The position numbers were made by a program, and so were the translations under genes. The notes under the pieces were generated by a model. That model was not told where the DNA came from. It ran no database searches and saw only the letters and a program-made list of their open reading frames with translations. From Anaerotignum sp. (GTDB lineage: Bacteria > Bacillota_I > Bacilli_A > Acholeplasmatales > Anaeroplasmataceae), in NCBI GenBank assembly GCA_963617645.1, contig CAVEPF010000125.1, positions 10,222 through 64,762 on the forward strand: DNA of 54,541 nucleotides. The letters run 5' to 3'. This document shows positions 1-54,541 of the stretch, one piece after another. Each line of letters begins with the position of its first letter. Position 1 is the stretch's first letter.

Positions 1-312
1 TTATCTAATTCAATTCAAAATGCTATTACCTATTCTCCAAGTGGTTCTGATATTATTATTAATGTTAAAAATATAGGAAATGAATCTATATTTGAAATAA
101 TCAATACAAACGTAAATATCGATGAATCTAAAATGGCACACATTTTTGAACCATTCACTAAAGTTGATGAGTCTCACACAAAGAAAAACTATACCGGAAA
201 TGGTTTAGGCTTATATATTAATAAACAAATACTTACTAAAATGAAATTTGATTTTGGAATGTTAAATGTAGAAAACGGCGTAAAATTTTATTTTATAGGA
301 AAGAAAAAATAA
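1..312 (+). CDS. Sensor histidine kinase, C-terminal HATPase_c fragment (5' end outside the window)
   Basis: The frame is open from base 1 to TAA at 310-312. It translates to LSNSIQNAITYSP (N-box-like), HIFEPFTK and NGLGLYI (G2-box-like), which are typical of the HATPase_c catalytic domain. Confidence 0.8.
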   Translation, partial: LSNSIQNAITYSPSGSDIIINVKNIGNESIFEIINTNVNIDESKMAHIFEPFTKVDESHTKKNYTGNGLGLYINKQILTKMKFDFGMLNVENGVKFYFIGKKK

Positions 313-364
313 GTCATTAGAAAAAGGCTTTCGAACAAACAAAAACCCTAATCTAATGATTTTT

Positions 365-1129
365 TTAAAATAATAAACTAATCAAATTACCTATTAAATT
401 GTTACTAAATAACCATGATGATATTGATGTATAACCTCTATCATTAAACCCTGCAACTGATGCTAAACCTTTTATATCGCACGTTACAAACAAATTAAAT
501 TGTTCAATACCAGCTTTATTAAAAATTAATATTACGACAAACATTAAGACTTGAAGAACTATATATAATATAATTGCTTGAAGTACAACACCTAATACAC
601 CATCAACAATTTTAATAAGAGTAGATGTTCTTAATAATTTAGCAAATAATTTTAAAATCCAGAAAACAAGTTTAGTACCAAGCCATAGGATAATAAATGC
701 TATCACCACTAATGCAACTGTTGTCACTAAACTAGCTATATTATTTGCAATACTATCAGCTAATGTAGATGTATCAATATTTTGTGAATCTATTACAAAT
801 TTTGAAATAAATTCAGGAATTCCTAAATTTTTTAGTGTCGCAATAGCTCCTTCTTTATCAGAAATAGCTTTAATAGATTCATTTGAACTAATATTGTTAT
901 AGAAGTATTCTGCCCAATAATGTCCAAACAAAGGATATAAAACACCATTTGCAAATTTTACACTAAATAATAGTGCAACAATTAAGCCACAAAACTTTCT
1001 TGATATTTCTAACGCCTTAATTAGAAAACCTTTTTTAAACCCTATAAATATCATAATTAATGCAGCTAAAACAATAACAACATCTGTAATACTAAAGAAC
1101 TTAACATAACTATAATTCATTTTAAACAC
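365..1129 (-). CDS. CvpA-family membrane protein
   Basis: 254-aa multi-pass membrane ORF. The N-terminus DVVIVLAALIMIFIGFKKGFLIKALE resembles the CvpA (colicin V production) family signature. Confidence 0.65.
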   Translation of the reverse strand: MFKMNYSYVKFFSITDVVIVLAALIMIFIGFKKGFLIKALEISRKFCGLIVALLFSVKFANGVLYPLFGHYWAEYFYNNISSNESIKAISDKEGAIATLKNLGIPEFISKFVIDSQNIDTSTLADSIANNIASLVTTVALVVIAFIILWLGTKLVFWILKLFAKLLRTSTLIKIVDGVLGVVLQAIILYIVLQVLMFVVILIFNKAGIEQFNLFVTCDIKGLASVAGFNDRGYTSISSWLFSNNLIGNLISLLF

Positions 1130-1210
1130 TTCCTAACATTTTTATCTCTATTTTTATTTTAATTAAATTTATCAAAAAATGAAATATGATTTATATAAAA
1201 AATAAAAAAA

Positions 1211-1290
1211 GCCCTACTCACATCATGAACAAGCTTATGGCTGCTATCTTCCGATCCTGACCAGGTTCACCGCCCACAATTGAGTAAAGC
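1211..1290 (-). ncRNA. ffs: Small (4.5S-type) signal recognition particle RNA
   Basis: The minus strand reads GCUUUACUCA...GGUGAACCUGGUCAGGAUCGGAAGAUAGCAGCC...UGAGUAGGGC. It contains the conserved SRP domain IV motif (CCUGGUCAGG.CGGAAG.AGCAGCC). The 10-nt 5' and 3' ends pair, and a U-run follows (rc of 1204-1210). Confidence 0.85.
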
Positions 1291-1322
1291 TAACAATATA
1301 TTAGCATAAGAACATTTTAAAT

Positions 1323-1778
1323 TCAAGATTTTTTAATTCTTAACTCTTTAAAAAAATTTTGAATTAATTCTTTTGATTTTTCTTCTTCAATGTGACCAAA
1401 GACTTTAATCGGTGGATTTTGAAAATTAATACTTTGTAAACTAATTTTAGATTCACATGCACCCATAGCTTTATCTACAGCACCAAAATAAACAGTTTGT
1501 ATATGAGATTGCATAATAGCACTCATACACATCGCACATGGCTCTAATGTAATATAAATTTCTGCTCCATCAAGTCGCCAATTATTAATCTTTTTACTTG
1601 CTTTCTTAATCGCAAGTATTTCCGCATGACTTGTCGCATCCATATTCTTTTCTTTTTTATTATATGCTTTAGCTAATACCTTAGAATCTTTAACAATAAC
1701 ACATCCTACAGGTACTTCGCCTTTCATGTATGCTTTTTGTGCTTCCTTCAAAGCTAAATCCATGAAATTATTTTTCAT
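1323..1778 (-). CDS. tadA: tRNA-specific adenosine deaminase
   Basis: 151 aa with the CMP/dCMP deaminase zinc motifs HAEILAI and PCAMCMSAI, and a TadA-like size. Confidence 0.9.
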   Translation of the reverse strand: MKNNFMDLALKEAQKAYMKGEVPVGCVIVKDSKVLAKAYNKKEKNMDATSHAEILAIKKASKKINNWRLDGAEIYITLEPCAMCMSAIMQSHIQTVYFGAVDKAMGACESKISLQSINFQNPPIKVFGHIEEEKSKELIQNFFKELRIKKS

Positions 1779-2358
1779 TTCTATGTAAAACTACATGGCA
1801 CTTTCTACATCTTGCTTCATATGATTCTTTTGCACCAACTAATACAACAGGGTCAAAATCATATGCAGGATGATTATCAATAATACGTTGAGTTCTTGTA
1901 GCTTCTTCTCCGCAACATACACAAATTGCAGTTAATTTAGTTACTTTTTCTGCATATGCTAAAAGTGTTGGCATAATTCCAAAAGGATCTCCCTTAAAAT
2001 CAAGATCAAGACCAGCACAAATAACACGTAATCCTCTTTTAGCTAAATCATTGCATACATCAATTACTGATGAATCAAAAAATTGAACTTCATCGATTAC
2101 AACAGATTGAGTTGTAGGACTAATATGATCATAAATTTCTTTTGCATTATCAATATTAACAGCTTTAATTTTTCTTAAATTATGACTTGATATTTCACTA
2201 ACTGAATATCTATCATCAATTCTAGGCTTAAATACTACATATTCTCTTTTAGCGTAATCCATTCTTGTAATACGTCTAATTAATTCTTCAGTTTTTCCAG
2301 CATACATTGGTCCACATATAACTTCAATATAACCAGACTTATTAATACTATATTCCAT
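1768..2358 (-). CDS. tdk: Thymidine kinase
   Basis: 196 aa with P-loop GPMYAGKTEELIRR and a C-terminal zinc ribbon (CxxC...CRKCH). It overlaps tadA by 11 nt. Confidence 0.95.
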   Translation of the reverse strand: MEYSINKSGYIEVICGPMYAGKTEELIRRITRMDYAKREYVVFKPRIDDRYSVSEISSHNLRKIKAVNIDNAKEIYDHISPTTQSVVIDEVQFFDSSVIDVCNDLAKRGLRVICAGLDLDFKGDPFGIMPTLLAYAEKVTKLTAICVCCGEEATRTQRIIDNHPAYDFDPVVLVGAKESYEARCRKCHVVLHRNEK

Positions 2359-2460
2359 AAAACACCTCTAACATTTGTAATTATTATATAATATAATGTT
2401 AATTTTTTTTAGTGTTTTTTAAAAGAAAAAACACTAGCTTAAGCTAGTGTGAATTCTTTA

Positions 2461-2667
2461 CTACTTTTTTAAGTTGTAACGCTTGTTGAACTTGTCAACA
2501 GCACCATCACTTTGAGTGAATGCTTGTTTACCAGTATAGAATGGGTGGCAGTTTGAGCAAGTATCAACACGGATTTCGTCAAGTACTGAACCTGATTCGA
2601 ATTTAGCACCGCAAGTTGTGCAAGTAACTGTTACCTTCTTATAATCTGGATGGATTCCATTTTTCAT
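2461..2667 (-). CDS. rpmE: 50S ribosomal protein L31 (Zn-ribbon type A)
   Basis: 68 aa starting [20 protein letters not shown], with a second cysteine pair CSNCH. GGAG-type RBS upstream. Confidence 0.95.
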
Positions 2668-2762
2668 AACGTTATATCTCCTTCCGCCATAGCTTTAAAA
2701 GCCATAGAAAGTTTACGTTTGTTATAATATCATAGTTTATTTTATTTTTCAATACAAAAATT

Positions 2763-2790
2763 AAAGAAAAAGATGTGGAAATTCCACATC
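2763..2790 (-). terminator. Intrinsic terminator downstream of glnA
   Basis: Perfect hairpin GAUGUGGAA/UUCCACAUC (2772-2790), followed on the minus strand by a U-run. Confidence 0.75.
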
Positions 2791-2797
2791 AATTTTT

Positions 2798-4153
2798 TTA
2801 GAACATTTTTAAATATTTCTTAATTTCCCATTCAGTAACATGAGTTCTGAAGTCGTCCCATTCAATTTGTTTAGCTTCAACAAGCTTCTTAGTTAAATGA
2901 GCACCGATTGCTTCTTGCATTAAAGCATCCTTCTTAAATTCAACGATAGCTTCTTTTAAGTTTTCAGGTAAACAATCAACACCTAGAGCTTCACGTTCGC
3001 TTTGTGAACAAGCAAATAAGTTTGTATGAATTTCTTCAAAATGCTTAGCTGTGCCAGCAATACCATCTAGACCAGCACGTAATAATACAGATGCTGCTAA
3101 GTATGGATTTGTTGTAGGGTCTACACTTCTAACTTCAGTTCTTGTCTTGTTACCTCTAGCTGAAGGAATACGAATCATTGTTGATCTGTTAGCTTCAGAC
3201 CATGAAATATAACAAGGAGCTTCAAATCCTGGAACAATTCTCTTGTATGAATTTACAGTAGGATTTGTAACTAAGCAGAAACCTTTTGCATGAGTTAAAA
3301 TACCATCAATCCAAGCTTTTGCAGTAGCACTTAAACCATCTTCGCTAGTTGGATCGAAGAAAATATTCTTTCCGTCTTTATCAGTTAATGAGCAATTACA
3401 ATGCATACCACTACCATTAATACCATAAATAGGTTTTGCCATGAATGTTGCATGGTAACCATGACGCTTAGCAACATTTTTAACAATTAACTTAAATGTT
3501 TGTACATTATCACAAGCTTCAAGAGAGTTATCAAATCTGAAATCAATTTCATGTTGACCAATGCTTACCTCATGATGTGCAGCTTCTACCACAAACCCAA
3601 CCTTTTGAAGTTCAAGAACGATATCTCTTCTACAATCTACATCTCCGTCGATAGGCGCAACATCAAAGTAACCACCTTCATCGTTAGGAACTAATGTAGG
3701 TTCGCCTGTTGCCTTATCTACTTTAAATAAGAAGAATTCTGGTTCAACACCAATATTAAATTTAGAGAATCCAGCTTTCTTCATGATTTCAATATTTTTC
3801 TTTAATTGTCCTCTAGGATCACCAGCAAATGGAACTAATTCACCAGTTTTAGTTCTTTGACAAACGTCACAAATAAATCTTGCAACCTTACCATATGTAG
3901 TATCTTCCCAACTACATACTAAGAATGTGTCTAAATCAGGAACCATGTACATATCAGCTTCTTCTGTACGTACAAATCCTTCAATACTTGATCCATCGAA
4001 CATAATTTCGTTGTCCATTGCATCATCTAATCTATCAGCAGGAATTTCAACGTTCTTTAATCCACCGTTCATATCAGTGAATTGCATACGTAAATACTTA
4101 ATGTTTTCCTCCTTGCAGATTTTTCTGATGTCTTCTTTTGTATAACCTTTCAT
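2798..4153 (-). CDS. glnA: Type I glutamine synthetase
   Basis: Strong GS-I similarity throughout (LRMQFTDMNG, FDGSSIEGF, EPEFFLF, HHEVSIGQHEIDF, MHCNCSL, NSYKRIVPGFEAP). I place the start at the ATG at 4151-4153, preceded by GGAGGAGAA. The 29 codons upstream in the ORF track run through the leader terminator and are not credible. Confidence 0.95.
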   Translation of the reverse strand: MKGYTKEDIRKICKEENIKYLRMQFTDMNGGLKNVEIPADRLDDAMDNEIMFDGSSIEGFVRTEEADMYMVPDLDTFLVCSWEDTTYGKVARFICDVCQRTKTGELVPFAGDPRGQLKKNIEIMKKAGFSKFNIGVEPEFFLFKVDKATGEPTLVPNDEGGYFDVAPIDGDVDCRRDIVLELQKVGFVVEAAHHEVSIGQHEIDFRFDNSLEACDNVQTFKLIVKNVAKRHGYHATFMAKPIYGINGSGMHCNCSLTDKDGKNIFFDPTSEDGLSATAKAWIDGILTHAKGFCLVTNPTVNSYKRIVPGFEAPCYISWSEANRSTMIRIPSARGNKTRTEVRSVDPTTNPYLAASVLLRAGLDGIAGTAKHFEEIHTNLFACSQSEREALGVDCLPENLKEAIVEFKKDALMQEAIGAHLTKKLVEAKQIEWDDFRTHVTEWEIKKYLKMF

Positions 4154-4180
4154 TTCTCCTCCAAATGATTCAATACAAAT

Positions 4181-4207
4181 AAAAAAAGGAAACATTGGAG
4201 TTTCCTT
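4181..4207 (-). terminator. Leader terminator (attenuator) between the ANTAR gene and glnA
   Basis: The minus strand has AAGGAAAC-UCCAAU-GUUUCCUU followed by UUUUU, about 30 nt upstream of the glnA RBS. Confidence 0.7.
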
Positions 4208-4226
4208 GTTGCCAAAAACCAAATAA

Positions 4227-4275
4227 TTGCATCTTTGCAAGTTTCATTTATATTAAATCTAGGCGCCTTTGCCTA
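4227..4275 (-). promoter_or_regulatory. Candidate ANTAR-binding dual hexaloop hairpins
   Basis: On the minus strand, hairpin 1 is UAGGC-AAAGGC-GCCUA (4260-4275) and hairpin 2 is UUGC-AAAGAU-GCAA (4227-4240). Both loops are 6 nt with A at position 1 and G at position 4, which is the published ANTAR RNA target signature. They lie just upstream of the leader terminator. Confidence 0.6.
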
Positions 4276-4330
4276 CACTAATATTTTAATATAAAAAAAC
4301 TTAAAATCAATATAATTTCAATTGAAAACG

Positions 4331-4864
4331 CTATTCATTTAAAATTCGCATACAAATGTCTTTTTTGGGCATTCTTTTTTGCATAGAACTTTGAATTATA
4401 TACTTATAAGCTTCCTCTTCAGACATTCCTTTTTCAATTAAAAATAATTTAGCTCTTTTAATTAATCTGTCTTCTTCAATCTTATTTTTTAGTTCTTCAT
4501 TTTTCTTTTTTAAAGATAAAATATTCTTATTATCTTTAATAATTATTTTAACGATCTCATATAAAAAATCCATTCTATTTTTATCTAGATAATAAAAATT
4601 TTCAAGGTTTAAACACTCGTCAATAATAAACTGAGAATCTCTAATCAAAAGAATAGCTATATTTGTAGATATTAATTTTGATAATAAGTTAAATGAAGTT
4701 GTTGAAGATAAAACAAGGATAAGATTTGGTTTGTATCTATTAATTTGACTTGTATAATTATAAATATCAACATAAGTAAAGAAAACTTCATAATTAGAAC
4801 TAAGTACCATCTTTATTTTTCTATCAATTTCTTCATTAGATCCAAATACCAATATCTTATCCAT
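4331..4864 (-). CDS. ANTAR-domain RNA-binding antiterminator with a degenerate receiver-like N-domain
   Basis: The C-terminus RLIKRAKLFLIEKGMSEEEAYKYIIQSSMQKRMPKKDICMRIL matches the ANTAR consensus. The N-terminal approximately 110 aa look like a REC fold, but the acidic pocket and phospho-acceptor positions are replaced (ILVFGSNEE; NLILVLSS). Confidence 0.8.
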   Translation of the reverse strand: MDKILVFGSNEEIDRKIKMVLSSNYEVFFTYVDIYNYTSQINRYKPNLILVLSSTTSFNLLSKLISTNIAILLIRDSQFIIDECLNLENFYYLDKNRMDFLYEIVKIIIKDNKNILSLKKKNEELKNKIEEDRLIKRAKLFLIEKGMSEEEAYKYIIQSSMQKRMPKKDICMRILNE

Positions 4865-4873
4865 ATATCACCA

Positions 4874-5824
4874 TTATTTGTCTTTTTCTTCTTTAATTGT
4901 TTCTACTGCACTAACTATTCCTGTTAAATTTTGTAAGTTCGAAGGAACAACAATTTTAGTAGCTTGTCCATCTGCTAAATTCTTTAGCGCTTCTAAACTT
5001 TTTAATTGAATAACTCTATCATCAGCGCCAGCTTCTTTAATCTTCTTGATTGCTTCAGCTTCAGCATTTGCCTTAGCCTCAATCTTACTAGCCTCAGCTT
5101 CTGCTGCTAAAATAGTAGCTTCTTTTTCAGCTTCTGCTGCTAATATACGAGCTTGTTTTTCACCTTCAGCTTTAGAAATTTTAGATTCCTTTTCACCTTC
5201 AGCACGAGTAATCATCGCTTGTTTCTCACCTTCAGCAAGTAAAATAGCTTGACGCTTTTCACGTTCTGCCTTCATTTGTTTTTCCATTGCTGTTTTAATA
5301 TCAGTAGGCGGATCAATATTTTTAAGTTCAAGACGTACAATTTTAATTCCCCATGCATCAGTAGCTAGGTCAACAGGCTCTTGAATGCGTGAATTAATAT
5401 AGTCTCTACTAGTTAAAGTTTCATCAAGTGTTAAATTACCAATAATTTGACGTAGTGTAGTCATTGTTAACTTATTAATAGCTTCAATCGGTTTACTTAC
5501 ACCATATGCAAACTTTTTAGCATCAGTTACCCTGAAGAACGCAACAGTATCGACTTGAATAGATACATTATCTTTTGTAATAACAGATTGTGGTTCAAAA
5601 TCAGCAACTTGTTCCTTTAAACTTACTTTAGCTACAATTTTATCAAAGAAAGGAACAACAAAATGCATTCCACTTTCAAGAGTCTTTGAATATTTTCCAA
5701 GACGCTCAACAATATATTGTTCACTTTGTTGTACAACTTTAAATGAACAAGACACAATAATAATTATAAATAATGCTATGATGATTACAGCAATTATAAC
5801 ACCAATACCTGCAGATAAAATCAT
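4874..5824 (-). CDS. SPFH/band-7 (stomatin/prohibitin-like) membrane protein
   Basis: N-terminal TM segment, then an SPFH core (YIVERLGKY, ITKDNV, IIGNLTLDETLTSRD) and an Ala/Glu/Lys coiled-coil tail with AEGEK repeats. I place the start at the ATG at 5822-5824, which has a GGAGAG RBS. Confidence 0.9.
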   Translation of the reverse strand: MILSAGIGVIIAVIIIALFIIIIVSCSFKVVQQSEQYIVERLGKYSKTLESGMHFVVPFFDKIVAKVSLKEQVADFEPQSVITKDNVSIQVDTVAFFRVTDAKKFAYGVSKPIEAINKLTMTTLRQIIGNLTLDETLTSRDYINSRIQEPVDLATDAWGIKIVRLELKNIDPPTDIKTAMEKQMKAEREKRQAILLAEGEKQAMITRAEGEKESKISKAEGEKQARILAAEAEKEATILAAEAEASKIEAKANAEAEAIKKIKEAGADDRVIQLKSLEALKNLADGQATKIVVPSNLQNLTGIVSAVETIKEEKDK

Positions 5825-5840
5825 AATTAACTCTCCTTTT

Positions 5841-6272
5841 CTATTCCTTTTCAACAATTAAAGTTATATTTTCTTCTTTAATAACTTTAATTCTTTCACC
5901 TTTTTCAATAAATGTATCACTCTTAGCATTCCAGCTAGTACCGTTTACATTCACTTTACCGCCATCTTTATCAATATCAGTTTCACAAAAACCAACATAT
6001 CCAATCATAGTATTTATACTATCGGCGTCACTTTTTTGATTTAATTTTAATTTTTTATTTAATACCGGTCTTAATATAATAAGTGACAAAATAGAACTTA
6101 TTACAAATACACAAACTTGAGCAATATAGTTTGTAGGCCAAATAGCTGATACAATCATCGTTATAAAAGCGCCAATGATAAACCATATTGAAACAAGTTC
6201 AGTAGTTGAAATTTCAACAACAAGGGCCATTAAAGCAATTACAAACCACAGAATTAATATCGTATATTCCAT
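5841..6272 (-). CDS. NfeD-family membrane protein
   Basis: 143 aa with about 3 TM segments and a C-terminal OB-like tail (GKVNVNGTSWNAKSD...GERIKVIKEEN). It lies immediately upstream of the SPFH gene, which is the classical NfeD-stomatin operon arrangement. Confidence 0.8.
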   Translation of the reverse strand: MEYTILILWFVIALMALVVEISTTELVSIWFIIGAFITMIVSAIWPTNYIAQVCVFVISSILSLIILRPVLNKKLKLNQKSDADSINTMIGYVGFCETDIDKDGGKVNVNGTSWNAKSDTFIEKGERIKVIKEENITLIVEKE

Positions 6273-6380
6273 AAAATCACCTCATGTAATTTTATTATAC
6301 ATTAAAGGTAGTTTAAATTGTGAAAAAATTATAAAATGAAATATTAAAGAAAAAAATCCCGCATCTAGCGAGATTTTTAA

Positions 6381-7109
6381 TTATTCTTCGTCACCTTCAG
6401 CTATATCAGCGTTGTGATAAATAGTTTGTACATCTTCAGATTCACGTAACATCTCAAGCATATGTTCAAACTTTTCTTGTTGTTCAGGAGTTAAAGAAAC
6501 CTTAGCTGTAGGAATCATAGATACTTCGTTTGTATCATAATCAATTTCAGCATTTACGCTAGCAAGTGCATCGCTAATTTCTTGGAAATTACTTGGATCA
6601 CCAGAAACTACAGTGAAACCTTCTTCATCTGTTGTAACATCAGCTTCAACACCAGCAGTTAATAAAGCTTCTAAAGCTTCGTCTTCGCTTAATTCAGTAA
6701 ATCTAAAGTAAGCTTTTCTTTCAAACATAAATCCTGCAGAAGCACCAAAAGTACCACCTGTTTTAGTAAATGCAGCACGAACTGTAGAAACTGTACGATT
6801 TACATTATCAGTTAAACATTCAACGATAACAGCAACATTACCGTTACCCATACCTTCATATGAAGTTTCCTTCATTGCACCACTTGTTAAACCAGCAGCT
6901 TTTTCAATTGCACGCTTAATAACATCAGCAGGGCATTGATCTTTCTTAGCACGAGCAATAGTATTCTTTAAGTTTTGGTTCATTTCTGGATCAGGAACAC
7001 CACTTTTTGCAGCTGTAAAAATTTCCTTTCCCCATTTTGAATACTTTTTAGACTTCATTAAAGCAGTCTTTGCCATTGATGCGGCACGAACCTCATGAGC
7101 TCTTCCCAT
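6381..7109 (-). CDS. YebC/PmpR-family DNA-binding regulator
   Basis: 242 aa. The MGRAHEVRAASMAKT start, KSGVPDPEMNQNL and the overall length are typical of the YebC family. A hairpin with a U-run follows at about 6355-6378. Confidence 0.9.
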   Translation of the reverse strand: MGRAHEVRAASMAKTALMKSKKYSKWGKEIFTAAKSGVPDPEMNQNLKNTIARAKKDQCPADVIKRAIEKAAGLTSGAMKETSYEGMGNGNVAVIVECLTDNVNRTVSTVRAAFTKTGGTFGASAGFMFERKAYFRFTELSEDEALEALLTAGVEADVTTDEEGFTVVSGDPSNFQEISDALASVNAEIDYDTNEVSMIPTAKVSLTPEQQEKFEHMLEMLRESEDVQTIYHNADIAEGDEE

Positions 7110-7226
7110 ATTATAAATTCATCCTTTCATGACTATAAAAATTTATAGTTCAATTTTTTACTTAATAATTATATACCTTTTTTATATTTTATTTCAACTA
7201 CTTTTATATCAGTCGACTATATTTTT

Positions 7227-7694
7227 TTAATATTTTTTAGAATAATATAGATAACTTAGCAAGTAAATCAAAATAATTCCAAAAAATACAGCTAATAATG
7301 TAAAGAAAACCTTAGGATCATAACAACCAGCTATAGCAGCTGAAAATCCAACAATATATAAAGAAACTAATGTAGTAAGTGTATTAGCTTTCTTATCTAT
7401 TAATTGTAATCTTTCATCATGATTTTTAATATAATATTTTTCTGCATAATTTTTGCTAGTCATAATTCTTACATAGCAAGAAAGTTTTAATATACATATA
7501 ACTTCAACAAATACTACAAGTAAAGAGGCTAAAATTCTTGCAATATAAACATCATTATCAAATGTTTTAATGTATTCAGGAATTAAAGCTAATTCAGCAA
7601 TTAATGGTGCTGCGATCGCAATACATATTAAAACAATTCTAAGAACTGTTTGTTTTTTATATTTAGAATAATCAAAATCCATATTATTCACCAT
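7227..7694 (-). CDS. Hypothetical 4-TM membrane protein (partner of the XRE regulator)
   Basis: 155-aa hydrophobic ORF that overlaps the upstream HTH gene by 11 nt. No motif recognised. Confidence 0.5.
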   Translation of the reverse strand: MVNNMDFDYSKYKKQTVLRIVLICIAIAAPLIAELALIPEYIKTFDNDVYIARILASLLVVFVEVICILKLSCYVRIMTSKNYAEKYYIKNHDERLQLIDKKANTLTTLVSLYIVGFSAAIAGCYDPKVFFTLLAVFFGIILIYLLSYLYYSKKY

Positions 7695-7884
7695 CTTTCA
7701 AATAAAATATTTCCTCAACATGTAAGTTGAATATTTCCGCTAGTCTTAAGGCTAATTGCAAGGAAGCTACATATTTTCCGTTTTCAATAGAAATAATAGT
7801 TTGCCTTGTTACACCAAGCTTTTTAGCTAGATCTTCTTGCGTCATATTATTCTTTTTTCTAAGTTCATGAACTCTATTGACCAT
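7684..7884 (-). CDS. XRE-family helix-turn-helix transcriptional regulator (short, about 66 aa)
   Basis: MVNRVHELRKKNNMTQEDLAKKLGVTRQTIISIENGKY is a canonical HTH_3 motif. The ATG at 7882-7884 is preceded by AAGGAGGC. The longer ORF in the track (to 8001) lacks an RBS. Confidence 0.85.
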   Translation of the reverse strand: MVNRVHELRKKNNMTQEDLAKKLGVTRQTIISIENGKYVASLQLALRLAEIFNLHVEEIFYLKDGE

Positions 7885-8002
7885 ATATGCCTCCTTCAAT
7901 AATATTATTTTATCAAAAGGAAAAATTTTTGTAAATCTAAGATTAAAAATATTGAATTCTAGAATTATAAGAGTATAATATTTATTCGTTTGTGAGGCCA
8001 AT

Positions 8003-8926
8003 ATGGAATTTAAAACTACTTTAGTTAATGTATTAATGATGATATTTTATATGCTAATAGGTTATGTATTAGCAAAATGTGATAAAGCTTGTGATAAACA
8101 TGCACGTACTATCTCAAGTCTACTTTTATATGTATGTGGACCAGCAATGATTATTAGTGCCTTTTTATCTCTTGAATATAATACAAACGATTTAAAACAA
8201 ATGGGATTATTCTTCATTGTAACTTTAATTTTGCAAATACTAGTTGTTCTAATCTTATATTTATTATTAAGAAGAAAATATGAAGACTCCAAATATAGAG
8301 TACTAACATTTGGAGCAGTATGCGGTAACGTTGGTTTTTTTGGTTTACCTCTAGTTAGAGCAATATTTCCAAACAATCCTATTGTATCTTGTTACTCATC
8401 AGTTTATGTAATGAGTATGAATTTAATTGCTTTTACATTAGGTGTATTTTTAATTACTCAAGATAAGAAATTTGTATCTTTAAAAGCAGCTATTTTAAAT
8501 CCAACAACACTTGCAATAATTGTAGCTCTTCCTCTTTATATATTTAAAGTGAAATTCCCAACAACGATAAATGACACTATTTCTTTACTTGGTAAAATGT
8601 CAACGCCTCTATGTATGATTGTACTAGGATTAAGAATGTCTGCAATGAACGTACTATCAATCTTTAAAAATAAGTTTACTTATATAGCTTGCGTGCTAAA
8701 ACTTATTATATTCCCACTATTTTGTTATCTTTGTGTATATTTTATTCCAGGATTAGATCAAACTTTTAAAGCATGTATTTTAATACTTAGTGCAGCTCCT
8801 AGTGGTGCTATTATATTAAGTTTAGCTGAACTACATCAAACTGAACAAGATTTATGTGCATCGGTAGTACTTATGTGTACAATAGTTTGTACAATCACAA
8901 TACCTGTATTATCATTAATTTTATAA
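8003..8926 (+). CDS. AEC-family (auxin efflux carrier-like) permease
   Basis: 307 aa with about 10 TM segments. The N-terminal and C-terminal halves resemble Mem_trans/AEC transporters. Hairpin terminator at about 8940-8965. Confidence 0.7.
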   Translation: MEFKTTLVNVLMMIFYMLIGYVLAKCDKACDKHARTISSLLLYVCGPAMIISAFLSLEYNTNDLKQMGLFFIVTLILQILVVLILYLLLRRKYEDSKYRVLTFGAVCGNVGFFGLPLVRAIFPNNPIVSCYSSVYVMSMNLIAFTLGVFLITQDKKFVSLKAAILNPTTLAIIVALPLYIFKVKFPTTINDTISLLGKMSTPLCMIVLGLRMSAMNVLSIFKNKFTYIACVLKLIIFPLFCYLCVYFIPGLDQTFKACILILSAAPSGAIILSLAELHQTEQDLCASVVLMCTIVCTITIPVLSLIL

Positions 8927-9011
8927 GTCATATATAATGAAGCTACTTTTGGTAGCTTTTTTATTTGCCAAAACCAATAAAAAAAGATTTTCACAAATTG
9001 CGAAAATCCAT

Positions 9012-9707
9012 TTAAATTGATAAAGCCTTTTTAATATTTGTTGAAATCATGTATCTGCTAGCTGTATTTAGAACTCTACTTAAATTATTTGAAACTTTAA
9101 AGTAATCTAAAACCTCTTTAAGTGTTGCTAAATTTCTTTTCTTATAATTTCTAGAATCTAAGACAGAAAACAAAGCATCTTCATCATAGTTTTTAGCATG
9201 TATTTTTAGAAATTCATATAAATTTTCTAAATTTATAGGATCATAAGAATCTATAATTTCAATTGTTTCTAATAATTCAATAATGTTTCTAATTTTTTCA
9301 TCTTTAAAATCAACATTTAAATATTGAATTTTAATATTAGACATATTTCTAACTGTCTTAATTTCGATTGCGTTTGTATAAATTTCATAAGTATCATTAA
9401 TTTCAGATATAATATTGAAAGATTTCAACATTTTATCTCCAACAATCATACCAGATTTATTTTTATTTATGAAAAAATTTAATAATTTTTCATCACTTGG
9501 TAATTTATCAAAGTTATCAAGATTTGGTTTAAAATAAAGACCTTTAGCAATTTTGCCAATATATTTTTCATTATTTAGGCGAGCAAGAAGTTGATAGAAT
9601 GTAGCTTCTTTAACATTTGTAAAATATTTCAAATATGCTTCTTTCGCAAGAAAAATTTCTTCTTCTTTCAAAGATACAACCCAGTGTTTTATATCTCTCG
9701 TGTACAC
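9012..9707 (-). CDS. Hypothetical protein with an AbiEi/DUF6088-like N-terminal winged-helix domain
   Basis: 231 aa with a GTG start and GAGGTGAG RBS. FYQLLARLNNEKYIGKIAKGLYFKP resembles the AbiEi antitoxin wHTH motif (L.rL...G.i.ri.rGlY). There is no adjacent AbiEii-like nucleotidyltransferase gene. Confidence 0.4.
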   Translation of the reverse strand: MYTRDIKHWVVSLKEEEIFLAKEAYLKYFTNVKEATFYQLLARLNNEKYIGKIAKGLYFKPNLDNFDKLPSDEKLLNFFINKNKSGMIVGDKMLKSFNIISEINDTYEIYTNAIEIKTVRNMSNIKIQYLNVDFKDEKIRNIIELLETIEIIDSYDPINLENLYEFLKIHAKNYDEDALFSVLDSRNYKKRNLATLKEVLDYFKVSNNLSRVLNTASRYMISTNIKKALSI

Positions 9708-9833
9708 ATTCTCACCTCACAACGAAAAGATTATACTAAATAAGAAATATATTGTAAAGAAAAAAATTAAATTGTATGTGTAAGTTTTTATATAAAAAAA
9801 TCAGGAGTTTTTACTTCCTGATTTTGTACACAT

Positions 9834-10097
9834 TTACTTTATTTCTTTATTTTCTTTTTTCTTATGTTTTAAAAATAGAATTTCTACAATAGTACCAGCA
9901 ATTAAAATTATACATCCTACTATTAGACCTAAAATCCACTTTAAATATGCGGGCGCACTTGTATTTTTACCAACTAATATAAATGTCATATATCCATATA
10001 CTATAGCTAATAAAATAGTAAAAATTATGATAGTTTTAAAATAATAGAAATTATCATTAATATCTTGTTTTGTAATTTTATTCAATATTATCACCAA
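9834..10097 (-). CDS. Small hypothetical 2-TM membrane protein
   Basis: 87-aa ORF with an apparent TTG start and two hydrophobic segments. A minus-strand hairpin with a U-run lies just downstream (about 9800-9826). Weak evidence. Confidence 0.35.
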   Translation of the reverse strand: MVIILNKITKQDINDNFYYFKTIIIFTILLAIVYGYMTFILVGKNTSAPAYLKWILGLIVGCIILIAGTIVEILFLKHKKKENKEIK

Positions 10098-10170
10098 GTT
10101 AATTATATCATTAAATTATTTAAAATAAATAAAATTTAGAAAACATATGTTTAAAATCACAAGATATACA

Positions 10171-10193
10171 TAAAAAGCCTAGCAAAAGCTAGG
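10171..10193 (-). terminator. Intrinsic terminator ending the pur operon
   Basis: GCCUAGC-UUUU-GCUAGGC followed by UUUUU on the minus strand, 10 nt after the purB stop codon. Confidence 0.75.
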
Positions 10194-10203
10194 CAATAAT
10201 AAG

Positions 10204-11496
10204 TTATTTTATTTGTAATCTGTTGAAAATATAATCAACATTCTTTAAATAATAATCTAATGTAAAACAAGAATCAATCTCTTCGTTTGTAAGTAAAGAC
10301 TTTATCTTTGCATCTTCTTTAAGTAAATCTTGATATTGTTTCTTTTCTTCTAAAGCACGCATAGCAATAGGTTGAACAGTATCGTAAGCTTCTTCACGAA
10401 CTAAACCCTTTTCAATTAATTTATAAAGAACTCTTTGCGCAAAAATTACTCCACGTGTTAAATAAATATCTTCAATCATTTTTTCAGGATATACTACAAG
10501 TCCTTCTAATACACCTTTGAAACGATTTAACATATAGTCAATTAAACATGTAGCATCAGGTAAAATAATACGTTCAGTTGATGAGTGAGAAATATCACGC
10601 TCATGCCATAATGCAACATTTTCAAAAGAAGTATTCATGTAACCACGAATTACTCTTGCACAGCCACAAATGTTTTCACTTGAAATAGGATTTCTCTTAT
10701 GTGGCATAGCACTTGAACCTTTTTGTCCTTTTGAGAAAGCTTCTTCTGCTTCTTTAACTTCTTGTCTTGCTAAATGTCTTACTTCTAAGGCCATCTTCTC
10801 TAGTTCACTAGCAATTAAAGCTAAACTAGATAAATATCTAGCATGTCTATCACGTTGAATAACTTGAGTAGAAATAAGTGCATAATCAATGCCTAAATCA
10901 TTACATACACTTTCTTCAATTTGTGGAGGAATATTTGCAAAATTACCTACAGCACCGCTTAATTTACCAACCTCAACGCCTTTACTAGCGTTAACAAATT
11001 CTTCTCTAATACGCTTTAAATCAGAATACCATAAAGCCCATTTTAAACCAAAAGAAGTTATATCAGCATGCATACCATGAGTTCTACCGATACATGGAGT
11101 ATATTTAAATTCAATAGCTCTTTTTCTAACAACTTCAATGATATCATCAATATCTTTTAAGATAATTTCGTTAGCACACTTTAATAAATAACCATTAGCT
11201 GTATCAACAACATCAGTACTAGTTAAACCATAGTGAATCCATTTCTTTTCTTCACCTAATGTTTCACCAACAGCACGAGTGAAAGCTACAACATCATGTT
11301 TTGTAACTAATTCAATTTCTTTAATACGCTTAATATCAAAAGTAGCTTTATCAAGTTTAGGTAAATCTTCAGTAGGTACAACACCAAGTTTAGACCATGC
11401 CTTAGCATTTAATAATTCAACTTTTAGATAAGCATTGAACTTATTTTCTTCATTCCAAATATCTCTCATGCATTTTCTTGAATAACGTTCAATCAT
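10204..11496 (-). CDS. purB: Adenylosuccinate lyase
   Basis: 430 aa with the fumarate-lyase family signature SSAMPHKRNP, and a PurB-like N-terminus (MIERYSR..M..IW). Confidence 0.95.
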   Translation of the reverse strand: MIERYSRKCMRDIWNEENKFNAYLKVELLNAKAWSKLGVVPTEDLPKLDKATFDIKRIKEIELVTKHDVVAFTRAVGETLGEEKKWIHYGLTSTDVVDTANGYLLKCANEIILKDIDDIIEVVRKRAIEFKYTPCIGRTHGMHADITSFGLKWALWYSDLKRIREEFVNASKGVEVGKLSGAVGNFANIPPQIEESVCNDLGIDYALISTQVIQRDRHARYLSSLALIASELEKMALEVRHLARQEVKEAEEAFSKGQKGSSAMPHKRNPISSENICGCARVIRGYMNTSFENVALWHERDISHSSTERIILPDATCLIDYMLNRFKGVLEGLVVYPEKMIEDIYLTRGVIFAQRVLYKLIEKGLVREEAYDTVQPIAMRALEEKKQYQDLLKEDAKIKSLLTNEEIDSCFTLDYYLKNVDYIFNRLQIK

Positions 11497-11499
11497 AAA

Positions 11500-12744
11500 T
11501 TACTCCTTAATACTTAAGTGACCAATATCAGATCTATAGAAAAGATTATCACATTTTATTTTTTTAACTTCACATAAAGCCTTATCTCTAGCTTCTTTTA
11601 TAGTTTTACCAAAGCCAACAACAATAAGAACTCTACCACCATTAGTATAGTATAAAGATTCCTTTTTATCTACACCCATAAAGTATACTTTAGCATCAAC
11701 ATTCTCTAAATTTTCAATTAAACTACCTTTTGTATAGTTTAGTGGATATCCTTTAGACGCTAAAACAATTCCAAGTGCATATTCATCTTTCCACTCTAGT
11801 TCTACACTCTTATGGTTAATAATATTATCGAAAGCTTCATATAAATCACTCTTTAAACGAGGAAGTACTACCTCTGTTTCAGGATCACCAAAACGAGCAT
11901 TAAATTCAATAACTTTAATACCATTTTGTGTCTTCATTAATCCACCATATAAAATACCACTAAATGATGCATTTTCTTTAACAAGAGCTTCTGCCATTGG
12001 TTTCATAATATGTTCTAGTGCATATTCTTTATCACTATCAGATATTAAATCAACACTACTATAAGCACCCATTCCACCTGTGTTAGGTCCTAAATCATTA
12101 TCGTATGCGCGTTTATGGTCTTGCGCAATATCAAGTGGATAAACATTTGTGCTATCAACTAAGCACATGAATGAAAATTCAGGTCCTTCTAAACATTCTT
12201 CAACTACTACTTTAGCATTTCCATAAATATCATTAATTAACATGTCTTTTAGTGCATCAACAGCTTCATCTAAAGTTTTAGCTACAACAACACCTTTACC
12301 TTGAGCTAATCCATCATACTTAATAACAATAGGTGCACCTTTTTTTACTACATATTGATAAGCTTCTTCATAATTAGTAAAAGTTTTAAATTCTGCGGTT
12401 GGAATATTATATTTTGCCATTATTTGTTTAGCAAAATCTTTACTAGTTTCAACTTGGCTTGCGGCCTTTGTAGGTCCAAATATCTTTAAACCTTTTTCTT
12501 TAAATAAATCAACAATACCACAAGCTAAACTAGCCTCAGGTCCAACAACTGTCATATCAATATTATTCTTTAATGCAAAATCAGCTAAAGCTTCAACGTC
12601 AGTAACCCTAATATTTACTAAGGTACAATTTTGATATCCAGTATTACCTGGAGCTGCATAAATTTGATCAACATGTTTAGATTCACTTAATTTGTCAATA
12701 ATAGCGTGTTCTCTACCACCATTACCTATTACAAGTACTTTCAT
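11500..12744 (-). CDS. purD: Phosphoribosylamine--glycine ligase
   Basis: 414 aa. MKVLVIGNGGREHAI and an ATP-grasp core (EFNARFGDPE). Confidence 0.95.
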   Translation of the reverse strand: MKVLVIGNGGREHAIIDKLSESKHVDQIYAAPGNTGYQNCTLVNIRVTDVEALADFALKNNIDMTVVGPEASLACGIVDLFKEKGLKIFGPTKAASQVETSKDFAKQIMAKYNIPTAEFKTFTNYEEAYQYVVKKGAPIVIKYDGLAQGKGVVVAKTLDEAVDALKDMLINDIYGNAKVVVEECLEGPEFSFMCLVDSTNVYPLDIAQDHKRAYDNDLGPNTGGMGAYSSVDLISDSDKEYALEHIMKPMAEALVKENASFSGILYGGLMKTQNGIKVIEFNARFGDPETEVVLPRLKSDLYEAFDNIINHKSVELEWKDEYALGIVLASKGYPLNYTKGSLIENLENVDAKVYFMGVDKKESLYYTNGGRVLIVVGFGKTIKEARDKALCEVKKIKCDNLFYRSDIGHLSIKE

Positions 12745-12755
12745 AATAACCTCTA

Positions 12756-14291
12756 TTAATGTTTAAAGTGACGTTGGCCAGTAAATACCATTGAAATTCC
12801 TAGTTCATCACATTTTTTAATGGAATCTTCGTCTCTAATTGAACCGCCTGGTTGAATAATTGCACTTACTCCGTATTTAGCAGCTAATTCAACTGTATCA
12901 TCAAATGGGAAGAAGGCATCACTTGCTAAAACTAATGACTTATGATCATGTTCACTTGCCCAATCAAGCGCAATCTTAGCACTACCAACTCTATTCATTT
13001 GACCAGCACCAATACCACAAGTAGTTTTATCTTTTGCAACTAAAATAGCATTAGATTTAACATGTTTAACACACTTCATTGCAAATTTTAAATCTTCCAT
13101 TTCACTATCTGTTGGAGCCTTTTTAGTTACAACTTTTAAATCTTCATCGTTGTATAAAGAATTATCTAAATTTTGATATAATAAGCCACCATTTACAGTC
13201 AATGCCATATGCTTGTCATTAAAATTATCTGACATATCGACAACCATAATACGGCAATTAGTTTTTTTGCTTAATCTTTCTAAAGCTTCTGCGCTGTAGC
13301 TTGGTGCCATAATGATTTCAAGGAATACTTTCTTCTTCATGATATCTTTAGCTAGAGATTCATCAACTTCCCTATTGAATGCTACAATACCACCATAAAT
13401 TGATACGCTATCAGCATTGTAACACTTATCCCAAGCTTCAAGAATTGTATTAGCACTTGCAACACCACAAGGGTTCATATGCTTTAATCCTATTGCAGTT
13501 GGTTCACTAAATTCTTTAAGTAAATTTAGACATGCGTTTGCATCTTGAATATTATTATATGATAATTCTTTACCTTGAATTTGTTTAGCATGTACAATTG
13601 AATAACTTGTATATGGTCCTTTATATAATGCGGCTTGTTGGTGAGGATTTTCTCCATATCTTAAGCCTTGTTTTAATTCATAAGTTAAGCTTAAAGTTTC
13701 ATTAAATTCTTCATCATTTAATTTAGATAAGTAAGAAGAAATCATAGTATCATAATTAGCTGTTGTTCTAAATACCTTAGCAGCTAATTTTTCTCTTGTC
13801 TTTAATGTTGTATCACCATATTCTTTAATTTCAGCAATAACATTATTAAAGTCCGAATTATCGCAAATTACAGTAACACTTTGATAATTTTTAGCTGCTG
13901 ATCTTAGCATTGATGGACCACCAATATCAATATTTTCGATAGCTTCAGCTAAATCGCAACCTTTTTCAACTGTCTTTTTAAAAGGATATAAATTAACACA
14001 AACTAAATCAATTGGTTTAATATTATGTTCTTTTAATGTATCCATATGTTCTTTTACATCTCTTCTTGCTAGTAGACCACCATGAACAAATGGATGAAGT
14101 GTTTTAACACGTCCGTCTAAAATTTCAGGGAAACCTGTAACATCTTCAATAGAAATAGTTTTTATTCCTGCCTCGTCAAGAACTTTTTTTGTTCCTCCTG
14201 TAGAAATAATTTCATAGTCTAAATTTACTAATTCTTTAGCAAAATCAACTACACCATTTTTATCTGATACACTTATAAGCGCTCTTTTCAT
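12756..14291 (-). CDS. purH: Bifunctional AICAR transformylase / IMP cyclohydrolase
   Basis: 511 aa. MKRALISVSDK, an MGS-like N-domain (GRVKTLHP), and the C-terminal QPGGSIRD...FTGQRHFKH. Confidence 0.95.
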   Translation of the reverse strand: MKRALISVSDKNGVVDFAKELVNLDYEIISTGGTKKVLDEAGIKTISIEDVTGFPEILDGRVKTLHPFVHGGLLARRDVKEHMDTLKEHNIKPIDLVCVNLYPFKKTVEKGCDLAEAIENIDIGGPSMLRSAAKNYQSVTVICDNSDFNNVIAEIKEYGDTTLKTREKLAAKVFRTTANYDTMISSYLSKLNDEEFNETLSLTYELKQGLRYGENPHQQAALYKGPYTSYSIVHAKQIQGKELSYNNIQDANACLNLLKEFSEPTAIGLKHMNPCGVASANTILEAWDKCYNADSVSIYGGIVAFNREVDESLAKDIMKKKVFLEIIMAPSYSAEALERLSKKTNCRIMVVDMSDNFNDKHMALTVNGGLLYQNLDNSLYNDEDLKVVTKKAPTDSEMEDLKFAMKCVKHVKSNAILVAKDKTTCGIGAGQMNRVGSAKIALDWASEHDHKSLVLASDAFFPFDDTVELAAKYGVSAIIQPGGSIRDEDSIKKCDELGISMVFTGQRHFKH

Positions 14292-14863
14292 TTTAATTCT
14301 CCTTTTAAAATTTTATTAACAACAATTGGATATAAATCATGTTCAATATCATGGATTTTAGATTCTAGTTCGTCTACATCATTTCCATAATATTCAATGG
14401 CTTTTTGAGCAATTATTTTACCTCCATCAAGTTCTTTTGAAACATGATGAATTGTAACACCATATACCTTACAACCATAATTAAATGCGTCTAAAATACC
14501 ATGCGCACCTTTAAATGATGGTAATAATGCTGGGTGAATATTTATAATCTTATCGTTAAACGCATCTAATAATACGTTAGTAATAATTTTCATGTAACCT
14601 GCTAAACAAATAAGATCAATATTAAGTGGTGTTAAAATATTAACAATTTCTGACTCATATTCTTCTCTTGTACTATATTTAGTAGCATTAACATATTTAT
14701 AATTTATTCCAAGACGTTTTGCTCGCTCAATAACATAGGCATTCTTTCTATCAACAATTAACATTACAACTTTTGCATCTTCAATAATATTGTTATTGAT
14801 AGCATTAACAATTGCTTCAAAATTAGTGCCATTTCCACTTGCAAATACACAAATATTTTTCAT
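14288..14863 (-). CDS. purN: Phosphoribosylglycinamide formyltransferase
   Basis: MKNICVFASGNGTNFEAI and INIHPALLP motifs. I prefer the ATG at 14861-14863 over the upstream TTG used by the ORF track. ATGA overlap with purH. Confidence 0.9.
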   Translation of the reverse strand: MKNICVFASGNGTNFEAIVNAINNNIIEDAKVVMLIVDRKNAYVIERAKRLGINYKYVNATKYSTREEYESEIVNILTPLNIDLICLAGYMKIITNVLLDAFNDKIINIHPALLPSFKGAHGILDAFNYGCKVYGVTIHHVSKELDGGKIIAQKAIEYYGNDVDELESKIHDIEHDLYPIVVNKILKGELK

Positions 14864-14864
14864 A

Positions 14865-15899
14865 TTATTTAAGTTCAATTTCTACATTACCCTTATCAGT
14901 TACAGAACCAATAACGTAAGATTTTCTATTATATTTAGCAAGTATTTCTTGTGCTTTAGAAACATCTGAGGCATCAATAGCTAAAACCATACCAATACCC
15001 ATATTGTAGATATTAAACATTTCTCTATGGTCAATTTTTCCTTTTGACTCTAAGAACTTAAATACAGGTAAAATAGGCCATGTTCCTTCTTTTACATAAA
15101 TTCCTTGACCAGGAGTTAAAATACGAGGAATATTTTCATCAAATCCTCCACCTGTAATATGAGCAACACCATGAACAGGAAGAGTATGAATTACTTCAAG
15201 GACTTCACGAACATAGATATTAGTAGGTGTAAGTAAAACTTCACCTAAAGTTTTATTTTGATCAAGTTCTGGATAAATAGTATGAAGATCTAGATTTGCA
15301 TCCTTAACGATTTTTCTAACTAAACTAAAGCCATTTGAATGAACACCACTTGATTCAATACCAAGTAAAACATCTCCAACTTTTACCTTAGTTCCATCAA
15401 TTAAGTTTTCCTTATCAACAACACCAGTAGTAAAACCTGCAATATCGTATTCACCATTTTCATACATTCCAGGCATTTCAGCAGTTTCACCGCCTACTAG
15501 AGCACAATTAGCTTGTCTACATCCTTCACTGATACCAGCAACAATAGCTTCTACTTTAGCAGGAATTGTTTTACCTTGAGCTACATAATCTAAGAAAATT
15601 AATGGTTCAGCACCTTGTGCTAAAACATCATTAACACACATTGCTACTGCATCAATACCAATAGTATCATGTTTATCCATTTCAAATGCAATTTTAAGTT
15701 TAGTACCTACACCATCAGTTCCTGATACTAAAATTGGGTTCTTAACGTTTAATTTAGTTAAATCAAACATACCACCAAACGAACCAATATTTCCCATAGA
15801 ACCTAGACGTTCAGTAGATTTTACATGTTTCTTAATTCTTTTAACAACATCATAGCCAGCTTCTAGACTAACACCAGCATTTTCATAATCAATTGCCAT
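14865..15899 (-). CDS. purM: Phosphoribosylformylglycinamidine cyclo-ligase (AIR synthetase)
   Basis: 344 aa. [10 protein letters not shown] and AHITGGG motifs. Confidence 0.95.
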
Positions 15900-15910
15900 A
15901 ATTTACCTCT

Positions 15911-17317
15911 TTAAAATTTATTATCTTTATTAGCATCATAAATTGATGAATATAATTCAGTAGGATATTTACCTGTAAAACAAGCAGTACATAATTCGTG
16001 ACGTTTTGAAATCTCGAATAAACTCTTCTCTGATAAAAATGCCAAAGAATCTGCCCCTATAATTTGTCTAACTTCTTCAATAGAATGTTGAGCTGAAATT
16101 AATTCTTCATAAGTTGAAATATCTACCCCATAGAAACAAGGTGAAATAATTTGAGGAGAAGCTATACGAACATGAATTTCTTTAGCACCTGCAAGTCTTA
16201 ATTGCTTTATAATCTTTCTACTTGTAGTACCACGTACAATAGAATCATCTATTAAAACAACTTTTTTCCCGTTTACTATAGAACGTACAGGAGATAATTT
16301 CATTCTAACAGCTCTTTCTCTCATTTCTTGACTTGGTTCAATAAATGATCTTCCGACATATTTATTTTTAACAAGTCCCATTTCATATGGAATATGGCTT
16401 TCTTCAGCGTAACCTATAGCAGCACTTAAACTTGAATCAGGAACACCAACAACAATATCAGCTTCTACAGGAGATTCGTGATATAGCCTTCTACCTGCTT
16501 CTTTTCTGAAAGCATGAACATTAGTACCCTCAATATCACTATCAGGGCGACTGAAATAAATATATTCCATAGCACACATATGATGATGTTTATACATAGA
16601 ATAGTCATAAGAATGAATTCCTTCATCATCTATTGCAATAACTTCACCAGGATTAACATCACGAACGAAAGTAGCACCTACAATATCTAGAGCACAAGTT
16701 TCACTAGCAACAACATATCCGTCATTTAATTTACCAATAGATAAAGGACGAAGACCGTATTTATCACGAGTTGCATATAGTCTATCTTTAGTAATAATTA
16801 AGAATGCAAAAGCACCTTCTAGCATATTTAAAGCTCTTATAATTACATCAATACGACTAATTTCAACACTATCTTTTTTGATTAAATGTGCTAATACTTC
16901 ACTATCAGAAGTTGATTGGAAAATTGAGCCATTATCTTCTAAATATTTTCTTAGTTCATTAGAATTTACAAGGTTTCCGTTATGAGCAAGTGCAAAATCT
17001 CCACCATGGTGTCTAAATAAGAATGGTTGAACATTTTCTATTCCACCACCACCAGATGTTGCATAACGTACATGACCAATTCCAGATTTACCTTTTAAAG
17101 TATTTATTTTTTCTTGAGTGAAAATTTCACTAACTAAACCTTCACCTTTAACACGACTAAGTTTGTCATCATTTACGCTTACAATACCGCAACCTTCTTG
17201 ACCTCTATGTTGTAATGCATGAAGACCGAAATAGATAAGTTCACTAGCCTTATCTACTCCGTATACTCCAAATACACCACACTCTTCGTGTAATCCTCTA
17301 AAGATATTAGAATCCAT
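15911..17317 (-). CDS. purF: Amidophosphoribosyltransferase
   Basis: 468 aa. Short propeptide followed by CGVFGV (Ntn cysteine), a PRTase motif VVLIDDSIVRGTT, and C-terminal cysteines for the Fe-S cluster. Confidence 0.95.
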   Translation of the reverse strand: MDSNIFRGLHEECGVFGVYGVDKASELIYFGLHALQHRGQEGCGIVSVNDDKLSRVKGEGLVSEIFTQEKINTLKGKSGIGHVRYATSGGGGIENVQPFLFRHHGGDFALAHNGNLVNSNELRKYLEDNGSIFQSTSDSEVLAHLIKKDSVEISRIDVIIRALNMLEGAFAFLIITKDRLYATRDKYGLRPLSIGKLNDGYVVASETCALDIVGATFVRDVNPGEVIAIDDEGIHSYDYSMYKHHHMCAMEYIYFSRPDSDIEGTNVHAFRKEAGRRLYHESPVEADIVVGVPDSSLSAAIGYAEESHIPYEMGLVKNKYVGRSFIEPSQEMRERAVRMKLSPVRSIVNGKKVVLIDDSIVRGTTSRKIIKQLRLAGAKEIHVRIASPQIISPCFYGVDISTYEELISAQHSIEEVRQIIGADSLAFLSEKSLFEISKRHELCTACFTGKYPTELYSSIYDANKDNKF

Positions 17318-17334
17318 ATAGGGATCCTCCTTTA

Positions 17335-18045
17335 CTATCTATTGCTTAATCTCTTTAAAATTTCTTCGTAAGCTTCAATAACCTTACCAAGATCACGACG
17401 GAATCTATCCTTGTCTAATTTAGCATTAGTTGTAGAATCCCATAAACGGCAAGTATCAGGAGAAATTTCGTCAGCTAAAACGATTTGTCCATCACTAGTC
17501 TTACCAAATTCAATCTTGAAATCAACTAATGTAATGTTGATAGAAGCAAATAACTTCTTTAAAATTTCATTAATTTTTAAAGTTAAATCTTTAACAGTCT
17601 TAAGTTCTTCATAAGTAGCAGCCTTAAGAGCAACTGCATGATCTTCATTAATAAGTGGATCTCCTAGAGCATCGTTCTTGTAGCAAAGTTCAAATACAGT
17701 ATTATCAATATGAGTTCCTTCTTCAATACCTAAACGTTTTGCCATAGAACCTGCAACAATGTTTCTTACGATAACTTCAAGAGGTAAAATAGTAACCTTC
17801 TTGCATAGTTGATCTCTATCATTTAACTTTTCAACAAAGTGAGTAGGAACTCCTTGTTTATGTAATTCATTAAAGATGATAGTAGTAATCTCATTGTTTA
17901 AGATACCCTTATCTTTGATTTGAGCCTTTTTAATACCATTGAATGCAGTAGCATCATCCTTAAAGTGCATTACGATAAGATCCTTATCGTCTGTAGCAAA
18001 AACTTGTTTTGCCTTTCCTTCATATAACATTTCTAATTGTTTCAT
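17335..18045 (-). CDS. purC: SAICAR synthetase
   Basis: 236 aa. [10 protein letters not shown] and [14 protein letters not shown] motifs. Confidence 0.95.
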
Positions 18046-18070
18046 AATAAATTCTCCTTTTGTTTCCTTT

Positions 18071-21000
18071 TTATTTTTTATTAAAATATGCTACAGCGTT
18101 CTTAAATATATTTTGTTCCTTTACGCCGTAAATATTTTTAAAGTTATATTGTTCATATCTCTCGCTATGACCCATCTTACCAAGTATTAAGCCATTTTCA
18201 GATACAATACCTTCAATTGCAAAACTACTTCCGTTAGGGTTATATGGTGTTTCTGTTGCAATATTACCATCTAAATCAGTATATTGGAATGCTACCATAC
18301 CTTTGGCAAATAGTACTTTAGCAAATTGATCAGAACATACAAATTTACCTTCACCATGGCTTATAGCAACCTTGTGAATATCACCTACATTAAATCCACT
18401 TAACCAAGGTGAATTAGTATTACATACTCTTGTAGTTGCAATACATGAAATGTGTCTATTGATATCATTTCTAAATAATGTAGGGCTTTCAGTTGTTAAG
18501 CTACCTAGTTCTGAATAAGGAAGTAATCCTGATTTGATTAATGCTTGGAATCCGTTACAAATACCAAGGATTAAACCTTTTCTTTCGATTAATTTGTTGA
18601 TAGCTTCTTTAATAATTTCATTATTTAAGATAGTTGCAATAAATTTACCAGATCCATCAGGTTCGTCACCTGCAGAGAAACCTCCGGCAATCATTAAGAT
18701 ATTACATTTATCAATATTCTTTTTCATTTCAAGAATAGATTTTGTGACATCACTACTCTTTGTATTTTTAAATACAGTACTAATAGGTTTAGCTCCCGCT
18801 TTCTTCCATGCTTTTATAGAGTCATAATCACAGTTTGTACCTGGGAATACTGGAATATAGACAATAGGTTTTTCAATTGCTTCATATGGATATTCGATTT
18901 TTTCTTTATTAACTGCTAAAGTGTATCCACGAGTTTTAGCACTAGTATCAATAGGATATACGCTAGCATAATCCTTAAATGATGCTTCATATAATTCTTC
19001 AAATGTAAATCTTGTTTGATTGATCTTATATGTATTTTCTCTAACATGACCTAATAATATAGCATTCTTGTAATCTAATCTAATCTTAGATTCAACAACA
19101 ATAGAACCATAATCTTTGTTTAAAACATTAATATCACTCTTTACAATAAAGCCCATCTTGTTACCAAAAGACATCTTAACTAAGGCTTCGAAAACACCAC
19201 CATATCCTACTGCAAATGCACTTACGATATTTTTATTTACAATGTTTTCATTTATATATGTGAAGTTTTCATCTAATTCTTTAGTATTAGGCATTAAATG
19301 TGCTAATGGATTATGTTTAATTAAATAAATATAGTTACCATCATTCTTAAAATCAGTAGAGATTACATTTCTAACATCAACAGTAGTAATACCAAACGCC
19401 ATTAACATAGGTGGAACGTGAAGTTCATTAAATGAACCAGACATTGAATCTTTACCACCAATAGAAGGTAAGTGAAGATCATTTTGAATCTTTATTGCAC
19501 CAAGTAATGATTCAAAAGGAAGACCAAATTTCTCACTTGAAGTCATCTTTTCATAGTATTCTTGATAACTAAATCTCATCTTATTATATTTAGCACCACT
19601 TGCAACCACCTTAGCACATGCATCAATAACTGCATATTGGCTACCTAAGAAAGGACTTGACTCAGTTAAATATGGATCATAACCATATGCTAAAACTGAT
19701 GCAGTAGTTGTTGTTTTATTACCTACAGGTAATTTTTGACAAGAAACTTGAGTTTCTGATAATTGATATTTTCCACCATAAGGCATTAAAACTGTTGATC
19801 TACCAATTGTAGAGTCAAACATCTCAACTAAACCTTTTTGCGTAGCTACATTCTTATCTTTTAATAGATTTAAAGCTTCTTCTTTGAAATCATTTTTAAT
19901 TTTTCTTTCGAAGAAATTACCTTCTTTATGTGCTAAAACATGACATTTAGCGCTGTGGTTAGCACCAGCACTATCGATAAACTTTCTACTAATATTTACA
20001 TATAAAGTATTGTTATAGTACATTTTAAGTCTAGCATCATCAGTAACATCAGCTATATGAATAACTTCAAGATTTTCTTCTTTACAGTATTTCTTAAATT
20101 TAGCTTCGTCTTTCTTATCAACAACAACGGCCATACGTTCTTGTGATTCACTTATTGCAAGTTCAGTAGGATTTAAACCTGTATATTTAACTTGAACTCT
20201 ATCTAGATATATATTTAAACCATCAGCTAATTCACCGATTGCTACCGATACACCACCAGCACCAAAATCGTTTGATTTCTTGATTAGTTTACATACTTCT
20301 TCTCTTCTAAATAAATGTTCAATTTTTCTTTCTTCAGGCGCATTTCCTTTTTGAACTTCACTTGAGCATGTTTCAAGAGATTTAGAATTGTGTACTTTTG
20401 AAGATCCTGTTGCTCCTCCGATACCATCTCTACCAGTACGTCCACCAAACATTAAGATAACATCCCCTGCTTTAGGAGTTTCTCTTCTTACTTCTTTAGC
20501 ACGAACAGCACCAACAACAGCACCTACTTCAAGTCTCTTTGCTACATAACCATCATGATAAATTTCTTTTACATGTGTAGTAGCTAAACCAATTTGGTTT
20601 CCGTAACTTGAATAACCACTTGCAGCTTTAGTAGAAATAACTTTTTGAGGTAATTTATGTTCTAATGTGTCACTTACGTTTTGATAGATATCTCCACTAC
20701 CTGTAACGCGCATAGCTTGATAAACATAACTTCTACCTGAAAGAGGGTCACGAATAGCTCCTCCTAAGCATGTTGAAGCACCACCAAATGGTTCAATTTC
20801 TGTTGGGTGATTATGAGTTTCATTTTTAAATTGTAATAACCATTTTTCTTCTTTTGAATTCTCATTTACATTTACAAAAATGGAACATGCATTGTTTTCT
20901 TCAGATTCTTCTAAATCATCTAAATAACCATTTTTCTTAAGATATCTAGCCGCAATACAAGCCATATCCATTAAACATACTTTTTTATTTTCTCTATTTA

Positions 21001-21766
21001 ATTCTTTACGCATATGTAAATATAAATCATATGCTTCCTTAATTTCATTACTAATGAATGATTCATCAATAGTAATTTCTAAAAATTCTGTATTAAATGT
21101 AGTGTGACGGCAATGATCTGACCAATATGTATCTAAAATTCTAATTTCAGTTTCATAAGGGTCTCTTCCTTCTTCTTTAAAATACTCAACAACGCATTTT
21201 AAATCGTCTTCGTTCATTGCAAGAGAATATTCATTAATAAATGGAGTTAAATCATTATCTGTTAAATCTCTAAATCCAGTTAAAATTTTAACATTAGTTG
21301 TTACAGCCTTATTCTTTTCTCTTAGACTCTTTAAATTCTTCTCACGAGATTCTACCTTATTAATGTAGTAAGCTTTAATTCTTTCAATATCGTTATTAGT
21401 TATATTTTCATCAAAAATAAGTAATTTACCTGATTTAATTTTAGCTTTTGATTTAGGATTAATTAATTTTAAACAAGCTTCTGCTGATTGAGCTCTTTGA
21501 TCAAATTGACCAGGTAAAAATTCAACAGCTAAATATTTTAAATTTTTAGTTTCTAAGTCTTCAATAATATCATCTGTTACAATTTCACCAAAAACTTGAT
21601 ATTTTGCTTTCTCATATAAAGCTTCATCAATATTAAAAATATCATATATGTTTAAAAGTCTTAAATTTTTAAGATTTAATCTTAAATTTAAGTTCAAATC
21701 ATTTTGTAAAGATTTAGCTTCAACTCTAAATCCTTCTTTCTTCTCTACAAAAATACGTTTTTTCAT
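18071..21766 (-). CDS. purL: Single-chain (large) phosphoribosylformylglycinamidine synthase
   Basis: 1231 aa. It has the FGAM synthetase core ([13 protein letters not shown]) and a fused C-terminal glutaminase domain ([14 protein letters not shown]). No separate purS or purQ is present. Confidence 0.95.
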
Positions 21767-21770
21767 TTTT

Positions 21771-22871
21771 TTATTCCTCTATGTTTAGTTTCTTTTTATA
21801 GTCTAAATAAGACTCTAGAGTCATATTTGTAAATGTAATATGACCTAATTTTCTTAATTCTTTAATTTCCGTTTTATGATACATGTGAGTAACATGATTA
21901 GGAATTTCTTCAAACTTTGACACATTTTTTAAATCTTTTCCTAATATATTTTTCATCACTGTAGGTGTCTTTAGTTTTGGTTCTGTCAACGGTTTATGAC
22001 TTAAGAATTTAATTAATTCACTATATTGGCTTACATTACAACCTTCAATTGTATAATGGCCACTATTATGAGGACGAGGAGCCATTTCATTGAAATAGAA
22101 TGTATTACCTTTAATAAAATATTCTATTGTAATAATTCCATAATATCCTGCTTGTTCTAAGAATTCTTCACTTTTTTTAATAAGTCTTTCTTCTAAATCT
22201 TTATCAAGATTAGCAGGTACAATCGATAAATCTAAAATTCCATTTCTATGAATATTTTTTGATATTGGGAAATGAATAATTTGATTTTTATCTCTAATTA
22301 GAATTATAGAACACTCAAAATCAAAATTAATTTTTTCTTCAACAATTGAATCAACATGTCCTACATATTCATTTAATTTATATAAATCATCTTTTGAATT
22401 TACAACAACTTGACCATGTCCATCATATCCTTCTCTTCTAGTTTTAAATATAAATGGATAGCCTAAGGTATTTATTGCATTTTCTAAATCTTTTTGATTA
22501 TCAATATTAAAATATTTTGCTGTATTTAACCCACAAGCTCTTGCATTATCTTTTTCTCTTAATCTATCTTGTGAATCAAGTAAAGGTTTTATTCCTTGCA
22601 TAATATTAAAATCATTATTAAGTTTAGCTAATATGTCACCTTTTACATTTTCAAATTCATAAGATAGTACTTCACTAATAGAACCAAGCTCTTGTAATTT
22701 TTCAATTGAATTAAATGATCCAACAATTAATTTATCGCAAACAAATGAACAAGAACAATTAGGATTAGGATCTAAGACCGCAGTAGTTAGACCTTGTTCT
22801 TTAGCGGCTTCACACATCATCATTCCAAGTTGACCGCCACCAATAATTCCAATATTATATTTCATTTTCAA
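21771..22871 (-). CDS. purK: N5-carboxyaminoimidazole ribonucleotide synthase
   Basis: 366 aa. [10 protein letters not shown] and an ATP-grasp core ([15 protein letters not shown]). It overlaps purE by 17 nt. Confidence 0.9.
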
Positions 22872-23325
22872 GTACGTCCTTAGTTTGTTTTTGTCGGAAT
22901 TCTTCTAATTTTTGTGAGATTGTAGAATCACTTAACGCAAGTATTGAGGCAGCATATAAAGCCGCATTCTTAGCACCGTTTATAGCCATTGTACCAACAG
23001 GAATTCCTCCTGGCATTTGTACGATAGATAAAAGAGAATCTAATCCGTTTAAAGCTCTACTTTTTACAGGCACTCCAATAACAGGTAATGTAGTATTACT
23101 TGCAACCATACCAGGCAAATGAGCAGCTCCGCCTGCTCCCGCAATGATAAGTTTTAAACCTCTTTCTTTAGCAGTTTTTGCGTATTCAAATAAAAGTTCT
23201 GGGGTTCTATGAGCAGATACAATCTTTTTCTCATAACTAATACCAAACATATCTAAAACATCACAAGCTTCTTTCATGACTTCATAATCACTAACAGAGC
23301 CCATAATAACACCAACTTCTATCAT
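22855..23325 (-). CDS. purE: N5-CAIR mutase
   Basis: 156 aa. [16 protein letters not shown] and [10 protein letters not shown] motifs. Confidence 0.95.
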
Positions 23326-23335
23326 AAATCCTCCT

Positions 23336-23376
23336 TAAAAAACGAAAAAACAGAGCTTAACAAAATAAGCCCTGTT
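23336..23376 (-). terminator. Strong leader terminator immediately upstream of the purE RBS
   Basis: The minus-strand RNA reads AACAGGGCUUA-UUUUGU-UAAGCUCUGUU followed by UUUUUUCGUUUUUU. One stem position is a G-U wobble that pairs only on the minus-strand transcript. Confidence 0.8.
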
Positions 23377-23499
23377 TAGGTAGCACAAAAGTCTTGTATA
23401 AAAATTGAATTGTAACGAATTGATTTAATAAATTTTGTTTCATATTACCACCTCAGGTGATAAGCAAAAACAATAAGAAAAAACTTCTTAAAAAATTTA

Positions 23500-23570
23500 A
23501 TCTTATAGTCTCTAAATTTACGGTTTAGAGGTAGAAACTTGCTTACCACATTTAAGCTATTATACAAGAT
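23500..23570 (-). ncRNA. Purine riboswitch aptamer, guanine-type
   Basis: The minus strand reads UCUUGUAUAAUAGCUUAAAUGUGGUAAGCAAGUUUCUACCUCUAAACCGUAAAUUUAGAGACUAUAAGA. It matches the xpt-type consensus (UAUAAU, AAGUUUCUACC, CCGUAAAU, GACUAU), and the specificity position is C, indicating guanine/hypoxanthine. Confidence 0.85.
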
Positions 23571-23807
23571 ACAGCTATTTAAATTTACATTTATATTTTA
23601 GCACAAAGAATATATAAAAAAAGCCTTATTTTTAAGAAAACGATTTCTTTTTTAAAAAATAGGCCATTTTTTTATAATTTTGAACCATTTTCATTCTAAT
23701 AATTTTAAATTTAATTTTAGAATTTTAATAAAACTTAAATTAAATCTAAACTTGTCCTACATTTAGTGTTAAAATGTAATTAGAAAAAAGATAGAGAGGT
23801 AAAAATT

Positions 23808-25136
23808 ATGGAAGAAGAAATCAAAAAAGATTCTACATTAAATGATGAAGTAGATTATATTTCAGTGATCAAATCACTATTCTCACATGTTGAACCATTA
23901 ACATATAGTGATTCTAATGTACTAAAAGATGTAAAGGTTTATGTCCCAATTATAAGACCAGGTGTATATTTAGAAAATGCATTAACAAAATTCTCAACAC
24001 TTTATCCTGAAGAGCTTAGCGTATATAACGACTATTTTGCTAAATTTGACTATGATTTCCAACTAGATGATAAAGGTAGAATTACTTATATTCCACCAGA
24101 ACTCGATGAACTTCAAAGATTAAGAGCTCGTCAAGCTGAAGAACATGAAAAATTAATTAATCTAAAGACTGCTTTATTTGATCATTTAAATATCAGTCAT
24201 GAAAGTGATAAATTAGAAGATAAACTTCATGTTAAAGAAAGTGATTTTCTTGATTGTGTAAACTTTAAGCAACAAGCTTATAGAGTTGAAGATGAAAATT
24301 ACAAAAAATTATATCTTAAAAATTTAGATGAATACCTAAATTTAATTCCAAAGGATAAAGGTTACTTCACTAAAGAAACTGATTCTAAACATGTTGGTGA
24401 TGTTCTTCTTGATTTTGATAAGTTTATGCATGAAATGCTAAGATATCATTTTGAAATAAAAGATGGTACACCTAACCAATACGATGCTAAACCATTTGCC
24501 GGCATTAAAGAAAGTGAAATTAAAGCAAAATTTGTATCTCACTTCTCTCCAAGTATAAGAGTTGATATCGACCCTGAAATTCATGAAAAAAATCATGCAG
24601 CTTTTATAAGTAAAGCTAACAAACAAACACTAGATTATTTATCAAATACTTGTGATACAAAAGCTACAGCAGTAGTTGAAGAAGCTCGTGAAAAGCTATT
24701 AGGTGCAAAAACTCATGAAGAGAAAAAGGAAATTCAAATCAATACACTTCTAAACGTTCGTGAGTACTTCTTAACTCAAAGAAAAATATATAAGTCTCAT
24801 AATTTCTTTACAAGACGTTTTGATAAAAATGTTAGACCATACCGTGACAAATATGATAGATTATTCGATTCTTTGATGTCTCTTGGTATGAGTAAAAAGT
24901 TTGTTCAAAGTTTCTTAAATAACAAGGTTACTAAGATTAATGCAAATGGTCAAACTTATGACTATAACAAAATTTATAACGAAAGTGAACATTTCAACTC
25001 TGAATTAAATTCATTACATAATGTTTATTTAGAGCATTCAAAACAAAATATAGAAGCTGCTCAAATAAATGAATCAGTTGATAAGAAATTTGAAAATATC
25101 AACACATTAACTCGTGAAAAAGAATTAAATAAGTAA
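23808..25136 (+). CDS. Hypothetical cytoplasmic protein, 442 aa, no recognisable domain
   Basis: Long clean ORF with a GAGAGGT RBS, followed by a hairpin terminator (about 25152-25174). It is Lys/Glu/Asp-rich with no signal peptide or TM segment, and I recognise no family motif. Confidence 0.6.
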   Translation: MEEEIKKDSTLNDEVDYISVIKSLFSHVEPLTYSDSNVLKDVKVYVPIIRPGVYLENALTKFSTLYPEELSVYNDYFAKFDYDFQLDDKGRITYIPPELDELQRLRARQAEEHEKLINLKTALFDHLNISHESDKLEDKLHVKESDFLDCVNFKQQAYRVEDENYKKLYLKNLDEYLNLIPKDKGYFTKETDSKHVGDVLLDFDKFMHEMLRYHFEIKDGTPNQYDAKPFAGIKESEIKAKFVSHFSPSIRVDIDPEIHEKNHAAFISKANKQTLDYLSNTCDTKATAVVEEAREKLLGAKTHEEKKEIQINTLLNVREYFLTQRKIYKSHNFFTRRFDKNVRPYRDKYDRLFDSLMSLGMSKKFVQSFLNNKVTKINANGQTYDYNKIYNESEHFNSELNSLHNVYLEHSKQNIEAAQINESVDKKFENINTLTREKELNK

Positions 25137-25216
25137 GTAAGTAAAAAATTAACTGGCACTAAATGTGTCAGTTTTTTCATCTAAAAAAGAAGTTTCTATG
25201 TGAAACTTCTTCTATA

Positions 25217-26428
25217 TTAATCAACAAACTTATGAGCAATCTTAGCACTAAATGTTTGATTTTCTTTAAATTCTTTATCTAATTGATTTAATAAATTAAC
25301 ATTATTAATATCATTATTTTCAACTACAAAGTAATGACAGAATATCATCATTGCAATTAAAGATGAATCAAGACCATCAATCTTTTGTTTTCCAACATAA
25401 TCATACATATCATATAATGAATCATTTAACTTATTAACTAAATTAACAATATTCTTATCAAGAACATTAACAAACTTTAATGAATAATATTCTTCTTGGC
25501 TCTTTAAATACCAATGGAAATATGAATCTTTTACATTGTTACATAATTCAATTAATAAGCCATGACGAGGAATACCAAATGATTGATATATTGCATATTG
25601 ATAGAATGCATATTCAAACATACGACAATATAAAATTTCCTTAGGATTACTAATTGGAATTAGTTTATTTGCAATTTGATTATGAATGTATTCAAGTTTA
25701 CATGGAAGACAAGCCATTTCTTTATAATAAATACTAGTGTGGTTATCCCAAAATGCAGCTTTATTAACTTGATTATTTAATGTTGATTTTTGATCTCCAC
25801 CATTATCTTTTGAAGCTAAGAAATAGTGATATAAAACATCCTTAGTAACAGCAGCTTTCTTAATTCTTCCTAAAGCAGCTACAGTAAATGCTTCATCTTC
25901 TGCAAAATCTAGGTCTTCTTCAAAGAATAAACCACTAATAGTTTCTTTTTTCCATAATTTATTCCATGGAAGAGTAATAGCAAATGTATGTTGATAGAAC
26001 TTAATAAATTCATCATGTGTACTTAAATCTAGTACTTCATCTTTTGTAAAATGTGAAAAGAAGAATGGATGTTTATTATTGCATATAGCAACATCACAGT
26101 TGTTATCTTCAATCATTTTAGACATCTTTTCAAAATAATTAAGTTCAAGATCGTCGTCCGCATCAACAAATTGAATATAATCACCTGTTGCTCTCTTTAA
26201 TCCTTGATTTCTAGCGTGTGATACACCGCTATTTTTAATACTATAAATTTTAATTCTATCATCATTCTTTTGATATTCTTGAATCATAGCTAAACTATTA
26301 TCAATTGATCCATCATTGATGATGATAATTTCTAAATTTCTATAAGTTTGATTAAGAATACTTGTAAGCATTCTATCTATTGTTTTTTCCGCGTTATACA
26401 TTGGTATAATGACTGATATAAGTTTCAT
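25217..26428 (-). CDS. Family 2 glycosyltransferase with a C-terminal extension of about 180 aa and unknown function
   Basis: The N-terminus ISVIIPMYNAEKTIDRMLTSILNQTYRNLEIIIINDGSIDNS and the DxD region FVDADDDL are canonical GT-A/GT2. The C-terminal half is shared only with the adjacent paralog. Confidence 0.85.
   Translation of the reverse strand: MKLISVIIPMYNAEKTIDRMLTSILNQTYRNLEIIIINDGSIDNSLAMIQEYQKNDDRIKIYSIKNSGVSHARNQGLKRATGDYIQFVDADDDLELNYFEKMSKMIEDNNCDVAICNNKHPFFFSHFTKDEVLDLSTHDEFIKFYQHTFAITLPWNKLWKKETISGLFFEEDLDFAEDEAFTVAALGRIKKAAVTKDVLYHYFLASKDNGGDQKSTLNNQVNKAAFWDNHTSIYYKEMACLPCKLEYIHNQIANKLIPISNPKEILYCRMFEYAFYQYAIYQSFGIPRHGLLIELCNNVKDSYFHWYLKSQEEYYSLKFVNVLDKNIVNLVNKLNDSLYDMYDYVGKQKIDGLDSSLIAMMIFCHYFVVENNDINNVNLLNQLDKEFKENQTFSAKIAHKFVD
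26145..26189. repeat. 45-nt tract identical to 27366..27410 (copy 1)
   Basis: tcaagatcgtcgtccgcatcaacaaattgaatataatcacctgtt occurs exactly in both GT2 genes, although the flanking DNA has diverged. Confidence 0.9.
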
Positions 26429-26446
26429 TTAAATTTCCTCTATTTA

Positions 26447-27652
26447 TTATTTAATTAATTTGTTTACGTATTTAGCTTCTTCTGTGCTATTTTCTCTTAA
26501 AGCCTTATCAAGTTGATTTAAAAAGTTAACATTATTTAAATCATTATTTTCTAAGACAAATAATTTAGCAAATATTGAAATAGCTACATATGTAGGTTTT
26601 AAATTTAATCTATTTTTGTAAATATCTTGATATGCATCATACATATAGTCATTTAATTCTTTTACTTTTTTTGAAAGCTCTGGGCTAGTTAAATCAAAGA
26701 ACTTTAATCCATAGCGTTCTTGTGTTTTAACGGATGCATAGAAGAATGCATCAGTAAATATATTCATCATTTCAAGATACATATTCTCTTTAGGAATGTT
26801 AAAACCAGCATAAGCTGCATATTGGAAGAATGTATAATCAAATACACGACAATATAATATTTCTGTAACATCTGTTATTGGAATTTGTTTATTATCAATA
26901 GCTCTTTGGAATTCTTCAAGTCTATGTGGTATAGTCCATAAACCTTGGTAATAGAAAGAAGTTTTGTGTTCCCAAAACTTTGATGCATTAAGTAGTTCAT
27001 TAATTTTTGAGTTCTCTTCTTCTCCATCACTAGCCTTAGCTAAGAAATAATGATATAAAACTTTGCTAGTAGAAACTACACGTTTAATATTTTTAGCAAT
27101 AGTGCAGAAGAATAATTCATCTTCTGCAAAATGAATATTTTCAAAGAAATAAACATCTTTAACCGCAGTAGCTTTAATTAATTTATTCCATGGAAGAGTT
27201 GGACCATATGTATGTTGATAAAATTCAATGAAATCATCATGATTAGTTAAATCATAAACTCTATCAGTAAAATATGTCATAAAGAATGGGTGTTCATTAT
27301 TACATATAGCCATATCTGAATTTGTTTCAAGAAGTCTAGATAATTGAATCTTAAAATAATCTAAATCAAGATCGTCGTCCGCATCAACAAATTGAATATA
27401 ATCACCTGTTACATGTTTCAATCCTTCGTTTCTTGCATGCGATACACCTTGATTAGCTTCAGTATAAATTTTAATTCTTGAATCCTTTTCTTGAAGACTC
27501 TTTAATGTCTTTAAAGAGTCATCTGTAGAACCATCATCTACACAAATTATTTCTAAATTTTTATAAGATTGGTTCATAATTGAGCCAATACTTCTATTTA
27601 AATATTTATTTGCATTATAAACAGGAACAATAACTGAAATTAAATTGTCCAT
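26447..27652 (-). CDS. Family 2 glycosyltransferase, tandem paralog of 25217..26428
   Basis: ISVIVPVYNANKYLNRSIGSIMNQSYKNLEIICVDDGSTDDS and FVDADDDL motifs. It is collinear with its neighbour over the full length, including the C-terminal NNDLNNVNFLNQLDK. Confidence 0.85.
   Translation of the reverse strand: MDNLISVIVPVYNANKYLNRSIGSIMNQSYKNLEIICVDDGSTDDSLKTLKSLQEKDSRIKIYTEANQGVSHARNEGLKHVTGDYIQFVDADDDLDLDYFKIQLSRLLETNSDMAICNNEHPFFMTYFTDRVYDLTNHDDFIEFYQHTYGPTLPWNKLIKATAVKDVYFFENIHFAEDELFFCTIAKNIKRVVSTSKVLYHYFLAKASDGEEENSKINELLNASKFWEHKTSFYYQGLWTIPHRLEEFQRAIDNKQIPITDVTEILYCRVFDYTFFQYAAYAGFNIPKENMYLEMMNIFTDAFFYASVKTQERYGLKFFDLTSPELSKKVKELNDYMYDAYQDIYKNRLNLKPTYVAISIFAKLFVLENNDLNNVNFLNQLDKALRENSTEEAKYVNKLIK
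27366..27410. repeat. 45-nt tract identical to 26145..26189 (copy 2)
   Basis: It has the same 45-mer as copy 1 and encodes TGDYIQFVDADDDL (the DxD region). Confidence 0.9.
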
Positions 27653-27692
27653 ATAAACCTCCTAATGTAAAGTTTGTTTTACATTTTTCTTA

Positions 27693-27721
27693 ATTATATA
27701 CGCAATGAAATGTAAAGTCAA
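27693..27721 (-). promoter_or_regulatory. Near-consensus sigma-70 promoter for the GT2 pair
   Basis: The minus strand has TTGACT, a 17-nt spacer, then TATAAT, about 40 nt upstream of the 26447..27652 start codon. Confidence 0.55.
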
Positions 27722-27800
27722 CTATACATTTTAAAACTCATATATTCTTTATATAATAAAAAGGAAATCTTTACGATTCCTCTTTCATTTTATATATTTA

Positions 27801-28649
27801 CTATACTCTTAATTCAAGAATTGCTTTTAAAACAGGTAATTTGAGTGTCTCTTTTGAAATAGCTTGATACTCTGATTCAGATATATAGTCAGTACCAAAT
27901 TGTGCAACTAAAGATTCATATGTTTCTAAAGTAAATTCAAACCATAAATCATGAACATCATCATTTTTTACTCTATCTTTATCTACAGAACCTTTTATTG
28001 CAATGTCACCTAGGTTTAATGCCATATTACTTATGCCGTTTTTGTTATTGTTAAGATATTTACCAAAATAAAATTTATTATACATAGAAACACTAATATC
28101 TTCACTTGTATTATCAGGCGAGTCAGTATTAAATGTATTATTAATTACATCACCAACTCTAACTGATAAACATTTAAGTAAATTAATTTTATTTTGCTCA
28201 GTATACGAAGTATCAGCAAACTCAAATGATATATAGTTAACACCTTCAGATTTATTTACAATGCTAAACTTCAAAACTTTACTTTGCGTAGGATATAAAG
28301 ATATATCATATGTTAAATCAATAGTTGCACTAACTTCATCAGTAGTCGCATAATTCATATTTATATATTCAAAAGCTCTAGTTTCAGTGTAATATTCTAA
28401 CTTATCCTTAGGATACTTAGATGTAATTGATTTACCTTCATCTTCATATCTTTCAAGTAAATTAGGTATACCATTGTTGTTATCATCTAATCCTTCATAC
28501 AAATAAACTTGTGAATCAATTTTAGTTACCTTTAAAGTTATATTATTTGTATCATCATTTATTGTATACCAACCATATATTATAGATATGCTTAAGACTA
28601 AAGTCACGATAAGCATAAATATAGTTATTAACTTTTTAACATTTTTCAT
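27801..28649 (-). CDS. Secreted/anchored 282-aa protein with a SipW/TasA-type N-terminal region; putative TasA/camelysin-like subunit
   Basis: AAGGAGGT RBS. The N-terminus is MKNVKK, a hydrophobic segment, then SIIYGWYTINDD...NNITLKV (compare TasA GGTWAAFND...GTLDLS). The central motif SLYPTQSKVLKFSIVNKSEG resembles NLKPGD...F.F.N.GS of TasA. Also present are FEFTLET (compare FSFEATQ) and a beta-strand-like C-terminus VLKAILELRV. Confidence 0.45.
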   Translation of the reverse strand: MKNVKKLITIFMLIVTLVLSISIIYGWYTINDDTNNITLKVTKIDSQVYLYEGLDDNNNGIPNLLERYEDEGKSITSKYPKDKLEYYTETRAFEYINMNYATTDEVSATIDLTYDISLYPTQSKVLKFSIVNKSEGVNYISFEFADTSYTEQNKINLLKCLSVRVGDVINNTFNTDSPDNTSEDISVSMYNKFYFGKYLNNNKNGISNMALNLGDIAIKGSVDKDRVKNDDVHDLWFEFTLETYESLVAQFGTDYISESEYQAISKETLKLPVLKAILELRV

Positions 28650-28666
28650 ATCGTGACCTCCTTATA

Positions 28667-29506
28667 TTAGCCAAGTAATCTAATTGCACCAATTGAAACA
28701 GTTTTTTCAGATAAGGCATTTGTAGATACATTTTTAATTTTATTTTGAAGTTGTTCTAACGAAAATTCAATTCTAAATGTTGTACTGTAATATTTTTCAT
28801 CATTAAAATCTACTTTAGTTTCAGATGAAAATGAACCAGTTTTAAATGTAACAGAACTAAAATTAGTATCGTCTTCATAGTCTCCGTTATACTGACATAA
28901 CCAATTCCAAGTGCTTACGCTTTGAGTCTCTGTTCCGTCATCTGCCGTACTTGTAGTAACCTCACCAACTCTATATACACCAAGAACACTATGTGTAAAT
29001 GTTTTAACTTCGTTACTATCCTCTATTGTATGTGTTTCACTAAATGTACCATTAGTATCATTAAAATTAGTTAAACTAATACTATAATCATTATCTTTAT
29101 ACTTTTGATCAGGATAATACCATAAGGTAATATCTAAATATTCATTAGGGTATAAAGAATCAAAGAACATAGGTATTTTTTCGTTATTAGTTGTGTCAAG
29201 AATATAAGCGTTTTTACTAACATCCCATTTATAATAAGTATTAGTTCCATCTAATCTTTTATAAATATTATCCTCTTGTAGAGTAGTTGACGTATTAGAT
29301 ACAAAATATCTTTTAATTTGAATATAATCACTAAAATGAATATTACTATTTTCAGAAGATACATTAAGCGTATTAGCTGATACATTATTACTTGTTGTAT
29401 ACCATCCGTATATACTAGTTATAAATACTAAAGTAACAGCTAGAGTGAATAGTAGAGAGATTAATAGTTTAATTTGTTTACTAATTAATTTATTAGACTT
29501 CTTCAT
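28667..29506 (-). CDS. Secreted/anchored 279-aa paralog of 27801..28649; putative TasA/camelysin-like subunit
   Basis: The N-terminal hydrophobic segment is followed by TSIYGWYTTSNN...NTLNVS. Shared motifs are SLYPNEYLDITLWYY, YRVGEV (VRVGDV in the paralog), RIEFSLEQ, and the C-terminus VSIGAIRLLG. The start codon lies 2 nt after the upstream stop codon. Confidence 0.45.
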   Translation of the reverse strand: MKKSNKLISKQIKLLISLLFTLAVTLVFITSIYGWYTTSNNVSANTLNVSSENSNIHFSDYIQIKRYFVSNTSTTLQEDNIYKRLDGTNTYYKWDVSKNAYILDTTNNEKIPMFFDSLYPNEYLDITLWYYPDQKYKDNDYSISLTNFNDTNGTFSETHTIEDSNEVKTFTHSVLGVYRVGEVTTSTADDGTETQSVSTWNWLCQYNGDYEDDTNFSSVTFKTGSFSSETKVDFNDEKYYSTTFRIEFSLEQLQNKIKNVSTNALSEKTVSIGAIRLLG

Positions 29507-29508
29507 AA

Positions 29509-32500
29509 CTAATACCTCTCTACACTAAATTTAATACTAAATGAAATTGATTTTCCACTTAAAGTAAAACTGTATGTAACTTGGAATGCATCTGCAGTCG
29601 TGTCATCATATTTTTCATAATATAAAGAAATATCTTCTACATTTGGGCTAGTGACTAGAGTAAAATTACCATCATTTTTTGTATAATACGTCTTTGTTTT
29701 ATCTATAGAAGTATCACTTGTTTTTTCATATTCTACAAAACTCCACACGATAGTTGCTTTAGATACGGTATTACTATTATATGATTTAGCAAGTAGATAA
29801 TCGCTAGCTGTTGTAGAGAAAGAGCTATATAAACTACTTACAGCAACACCAGTTTTTAATTGTGATTGATAAAAAATACCATTTTTAAGTCTTGTATAAT
29901 CATTGATTGTTTTACTTTCTTCAAATAACACTTCTCCTGTACCTGCGTAAGTATTATATACAGATACACCAGTTAGTGTAATATCAGCAAATACCCAGTA
30001 ATTAGTTAATCCATTAGATCCGTAGAATATAGAAAGCGTAGAATCCGAACTAGAATCAACAACTTGATTTTCAATATGAACATCGTTTAACCATGTTAGA
30101 TTTTCAAGGAAATCAAATTGATAAATATTACAACCTTCTACATTTAATGTAGATAAATTTGTAAGTGCATTAAAGCGAGAAAGCGAATCATTATCATTTT
30201 CAGTATAAGTTGATGTATCAAATCCTTCAGTTACACCCGTACAATTTTTTAAAATAAGTTCTTCAAGGTTTGTAAGAGTAGCAAGTTCTTGACATATTGA
30301 AATTGCACTAGCTTCACTTGTTAACTTACCAGTTAAATTAACGCTGTGCGTTCCTTTTAAATATTTAATACCAGTGAAATCTGATACTGAATCTAATGTA
30401 TCATCACTTGTTACATCTACTGCTACATTTTGATTTAACCAGTCTACTAATACATATTTACCTTTAGTAGTAGATGTACCAGCAGAATAATTTATAGCTT
30501 TAGTATAATCCCCTATTGTATATGAATTATTATCAGTAACATTTAGGTTAAATGAATCATAAATCCATTTATAGAATGTTTCGTTCTTTATATCAGTACC
30601 ATAATGTAATGCGCCAGCTAGGGTAAATGTAGTTAAATATTGTTTAGTAGTAGTTGAATAACAATATGTAGTCCAATTATCGCTAACTTTCATTTTATAG
30701 TTATATAATAAACCCATACTTTGATTCTCGTTTGCTACTTCACTAAGATTATATACAATAATCCATTTAGCATCACCATATGATAAAATGTTACTTAAAG
30801 ATATATTATTATCTGTTAAATATTTATCAAAAATATCTTTATATGATTTGCCTTTTTCAGGTACATCTAATAAATAAGAATTTTTATTATAGTATAATTT
30901 AACTCTAATAGCACTAGTTTGATTAATTACACTACTTTGATATGTAGTACCTGTTTCTTCTCCTGGATCTTTATAAGCACTAGTTAGTGTTACAAAATCA
31001 AATAATACGATAGGACCTGTAGTACTATAGGCTAGAGGAATTTCAATATCGAAATCTACATAATTATTAGTATTATTTTTTATATAATCACTATAGTAAT
31101 AATAATATGGCATGAATGAACTAATAGTTTCATCGCTACCTTGTTTAACTTCAATACTTAAATCGATAGATATATCCTTACCATTAATTACAAATACACA
31201 AGTTAATAATACATCTTGAATATAAACTTCAGGAGTTTTTCCACTTGTAACTTCTAGTAATCCTTTGCTTGTATCAGTAGAATCAGTTAATGTATATAAT
31301 CTATTAGAATCATTTGTTAATTTATAATGTAGACTTGTAATATTAGGATATAAAGTAGTATCAATATCCTTAAGAGAATATAATTTTTGATTTGAATAAT
31401 TATTATCAGTCTTGTAAATGGTAATCTTACCACCATACCATTCGTTAAGTAAATTCTTAGCTAATGTAGATTCATTTGATATAACAGTATCAACACATGC
31501 AGCTTTTACATATAAAGTTAAGCCTGTAGTATCAGTAGCTGTATTAATCTTTATTTGTAGAGCTTTTAAAGAACTATTAGGAGATAATAATACATAATTT
31601 TTAGCTGTATCTCCGTCAACATCTTTAATATAAGAGTTAGATGATATGGCTTTATATGTTGTTGTGTCTCCGTCAAAAATTGTTGTTGCATCACTATCAC
31701 TGCTCTTAACGTAAGGAGTATAAGTTATAGTAGACATACCAATTTTCTTAGGCAATATCAAATCATGATCTAATCTATACAAATTAGATTCACTATTATA
31801 ATATTTCTTTAGTGTTTCTAAGACTAAAGTTTGAGCTTGTTTTTCTGAAGCTTCGTTATTATCAGGATTTATAATATGTAAAACAACTTCACTAGTGGCA
31901 ATAACCTTATCCCCTATTTTAATATTAATTGTAAGTGTTACATCTCCTTCGCCTTCAGGTAAAGTAATTATACCTAAATTAGAAAGAATATCTTCATTAC
32001 TAGATTCATATTCTATAGATATATTTGAATAATTGTAATAAGTAAATGGTAAATCAAGTGAACCATTTGCAAATGCACAAGAAGTATGTTTATTATCACT
32101 ATATGCGCAGTAACAAACATTATTAACTACACGATTTGGCATAAATAGTGAAGAATCAAATGCATGCACATTATCACTAGTAGTGATTTTTTTATTAGAC
32201 GTTAGAGTAGTTAAATCTATATTATCTACTCTTTCATCGGTATAAGTAAGTAGTTTTTCAGATATTAATTTGAAAGCATCATATGCTAAATATAAATTTG
32301 AACTTGAAACTACTTTAATGTAGTTAGATAATTCTTTAGTTTCTTCGTCTTCTGTGCTACTTGCATAATTATTTAATATTTTACAAGAAATATTTATATT
32401 AGTAGTAACTACAGCGTTTGGAGTATATATTTCTATGCTTCCTTCGCTTGCATCAGTTCTATCAGTATAAGTAGTAGTATCATCCGCATCAGATACTATA

Positions 32501-32925
32501 ACTTGTTCAGGAATAATATATGAACCTTCTTTACTTGAATAAATTTGGAAAGTTCCGTAAAACTTATTATTATATATTAACTTATATCCATTCAAATATA
32601 AGTTATATCCAGCAAGATCTAAATTTGAGTCAGCAGTTATATATAAATCATTATATAAAACTATATCATTTTTAAACTTTAATGCTTTTCTATTTTGAGA
32701 ATTATCAGCTATAGTACTTGATTCACTTGAATTATTATATGTTTCATTTTTAGCATAAGTAATAAGAGAATCAAATGATTCAATCTCAATAATATCACCA
32801 GTTAAATCTTTACTTATAGTTATATTATTACTACTTGTAGTTAGATTAAAGTAGGCAAAAACCGAAATGCTACCAAGTAATAATATTGATAATATTAAAG
32901 ATATAATAATTATTTTCTTTTTCAT
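29509..32925 (-). CDS. Large (1138 aa) secreted surface protein with a SipW/TasA-type signal region and an LRR module
   Basis: The N-terminus is MKKKIIIISLILSILLLGSISVFAYFNLTTSSNNITIS. It has a DLAGYNLYLNGYKL module, and leucine-rich repeats at about nt 30060-30400 (LTNLEELILKNC, LTNLSTLNVEGCNIYQFDFLENLTWLNDVHI). It is rich in N, T, S and Y, has no LPXTG motif, and ends ISFSIKFSVERY. Confidence 0.6.
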   Translation of the reverse strand: MKKKIIIISLILSILLLGSISVFAYFNLTTSSNNITISKDLTGDIIEIESFDSLITYAKNETYNNSSESSTIADNSQNRKALKFKNDIVLYNDLYITADSNLDLAGYNLYLNGYKLIYNNKFYGTFQIYSSKEGSYIIPEQVIVSDADDTTTYTDRTDASEGSIEIYTPNAVVTTNINISCKILNNYASSTEDEETKELSNYIKVVSSSNLYLAYDAFKLISEKLLTYTDERVDNIDLTTLTSNKKITTSDNVHAFDSSLFMPNRVVNNVCYCAYSDNKHTSCAFANGSLDLPFTYYNYSNISIEYESSNEDILSNLGIITLPEGEGDVTLTINIKIGDKVIATSEVVLHIINPDNNEASEKQAQTLVLETLKKYYNSESNLYRLDHDLILPKKIGMSTITYTPYVKSSDSDATTIFDGDTTTYKAISSNSYIKDVDGDTAKNYVLLSPNSSLKALQIKINTATDTTGLTLYVKAACVDTVISNESTLAKNLLNEWYGGKITIYKTDNNYSNQKLYSLKDIDTTLYPNITSLHYKLTNDSNRLYTLTDSTDTSKGLLEVTSGKTPEVYIQDVLLTCVFVINGKDISIDLSIEVKQGSDETISSFMPYYYYYSDYIKNNTNNYVDFDIEIPLAYSTTGPIVLFDFVTLTSAYKDPGEETGTTYQSSVINQTSAIRVKLYYNKNSYLLDVPEKGKSYKDIFDKYLTDNNISLSNILSYGDAKWIIVYNLSEVANENQSMGLLYNYKMKVSDNWTTYCYSTTTKQYLTTFTLAGALHYGTDIKNETFYKWIYDSFNLNVTDNNSYTIGDYTKAINYSAGTSTTKGKYVLVDWLNQNVAVDVTSDDTLDSVSDFTGIKYLKGTHSVNLTGKLTSEASAISICQELATLTNLEELILKNCTGVTEGFDTSTYTENDNDSLSRFNALTNLSTLNVEGCNIYQFDFLENLTWLNDVHIENQVVDSSSDSTLSIFYGSNGLTNYWVFADITLTGVSVYNTYAGTGEVLFEESKTINDYTRLKNGIFYQSQLKTGVAVSSLYSSFSTTASDYLLAKSYNSNTVSKATIVWSFVEYEKTSDTSIDKTKTYYTKNDGNFTLVTSPNVEDISLYYEKYDDTTADAFQVTYSFTLSGKSISFSIKFSVERY

Positions 32926-32950
32926 AAGGCTCTTGCCCCCTTTCTTTTAA

Positions 32951-35900
32951 CTAACCAACGACTTCTATAAGGAATAATCGCTCATATTTCTCTCCATTTA
33001 CTGTAATACTAGCTTTAATAGTCGCGTATCTAGTTCCACCAACACCATAAGAATAGTTTGTTGATGTAGATCCATTATTAAAGTAGTTATCATCCATGTA
33101 TTCCATAATGTTACAAATTGCTTTAAATCCATCATAATTTAAAGAATTAGATTTATTAGAGAATGTCCCGGAACTACAATTTAAATACATATCATTTAAT
33201 GTACCAAATCGTTTTAACGCATAAGCCCCAGTTGATTCATCAAATTCAACAATAAACCAAATAGATGTTCCTAAAGTGAAACCTTCTGCTTTAGAGCCAG
33301 AATAATAATAAATTTTTCCAACTGAATCTTGAGTTAATGATCCAAATACGCTAACAACATTTGAATCAGAACCAGTAATTTCTTCGTATGTATTTACTTC
33401 TACCCATTTAAATTTATTAGTACTAGAATCTAATTCAAGCTGGTAAATAGTATTTGTAGTATAAGTAAATCCATTGTAAGTAGCAGTACCTTCGCCGTAA
33501 GCATAATATTTATGATAATATAAACCGAATTTAGCATCATTTAAATGATTATTAGCTTCGGATAAAATATCATCCATATGTTTGGCATTTCTAACTGCAG
33601 TACTTGAACTTGCTGATGTATAAGTAAAGCCGGATTCAGTTAATGTTATAGTCTTGATACCTGAAGTTATATTCGTTTGAGTACTTTCATTATAATAAGT
33701 AACACCATTTGTTATTGAAATAGTTTTACCAATATATGATGTTGCCTCAGCTATTTTAGTTGAAGCCATAGCTGAATAATAGGCTTGTTCATCAACTTTA
33801 TCTGAAGATTGACTTGCACCTATAGTAGTTGTGACTGGGTCAGCAGTTGTTGTTGATTGACTATAATAATCACTATCATAAATACAATAAACATTACTAG
33901 ATGCTGCTCCTGGGAATTTTGAAGGAGTAGATGAACCATAATATATATAATATGCATCTTCATATACACTAAGTAAATCAATAAAATTATAGGTATAATT
34001 TGAATACCTACCTGATCGACCTGTATTAACATACCAAGTCTTTTGTGTATCTATTACCGTTTTTTTATGTTCAGTTTGTGTACCACTATCGAATTGTGCT
34101 ATATCATAGGAAACTTGAGAAATTGTATATACACCATTAGAATCAACTGAGTAATAATATTTATAAGTAGTATAATATATAGTGTTTTTAATATCTAAGT
34201 CATACCATAAATATGTCGATGTCTTTGTTTTTTTACCATCTACATATCCAAATCCATAAGAAGAAGAATAATGAGCATTACCATTAATTTCATTTCCATC
34301 TTTATCATAAATATATAATTTATTTGACTTACCATTATTATCTTTAACTGTTGTTACATTATCGCCTGATGGTGTGTACGTAGAATTAGTGGTTGAATCT
34401 AAAGTATCTCCGTTATATTTTGTCGAAGATGTAGGCGTTGTAGGTTCACTACCTGTTTGTTTAATGTCTTCCTTAGTTAAATTTTTATCTTTAATTATTT
34501 GATTAACTTCATCATCACTAAGAGATTCAGGTATACCACTTGATGGTGTTTCTTCAACTGTAACATTATCACCATAAGGATCTTTAACAATTTCTAATAA
34601 TATTGATTTTCCACTATCTTCAGAATAAATTTTAATTAATGAATTTTTACTAAACGTTACATTTTCATAAGTGAATTCTTCAGTTACAATAAAATAATTG
34701 GTATAAGGATATGCCATGGTATCTAAAGCTGAGGTATTTGATGAGGTAACATATGTTAATCCATTACCTTCTTCAATAGACCATTGAACTGAAATAGAAT
34801 TACCATTTTCATCAATAACATTTTGAGTTAGTTGAGCATTTTCAGCAAGTAAGGAATAGAATTCTTCTAAATAGATTAAACCTTCTGCTGCTGCATCTAA
34901 TTTTTTTAAATATTGAGCACGAGATTCATTTCCGGATGTATCAAATGTAGACCAATAACAAGTTGCGTCTCCACCACTTTTAAGATTAATAGCCTCTAAT
35001 ACAAATTTAGAATATTCATTAGAGACATTAATATCATAAATATCAACATATGACAAAGATGAAATATCAAGTTTTAATAAAGATCCTACATTATTAATAG
35101 CTTGGTTATGTTGTAAAGAAATAACTTTTAATTTTTCCAATTTATAAATATTTTCTAAACTCAATGACATATTTGAATCAGAACAATATTCTAAAGCTAA
35201 ATTGATTAGTTTTGGATTATTTGATGTAATACGATTGAATAATCTAGTTAGAGTATCATCTAAATTGAAGGCTCTTAATGAATTATCATAATCTCCATGA
35301 ACATAGAATGTAGTTATGTTAGGGAAATAATCTAACCCATTCAAAGATGAATCTAATATTGTGACAGTTGGAACAACAAAATCAAGACCACATAATTTGA
35401 TTGTTGAAATTTCAGCTTTAAATCTTTCATTTGTTGTAACATTATAAGATAAAGATTTACCCAAATCTGAATACGCTTGTGAAATAAGAGTCGCAATTCC
35501 ATCTTCAGTCAACATTTTTGGAATATAAAAATAATGGTCTCTAAATTCCTTTACAAATGTTTCTCTTGCAGCGTCATTAGAACTAGATTTAGAGTTCAAT
35601 AAGAACGCTAAAACAATTTCAACTTCAGCTTTTGTAATGTATGAAGTATCATCTTCAGCATAATCTGTTTTTTTATATTTAGAATTTCCCCATCCGCCTG
35701 TACTTGAATAAGTCCATGAAGTATCAGAATCTACAATGTTACTCCAGTCTGCACTACCTGTAACACCAAGACAAGGAGAAGTACCTGCCTCCCCATCAGG
35801 ATTAAAGTCTTTATCATTATGAGCCCATTGTAATACTTCTAGGAATTTTGAATAAGATGAAACGTTAGAATTACTACCTACAGTGACAGTTGTTCCTTCA

Positions 35901-38900
35901 TAAGTAAACGAACTACCTGCTAAATAACTTTGCACATAACCAACCCATGTTTTTGCATTAGCTTTACTAATATAATATTTTGCATTACCTGATGAATCTT
36001 TTTCTTGTGTGGTCACACTATTGATTAATGTCGTCCATTCATCATCAGTTAAAGAAGTTTTAATATATTTTTTATAATATGCTTTAATAACAGTTTCTTC
36101 ATCAGTATTTAAATAAGAATCACCATTAGATCTATATGATCCATAAGTTGATAAGAAGTCATCATCAAATTTCATCTTTCCAGTAAAGTGTGATTTTAAA
36201 GTGTCAGTTGTATCACCGGTAGCCCATGAAATTAATTTAGATAAACCATATATCTCGTGATTATCACTACTAGTATTTGTTTCTTTTAAATTAAGAACAA
36301 TAGTATTACAGAAATATGCATCATGACGCAAAATATAAGCACCTGTATGATTAGTAACTATACCATTAGATATTGTAAATGAGGATTCATCATTATTTGA
36401 TGTATAATCATCATCAATTACATCTCCATTATAAGATTCACTAGTCTTCTTCTTTAATTCAGTCCATACTTGATATTTAACTGAATTAAATACGGACATA
36501 TTAGCAAAACCTTCTGAATCACATTTAATAACACCAGGACAAGTAAAATACTGAATTCTTGCGGCCGTATGAAGTGCGTTATCACTTGTAGGCATTACAA
36601 GTACAACGTTAACTGCAAATGATGAATCATTAAGTAGAAATCCTTCAGGGTTTAAACATACTTTATACTTAACAATTTGCTTCATTTCTGAAACTGTAAA
36701 CATATTGCGCCAAGAACTAGAACTTGATTCACTATATGTATATACTCCACTAATTCTTGCTACTTCTTTAGTGCAATTATCACCAGAGTATCCAATAATT
36801 TCACTTATAGCACTTTCGCTAGATTCAGGAATTACATATTGAATTAAATAACTGTTATATGTACCATCAAGGATAAAATCGCCTTTTTCATTTAACATAT
36901 TATTTTCTTTTCTTGTATCTAATATGTTTTGTAAAACATCAACGCGGGACAAATCTTGTTCAGTTTTTTCAAATACTAATTCATTTAAACTAGTATCATA
37001 ACCAGGATTGATAATAATATTAACTTTGCCACTATATTCTTCTTCATCATTAGCAAATTTAGCAACTAAATTAATTTGAGCATAAGTTTCAAATGTAGCA
37101 CTACTTAAATATATAGCAACACCCTTATCGTTATTGTGGTTAATATCTGTAGCATTTTGATCTATAGAAATAAAATTATATGCTGGTATTTGCGTATAAG
37201 TTAGTGATTCAAACGCAACATCATTAAATCCTAACCATGAATAACCTGTTTCAGTAGATTCACTATTTTCGTTATATGGAGTATTATATGCATTCGTATA
37301 ATGATACTTGTTTGAAGTACTTGAGGCTACTATTGGTAAATAATAATATGAATATAATTCTCTACCACTTGAATATACATGTTCAATAGTAATAGGTGAT
37401 AATTGTGCTAAAAAATATTGGAATATAGTATCATGATTTTGATTTGATATTTTAATAGTTATTGTTTTAGTTAAAACTTTATTATTAATAGTAAAATATC
37501 CTGTAATAGATACTTTTGTACCATTATTTACATCACTTTGAATAATACCAGTATCAGATAAATAATTACTATTATTAGATTTCCATTCAATAGTAATATT
37601 TTTGTCTTTTAATGTAGTAGGTAAAAATAAATCAGCTGAATTAGTTGTAGTAATATTGCCAACGTTATCTGTTTCAGCTAATTTAGTTAAATAATATAAT
37701 TCCCCGTTTTCACTAAATAAAGCTGCTAGAGTTGCATCTTCATCAGTTCCATATACCTTTACACCAACTTTTTCTCCGTTAAAAGTTATATATTCTTCAG
37801 AAGTTGTAACAAAATCATCCTTAACGCTATCTTTAATGCTTATTGTATTATTGCCTGATTTAAAAGTAATATTACTTGAAGTCTCTATTTCATTTTTTTC
37901 AGTTGTATAAAAAGACAATCCATTTAAAATATTAATTGTGTCATCAACTGATATACCATATCTTACTTTTTCTTTAATGTAAGATGAAATTAATTCTTTA
38001 GCCAATTTAGAACTATATTTAGCAAGTGTAACATAATTAGCATAAACACTCGATAAATTTGTACCTTTTGTATTATATAAGTCTTTAATTTCTAATATGC
38101 CATTTTGATTTTCTAACACTATATTAAATCCACTAGATATAATATTATCAAGTGATTCTATTGTTAATTTTCTTAAAGATTTAATTACTGCATTACCCGA
38201 TTGATGCAAATATATTTTCTTTGTACCATTTAAATAATGACCATTTAAATCTAATTCAAAAGGATAATAAATAGTTAAGTTAGCACTTGTTATATTTATA
38301 TCATTAAATAAAACAATTGTTACATTTTCACTTAATAGTCCTGTATTGATATCGTCAACAGCCTTAATTAAATCAGATTCATTATATACATATAAGTAAT
38401 TAGTATAATCAGCTGTTTTAGCATAGGTTTTTAATTTGAATGTTAAATCTGTATTATCATCAAATATTGATCCATCTGAAGCACTATGTAAAACAAACGT
38501 TAATTCATCAGTTTGACTACTTGCGGTATAAGTATCAGAATCACTCATTTGTGCCGCATTAACAAATCCTGTAAAATTAATATATCCACTTTTTACTTTA
38601 TTTTCGTCATTTGAACATAAGTTTCCTAAAGTATCTATAAACTCTGAGTTAAAGTATACAAGGATAGCACTTGAAAAACTTTCTGTCTTTAAAATAGTAT
38701 CACTATCAAATGAAAACTCATATTGATATTGTATTACAGCTTTAGTGTTATTTTTAACAGTAATAGTTAGTGAATTACTGTCACCAGCTTTGCTAAATTT
38801 TAAGGGTTCTACAGAGGTATCAACAACTAAATTATCTTTAGTAGTATCATTTATATCTACAACTTTATCAACGTCTTTAGCTGTTAAATCGCCCTGTGTT

Positions 38901-39001
38901 TTTACTGATGATTTGAATAATACACTTGCTACTACAACTATAGTAGAGCACAATAAAAGAGCTGTTATTACAATAGAAATAAGGAATTTTTTATTTTTCA
39001 T
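32951..39001 (-). CDS. Giant (2016 aa) secreted surface protein with a TasA-like N-terminal region and an LRR module
   Basis: The N-terminus is MKNKKFLISIVITALLLCSTIVVVASVLFKSSVKTQGDLTAK, followed by KFSKAGDSNSLTITVKNNTKAVIQYQYEF and DLTFKLKTYAKT (TasA-like pattern). It has a DLNGHYLNGTKKIY module and an LRR region at about nt 34990-35360 (LINLALEYC, LEKLKVISLQHNQINN-like). It has no LPXTG motif and ends ERLFLIEVVG. Confidence 0.6.
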   Translation of the reverse strand: MKNKKFLISIVITALLLCSTIVVVASVLFKSSVKTQGDLTAKDVDKVVDINDTTKDNLVVDTSVEPLKFSKAGDSNSLTITVKNNTKAVIQYQYEFSFDSDTILKTESFSSAILVYFNSEFIDTLGNLCSNDENKVKSGYINFTGFVNAAQMSDSDTYTASSQTDELTFVLHSASDGSIFDDNTDLTFKLKTYAKTADYTNYLYVYNESDLIKAVDDINTGLLSENVTIVLFNDINITSANLTIYYPFELDLNGHYLNGTKKIYLHQSGNAVIKSLRKLTIESLDNIISSGFNIVLENQNGILEIKDLYNTKGTNLSSVYANYVTLAKYSSKLAKELISSYIKEKVRYGISVDDTINILNGLSFYTTEKNEIETSSNITFKSGNNTISIKDSVKDDFVTTSEEYITFNGEKVGVKVYGTDEDATLAALFSENGELYYLTKLAETDNVGNITTTNSADLFLPTTLKDKNITIEWKSNNSNYLSDTGIIQSDVNNGTKVSITGYFTINNKVLTKTITIKISNQNHDTIFQYFLAQLSPITIEHVYSSGRELYSYYYLPIVASSTSNKYHYTNAYNTPYNENSESTETGYSWLGFNDVAFESLTYTQIPAYNFISIDQNATDINHNNDKGVAIYLSSATFETYAQINLVAKFANDEEEYSGKVNIIINPGYDTSLNELVFEKTEQDLSRVDVLQNILDTRKENNMLNEKGDFILDGTYNSYLIQYVIPESSESAISEIIGYSGDNCTKEVARISGVYTYSESSSSSWRNMFTVSEMKQIVKYKVCLNPEGFLLNDSSFAVNVVLVMPTSDNALHTAARIQYFTCPGVIKCDSEGFANMSVFNSVKYQVWTELKKKTSESYNGDVIDDDYTSNNDESSFTISNGIVTNHTGAYILRHDAYFCNTIVLNLKETNTSSDNHEIYGLSKLISWATGDTTDTLKSHFTGKMKFDDDFLSTYGSYRSNGDSYLNTDEETVIKAYYKKYIKTSLTDDEWTTLINSVTTQEKDSSGNAKYYISKANAKTWVGYVQSYLAGSSFTYEGTTVTVGSNSNVSSYSKFLEVLQWAHNDKDFNPDGEAGTSPCLGVTGSADWSNIVDSDTSWTYSSTGGWGNSKYKKTDYAEDDTSYITKAEVEIVLAFLLNSKSSSNDAARETFVKEFRDHYFYIPKMLTEDGIATLISQAYSDLGKSLSYNVTTNERFKAEISTIKLCGLDFVVPTVTILDSSLNGLDYFPNITTFYVHGDYDNSLRAFNLDDTLTRLFNRITSNNPKLINLALEYCSDSNMSLSLENIYKLEKLKVISLQHNQAINNVGSLLKLDISSLSYVDIYDINVSNEYSKFVLEAINLKSGGDATCYWSTFDTSGNESRAQYLKKLDAAAEGLIYLEEFYSLLAENAQLTQNVIDENGNSISVQWSIEEGNGLTYVTSSNTSALDTMAYPYTNYFIVTEEFTYENVTFSKNSLIKIYSEDSGKSILLEIVKDPYGDNVTVEETPSSGIPESLSDDEVNQIIKDKNLTKEDIKQTGSEPTTPTSSTKYNGDTLDSTTNSTYTPSGDNVTTVKDNNGKSNKLYIYDKDGNEINGNAHYSSSYGFGYVDGKKTKTSTYLWYDLDIKNTIYYTTYKYYYSVDSNGVYTISQVSYDIAQFDSGTQTEHKKTVIDTQKTWYVNTGRSGRYSNYTYNFIDLLSVYEDAYYIYYGSSTPSKFPGAASSNVYCIYDSDYYSQSTTTADPVTTTIGASQSSDKVDEQAYYSAMASTKIAEATSYIGKTISITNGVTYYNESTQTNITSGIKTITLTESGFTYTSASSSTAVRNAKHMDDILSEANNHLNDAKFGLYYHKYYAYGEGTATYNGFTYTTNTIYQLELDSSTNKFKWVEVNTYEEITGSDSNVVSVFGSLTQDSVGKIYYYSGSKAEGFTLGTSIWFIVEFDESTGAYALKRFGTLNDMYLNCSSGTFSNKSNSLNYDGFKAICNIMEYMDDNYFNNGSTSTNYSYGVGGTRYATIKASITVNGEKYERLFLIEVVG

Positions 39002-39019
39002 ATTAACACCTCCCTAAAT

Positions 39020-39052
39020 AAAAAAACCAGTCGCAAAAAGATTTGCAACTGG
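39020..39052 (-). terminator. Terminator-like hairpin inside the leader of the surface-protein operon (attenuator candidate)
   Basis: The minus-strand RNA reads CCAGUUGC-AAAUCUUUUU-GCGACUGG (one G-U pair) followed by UUUUUUU. It ends only about 6 nt before the GGGAGGUG RBS of the 2016-aa gene. Confidence 0.55.
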
Positions 39053-39112
39053 CTATCCTAATAAAAGGACCCTATAGCTTTCCGTCACAAGATTACTCTT
39101 GTTTTGGCAATA
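39045..39112 (-). promoter_or_regulatory. Structured 5' leader with partial resemblance to a GEMM-I (c-di-GMP-I) aptamer
   Basis: The minus strand reads UGCCAAAAC-AAGA-GUAA-UCUU-GUGACGGAAAGCUAU..AGGAUAGC. This is a hairpin capped by a GNRA loop, flanked by GCCAAAA and GACGGAAAGC. From memory the GEMM-I consensus has GCAAA and GACGCAAAGC at these positions. A second hairpin follows. The match is imperfect and P1 is only about 4 bp. Confidence 0.25.
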
Positions 39113-39176
39113 TATCGCATGATATATATATCACTAAATATTAAAAATTTAGGTATATGAGACGTCTCATATACCC

Positions 39177-40631
39177 TTATTTTAATTTATTTAGATATTC
39201 TAATTCTTCATTAAGATTAAGACCTAATGAATTAAATAATTCATAATGTTTTTTTGAGAGATTTTCCAATTCCCATTTTGTTTTTTTATAGTGTAACTTG
39301 ACATACCTTGCATCTAGAAGGATATCTGTTACACTTTTTTTAATCTTTGACGTATTTTTAACAAATTCACTATGTATTAAACTAGTGATTAATAATATAA
39401 ATGATAAGCCTTGAGTTTGATAGTAATCACTAGAATATGTCGCATCAACTTCAAGTTTGTTTTTGTAATAATCATAAAAAGTTTCAATGGTCCAACGTTT
39501 CTTATATAATTTATAAATTTCTTCAGGAGATTTATCAAGATTTGATTGTAGTACAATTAAACCAAAAGTCTTTTCGTATTCATTATATTTTTCTAATGTA
39601 TAAACTCCTTTTTCATCGCCTATTTTTGACATATAATCACTGGATTCTAAAGCATATTGACTTAGGTCTTTGAATGCAGTAACAGTTACACCATCAATTA
39701 TTTCAGATTTATATTGGATAGGTGTATGTTTCTTACCTTTTTGATATGAGAAGATATTATCAAATTTTAAATTTTCAGTTATTTTTTTGTAAGAATGATA
39801 ATTAGCTTTTAATGGTATTATGTATTTATTACCATTCTCAGAACACAATCTTAGATTTTCTGGGTCTGAAAAACCTTTATCGATGATAAATAAGGTGTCC
39901 TTGAAGTCGATTCTTTTAAATATATCTTTGAAAGATATATTATCCATGGTTCCACCTGGATATATACGAGAAAATATTGGCTCTGAATTATTGATATCAT
40001 AGGCCATTAATGCATTCATCTGATAATCACCCAACTTGTTATTTTTATTTCCTTTTTCTGCAAGGTCATTATCATGAGATGAAGTTTTAATTACGTGTCC
40101 ATCAACTGCAAGTTCTTTACTAGATTTATCCGCAAGTAATTGTTCAAATTTTTCTACATTTGTTGTGTGCTTACCTAGATTATCAAATAAATTAGTTATT
40201 ATATGTTCTGATAAGCTAATAGAAGGATATCTTTTGGATAAATATGATAAATCATAATCTGGTTTAATATTTTTAACATAAGTAAAACCATTAACAAAAT
40301 GAAGTAAAGATAATAAATATATTTGATAAGCTTCCTTTGGATTGAATACTTCTAAAAGTTTATTTAATACATTATATGATAATTTATAAGATATAAAATA
40401 TTCTCCAAAATTCATTGATGTCAGCATTTCATTCTTTGAATAATTTTGATTTGGAACAAATCCCAAATCTAAAGATATGGATCCAACTAGCTTTCCCATT
40501 TTGGTTTTCCATTTATCATCTACTTTTACAAAAGAGTGTTCATAAACATAATACTTACCATTTATAACTTTAACCATTGTACCTTTTGGTTTTAATTTTC
40601 TTATCTCTTCTGGCACTGAATATTTACCCAT
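39177..40631 (-). CDS. DDE transposase (DDE_Tnp_1 / IS4-IS1634-like)
   Basis: About 484 aa starting at the ATG at 40629-40631, which has an AAGGTGA RBS. Motifs are LAVDGHVIKT, FIIDKGFSD and YKKRWTIETFYDYYKN (the Y-x-R-x-x-x-E signature of IS4-type transposases). A perfect palindrome GGTATATGAGAC/GTCTCATATACC follows the stop codon. Confidence 0.85.
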   Translation of the reverse strand: MGKYSVPEEIRKLKPKGTMVKVINGKYYVYEHSFVKVDDKWKTKMGKLVGSISLDLGFVPNQNYSKNEMLTSMNFGEYFISYKLSYNVLNKLLEVFNPKEAYQIYLLSLLHFVNGFTYVKNIKPDYDLSYLSKRYPSISLSEHIITNLFDNLGKHTTNVEKFEQLLADKSSKELAVDGHVIKTSSHDNDLAEKGNKNNKLGDYQMNALMAYDINNSEPIFSRIYPGGTMDNISFKDIFKRIDFKDTLFIIDKGFSDPENLRLCSENGNKYIIPLKANYHSYKKITENLKFDNIFSYQKGKKHTPIQYKSEIIDGVTVTAFKDLSQYALESSDYMSKIGDEKGVYTLEKYNEYEKTFGLIVLQSNLDKSPEEIYKLYKKRWTIETFYDYYKNKLEVDATYSSDYYQTQGLSFILLITSLIHSEFVKNTSKIKKSVTDILLDARYVKLHYKKTKWELENLSKKHYELFNSLGLNLNEELEYLNKLK

Positions 40632-40855
40632 CACAATCACCTTTCTTATGTACCTATTATATACCTATATTATAGCATAAAAGAGCATTTATTACCAGAA
40701 TTGACTAATAAATTTTAGTAAGAAAAAATAAAAAAGTGAACTTTCAGGTTTCCTTTTAAAAAGAAACGGTTTAAAAAATTCACTTTTTGTTGTAGAATAG
40801 TATATATCATTAAAAAAGTATAGATTTTATATACCTAAAATTTTAGGTTTTAGTG

Positions 40856-40875
40856 ATATATATATATATATATAT
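40856..40875. repeat. (AT)10 microsatellite at the right IS junction
   Basis: There are 20 nt of perfect AT dinucleotide repeat here, and the left junction carries (AT)5 at 39122-39131. Confidence 0.9.
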
Positions 40876-40889
40876 CTTTCTTCATTTTC

Positions 40890-40918
40890 ATTTTATCACT
40901 TTCCTTTTTTTATGTCAA
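40890..40918 (-). promoter_or_regulatory. Consensus sigma-70 promoter facing the IS and the surface-protein operon
   Basis: The minus strand has TTGACA, a 17-nt spacer (TAAAAAAAGGAAAGTGA), then TAAAAT. The predicted transcription start is about 5-10 nt before the IS end. It lies downstream of the xfp terminator. Confidence 0.55.
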
Positions 40919-40950
40919 ACTATATTAACTGACAAATAGAAGTAAAATGT

Positions 40951-40977
40951 AAAATAAAAGAGCGATTTCTCGCTCTT
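40951..40977 (-). terminator. Intrinsic terminator of xfp
   Basis: AAGAGCGA-GAAA-UCGCUCUU followed by a U-rich tail on the minus strand, 7 nt after the xfp stop codon. Confidence 0.75.
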
Positions 40978-40983
40978 AAATAA

Positions 40984-43344
40984 TTAATTTTTCCATTTCC
41001 AATCTCTAACTTCAGGAATATCTTCACCGAAATCATCAATATGTTGTTTATGTCTAACAAGAGTATCTCTCATTTTTTGGATTAAATAAGCTTTCTTATC
41101 GCCGTATCCTTTAATTGCATTAAGTGCATCAATTACAAGATGAAATCTATCAATCTTGTTTTGAACACGCATATCAAATGGAGTAGTGATTGAACCTTCT
41201 TCTTGGTATCCTCTAACGTGTAAATCACGATTATGTCTTCTATAAGTTAATTCGTGAATAACAGTAGGGTATCCATGGAACGCAAAAATAATAGGTTTAT
41301 CTTTTGTAAATATAGTATCATATTCAACATCAGTTAATCCATGAGGATGTTCTTGAGATGGTTTTAATTTGAATAAATCGATAACATTTACAAATCTAAC
41401 TTTAATTTCTGGTAAGTTTTCTCTAATAATACTTGTAGCAGCTAAAGCTTCAAGAGTAGGAGTTTCACCACAACCAACCATAACTACATCAGGTTCACTA
41501 CCTTGGTCGTTACTAGCCCATTGCCAAATAGATAAACCTTGTGAGCATTCACTAACAGCTTCTTCCATTGTTAACCATTGAGGACGGGGGTGTTTAGAAG
41601 CTACGATTGTATTAATATAATTTTTTGTCTTTAAACAATGATCCATTGTACAAATTAAAGTATTTGAATCAGGTGGAAGATAAATACGTGTAACATCTGG
41701 TTTTTTTGCTACCATATGGTCAATAAATCCAGGGTCTTGGTGAGTGAATCCATTATGGTCTTGTTGCCAAACTGTTGAAGATAAGATTAAGTTTAGAGAT
41801 GCAATAGGTTGTCTCCAAGTTAATTGATTACAAATCTTTAACCATTTTGCATGTTGGCTAACCATTGAATCTACTATACGCATAAATGCTTCGTAACTTG
41901 CAAAGAAACCATGACGACCAGTTAATAAATAACCTTCTAACATACCTTCGCACATATGTTCAGATAACATAGAATCCATTACTCTTCCTGTAGGAGCTAA
42001 GTGATCATCTACATCAATTGTAGAACTATCCCACATTCTATCAGTAACTTCAAATACATGATTTAATCTGTTACTTGCAGTCTCATCTGGACCAAATATT
42101 CTAAAGTTTTCTTGGTTTAATTTAATTACATCACGGATGAATGCACCTAAGTTAGTCATATCTTGACTATCTTTTTCGCCGTGACTTCCGATTTCAAATG
42201 CATAATTTCTAAAATCAGGCATTCTTAAATCTTTTAATAATTTACCACCATTAGTATGAGGATTAGCACTCATTCTATGTTCGTATTTAGGACATAATGC
42301 CTTTAATTCAGGTACTAATTTACCATTTTCATCGAATAATTCTTCAGGATGGTAACTTCTTAACCACTCTTCAAGTAAACCTAGATGCTCAGGACGTGAC
42401 ATATCAATAGGTACTTGGTGAGCACGCCAATATCCTTCAACAATCTTACCATCTACAACCTTTGGTCCTGTCCATCCTTTTGGTGAACGTAATACAATCA
42501 TAGGCCATGTTTTTGGCGATAAATCACCTTTAACACGTGCTTCTCTTTGATTCTTACGAATCATCTTCATACACTTTTCAAGAGCCTCTGCCATTGTTTG
42601 GTGCATTACCATAGGATCACTACCCTCAACGAAAATAGGTTCATATCCTAGGCCCTTAAAATACATTTCAAGTTCTTTATGTGGAATACGTGATAAAATA
42701 GTAGGATTTGCAATCTTATATCCGTTCAAATGAAGAATCGGTAAAACTGCTCCGTCTTTTTTAGGGTTGATAAACTTATATCCTTGCCAGCTTGTTGCAA
42801 GTGGACCTGTTTCAGCCTCACCATCACCAACAACACAAGCAGTGATTAAATTTGGATTATCTAATACACTACCAAAAGAGTGTGATAATGAATAACCAAG
42901 TTCTCCACCTTCATGAATTGAACCTGGAGTTTCAGGTGCTACGTGGCTTGATATACCACCTGGGAATGAGAATTGTTTAAATAATTTTTTTAAACCTTCT
43001 TCATCTTCTGAAATGTTTGGATAAACTTCAGAATATGTACTTTCTAAGTATGCATTAGCTACAAAGAAATTACCACCATGACCAGGACCTGAGATTAAAA
43101 TCATATCTTGATCATATTTTTTAATAATTCTATTTAAATGTGCATAAATAAAATTTTGTCCTGGTACAGTTCCCCAGTGACCAACAATCTTCTTTTTAAC
43201 ATCACTAGCCTTTAAAGGGCGCTTTAAAAGTGGATTATCTAGAAGATATAATTGAGCGGCAGATAAATAGTTAGCCGCATTCCAGTACTTATTAATAAGT
43301 ACTAGTTCCTCATTTGAAAGAGGTCCTTCCAATTTTTTTGACAT
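40984..43344 (-). CDS. xfp: Xylulose-5-phosphate/fructose-6-phosphate phosphoketolase
   Basis: 786 aa. Hallmark phosphoketolase motifs are [22 protein letters not shown] and GDGEAETGP, and the length is typical of the family. Confidence 0.95.
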
Positions 43345-43373
43345 CTTTTCCTCCTAATTTAAAATGAAATAAA

Positions 43374-44048
43374 TTATAAATTAGATAAAATCTTATTTGT
43401 TCTTTCCTTAGCTACCATAATATAGTCTGCTAATAATTCACTACTCTTTTGCCATGTAAATCTTGGTTCACGAGCTTGAGCTAAAGTGTTGATATCATTA
43501 TTTACAAAAATAACACTATTTCTTTCGCCAGTATGCTTATTTTCAGCATTTCCGTCTTGAGCAATAGTAACACAGTTTGTTAATTCATCGCTAACTGTAG
43601 TAACGTTATTTACTCTTATTTGAAGTTCATTACCATTTTCGCCAAATACTTTAGCTACAGAGAATAATTCGTTGAATTTCTTCATATTTTCATCATTTCT
43701 AACGATGAAATTTGCATCAGTGTATGCAACACGATTAAACATAGGATTAGCAAGTTGTGATAATTTAGAAACAACACTATTAGTGAATTCTAAGAAATTA
43801 TCTACAGTATCTCCTTTTTCAGTATTATAACCATATTGGATATCAATTCTGTAAGTACGGATAACAACAGCCATATTTTCATGTGTAAAGATATGATTTG
43901 TTGTAGGTAAGCCGTTAGGTAAAGTTGTGCTATTTTCTTCATGTTTGAAATCAGCTAATAATTCCTTTACGCCACTAATTTTTGAAATTAGATCACTTAC
44001 ATTACCAAAAACCGAGAATGTAGATTGAGCAGTTATAATTTTTTCCAT
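43374..44048 (-). CDS. Hypothetical protein (224 aa), apparently co-transcribed with xfp
   Basis: Clean ORF with an AGAGGT RBS, 29 nt upstream of xfp with no terminator in between. It has no TM segment or signal peptide, and I cannot name a domain with confidence. Confidence 0.55.
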   Translation of the reverse strand: MEKIITAQSTFSVFGNVSDLISKISGVKELLADFKHEENSTTLPNGLPTTNHIFTHENMAVVIRTYRIDIQYGYNTEKGDTVDNFLEFTNSVVSKLSQLANPMFNRVAYTDANFIVRNDENMKKFNELFSVAKVFGENGNELQIRVNNVTTVSDELTNCVTIAQDGNAENKHTGERNSVIFVNNDINTLAQAREPRFTWQKSSELLADYIMVAKERTNKILSNL

Positions 44049-44379
44049 ATTTTAATACCTCTTTTTGTTTCTTAATTGAAATCGTTTTCAATTAGTATAT
44101 AGATTATACCAAAAAAATATTAAAAATGCTATATATAGTATATTTATTTTCCCTCTTTTTTACTTTTTTTATTTTTTTACCTGAATTTTTTTCACTTTTT
44201 TTAAAAACTGCCAATTTTAAAAGAGACTTTTTTAAAGTTTTCTAAAAAACAACCATAAATTACAAGTCATTTTTAAATATATGTTAAAAAAGATTATTTT
44301 ATTTTAATAATTTTAAATTATAATATACCTAATGATAACCTTAGGTTTAGGTTTTAGGTTAATCGAAAGGAATTATAAA

Positions 44380-44820
44380 ATGTATACAATCGGACAAATA
44401 TCAAAACTTTTTAATCTACCAATCTCTACATTGAGATACTATGATAAAGAAGGACTATTTCCTAATTTAGTGAGAAAAGGAAATATTCGTTATTTTAGTG
44501 ATAATGATATTGAAGCACTAAGAGTGATTGAATGTTTAAAGCATACAGGACTTGAAATAAAAGAAATAAAAAGATTTATGGACTTAACTAAGGAAGGTCC
44601 TTCAAGTTATAAAGAAAGAAAAGAAATAATCGAAAGACAAAAATTAAAAGTCGAAGAGGAAATTTTAAATATGGAAAAGCATCTTGCTATGCTCAAGTTT
44701 AAAACTTGGTATTATGATACTGCCATTAAAGATCAAAGTGAAGATAACATTAAAGCTATGTTACCAAATAATTTACCTAGTGAAATTCAAGTATTATATG
44801 ATAAAACTCATAATAAATAG
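44380..44820 (+). CDS. MerR-family transcriptional regulator
   Basis: MYTIGQISKLFNLPISTLRYYDKEGLF is the canonical MerR HTH, followed by a coiled-coil region. I place the start at the ATG at 44380, not at the upstream start used by the ORF track. Confidence 0.85.
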   Translation: MYTIGQISKLFNLPISTLRYYDKEGLFPNLVRKGNIRYFSDNDIEALRVIECLKHTGLEIKEIKRFMDLTKEGPSSYKERKEIIERQKLKVEEEILNMEKHLAMLKFKTWYYDTAIKDQSEDNIKAMLPNNLPSEIQVLYDKTHNK

Positions 44821-44861
44821 AAAAAGTGATTTTAGACTTAACTAAAATCACCGATTACTAT

Positions 44862-46178
44862 TTATTTTTTTGATAATTTTTTCTTATGTTCTTCATATCC
44901 TGGTTTATCAAGAAGTGCAAACATATTTTTCTTATAAGATTCAACACCTGGTTGATTAAATGGATTTACTCCTAGAGTATACGCAGATAATGCACATGCA
45001 TATTCGAAGAAATAAATTAAGGCACCAAATGAATATTCATTTATTGAATCAATATCAATTTGAATATTAGGAGTTAAACCATCGCTATGAGCAATTTGTG
45101 TTCCTTCCATAGCTTTTTTGTTTACATAGTCCATAGATTTTCCAGCTAAGAAATTTAAGCCATCTAAATTCAATTCATCTTTTTCGATAGTTAAATCATG
45201 CTCAGGGCTAACTACATTGATTACTGTTTCAAAGAAATGTCTTTTACCATCTTGAATCATTTGTCCTAATGAGTGTAAATCTGTTGAGAAAGATACACTT
45301 GAAGGATAAATTCCTTTATGATCTTTTCCTTCTGATTCTCCAAATAATTGTTTCCACCACTCAGAAAAATAATTAAGACGTGGTTCATAATTAACTAAAA
45401 GTTCAACATCATAACCTTTTTTGTATAAAGCATTTCTTATAGTTGCATATTCAACCGCAATACTATTTTTATCATTTATTAATTCATCACGCATATCACA
45501 AGCACCTTGTAATAAACGTAAAATATTAATATTAGCACATGCAATAGGTAAAAGACCTACAGCAGTTAAAACACTAAATCTTCCACCAATATCATCAGGT
45601 ACAACAAAAGTTTCATATCCTTCTTTTGTAGCTAAACTCTTTAGAGCTCCTTTTTCTTTATCAGTAGTTGCAAATATTCTATCACGAGCTTCTTCTTTAC
45701 CGTATTTTTCAATTAAATGTTTTTGAAGAACTCTAAATGCAATAGCTGGTTCTGTTGTAGTACCAGATTTTGATATTACATTAATTGAATAATCTTTATC
45801 ATTTAAGTAATTTAGTAATTCATATAAATATGTTGAAGAAATTTGGTTACCAACAAAAATAACTTCAAATTCTTCATTGTTAAAGTATTTTTTAAATGTT
45901 TCAATGGTTGCACGAGCACCAAGGTATGAGCCACCAATACCAATTGAAACTAAAACTTTAGAATTACTTCTTATTTTTTTAGCAGCTTTTTCAATGCGAA
46001 TAAATTCATCTTTATCATAATTTAGAGGCAAATCTAACCAACCTAAAAAATCATTTCCTTCGCCTTGTCTAGAATTTAAAACGTCAAAAGAGTGTTCAAC
46101 TTCACTTTTAACAGTATTATATTCTTCTTCACTTAAAAACTTATTAATATCTAATTTATTTAAACCTATATTTTTCAT
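44862..46178 (-). CDS. pgi: Glucose-6-phosphate isomerase
   Basis: 438 aa, the short Firmicute-type PGI, with [18 protein letters not shown] and GGRFSV motifs. Hairpin terminator at 44826-44851. Confidence 0.95.
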
Positions 46179-46181
46179 AAC

Positions 46182-46721
46182 TTACATCCTTATAAAAACG
46201 ATATATATAATCGCACTTAATATACCAACAAATAACCCCAAAAATAATCCACAAATTACTTCTTTAGGTTTATGACCTAAATATTCTTTTAGACCATTTT
46301 TAGGATCATAACCTACTTCTTTTTGCACATTTTCTGGTTCATGTTCTAACATATTATTTAAAAGTCTAGCGTGTTTACCGGCTTCATATCTTACGCCCAT
46401 CGCATCATATACAACTACAACAGTTACGGCTAAAGCTACCGCAAACACATAGCCTACACCTGATTCATAATGTAGTTGTAAAATTCCTAGTGTAGTAACA
46501 AGAGCTACCATTGTTGATGTATGAGAACTTGGCATACCACCTGTTGAAAAGAAAAATTTCCAGGCAAATTTCTTTTCTTTAATTGAATGATATATAACCT
46601 TGCTAAGTTGAGCAATTAACATTGATACTAAAGCTGATATTAAAATACATGCTGTTCTTACTTTTTCAGTATAAGTAATCCCTGAATCATAAGCCCCTAT
46701 TTCGTATATCATATTAATCAT
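46182..46721 (-). CDS. Divergent PAP2-family membrane protein (DUF212/YuiD-like)
   Basis: 179 aa, multi-TM, with the GGMPSSHTS motif characteristic of the family. Confidence 0.8.
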   Translation of the reverse strand: MINMIYEIGAYDSGITYTEKVRTACILISALVSMLIAQLSKVIYHSIKEKKFAWKFFFSTGGMPSSHTSTMVALVTTLGILQLHYESGVGYVFAVALAVTVVVVYDAMGVRYEAGKHARLLNNMLEHEPENVQKEVGYDPKNGLKEYLGHKPKEVICGLFLGLFVGILSAIIYIVFIRM

Positions 46722-46723
46722 AA

Positions 46724-46975
46724 TTAATCTTTAACTTGTTTTACTCCTATAACTCCTGGAACTGAATCAATTAACATACTTTCAATACCCTCAGATATAT
46801 CCATATCAATTAATCCACATTCAGCGCAAGCACCAATAACTTTTATATATACATAACCATCTTTAAAATCAATAAAAAGAATGTCTCCGCCTTCCGCATT
46901 CATATACGGTCTCATTTTTTCAATTACTTCTCTAATGGCGAAAACTTGGTCGTCATAATTCATATTTTGTTCCAT
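46724..46975 (-). CDS. NifU C-terminal-domain (Nfu-type) Fe-S cluster protein
   Basis: 83 aa. IEKMRPYMNAEGGDILFIDFKDG...GACAECG has the CxxC motif and layout of Nfu/YutI-like proteins. Confidence 0.8.
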   Translation of the reverse strand: MEQNMNYDDQVFAIREVIEKMRPYMNAEGGDILFIDFKDGYVYIKVIGACAECGLIDMDISEGIESMLIDSVPGVIGVKQVKD

Positions 46976-46984
46976 ATTACACCT

Positions 46985-47548
46985 CTAATTGTTTTTGTGG
47001 CTAAATACTTTAGTTTGTTTTTGATTAAAACGTTTTTTATTACCTTTGTTTTCTTTAGCTTTTTCTTTTATAATTTCATCCTTAATAGATTGAGGAAGTT
47101 CATAAAGTTTAATTTGAGAAACATTAATATCATTTAAATTAATGTTTTTCTCGTTAGGTTTAGTATGAGCAAAAGATATAGTTGATTTATCGAAGTTTTC
47201 CTTTTCTATTGTTTCTATACTTCCCAGTGGTTTTGTTGTATCTTCGCTTATTGCATCTCCCTTATGTGTTTCATAATATTCTTCGCTTACTCTTTTAATA
47301 ATTGCAAAAGGAGCTAAATAATTACATGATTCAACAACATAATCCATGATATATTCATAAGAATTAGGATCATTTTTCTCTGACTTAAAACCTTTAATAC
47401 GCATTTTTTCATCCGCAATATCTAATACTAAATACTCGTAATTATCATACAATTCCTCAATATATAGGGATTCAAATTTATCAATATCAAATGCTTCTCG
47501 GACATTTTTTAAGATTTCATAAAAACCTTTTTGACTTTTAATAACCAT
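46985..47548 (-). CDS. DUF1027/YutD-like protein with a C-terminal extension
   Basis: FYEILKNVREAFDIDKFESLY..YEYLVLDIADEKMRIKGF resembles the YutD family core (..YDYIVGD....LRLKGF). The start is the ATG at 47546-47548 with a GAGGT RBS. Confidence 0.6.
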   Translation of the reverse strand: MVIKSQKGFYEILKNVREAFDIDKFESLYIEELYDNYEYLVLDIADEKMRIKGFKSEKNDPNSYEYIMDYVVESCNYLAPFAIIKRVSEEYYETHKGDAISEDTTKPLGSIETIEKENFDKSTISFAHTKPNEKNINLNDINVSQIKLYELPQSIKDEIIKEKAKENKGNKKRFNQKQTKVFSHKNN

Positions 47549-47578
47549 ACAAACCTCAATTTCATAATTATATATCAA

Positions 47579-48055
47579 CTAATTACTTTCTACAAGTAGT
47601 GTACATTCACAAGATATACCTTCGTTTCTACCAATATATCCTAATTTTTCTCCTCTTGTAGCTTTAATTGATATTTTATCAATATCTTCTTCAATAATAT
47701 GTGAAATACATTCTCTAATCTTATCTCTAAAAGGATTAATTTTCACCTCTTCGGAAAAAATCATTACATCCATATTTACTAAATGATAACCTTTATCTTT
47801 AACCATTTTATAGCATTCACTTAAAATAACTTTAGAATCCATATTAAGTGTCTTTTCACTATTATCAGGAAAATGAGTTCCAAGATCCCCAAGAGCTAAA
47901 GAACCTAAAAACGCATTAGCTATTGCATGTAATACAACATCCGCATCAGAGTGTCCTAAAAGACCTAAAGGATAATCAAAAACAACGCCACCAAGAATTA
48001 ACTTTCTACCACTTACAAGTCTATGTGTGTCATATGCATTACCAATTCTTATCAT
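47579..48055 (-). CDS. ispF: 2-C-methyl-D-erythritol 2,4-cyclodiphosphate synthase
   Basis: 158 aa. IRIGNAYDTHRL and GHSDADVVLHA motifs. Confidence 0.95.
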   Translation of the reverse strand: MIRIGNAYDTHRLVSGRKLILGGVVFDYPLGLLGHSDADVVLHAIANAFLGSLALGDLGTHFPDNSEKTLNMDSKVILSECYKMVKDKGYHLVNMDVMIFSEEVKINPFRDKIRECISHIIEEDIDKISIKATRGEKLGYIGRNEGISCECTLLVESN

Positions 48056-48671
48056 TATTTAACCTCACTAAATTTTTAAATAATTCTAGATCAAATTTTG
48101 TAGTTATTTTAAAATTATAATCATTTCCTAATATTTTTTCAATTTTAACATCTTGATTATCAAAAGATGATATATCATCTGTTGTAGAATACTTTTCATA
48201 TTTTTTAAATATGTCGCTTCTTCCTCCTTGAGGAGTTTGCACACAAACTAAATTATTTCTATCAAGAGTTTTATTATCTAAATTGCGAATTGTATCTTTT
48301 AGCGGTACATACACAAAATACGCATCACTAGTATTTTCTAAACACTTTTTTATAATATCTTCACTTATTAAAGCTCTAGCCGCATCATGTATCATAACTC
48401 TTTTAGTTTTGACAAGACTAAGTGCATTTAATACCGATTCGTTTCTAGTTTTCCCGCCCATTACAATAGTAACATTTTTTTCTCTTTTACTAAAAAAATC
48501 ATAATCATTTTCACTTACTACAAGTATAACTGGTAGATTAAAGGATAAAAACTTATTTAAAGAGTACTCATAAATAAATTTATCATTTACTTTTTCTAGT
48601 ACTTTATTGTATCCAAGTCCTACACGACTTCCAGATCCAGCAGCTAATAAAATTACTGTTGTGTCCTCCAT
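48039..48671 (-). CDS. ispD: 2-C-methyl-D-erythritol 4-phosphate cytidylyltransferase
   Basis: 210 aa. VILLAAGSGSRVG and MIHDAARA motifs. It overlaps ispF by 17 nt. Confidence 0.9.
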   Translation of the reverse strand: MEDTTVILLAAGSGSRVGLGYNKVLEKVNDKFIYEYSLNKFLSFNLPVILVVSENDYDFFSKREKNVTIVMGGKTRNESVLNALSLVKTKRVMIHDAARALISEDIIKKCLENTSDAYFVYVPLKDTIRNLDNKTLDRNNLVCVQTPQGGRSDIFKKYEKYSTTDDISSFDNQDVKIEKILGNDYNFKITTKFDLELFKNLVRLNNDKNW

Positions 48672-49180
48672 AAAATCACCTCGTTAATTTTTACATCATG
48701 ATCTTCTTCTTTAAAATCAAAAACAAAATCACTAAATACAATACTTATCGTGAAAATATTACTATTTTCTAAATATCTATCGTAATAACCTTTTCCATAC
48801 CCTATTCTATAATTTTTTTTATTTACAGAAAGAGCAGGTACAAACATCACACTTATATCTTCTTTATTAACTTTGACTCCATCAATAGGCTCTAAAACAG
48901 AAAACTTTGATTTTTCAAATTTAGTAACATTTGTGTAAAAATCCATATCTAACCAACTTGTCTTAGGATAACAAACGTTATAATAATTCTTTAAAAAAGT
49001 TAAATCAAATTCATATTTAAATGGTTTGTAGATTGCAACTAAACTGTTTTTTAAAACATAAGATTGAAGTAAAGGTCTTATTAAATCAAAAAGTTTATTA
49101 TTATCAATATTAAATTTATCTTTAGAAAATCTCAATTTTCTTTCACTTAAGGCAAGCTTTCTTGTTTCGTCTTTATTCAT
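48653..49180 (-). CDS. 5-formyltetrahydrofolate cyclo-ligase
   Basis: 175 aa. VPALSVNKKNYRIGYGKGYYDRYL is the family's C-terminal signature. Confidence 0.85.
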   Translation of the reverse strand: MNKDETRKLALSERKLRFSKDKFNIDNNKLFDLIRPLLQSYVLKNSLVAIYKPFKYEFDLTFLKNYYNVCYPKTSWLDMDFYTNVTKFEKSKFSVLEPIDGVKVNKEDISVMFVPALSVNKKNYRIGYGKGYYDRYLENSNIFTISIVFSDFVFDFKEEDHDVKINEVILWRTQQ

Positions 49181-50705
49181 AAAAATAATATTTATTGTTT
49201 TGATCTCTTAAAGCTATTTTACTAGCATTTCTAGCATTTGAAATCAACGTTTCAACATTCTTTTGTGTTTGGTTATTTGATATACCAAATGCAGTTTGAA
49301 CAACTACATCTTCACCACTTATATTAGCTTTAGCACTAGTAATTGTCTTTTGTTTTAATGCATTCTTAAACATTTCCATTTTTTTAGGGTCATATATTAC
49401 AAAGAAAAACTCAAGGCCATCTGTTCTAAATATTAAATTATCACTTACAAACACTTTCTTAAACTCAGTAAGATATTGGTTCATGCAAATATCACCAAAT
49501 TTTCTGTCGTATTGTTTATTAATAGTTTCAATATTTAAAAATCTAAAGCATACTAAAAAATATGAATAGGTACTTGGTATACTATCAATAGAACGAATAA
49601 GAGTGCTATTATCTATTATAGTCTCTAAACCATATTCCTCGTTTTTTGATTCTGAAATTCCTTTAACTTCACTAATAAAAGATAAAATTTCAGTTTGAGG
49701 ACCATGATATTTTTTGCCGTATTCATAAACGTAAATATAATCATATTGTCTCTTCAAGCGATATTGAATATGATATTCTAATTTAGTTATAGTAAGTTCA
49801 TTAATCTTAGCTAAATAATTATCTAAATCATCAGGATGAATTCTATTTTTAAATTCTTCAAAAGATATTGAATTTGTTTCAAAACCTAATTCTTTTACAA
49901 ATTGATCATTAGCTCTAATAGCATTTAAATCTAAGTTATGTATAAATGCAGGTTCTTTAGAAATAGACATAAATGTGCTAAATCTTTTCCTATTCATTTC
50001 AAGTTGAATAGTTTTTTCATTTAAATCTTGTTCAGTTTTTTCAATCATTTTATTATCTTTTGAAATACCGTAAATTACATGACCTAAAAATTTATTAGAA
50101 TTAGACAATATCGGTCTATCAAACAAATTGATTTGTACTTGATTACCTTTTATATTTAAACAAGTAATATTTAAAGCATCTTCTTTATTAGTTGTTTTAA
50201 CTTTATTAAAAACTTGACTAATATTTGTTGAGTTATAATCATTGCCATTTATATCAATATCTGAAAATCTTTTAATTAATAATATAGAAAATTCCATTCC
50301 TTTAGCTTCTTCAAAACTTATATTTAAAAATGATAGAAATGATTTAGATATATCTACAATTCTATTTTTCTTATCTAAATATGCAAAATAATTATTCATT
50401 TCTACACAAGAAAAATATTCACCTTTTATCTTCTTTTCTTTGTTAGATGAAGAAACGCTTAAATACATTAAAAAGCCAATTAATATATAAACAACACAAG
50501 AACCATATAAATAATAATTAAAATCTAATTGCTCAGTAAAAAAAGAACTAGCAATTATAACAAATAATATAATTGCTGAGATTACAATTTTAAAGGTTAC
50601 AACATAACCTTTAATATAACTTTCTTTAATAAATAAAATAATTAAAATAACACTTAAAAATAATGCAGGTATAATTAAATATAGTGTATCCATATTAAGC
50701 CTCAA
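49173..50705 (-). CDS. Membrane-anchored PAS-PAS protein with a degenerate GGDEF-like domain
   Basis: The N-terminal approximately 85 aa are hydrophobic (3-4 TM segments). Two PAS-like segments follow (the second has IHPDDLDNY...YRLKRQYDYIYVYEYG). The C-terminal domain is collinear with GGDEF, but the motif reads RTDGLEF instead of RxGGDEF and the upstream metal-binding Asp is absent (CFRFLN). Confidence 0.6.
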   Translation of the reverse strand: MRLNMDTLYLIIPALFLSVILIILFIKESYIKGYVVTFKIVISAIILFVIIASSFFTEQLDFNYYLYGSCVVYILIGFLMYLSVSSSNKEKKIKGEYFSCVEMNNYFAYLDKKNRIVDISKSFLSFLNISFEEAKGMEFSILLIKRFSDIDINGNDYNSTNISQVFNKVKTTNKEDALNITCLNIKGNQVQINLFDRPILSNSNKFLGHVIYGISKDNKMIEKTEQDLNEKTIQLEMNRKRFSTFMSISKEPAFIHNLDLNAIRANDQFVKELGFETNSISFEEFKNRIHPDDLDNYLAKINELTITKLEYHIQYRLKRQYDYIYVYEYGKKYHGPQTEILSFISEVKGISESKNEEYGLETIIDNSTLIRSIDSIPSTYSYFLVCFRFLNIETINKQYDRKFGDICMNQYLTEFKKVFVSDNLIFRTDGLEFFFVIYDPKKMEMFKNALKQKTITSAKANISGEDVVVQTAFGISNNQTQKNVETLISNARNASKIALRDQNNKYYFYE

Positions 50706-50934
50706 TTACTTCTTCAATAATATTATTTTTAGTTAAAAGAATATAAATGATAATTATAAGTGCACTTAAAACTGCAGAAATTAAGAAGACTAAAAAACTA
50801 AATAATACTTTATTAATCTTATTTTCCTTATCTTTATCACGTTCTTTAATCTTATTCTTATTTTGTGTTTTAACACGTAAGAAACAATCAAAAGGGTTAA
50901 TTAAAAAATATAATATAAAACCAATCACTTTCAT
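50695..50934 (-). CDS. Small 2-TM membrane protein
   Basis: 79 aa. It starts 3 nt after the cdaA stop codon and overlaps the next gene by 11 nt, so it is probably translationally coupled. No motif recognised. Confidence 0.45.
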   Translation of the reverse strand: MKVIGFILYFLINPFDCFLRVKTQNKNKIKERDKDKENKINKVLFSFLVFLISAVLSALIIIIYILLTKNNIIEEVIEA

Positions 50935-50936
50935 CT

Positions 50937-51710
50937 TTATTTTTCACCTAACCAATCTGTTAAATATCCAAGTAAAGTCTCTTTATCATTTGCCGGAACC
51001 ATTAAACCATCATATGCAAGCGATATTTCCCCTGTTTCTTCTGATACACAAATAGTAATTGAATCTGTTACTTCACTTATACCAAGAGCAGCTCTGTGAC
51101 GAGATCCCATAGTTTTATCTTCATCAATTTTACTTTGATTACTTGTAAGGTTAAAATAAGCACCAGCACAACTTACACGGTTATTTCTTATAATAACAGC
51201 CCCGTCATGAAGAGGAGTATTAGGAATAAAAATATTAATTAATAATTCTTTTGAAACTTCACTATCTAGACTAATAGCTTTAGATGCATATTGGTCTAAA
51301 GAGTTTTGTCTTTCAAGAGTAATAAGAGCACCAATATTTTTTTTAGATAAGTAAAGACTAGCTTCTATTATGGAATTCTTAGTCTTCATTGAGCTTGAAT
51401 ATAAAATATCTTTTTTCTTCTTATTTTGTATTGCATCTAGTTCACGTCTAATATCAGGAGCTAAACAAATAACTAAAATTATAGGATAGAAAAGTAAAAG
51501 ATATAAATAAACATATCTTGTAATTTTTAAATCTAATTTATAAGCTAAAATATAAATTGCAATAATTACAATATATATTAATAAAGGTCCTATAACTTTT
51601 TTATTTTTTAGTACAAATGTAATAACTAAAGATAAAACAATAAATAATAAATATCCTTCTACAAAATATTTCCAATTATTTGAAAAAAAATCTTGAATAG
51701 TTAAAATCAT
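50937..51710 (-). CDS. cdaA: Membrane-bound diadenylate cyclase
   Basis: 257 aa with three N-terminal TM segments and a DAC domain (GALITLER, DGAVIIRNNR, GSRHRAALGISEVTD). Confidence 0.9.
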   Translation of the reverse strand: MILTIQDFFSNNWKYFVEGYLLFIVLSLVITFVLKNKKVIGPLLIYIVIIAIYILAYKLDLKITRYVYLYLLLFYPIILVICLAPDIRRELDAIQNKKKKDILYSSSMKTKNSIIEASLYLSKKNIGALITLERQNSLDQYASKAISLDSEVSKELLINIFIPNTPLHDGAVIIRNNRVSCAGAYFNLTSNQSKIDEDKTMGSRHRAALGISEVTDSITICVSEETGEISLAYDGLMVPANDKETLLGYLTDWLGEK

Positions 51711-51822
51711 AAAATCACCAACTTTATAATAATTATAGCAAAATATTAAATCTAAATAAAGTTTTTAATACTATTATTAAATCTTTATGATAAACTATTT
51801 AATATAAAATTTGAGGTATATT

Positions 51823-53094
51823 ATGTTACGTGCAATACTTGTTTGTGTAGATAAAGATATAGATAATGCCAATCAAAGCCTAGACGAATTAAATCAACTT
51901 GTAAAAACTCTAGGTATTACTGAATGTGCAAGAGTTGTTCAAAAAGCTAATTTTTTTAATCATAAAACTTATGTAGGTGAAGGAAAACTTAGTGAAATTA
52001 AGCAACTTGAGAAAATTGAAAATGCTGATTACGTCATATTTGATGACGAATTAACTCCTGCTCAAATGTTTAATCTTGATGAAATATTAGAGTCTTCTGT
52101 TTTAGATAGATCATATGTTATATTAGATATATTTAGACGCTACGCTAAAACTGATGAAGCTAGACTCGAGATAAAACTTGCTAATTTAAAATATTTATAT
52201 CCTCGACTTAGAACATTTCATGAAGGTTTCGATAGACAAAGCGGTAAAATCGGGTCTAAAGGTAGTGGTGAAACTCAACTTGAGCTTGATCAAAGAGCTG
52301 TTGTTAATGAAATCGTTGATACTAAGAAAAAAATTGAAGTCTTAAATCAAAGAAAACACCAAGAAATAAATAAAAGAAAAAATAGTGAACTAAAAACGAT
52401 TGCGCTCGTAGGATATACAAATGCCGGTAAATCAACCACCCTAAACACCCTTCTTACATTTCTTAACAAATACGAGTATAAATCAAATACACAAAATAAA
52501 GCTGTAGAAGCTGAAGATAAATTATTTAAAACATTATCAACATCAGTTAGAAGATTAACTTATAAAAATATACCATTCCTTTTAAGCGATACAATTGGCT
52601 TTATATCAAAACTTCCCGCTGAATTAGTTAATTCATTTTTGACAACTCTTGAAGAAACTAAAAACGCTGATTTAATTATTATAGTAGTTGATTCAACTGA
52701 TAAAAATTTAAAAAAACAAATTGAAACAACTGTTTCTACTTTATCAAGAATTTTAGATAAAGAACCTAAAATATTATTTTTATTAAATAAAGTGGATAAA
52801 TTAGATCCTAATATTGCTATTACATTAAATTATGATTATTTATTATATTCAAATTATGATGAAAAATATCAAATAAATCTACTTGAATATATTGCTAATT
52901 TCTTACTTGAAGATTATGAGATTTTAGATTTAGCTATTCCTTATACAGATTACAAAATTAATTCCTTAATAGAAAATAAAGCTTCTATAATATTTAAGAC
53001 TTATATGGATAACTACACTTTATATAAGGTATATACTCCTAAATCAATAGAAAAAGAGCTTTCCCTTTATAGAATTGATAATAATATTTCATAA
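51823..53094 (+). CDS. hflX: GTPase HflX
   Basis: HflX N-domain, then G1 GYTNAGKSTTLN, DTIGF and NKVD motifs. The start is the ATG at 51823 after a GAGGT RBS. Confidence 0.9.
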   Translation: MLRAILVCVDKDIDNANQSLDELNQLVKTLGITECARVVQKANFFNHKTYVGEGKLSEIKQLEKIENADYVIFDDELTPAQMFNLDEILESSVLDRSYVILDIFRRYAKTDEARLEIKLANLKYLYPRLRTFHEGFDRQSGKIGSKGSGETQLELDQRAVVNEIVDTKKKIEVLNQRKHQEINKRKNSELKTIALVGYTNAGKSTTLNTLLTFLNKYEYKSNTQNKAVEAEDKLFKTLSTSVRRLTYKNIPFLLSDTIGFISKLPAELVNSFLTTLEETKNADLIIIVVDSTDKNLKKQIETTVSTLSRILDKEPKILFLLNKVDKLDPNIAITLNYDYLLYSNYDEKYQINLLEYIANFLLEDYEILDLAIPYTDYKINSLIENKASIIFKTYMDNYTLYKVYTPKSIEKELSLYRIDNNIS

Positions 53095-53159
53095 TTTTTT
53101 TTAATTTAAATTTTTTGTGTCAATATCATATGAAAATGTCCTAAATATTTTGAAACATT

Positions 53160-53184
53160 AGCGGAAAATTTTTCCGCTATTTTT
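53160..53184 (+). terminator. Intrinsic terminator of hflX
   Basis: AGCGGAAA-AUU-UUUCCGCU followed by AUUUUU. Confidence 0.7.
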
Positions 53185-53430
53185 AAAATAAACTTTATAT
53201 TAAAGTAAAACTTACGTATATTTTACAAAATATTTTGTTTCCTTAATATGACGAGAATCAAGTGTACATTATGTCTATCGTTAGATAAATTAAAATTATA
53301 ATTTGATAGTTTGCTTTAAAAAATCAATTTTTGTGATGAAAATTATGATTTACGGCTTAAATTTTAAAATATAGAATTGATTATAAAAATATGATATAAT
53401 TTTTTTAGAAATTGATGAGTAGGTGATAAT

Positions 53431-54541
53431 GTGGGTTTATATTTAAATCAAGATAATAAAAGATTTATAAGAAGTCTAAATACAGAGATATATGTCGATA
53501 AGAGTATGCTGATTAAAAGATGTAACAAATTAATAAACACAGAAAACTGTTTTATGTGTGTTACCCGTCCTCGTCGTTTTGGTAAAACAATGGCACTATC
53601 TATGCTTAATGCCTACTATTCTAAAGGCTGTAACTCCAAGGACCTTTTTAAAGGTCTTAAAATAGAAAATGATGAATCATATCTTACACATTTAAATAAA
53701 CATAACGTCATATGGATTGACATGGCTGAAATATATTTAAAATGTGATGATGTTAACGATTTTGTCAAAGTCTTAAAGAATTACATATTAAATGATTTAA
53801 GAGAAAAATATTTTGATGCTAAAATTGAAGGTATGATATTAGAAGATACAATCATAAAAATAAACGATACATTAAAAGAGAAATTTATATTTTTAATTGA
53901 TGAATGGGATGTTATATATAGAGAACAAGAAAAAAACACAAAAGTATGCGAAGAATATACAGAATTTTTAAGATCTCTTTTTAAATCAAGCACTGTATCT
54001 AGTTGTATAGATTTAGTCTATATGACTGGCATTCTACCTATTAAGCGTTATTCAACTCAATCTACCTTAAACATGTTTACAGAATATAACATGATTAATT
54101 CAAGAACAATAAACGAATTTATTGGATTTACTGAAGATGAAGTTAGAGATTTATGCGATAAATATAACAGGGATTTTAATGAAATTAAATCTTGGTATAA
54201 TGGTTATAAATTAAATGGTGTTGCTCTTTATAATCCCAAATCTGTAGTTGAGGCTGTAATAAACGGGGAATGTGATGATTATTGGACGCAAACATCAGCT
54301 ATTGAAGCTGTAACTGATTACATGAATTACGATAATGGTGAGCTAAAAGATATAATTGCTAAAATGATTGTTGGCGAATCTGTAAATGTCGATGTTTCAC
54401 TTTTTGAAAACGATTTAACTAAAATAGACTCTAGGGACGCAGCACTTACAGTACTTATTCATTTAGGTTATCTAGCATATGACAATATTGAAAAAAAGTG
54501 CTATATACCAAATTTTGAAATAAGACAAGAATTTGAACGCG
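53431..54541 (+). CDS. AAA-ATPase-like / PD-(D/E)XK (PDDEXK_9)-type protein, 3' end outside the window
   Basis: This ORF is absent from the ORF track because it runs off the window. It has a GTG start after an AGGTGA RBS and stays open to base 54541. The translation VTRPRRFGKTMALSMLNAYY (Walker A-like), FLIDEWD (Walker B-like), MTGILPIKRY and YNPKSVVEAVINGECDDYWTQTS is typical of this family, which is common in gut Firmicutes and Bacteroides. Confidence 0.85.
   Translation, partial: MGLYLNQDNKRFIRSLNTEIYVDKSMLIKRCNKLINTENCFMCVTRPRRFGKTMALSMLNAYYSKGCNSKDLFKGLKIENDESYLTHLNKHNVIWIDMAEIYLKCDDVNDFVKVLKNYILNDLREKYFDAKIEGMILEDTIIKINDTLKEKFIFLIDEWDVIYREQEKNTKVCEEYTEFLRSLFKSSTVSSCIDLVYMTGILPIKRYSTQSTLNMFTEYNMINSRTINEFIGFTEDEVRDLCDKYNRDFNEIKSWYNGYKLNGVALYNPKSVVEAVINGECDDYWTQTSAIEAVTDYMNYDNGELKDIIAKMIVGESVNVDVSLFENDLTKIDSRDAALTVLIHLGYLAYDNIEKKCYIPNFEIRQEFER

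Follow-up and report, generated by a model that had tools for sequence, protein, structure and literature searches.

A four-gene cassette behind a c-di-GMP riboswitch that looks like a gut and rumen relative of TasA-type biofilm fibre systems

Several extracellular fibres are assembled by the exchange of β-strands between subunits. TasA and AbpA polymerise through N-terminal donor strands (PMC9674648, PMC9245690), and TasA is also complemented by TapA via a strand (PMC10151520). AbpA is encoded beside a larger protein, which has been proposed to act as filament initiator and adhesin (PMC9245690). AbpX-type loci encode both major and minor subunits as well as large proteins predicted to form tips, in many cases together with signal peptidase I and c-di-GMP enzymes, and calcium is implicated in assembly (bioRxiv 10.64898/2026.01.04.697558). 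In the sipW-bsaABC system, BsaA is a SipW-dependent secreted subunit that forms stable polymers without sortase, and the operon encodes accessory secreted proteins (PMC7395162).

Here, we describe a cassette that looks like an unannotated, gut- and rumen-wide relative of such TasA-type biofilm fibre systems. At slightly better than even confidence, we read it as a c-di-GMP-induced extracellular fibre/adhesin of the TasA-superfamily type, with riboswitch, G1, G2, S1, S2 and terminator forming a single transcription unit. The initial annotation of this DNA knew of no described system with this composition, which is half true, as TasA-superfamily loci with comparable parts have been described (bioRxiv 10.64898/2026.01.04.697558).

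Gene order, riboswitch and recurrence of the cassette

The window, that is the whole 54.5-kb stretch of DNA analysed, contains the following features of the cassette:

39041..39118, minus strand: c-di-GMP-I riboswitch aptamer (RF01051), 56.3 bits (gathering score 35)
39015..39054, minus strand: terminator hairpin of 13 bp (AGCCAGUUGCAAA...UUUGCGACUGGUU) with a U7 tract, from the terminator scan
32951..39001, minus strand: G1, 2016 aa
29509..32925, minus strand: G2, 1138 aa
28667..29506, minus strand: S1, 279 aa
27801..28649, minus strand: S2, 282 aa
27750..27796, minus strand: terminator-like hairpin and U-run 3' of the S2 stop codon (fold -12.1 kcal/mol, z = -3.9)

The four minus-strand open reading frames have the lengths initially reported, are separated by the gaps of 25, 2 and 17 nt described then, and are each preceded by a Shine-Dalgarno sequence (GGGAGG, AAAGGGGG, AGAGAGG and AAGGAGG). 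About 85% of the coding length is taken up by G1 and G2. The hairpin behind S2, which the terminator pattern scan did not call, is the probable 3' end of the operon, and a strong promoter-like site for GT2 genes lies beyond it at 27721-27693.

The c-di-GMP riboswitch is the most direct functional clue. The aptamer scores above the gathering threshold of RF01051 with the ligand-contacting nucleotides kept: a G stands unpaired before P1, the GACG-AAAGC core is retained and a C is found where the UAU variant has U, positions that we take to be G20, A47 and C92 of the Vc2 structure. When compared with the covariance model of the UAU variant, it scores under that model's own cutoff. Aptamer and terminator overlap 39 nt ahead of G1, and the minimum free energy fold contains the terminator hairpin (z = -4.1). 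According to the cmscan alignments, one strand serves both structures, as 3' strand of the aptamer helix and as 5' arm of the terminator, so that bound aptamer and terminator would be mutually exclusive, and the element is therefore predicted to be a c-di-GMP ON switch. The riboswitch and terminator directly upstream of G1 were absent from the initial annotation.

In the related locus L032, G1 likewise follows an aptamer; both this aptamer and the hairpin are conserved, and one change in the first stem appears to be compensatory. Aptamers also precede S-like paralogs, three in L038 and one in L040, and are found upstream of the GGDEF-EAL genes located 3' of S2 in L004, L006 and L007. In L030 and L039, the ~120 nt of sequence at hand ahead of G1 contain no detectable riboswitch. 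The window itself contains a PAS-PAS-GGDEF gene; in addition, YutD-like and CdaA genes are present in the window and a T-box leader in the relative L001, features associated mainly with Bacillota. A transposase gave no plasmid match.

A hand-made degenerate DNA pattern served in the search for related loci. The cassette recurs in over 10 loci from metagenomes, and ~30 loci have the S1-S2 pair, S1 lying directly upstream of S2; L018 and L036 have no S1-type gene directly upstream of S2. The four-gene order is seen in L003, L004, L006, L007, L012, L016 and L023 and also in L028, L030, L031, L032, L037, L039 and L041. Because the order recurs across loci, the arrangement is not a product of chance, and the four genes, initially taken for one operon, are indeed conserved together in relatives. 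The G1 orthologues of L030, L032 and L039 are 1972-2036 aa long, and no part of the cassette is conserved as widely as the S1-S2 pair. The neighbours of the cassette across loci include c-di-GMP riboswitches, GGDEF-EAL genes and, in two lineages, a SipW-type signal peptidase (195-239 aa in relatives). This SipW/archaeal-type signal peptidase I adjoins the S1-S2 pair in two distant loci, L038 and L011 (TIGR02228 scores of 104.9 and 69.1 bits, respectively; cutoff 51.85). At least one locus, L021, is labelled human gut metagenome, and most other contigs appear to be of rumen or gut origin as read from their names.

The small proteins S1 and S2

As reported initially, each of the four proteins has a single Lys-rich and hydrophobic N-terminal segment, none has an LPXTG motif or lipobox, and the window contains no signal-peptidase motif. 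The mature products have a pI of ~4.5. LPxT[GASN] motifs and C-terminal hydrophobic segments are likewise missing from the four proteins, and the neighbour genes that were scanned include no sortase. Four classes of systems were set aside: sortase pili and LPXTG adhesins, given that there is no sorting motif and, in the scanned neighbours, no sortase gene; lipoproteins, in view of the missing lipobox; type IV pilins or pseudopilins, as the N-termini lack G↓F/M-x-x-x-E and neither Pfam nor NCBIfam gave a pilin match; and a prophage or toxin module, for which there were no supporting domains.

By hhalign, S1 and S2 emerge as true paralogs (97.4% and E 1e-11 over 182 columns, alignment A2 against A3). 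The S2 family comprises ~112 unannotated clusters at 50% identity, and no Pfam or NCBIfam model covers its members. S2 has the following features:

28572..28649, minus strand: predicted cleavable signal peptide of S2, residues 1-26, ending ...IIYG↓W, from family statistics
28521..28571, minus strand: candidate N-terminal donor strand of S2, residues 27-43 (WYTINDDTNNITLKVTK), by analogy with TasA, AbpA and AbpX (PMC9674648, PMC9245690)
28461..28487, minus strand: S2 DxNxNGxP(D/N) loop, DDNNNGIPN, residues 55-63, resembling an EF-hand or DxDxDG calcium site

The predicted cleavage site is conserved across the S2 family. Position -1 is A, G or S in all 91 family members (71, 11 and 9, respectively), +1 is W in 91/91, +2 is F or Y, and -3 is V, T, I, S or A. 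This region parallels TasA TWA↓AFND, which is counted as support for the idea of a SipW-cognate signal. The N-terminal segments could alternatively be signal anchors that remain uncleaved, making all four type II membrane proteins in a surface complex tethered to the membrane, an arrangement that might be suitable for a wall-poor host. Consistent with this, S2 residues 2-29 form one long helix in the AlphaFold2 (AF2) model, the window lacks a dedicated peptidase and no other anchor (LPXTG, lipobox or C-terminal transmembrane segment) is present. However, the small -1 residue in 91/91 members and the small or aliphatic -3 residue are a signal peptidase I signature, the segments of 23-34 aa have the typical length of Gram-positive signal peptides, and SipW-type peptidase genes adjoin the pair in L011 and L038; we consider uncleaved anchors quite improbable.

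The cleavage site is followed by a conserved amphipathic strand. Within segment 27-43, whose ends are both well predicted, the model shows coil at residues 30-43, and its lowest confidence falls on block 31-40 (mean pLDDT 66). The segment belongs to the N-terminal region best common to S1, and the match to G2 spans its first residues only. In the loop that follows, D55, N57, N59, G60 and P62 are invariant in alignment A1, and among 91 sequences conservation is at least 90% for both D55 and G60. A PDB sequence search aligned the loop segment to an EF-hand loop at non-significant E-values. The DxNxNG loop is absent from S1.

The initial annotation proposed a SipW-cognate, TasA-like system, and this idea fared unevenly. 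None of the four proteins matches Pfam PF12389 (Peptidase_M73) at E ≤ 1 (gathering 22.5 bits) or TIGR04088 (cutoff 19 bits), and Pfam and NCBIfam assign none of them to a confident family of any kind. Among S2-family members, 2/91 match Peptidase_M73 (best E 5.3e-5); neither was among the two batches of 10 members checked, and the sole match inspected, a sub-threshold one in P0112, covers residues 1-35, that is the signal region only. TIGR04088 matches 1/91 members at E 0.077, and an L038 paralog reaches 16.7 bits (cutoff 19); at the motif level, the S2-family signal region resembles the TIGR04088 class. The strings described as TasA/camelysin-like motifs are present but have no statistical support (hhalign 10% for the S family against TasA and 0.2% for G1 against TasA), the G1 motif KFSKAGDSNSLTITVKNNTK is a candidate resemblance, and the L038 paralogs show no link to TasA by hhalign. 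Judged by sequence comparison, there is no link to TasA. What speaks for the idea are the signal-site statistics, the fold match to AbpA described below, the adjoining peptidases in L011 and L038 and the two Peptidase_M73 matches; against it stand the HMM thresholds, which the window proteins do not reach, and the position of TasA outside the top 50 fold matches.

An AF2 model of S2 built from 91 sequences (pLDDT 91.9, pTM 0.81) confidently predicts a jelly-roll-like β-sandwich; it supersedes an earlier model from 10 close homologues (pLDDT 61.7), with which a fold search was meaningless. The best PDB match of the 91-sequence model by Foldseek is the TasA homologue AbpA (7UEG; probability 0.92, E 5.6e-3), but the match is weak (TM 0.29/0.41, rmsd 12.7 Å). 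Most of the other matches are to carbohydrate-binding or jelly-roll domains of a generic kind, and B. subtilis TasA, whose structures include 5OF1 and 8AUR, is not in the top 50. PDB sequence searches gave nothing for the S1, S2 and G1 N-terminal profiles or for both giants.

These matches also bear on a reading in which G1 and G2 are c-di-GMP-induced giant adhesins, and S1 and S2 are non-polymerising jelly-roll helpers such as lectin-like binders, a chaperone or anchoring proteins. Generic jelly-roll matches, the non-significant sequence link to TasA and the share of the giants in the coding length all suit it, and fibre-less large adhesins under riboswitch control are known in Bacillota (C. 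difficile CD2831 and the Bc2-controlled collagen-adhesion protein of B. thuringiensis). On the other hand, it is the S1-S2 pair that is most widely conserved and that the SipW-type peptidase adjoins in L011 and L038, and the amphipathic strand behind the cleavage site and the top match to AbpA fit subunits better. We regard non-polymerising helpers as unlikely and propose, in line with the fibre/adhesin reading, that S2 is the major and S1 the minor fibre subunit.

The giant proteins and a model for assembly

G2 starts with a KK-hydrophobic-SVFA↓YFNLTTSSNNITIS N-terminus of the same class as that of the S family. All of 12 orthologues retain A24 and Y25, and conservation of F26 is at least 90%. 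G1 has a signal-like N-terminus (...VVVA↓SVLFKS), followed by an orphan N-terminal domain of ~170 aa, for which hhalign found no link to the S family, TasA or the L038 paralogs; a word-index search with the profile of this domain returned only 5 fragments without annotation. The four proteins had been called N-terminally related, which is true of the paralogs S1 and S2, extends in G2 to the signal plus FAYF segment only (94.6% over 36 columns against the S family, where scores across 36-39 hydrophobic columns may be inflated by composition) and in G1 to nothing beyond the general signal layout. The suggestion that the giants rest on the N-terminal module of the small proteins does not hold: all that they have in common with S1 and S2 is the signal and first-strand segment.

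The remainder of G1 is partly like G2. It contains a region of unassigned fold with repeat-like IVLFNDINIT..LDLNG..LNG sequences, matches aBig_2 weakly and has a stretch resembling LRRs at residues ~1200-1330. The body of G2 carries a repeat motif like that of G1, together with weak matches to aBig_2 and, at residues 864-953, to LRRs. The LRR label given to both giants initially comes down to sub-threshold Pfam matches in G2 only (E 0.007-0.6). We propose that G2 is a tip or nucleating adhesin and G1 a giant adhesin or anchor component.

The repeats could also suit a repetitive binding or catalytic fold (IVL.NDL.IT....LDLNG..L.LNG), as expected if the cassette encoded a polysaccharide-binding or -degrading surface apparatus with the giants as enzymes or binders and the S2 loop as a dockerin-like calcium module. 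The gut and rumen settings of L021 and, by contig name, of other loci and the weak matches to glycoside hydrolase-associated β-sandwich domains are compatible with such an apparatus. Yet no catalytic or CBM family was detected in the four proteins, S2 has a single loop where dockerins have a duplicated repeat, and c-di-GMP control and the SipW association suggest matrix or adhesion functions over catabolism, which makes this reading very improbable.

In the fibre/adhesin reading that we favour, high c-di-GMP would stabilise the aptamer, which would block the terminator and allow transcription of the operon. The products would leave the cell through Sec, and a signal peptidase I, either SipW-type or general, would cleave them after the small -1 residue and before the invariant Trp (S1, S2), Tyr (G2) or Ser (G1). 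The freed amphipathic N-terminal strand of one S subunit would then enter the β-sandwich of the next subunit by donor-strand complementation, and the conserved DxNxNGxPD loop may lend calcium assistance to strand insertion. S2 would act as major and S1 as minor subunit. G2, and less certainly G1, would present the same kind of N-terminal strand before a very large adhesive body and may serve as cap or nucleus of the fibre in the manner of a TapA/AbpB-type or tip protein. Both the polymerisation and the part played by the giants are inferred. The fullest version of this model, in which a previously undescribed heteropolymeric, calcium-assisted donor-strand fibre has the 1138- and 2016-aa proteins plugged in by a common N-terminal donor strand, displays these giant adhesins without sortase or chaperone, is controlled by a c-di-GMP-I ON riboswitch and occurs widely among uncultured low-GC Bacillota of the gut and rumen, strikes us as possible, though rather doubtful.

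If the reading is right, TasA-type donor-strand fibres would extend to gut and rumen anaerobes through a large protein family that lacks annotation, and giant adhesins might be attached to a fibre with no need for sortase, LPXTG or chaperone-usher machinery. It would also be the first TasA-like cassette that we could find under direct c-di-GMP riboswitch control; our literature search found no paper joining such a riboswitch with TasA-type systems. The cassette would provide a compact, testable riboswitch-plus-fibre module, and the seed alignment can serve to annotate the ~112 clusters of hypothetical proteins.

Comparison with described systems

The cassette shares with tapA-sipW-tasA of B. 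subtilis a secreted acidic β-sandwich subunit, a larger accessory protein of the same signal class in the operon, a SipW-type peptidase (for the cassette, in related loci) and a biofilm/adhesion context. The TasA signal end TWA↓AFND, confirmed against 8AUR, and the S-family V-F/Y-A↓W-F/Y follow the same small-aromatic-small↓aromatic pattern. In contrast to TasA, the cassette proteins have no HMM-level membership, there are two paralogous subunits rather than one, the partners are 1138 and 2016 aa long compared with ~250 aa for TapA, control is by a c-di-GMP riboswitch and not SinR, and the operon contains no peptidase.

Among PDB structures, the archaeal bundling pilus AbpA/AbpB of Pyrobaculum calidifontis (7UEG) comes closest to the S2 model. 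AbpA is a jelly-roll variant that polymerises via an N-terminal donor strand, and its operon also lacks a dedicated peptidase. However, with E 5.6e-3 the resemblance is weak, S2 exceeds AbpA by ~100 aa and has additional helices and a calcium-like loop, and the cassette belongs to a low-GC bacterial host and is under riboswitch control. AbpX-like loci resemble the cassette in their acidic proteins (pI ~4-4.5) and in an aromatic and an acidic residue close to the mature N-terminus, the latter at +6 in the S family and at +4 in AbpX, a comparison made by description. They differ in that the signal peptidase of the cassette's relatives is of the small SipW type (TIGR02228, 195-239 aa) and not a ten-transmembrane enzyme, and the cassette has no SLH or LPXTG anchors and is regulated by a riboswitch.

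The sipW-bsaABC system of C. perfringens, likened here by description only, is also a matrix system of an anaerobic member of the Bacillota (PMC7395162). BsaA is, however, only ~23 kDa in size, and the system is regulated by the two-component system BsaRS. Concerning regulation, the nearest parallels differ in cargo. For C. difficile pilA1 and CD2831 and B. thuringiensis Bc2-cap, a c-di-GMP aptamer in the 5' leader turns on adhesion structures by antitermination. These systems and the cassette have in common a 5'-leader c-di-GMP aptamer ahead of known or, for the cassette, proposed surface adhesion genes, whereas the genes controlled there encode type IV pilins or LPXTG/collagen-binding adhesins and, in the case described here, a TasA-like cassette.

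The four-gene operon and its conservation

The initial annotation proposed a TasA-like fibre/adhesin operon with SipW-cognate signals, and its four open reading frames were recovered at exactly the positions it had claimed. The elements of the transcription unit and its downstream boundary are as follows:

32951-39001, minus strand: G1, 2016 aa
29509-32925, minus strand: G2, 1138 aa
28667-29506, minus strand: S1, 279 aa
27801-28649, minus strand: S2, 282 aa
27750-27796: hairpin and U-run 3' of the S2 stop codon (z = -3.9)
27721-27693: near-consensus promoter, TTGACT-17-TATAAT, upstream of two GT2 genes

In the order G1-G2-S1-S2 the genes are separated by 25, 2 and 17 nt, and a purine-rich Shine-Dalgarno sequence is found at every start (GGGAGG for G1, AAAGGGGG for G2, AGAGAGG for S1 and AAGGAGG for S2). 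Because S2 is followed by a hairpin and U-run and the GT2 genes have a separate promoter, it is the last gene of the transcription unit. All four products combine a single Lys-rich and hydrophobic N-terminal segment with an acidic mature part (pI about 4.5), and none of them contains an LPXTG motif, a lipobox or a second hydrophobic segment, in agreement with the initial annotation on the first two. Its statement that the window lacks a signal peptidase gene also holds, with no signal-peptidase motif found across the whole 54.5 kb.

A GT2 glycosyltransferase paralog pair (25217-27652, minus strand) lies directly downstream of the operon; the proteins are 401 and 403 aa long, and in both a C-terminal extension accounts for about 250 aa. 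The same pair is found near the cassette in the related metagenomic loci L004 and L005 and is absent from more distant loci; these enzymes might glycosylate the Asn/Ser/Thr-rich operon products. The sole plus-strand gene near the cassette (23808-25136, 442 aa) and a minus-strand ORF at 43374-44048 (224 aa) have no Pfam match. Elsewhere, the window contains a small bacterial SRP RNA (1203-1295, minus strand, 56.9 bits) and a purine riboswitch (23486-23587, minus strand, 77.1 bits) upstream of a long pur operon with purE (22855-23325), purK (21771-22871) and a single-chain, 1231-aa PurL (18071-21766), past which ORFs continue down to about 10204.

While a word-index search returned only 10 relatives of S2 and six of S1, an exhaustive profile search for the S2 family yielded 112 representative proteins, all of 62-373 aa; of these, 75 had E <= 1e-10. 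A search with a degenerate DNA pattern encoding the motif [IV][DN]S..8..DxNxNG[IV]P[DN]L identified 33 metagenome loci. In about 30 loci, HMM scans of the ORFs placed an S1-type gene directly before the S2-type gene. The co-occurrence of the four genes in relatives, which the initial annotation had left to be checked, was borne out, as the same order recurs across metagenomic loci: it is kept in L003, L004, L006 and L007, down to 40% identity, and complete or partial cassettes are present in L012, L016, L023, L028, L030, L031, L032, L037, L039 and L041, with proteins of about 2000, 1007-1136, 254-266 and 258-290 aa. S-family loci vary in GC content between 24% and 56%, which indicates a family spread over several lineages. 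One of the loci, L021, carries a human gut label, and the rumen or gut origin of the other loci was read from contig names; L009 (CAVCDW010000016.1), a MAG contig, matches the window at 95% identity over S2. In L001, a 43%-identical relative, S2 is directly followed by a RelB/ParE toxin-antitoxin pair (4241-4838), beyond which lies a gene for IleRS, itself preceded by a T-box leader; these neighbours differ, and hence the downstream context of the cassette is not conserved. The window has a GC content of about 27% and includes YutD-like and CdaA genes. YutD-like genes, CdaA and T-box leaders are associated mainly with Bacillota.

Signal region, fold and links to TasA

The four proteins had been described as N-terminally related, which applies to them unequally. 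Profile alignment identifies S1 as a paralog of S2 (hhalign 97.4%, E 1e-11, 182 columns). The G2 family has only the signal and an (F/L/V)-A-Y-F segment in common with the S proteins (94.6%, 36 columns), and a single-sequence alignment sets 'IESFDSLITY' of G2 opposite 'IAQIDSxVxLY', although these scores are possibly inflated by hydrophobic composition. G1 agrees in layout alone (hydrophobic-A↓SVLF(K/R)S, kept in four orthologues), with no homology to the other three proteins detectable beyond it. Further downstream, G1 and G2 resemble each other: they share a repeat-like motif, match aBig_2 weakly and have an LRR-like stretch; the LRR matches are sub-threshold (E 0.007-0.6), and the earlier label of LRR proteins is softened accordingly.

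Among 91 S-family members, the residue before an invariant Trp is Ala in 71, Gly in 11 and Ser in nine; position -3 is V/T/I/S/A, +2 is F/Y, +6 is often D, and hydrophobic and polar residues alternate from +11 to +22. Judged from these residue frequencies, the S-family N-terminus has the features of a signal peptidase I site, after which comes an amphipathic strand. This region parallels that of TasA, the mature chain of which begins at A28 (TWA↓AFND, checked against 8AUR). It is distinctly unlikely that the N-terminal segments are uncleaved signal anchors. The putative strand is followed by a conserved DxNxNGxP(D/N) loop; searching PDB sequences aligned this segment to an EF-hand loop without reaching significance.

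An AF2 model of S2 built from the 91 sequences (pLDDT 91.9, pTM 0.81) predicts a helix for the signal segment, a coil from residue 30 to 43, a 12-strand beta-sandwich and four short helices, with confidence lowest at residues 31-40, the central block of the coil. In a Foldseek search against the PDB, 7UEG (AbpA; probability 0.92, E 5.6e-3, TM 0.41 by target) was the sole match with a probability >0.5 among the top ten. AbpA is an archaeal bundling pilin and TasA homologue, which polymerises by donor-strand insertion (PMC9245690). The other matches listed were generic jelly rolls and did not include TasA itself. The alternative that G1 and G2 are giant adhesins with S1 and S2 as non-polymerising helpers seems unlikely, and a glycan-binding or degrading apparatus very improbable.

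The family-level HMM links to TasA and SipW are weak. The expected matches to TIGR04088 and Peptidase_M73 failed, as none of the four window proteins matched PF12389 or TIGR04088; of the 91 S-family members, two matched PF12389 (best E 5.3e-5) and one TIGR04088 (E 0.077). An hhalign comparison of the S family with TasA does pair 'SLYPTQSKVLKFSIVNKSE' with 'NLKPGDKLTKDFQFENNGS', as proposed in the initial annotation, at a score of just 10%. The strongest independent evidence for TasA/SipW membership is genomic, namely a peptidase beside S1/S2 in L011 and L038. L011 has the gene order S1-S2-peptidase, in which stop and start codons overlap; its peptidase attains 69.1 bits, against a cutoff of 51.85, on TIGR02228, which models the archaeal/SipW-type signal peptidase I. 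The L038 peptidase (10001-10720) reaches 104.9 bits on TIGR02228 and 99 bits on the Bacillus SipW model, in a cluster with an S1/S2 pair and six further proteins with xTYAWF N-termini. This cluster (1370-10720; contig GC 50%) also holds an AAA ATPase, its six paralogs have a conserved C-terminal LEGCDxxC motif, and it may represent a larger, ancestral-looking version of the system.

A c-di-GMP-I riboswitch upstream of G1

A c-di-GMP-I riboswitch precedes G1 and was overlooked in the initial annotation. The relevant elements are:

39041-39118, minus strand: c-di-GMP-I aptamer (Rfam, 56.3 bits against a gathering score of 35)
39054-39015, minus strand: terminator upstream of G1, a 13-bp hairpin then U7
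39177-40640, minus strand: IS-type transposase gene (DDE_Tnp_1, 487 aa, GTG start)
49173-50705, minus strand: PAS-PAS-GGDEF gene
50937-51710, minus strand: CdaA-type diadenylate cyclase gene, adjoining the PAS-PAS-GGDEF gene

The aptamer ends 39 nt ahead of the start codon of G1. In comparison with the consensus, it retains the unpaired G before P1 and the GACG-AAAGC core, and has a C at the position that is U in the 'UAU' variant; we take these positions to be G20, A47 and C92 of the Vc2 structure. With the consensus ligand positions kept, the aptamer is taken as a standard c-di-GMP binder. The 3' strand of its second helix (AGCCAGUU) doubles as the 5' arm of the 13-bp terminator hairpin, which would make the bound aptamer and the terminator mutually exclusive, and an ON switch is predicted. 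L032 keeps both aptamer and hairpin ahead of its G1 orthologue, and the first aptamer stem shows one change that appears to be compensatory; upstream of the aptamer no similarity to L032 remains. The transposase gene ends 58 nt upstream of the aptamer and is followed by a perfect palindrome, GGTATATGAGACGTCTCATATACC (39151-39176); its insertion may have displaced or replaced the native promoter of the operon.

Aptamers also precede S-like paralogs in L038 (three, including a tandem pair at 3942-4018 and 4040-4116) and L040 (one). L030 and L039 offer approximately 120 nt of sequence ahead of G1, in which no aptamer was detectable. In L004 (10980-11059 and 19674-19749), L006 (8436-8515) and L007 (5574-5656), they precede a GGDEF-EAL gene immediately after S2, and such a c-di-GMP-sensing leader on c-di-GMP-turnover genes could form a feedback loop. 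In close relatives, a GGDEF-EAL gene pair sits between S2 and the GT2 genes; this pair is not present in the window. Here, c-di-GMP for the riboswitch could come from the PAS-PAS-GGDEF protein, a candidate diguanylate cyclase.

Proposed system and its relation to known fibres

The operon is best read as encoding a fibre/adhesin system of the TasA-superfamily type that is induced by c-di-GMP, exported by Sec and processed by signal peptidase. c-di-GMP would switch the operon on through the riboswitch, and the products would be exported by Sec and then cleaved by a signal peptidase. The S subunits would polymerise by donor strand, with S2 as the putative major and S1 as the minor subunit, and calcium may have a role in assembly. 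G2, and perhaps G1, could attach through an N-terminal strand of this kind and serve as a nucleating or tip adhesin, by analogy with TapA (PMC10151520), AbpB (PMC9245690) and the tip proteins predicted in AbpX loci (bioRxiv 10.64898/2026.01.04.697558).

TasA-type donor-strand fibres and their SipW dependence have already been described (PMC9674648, PMC7395162), as have loci encoding several subunits and tip proteins, and an association with c-di-GMP enzymes (bioRxiv 10.64898/2026.01.04.697558). No paper joining a c-di-GMP riboswitch with TasA systems was found in the literature searched. New compared with these systems are a subunit family without a curated model, a fixed four-gene cassette with 1138-aa and approximately 2000-aa partners, the direct control of a TasA-like cassette by a c-di-GMP-I riboswitch, and a distribution in uncultured low-GC lineages from metagenomes.
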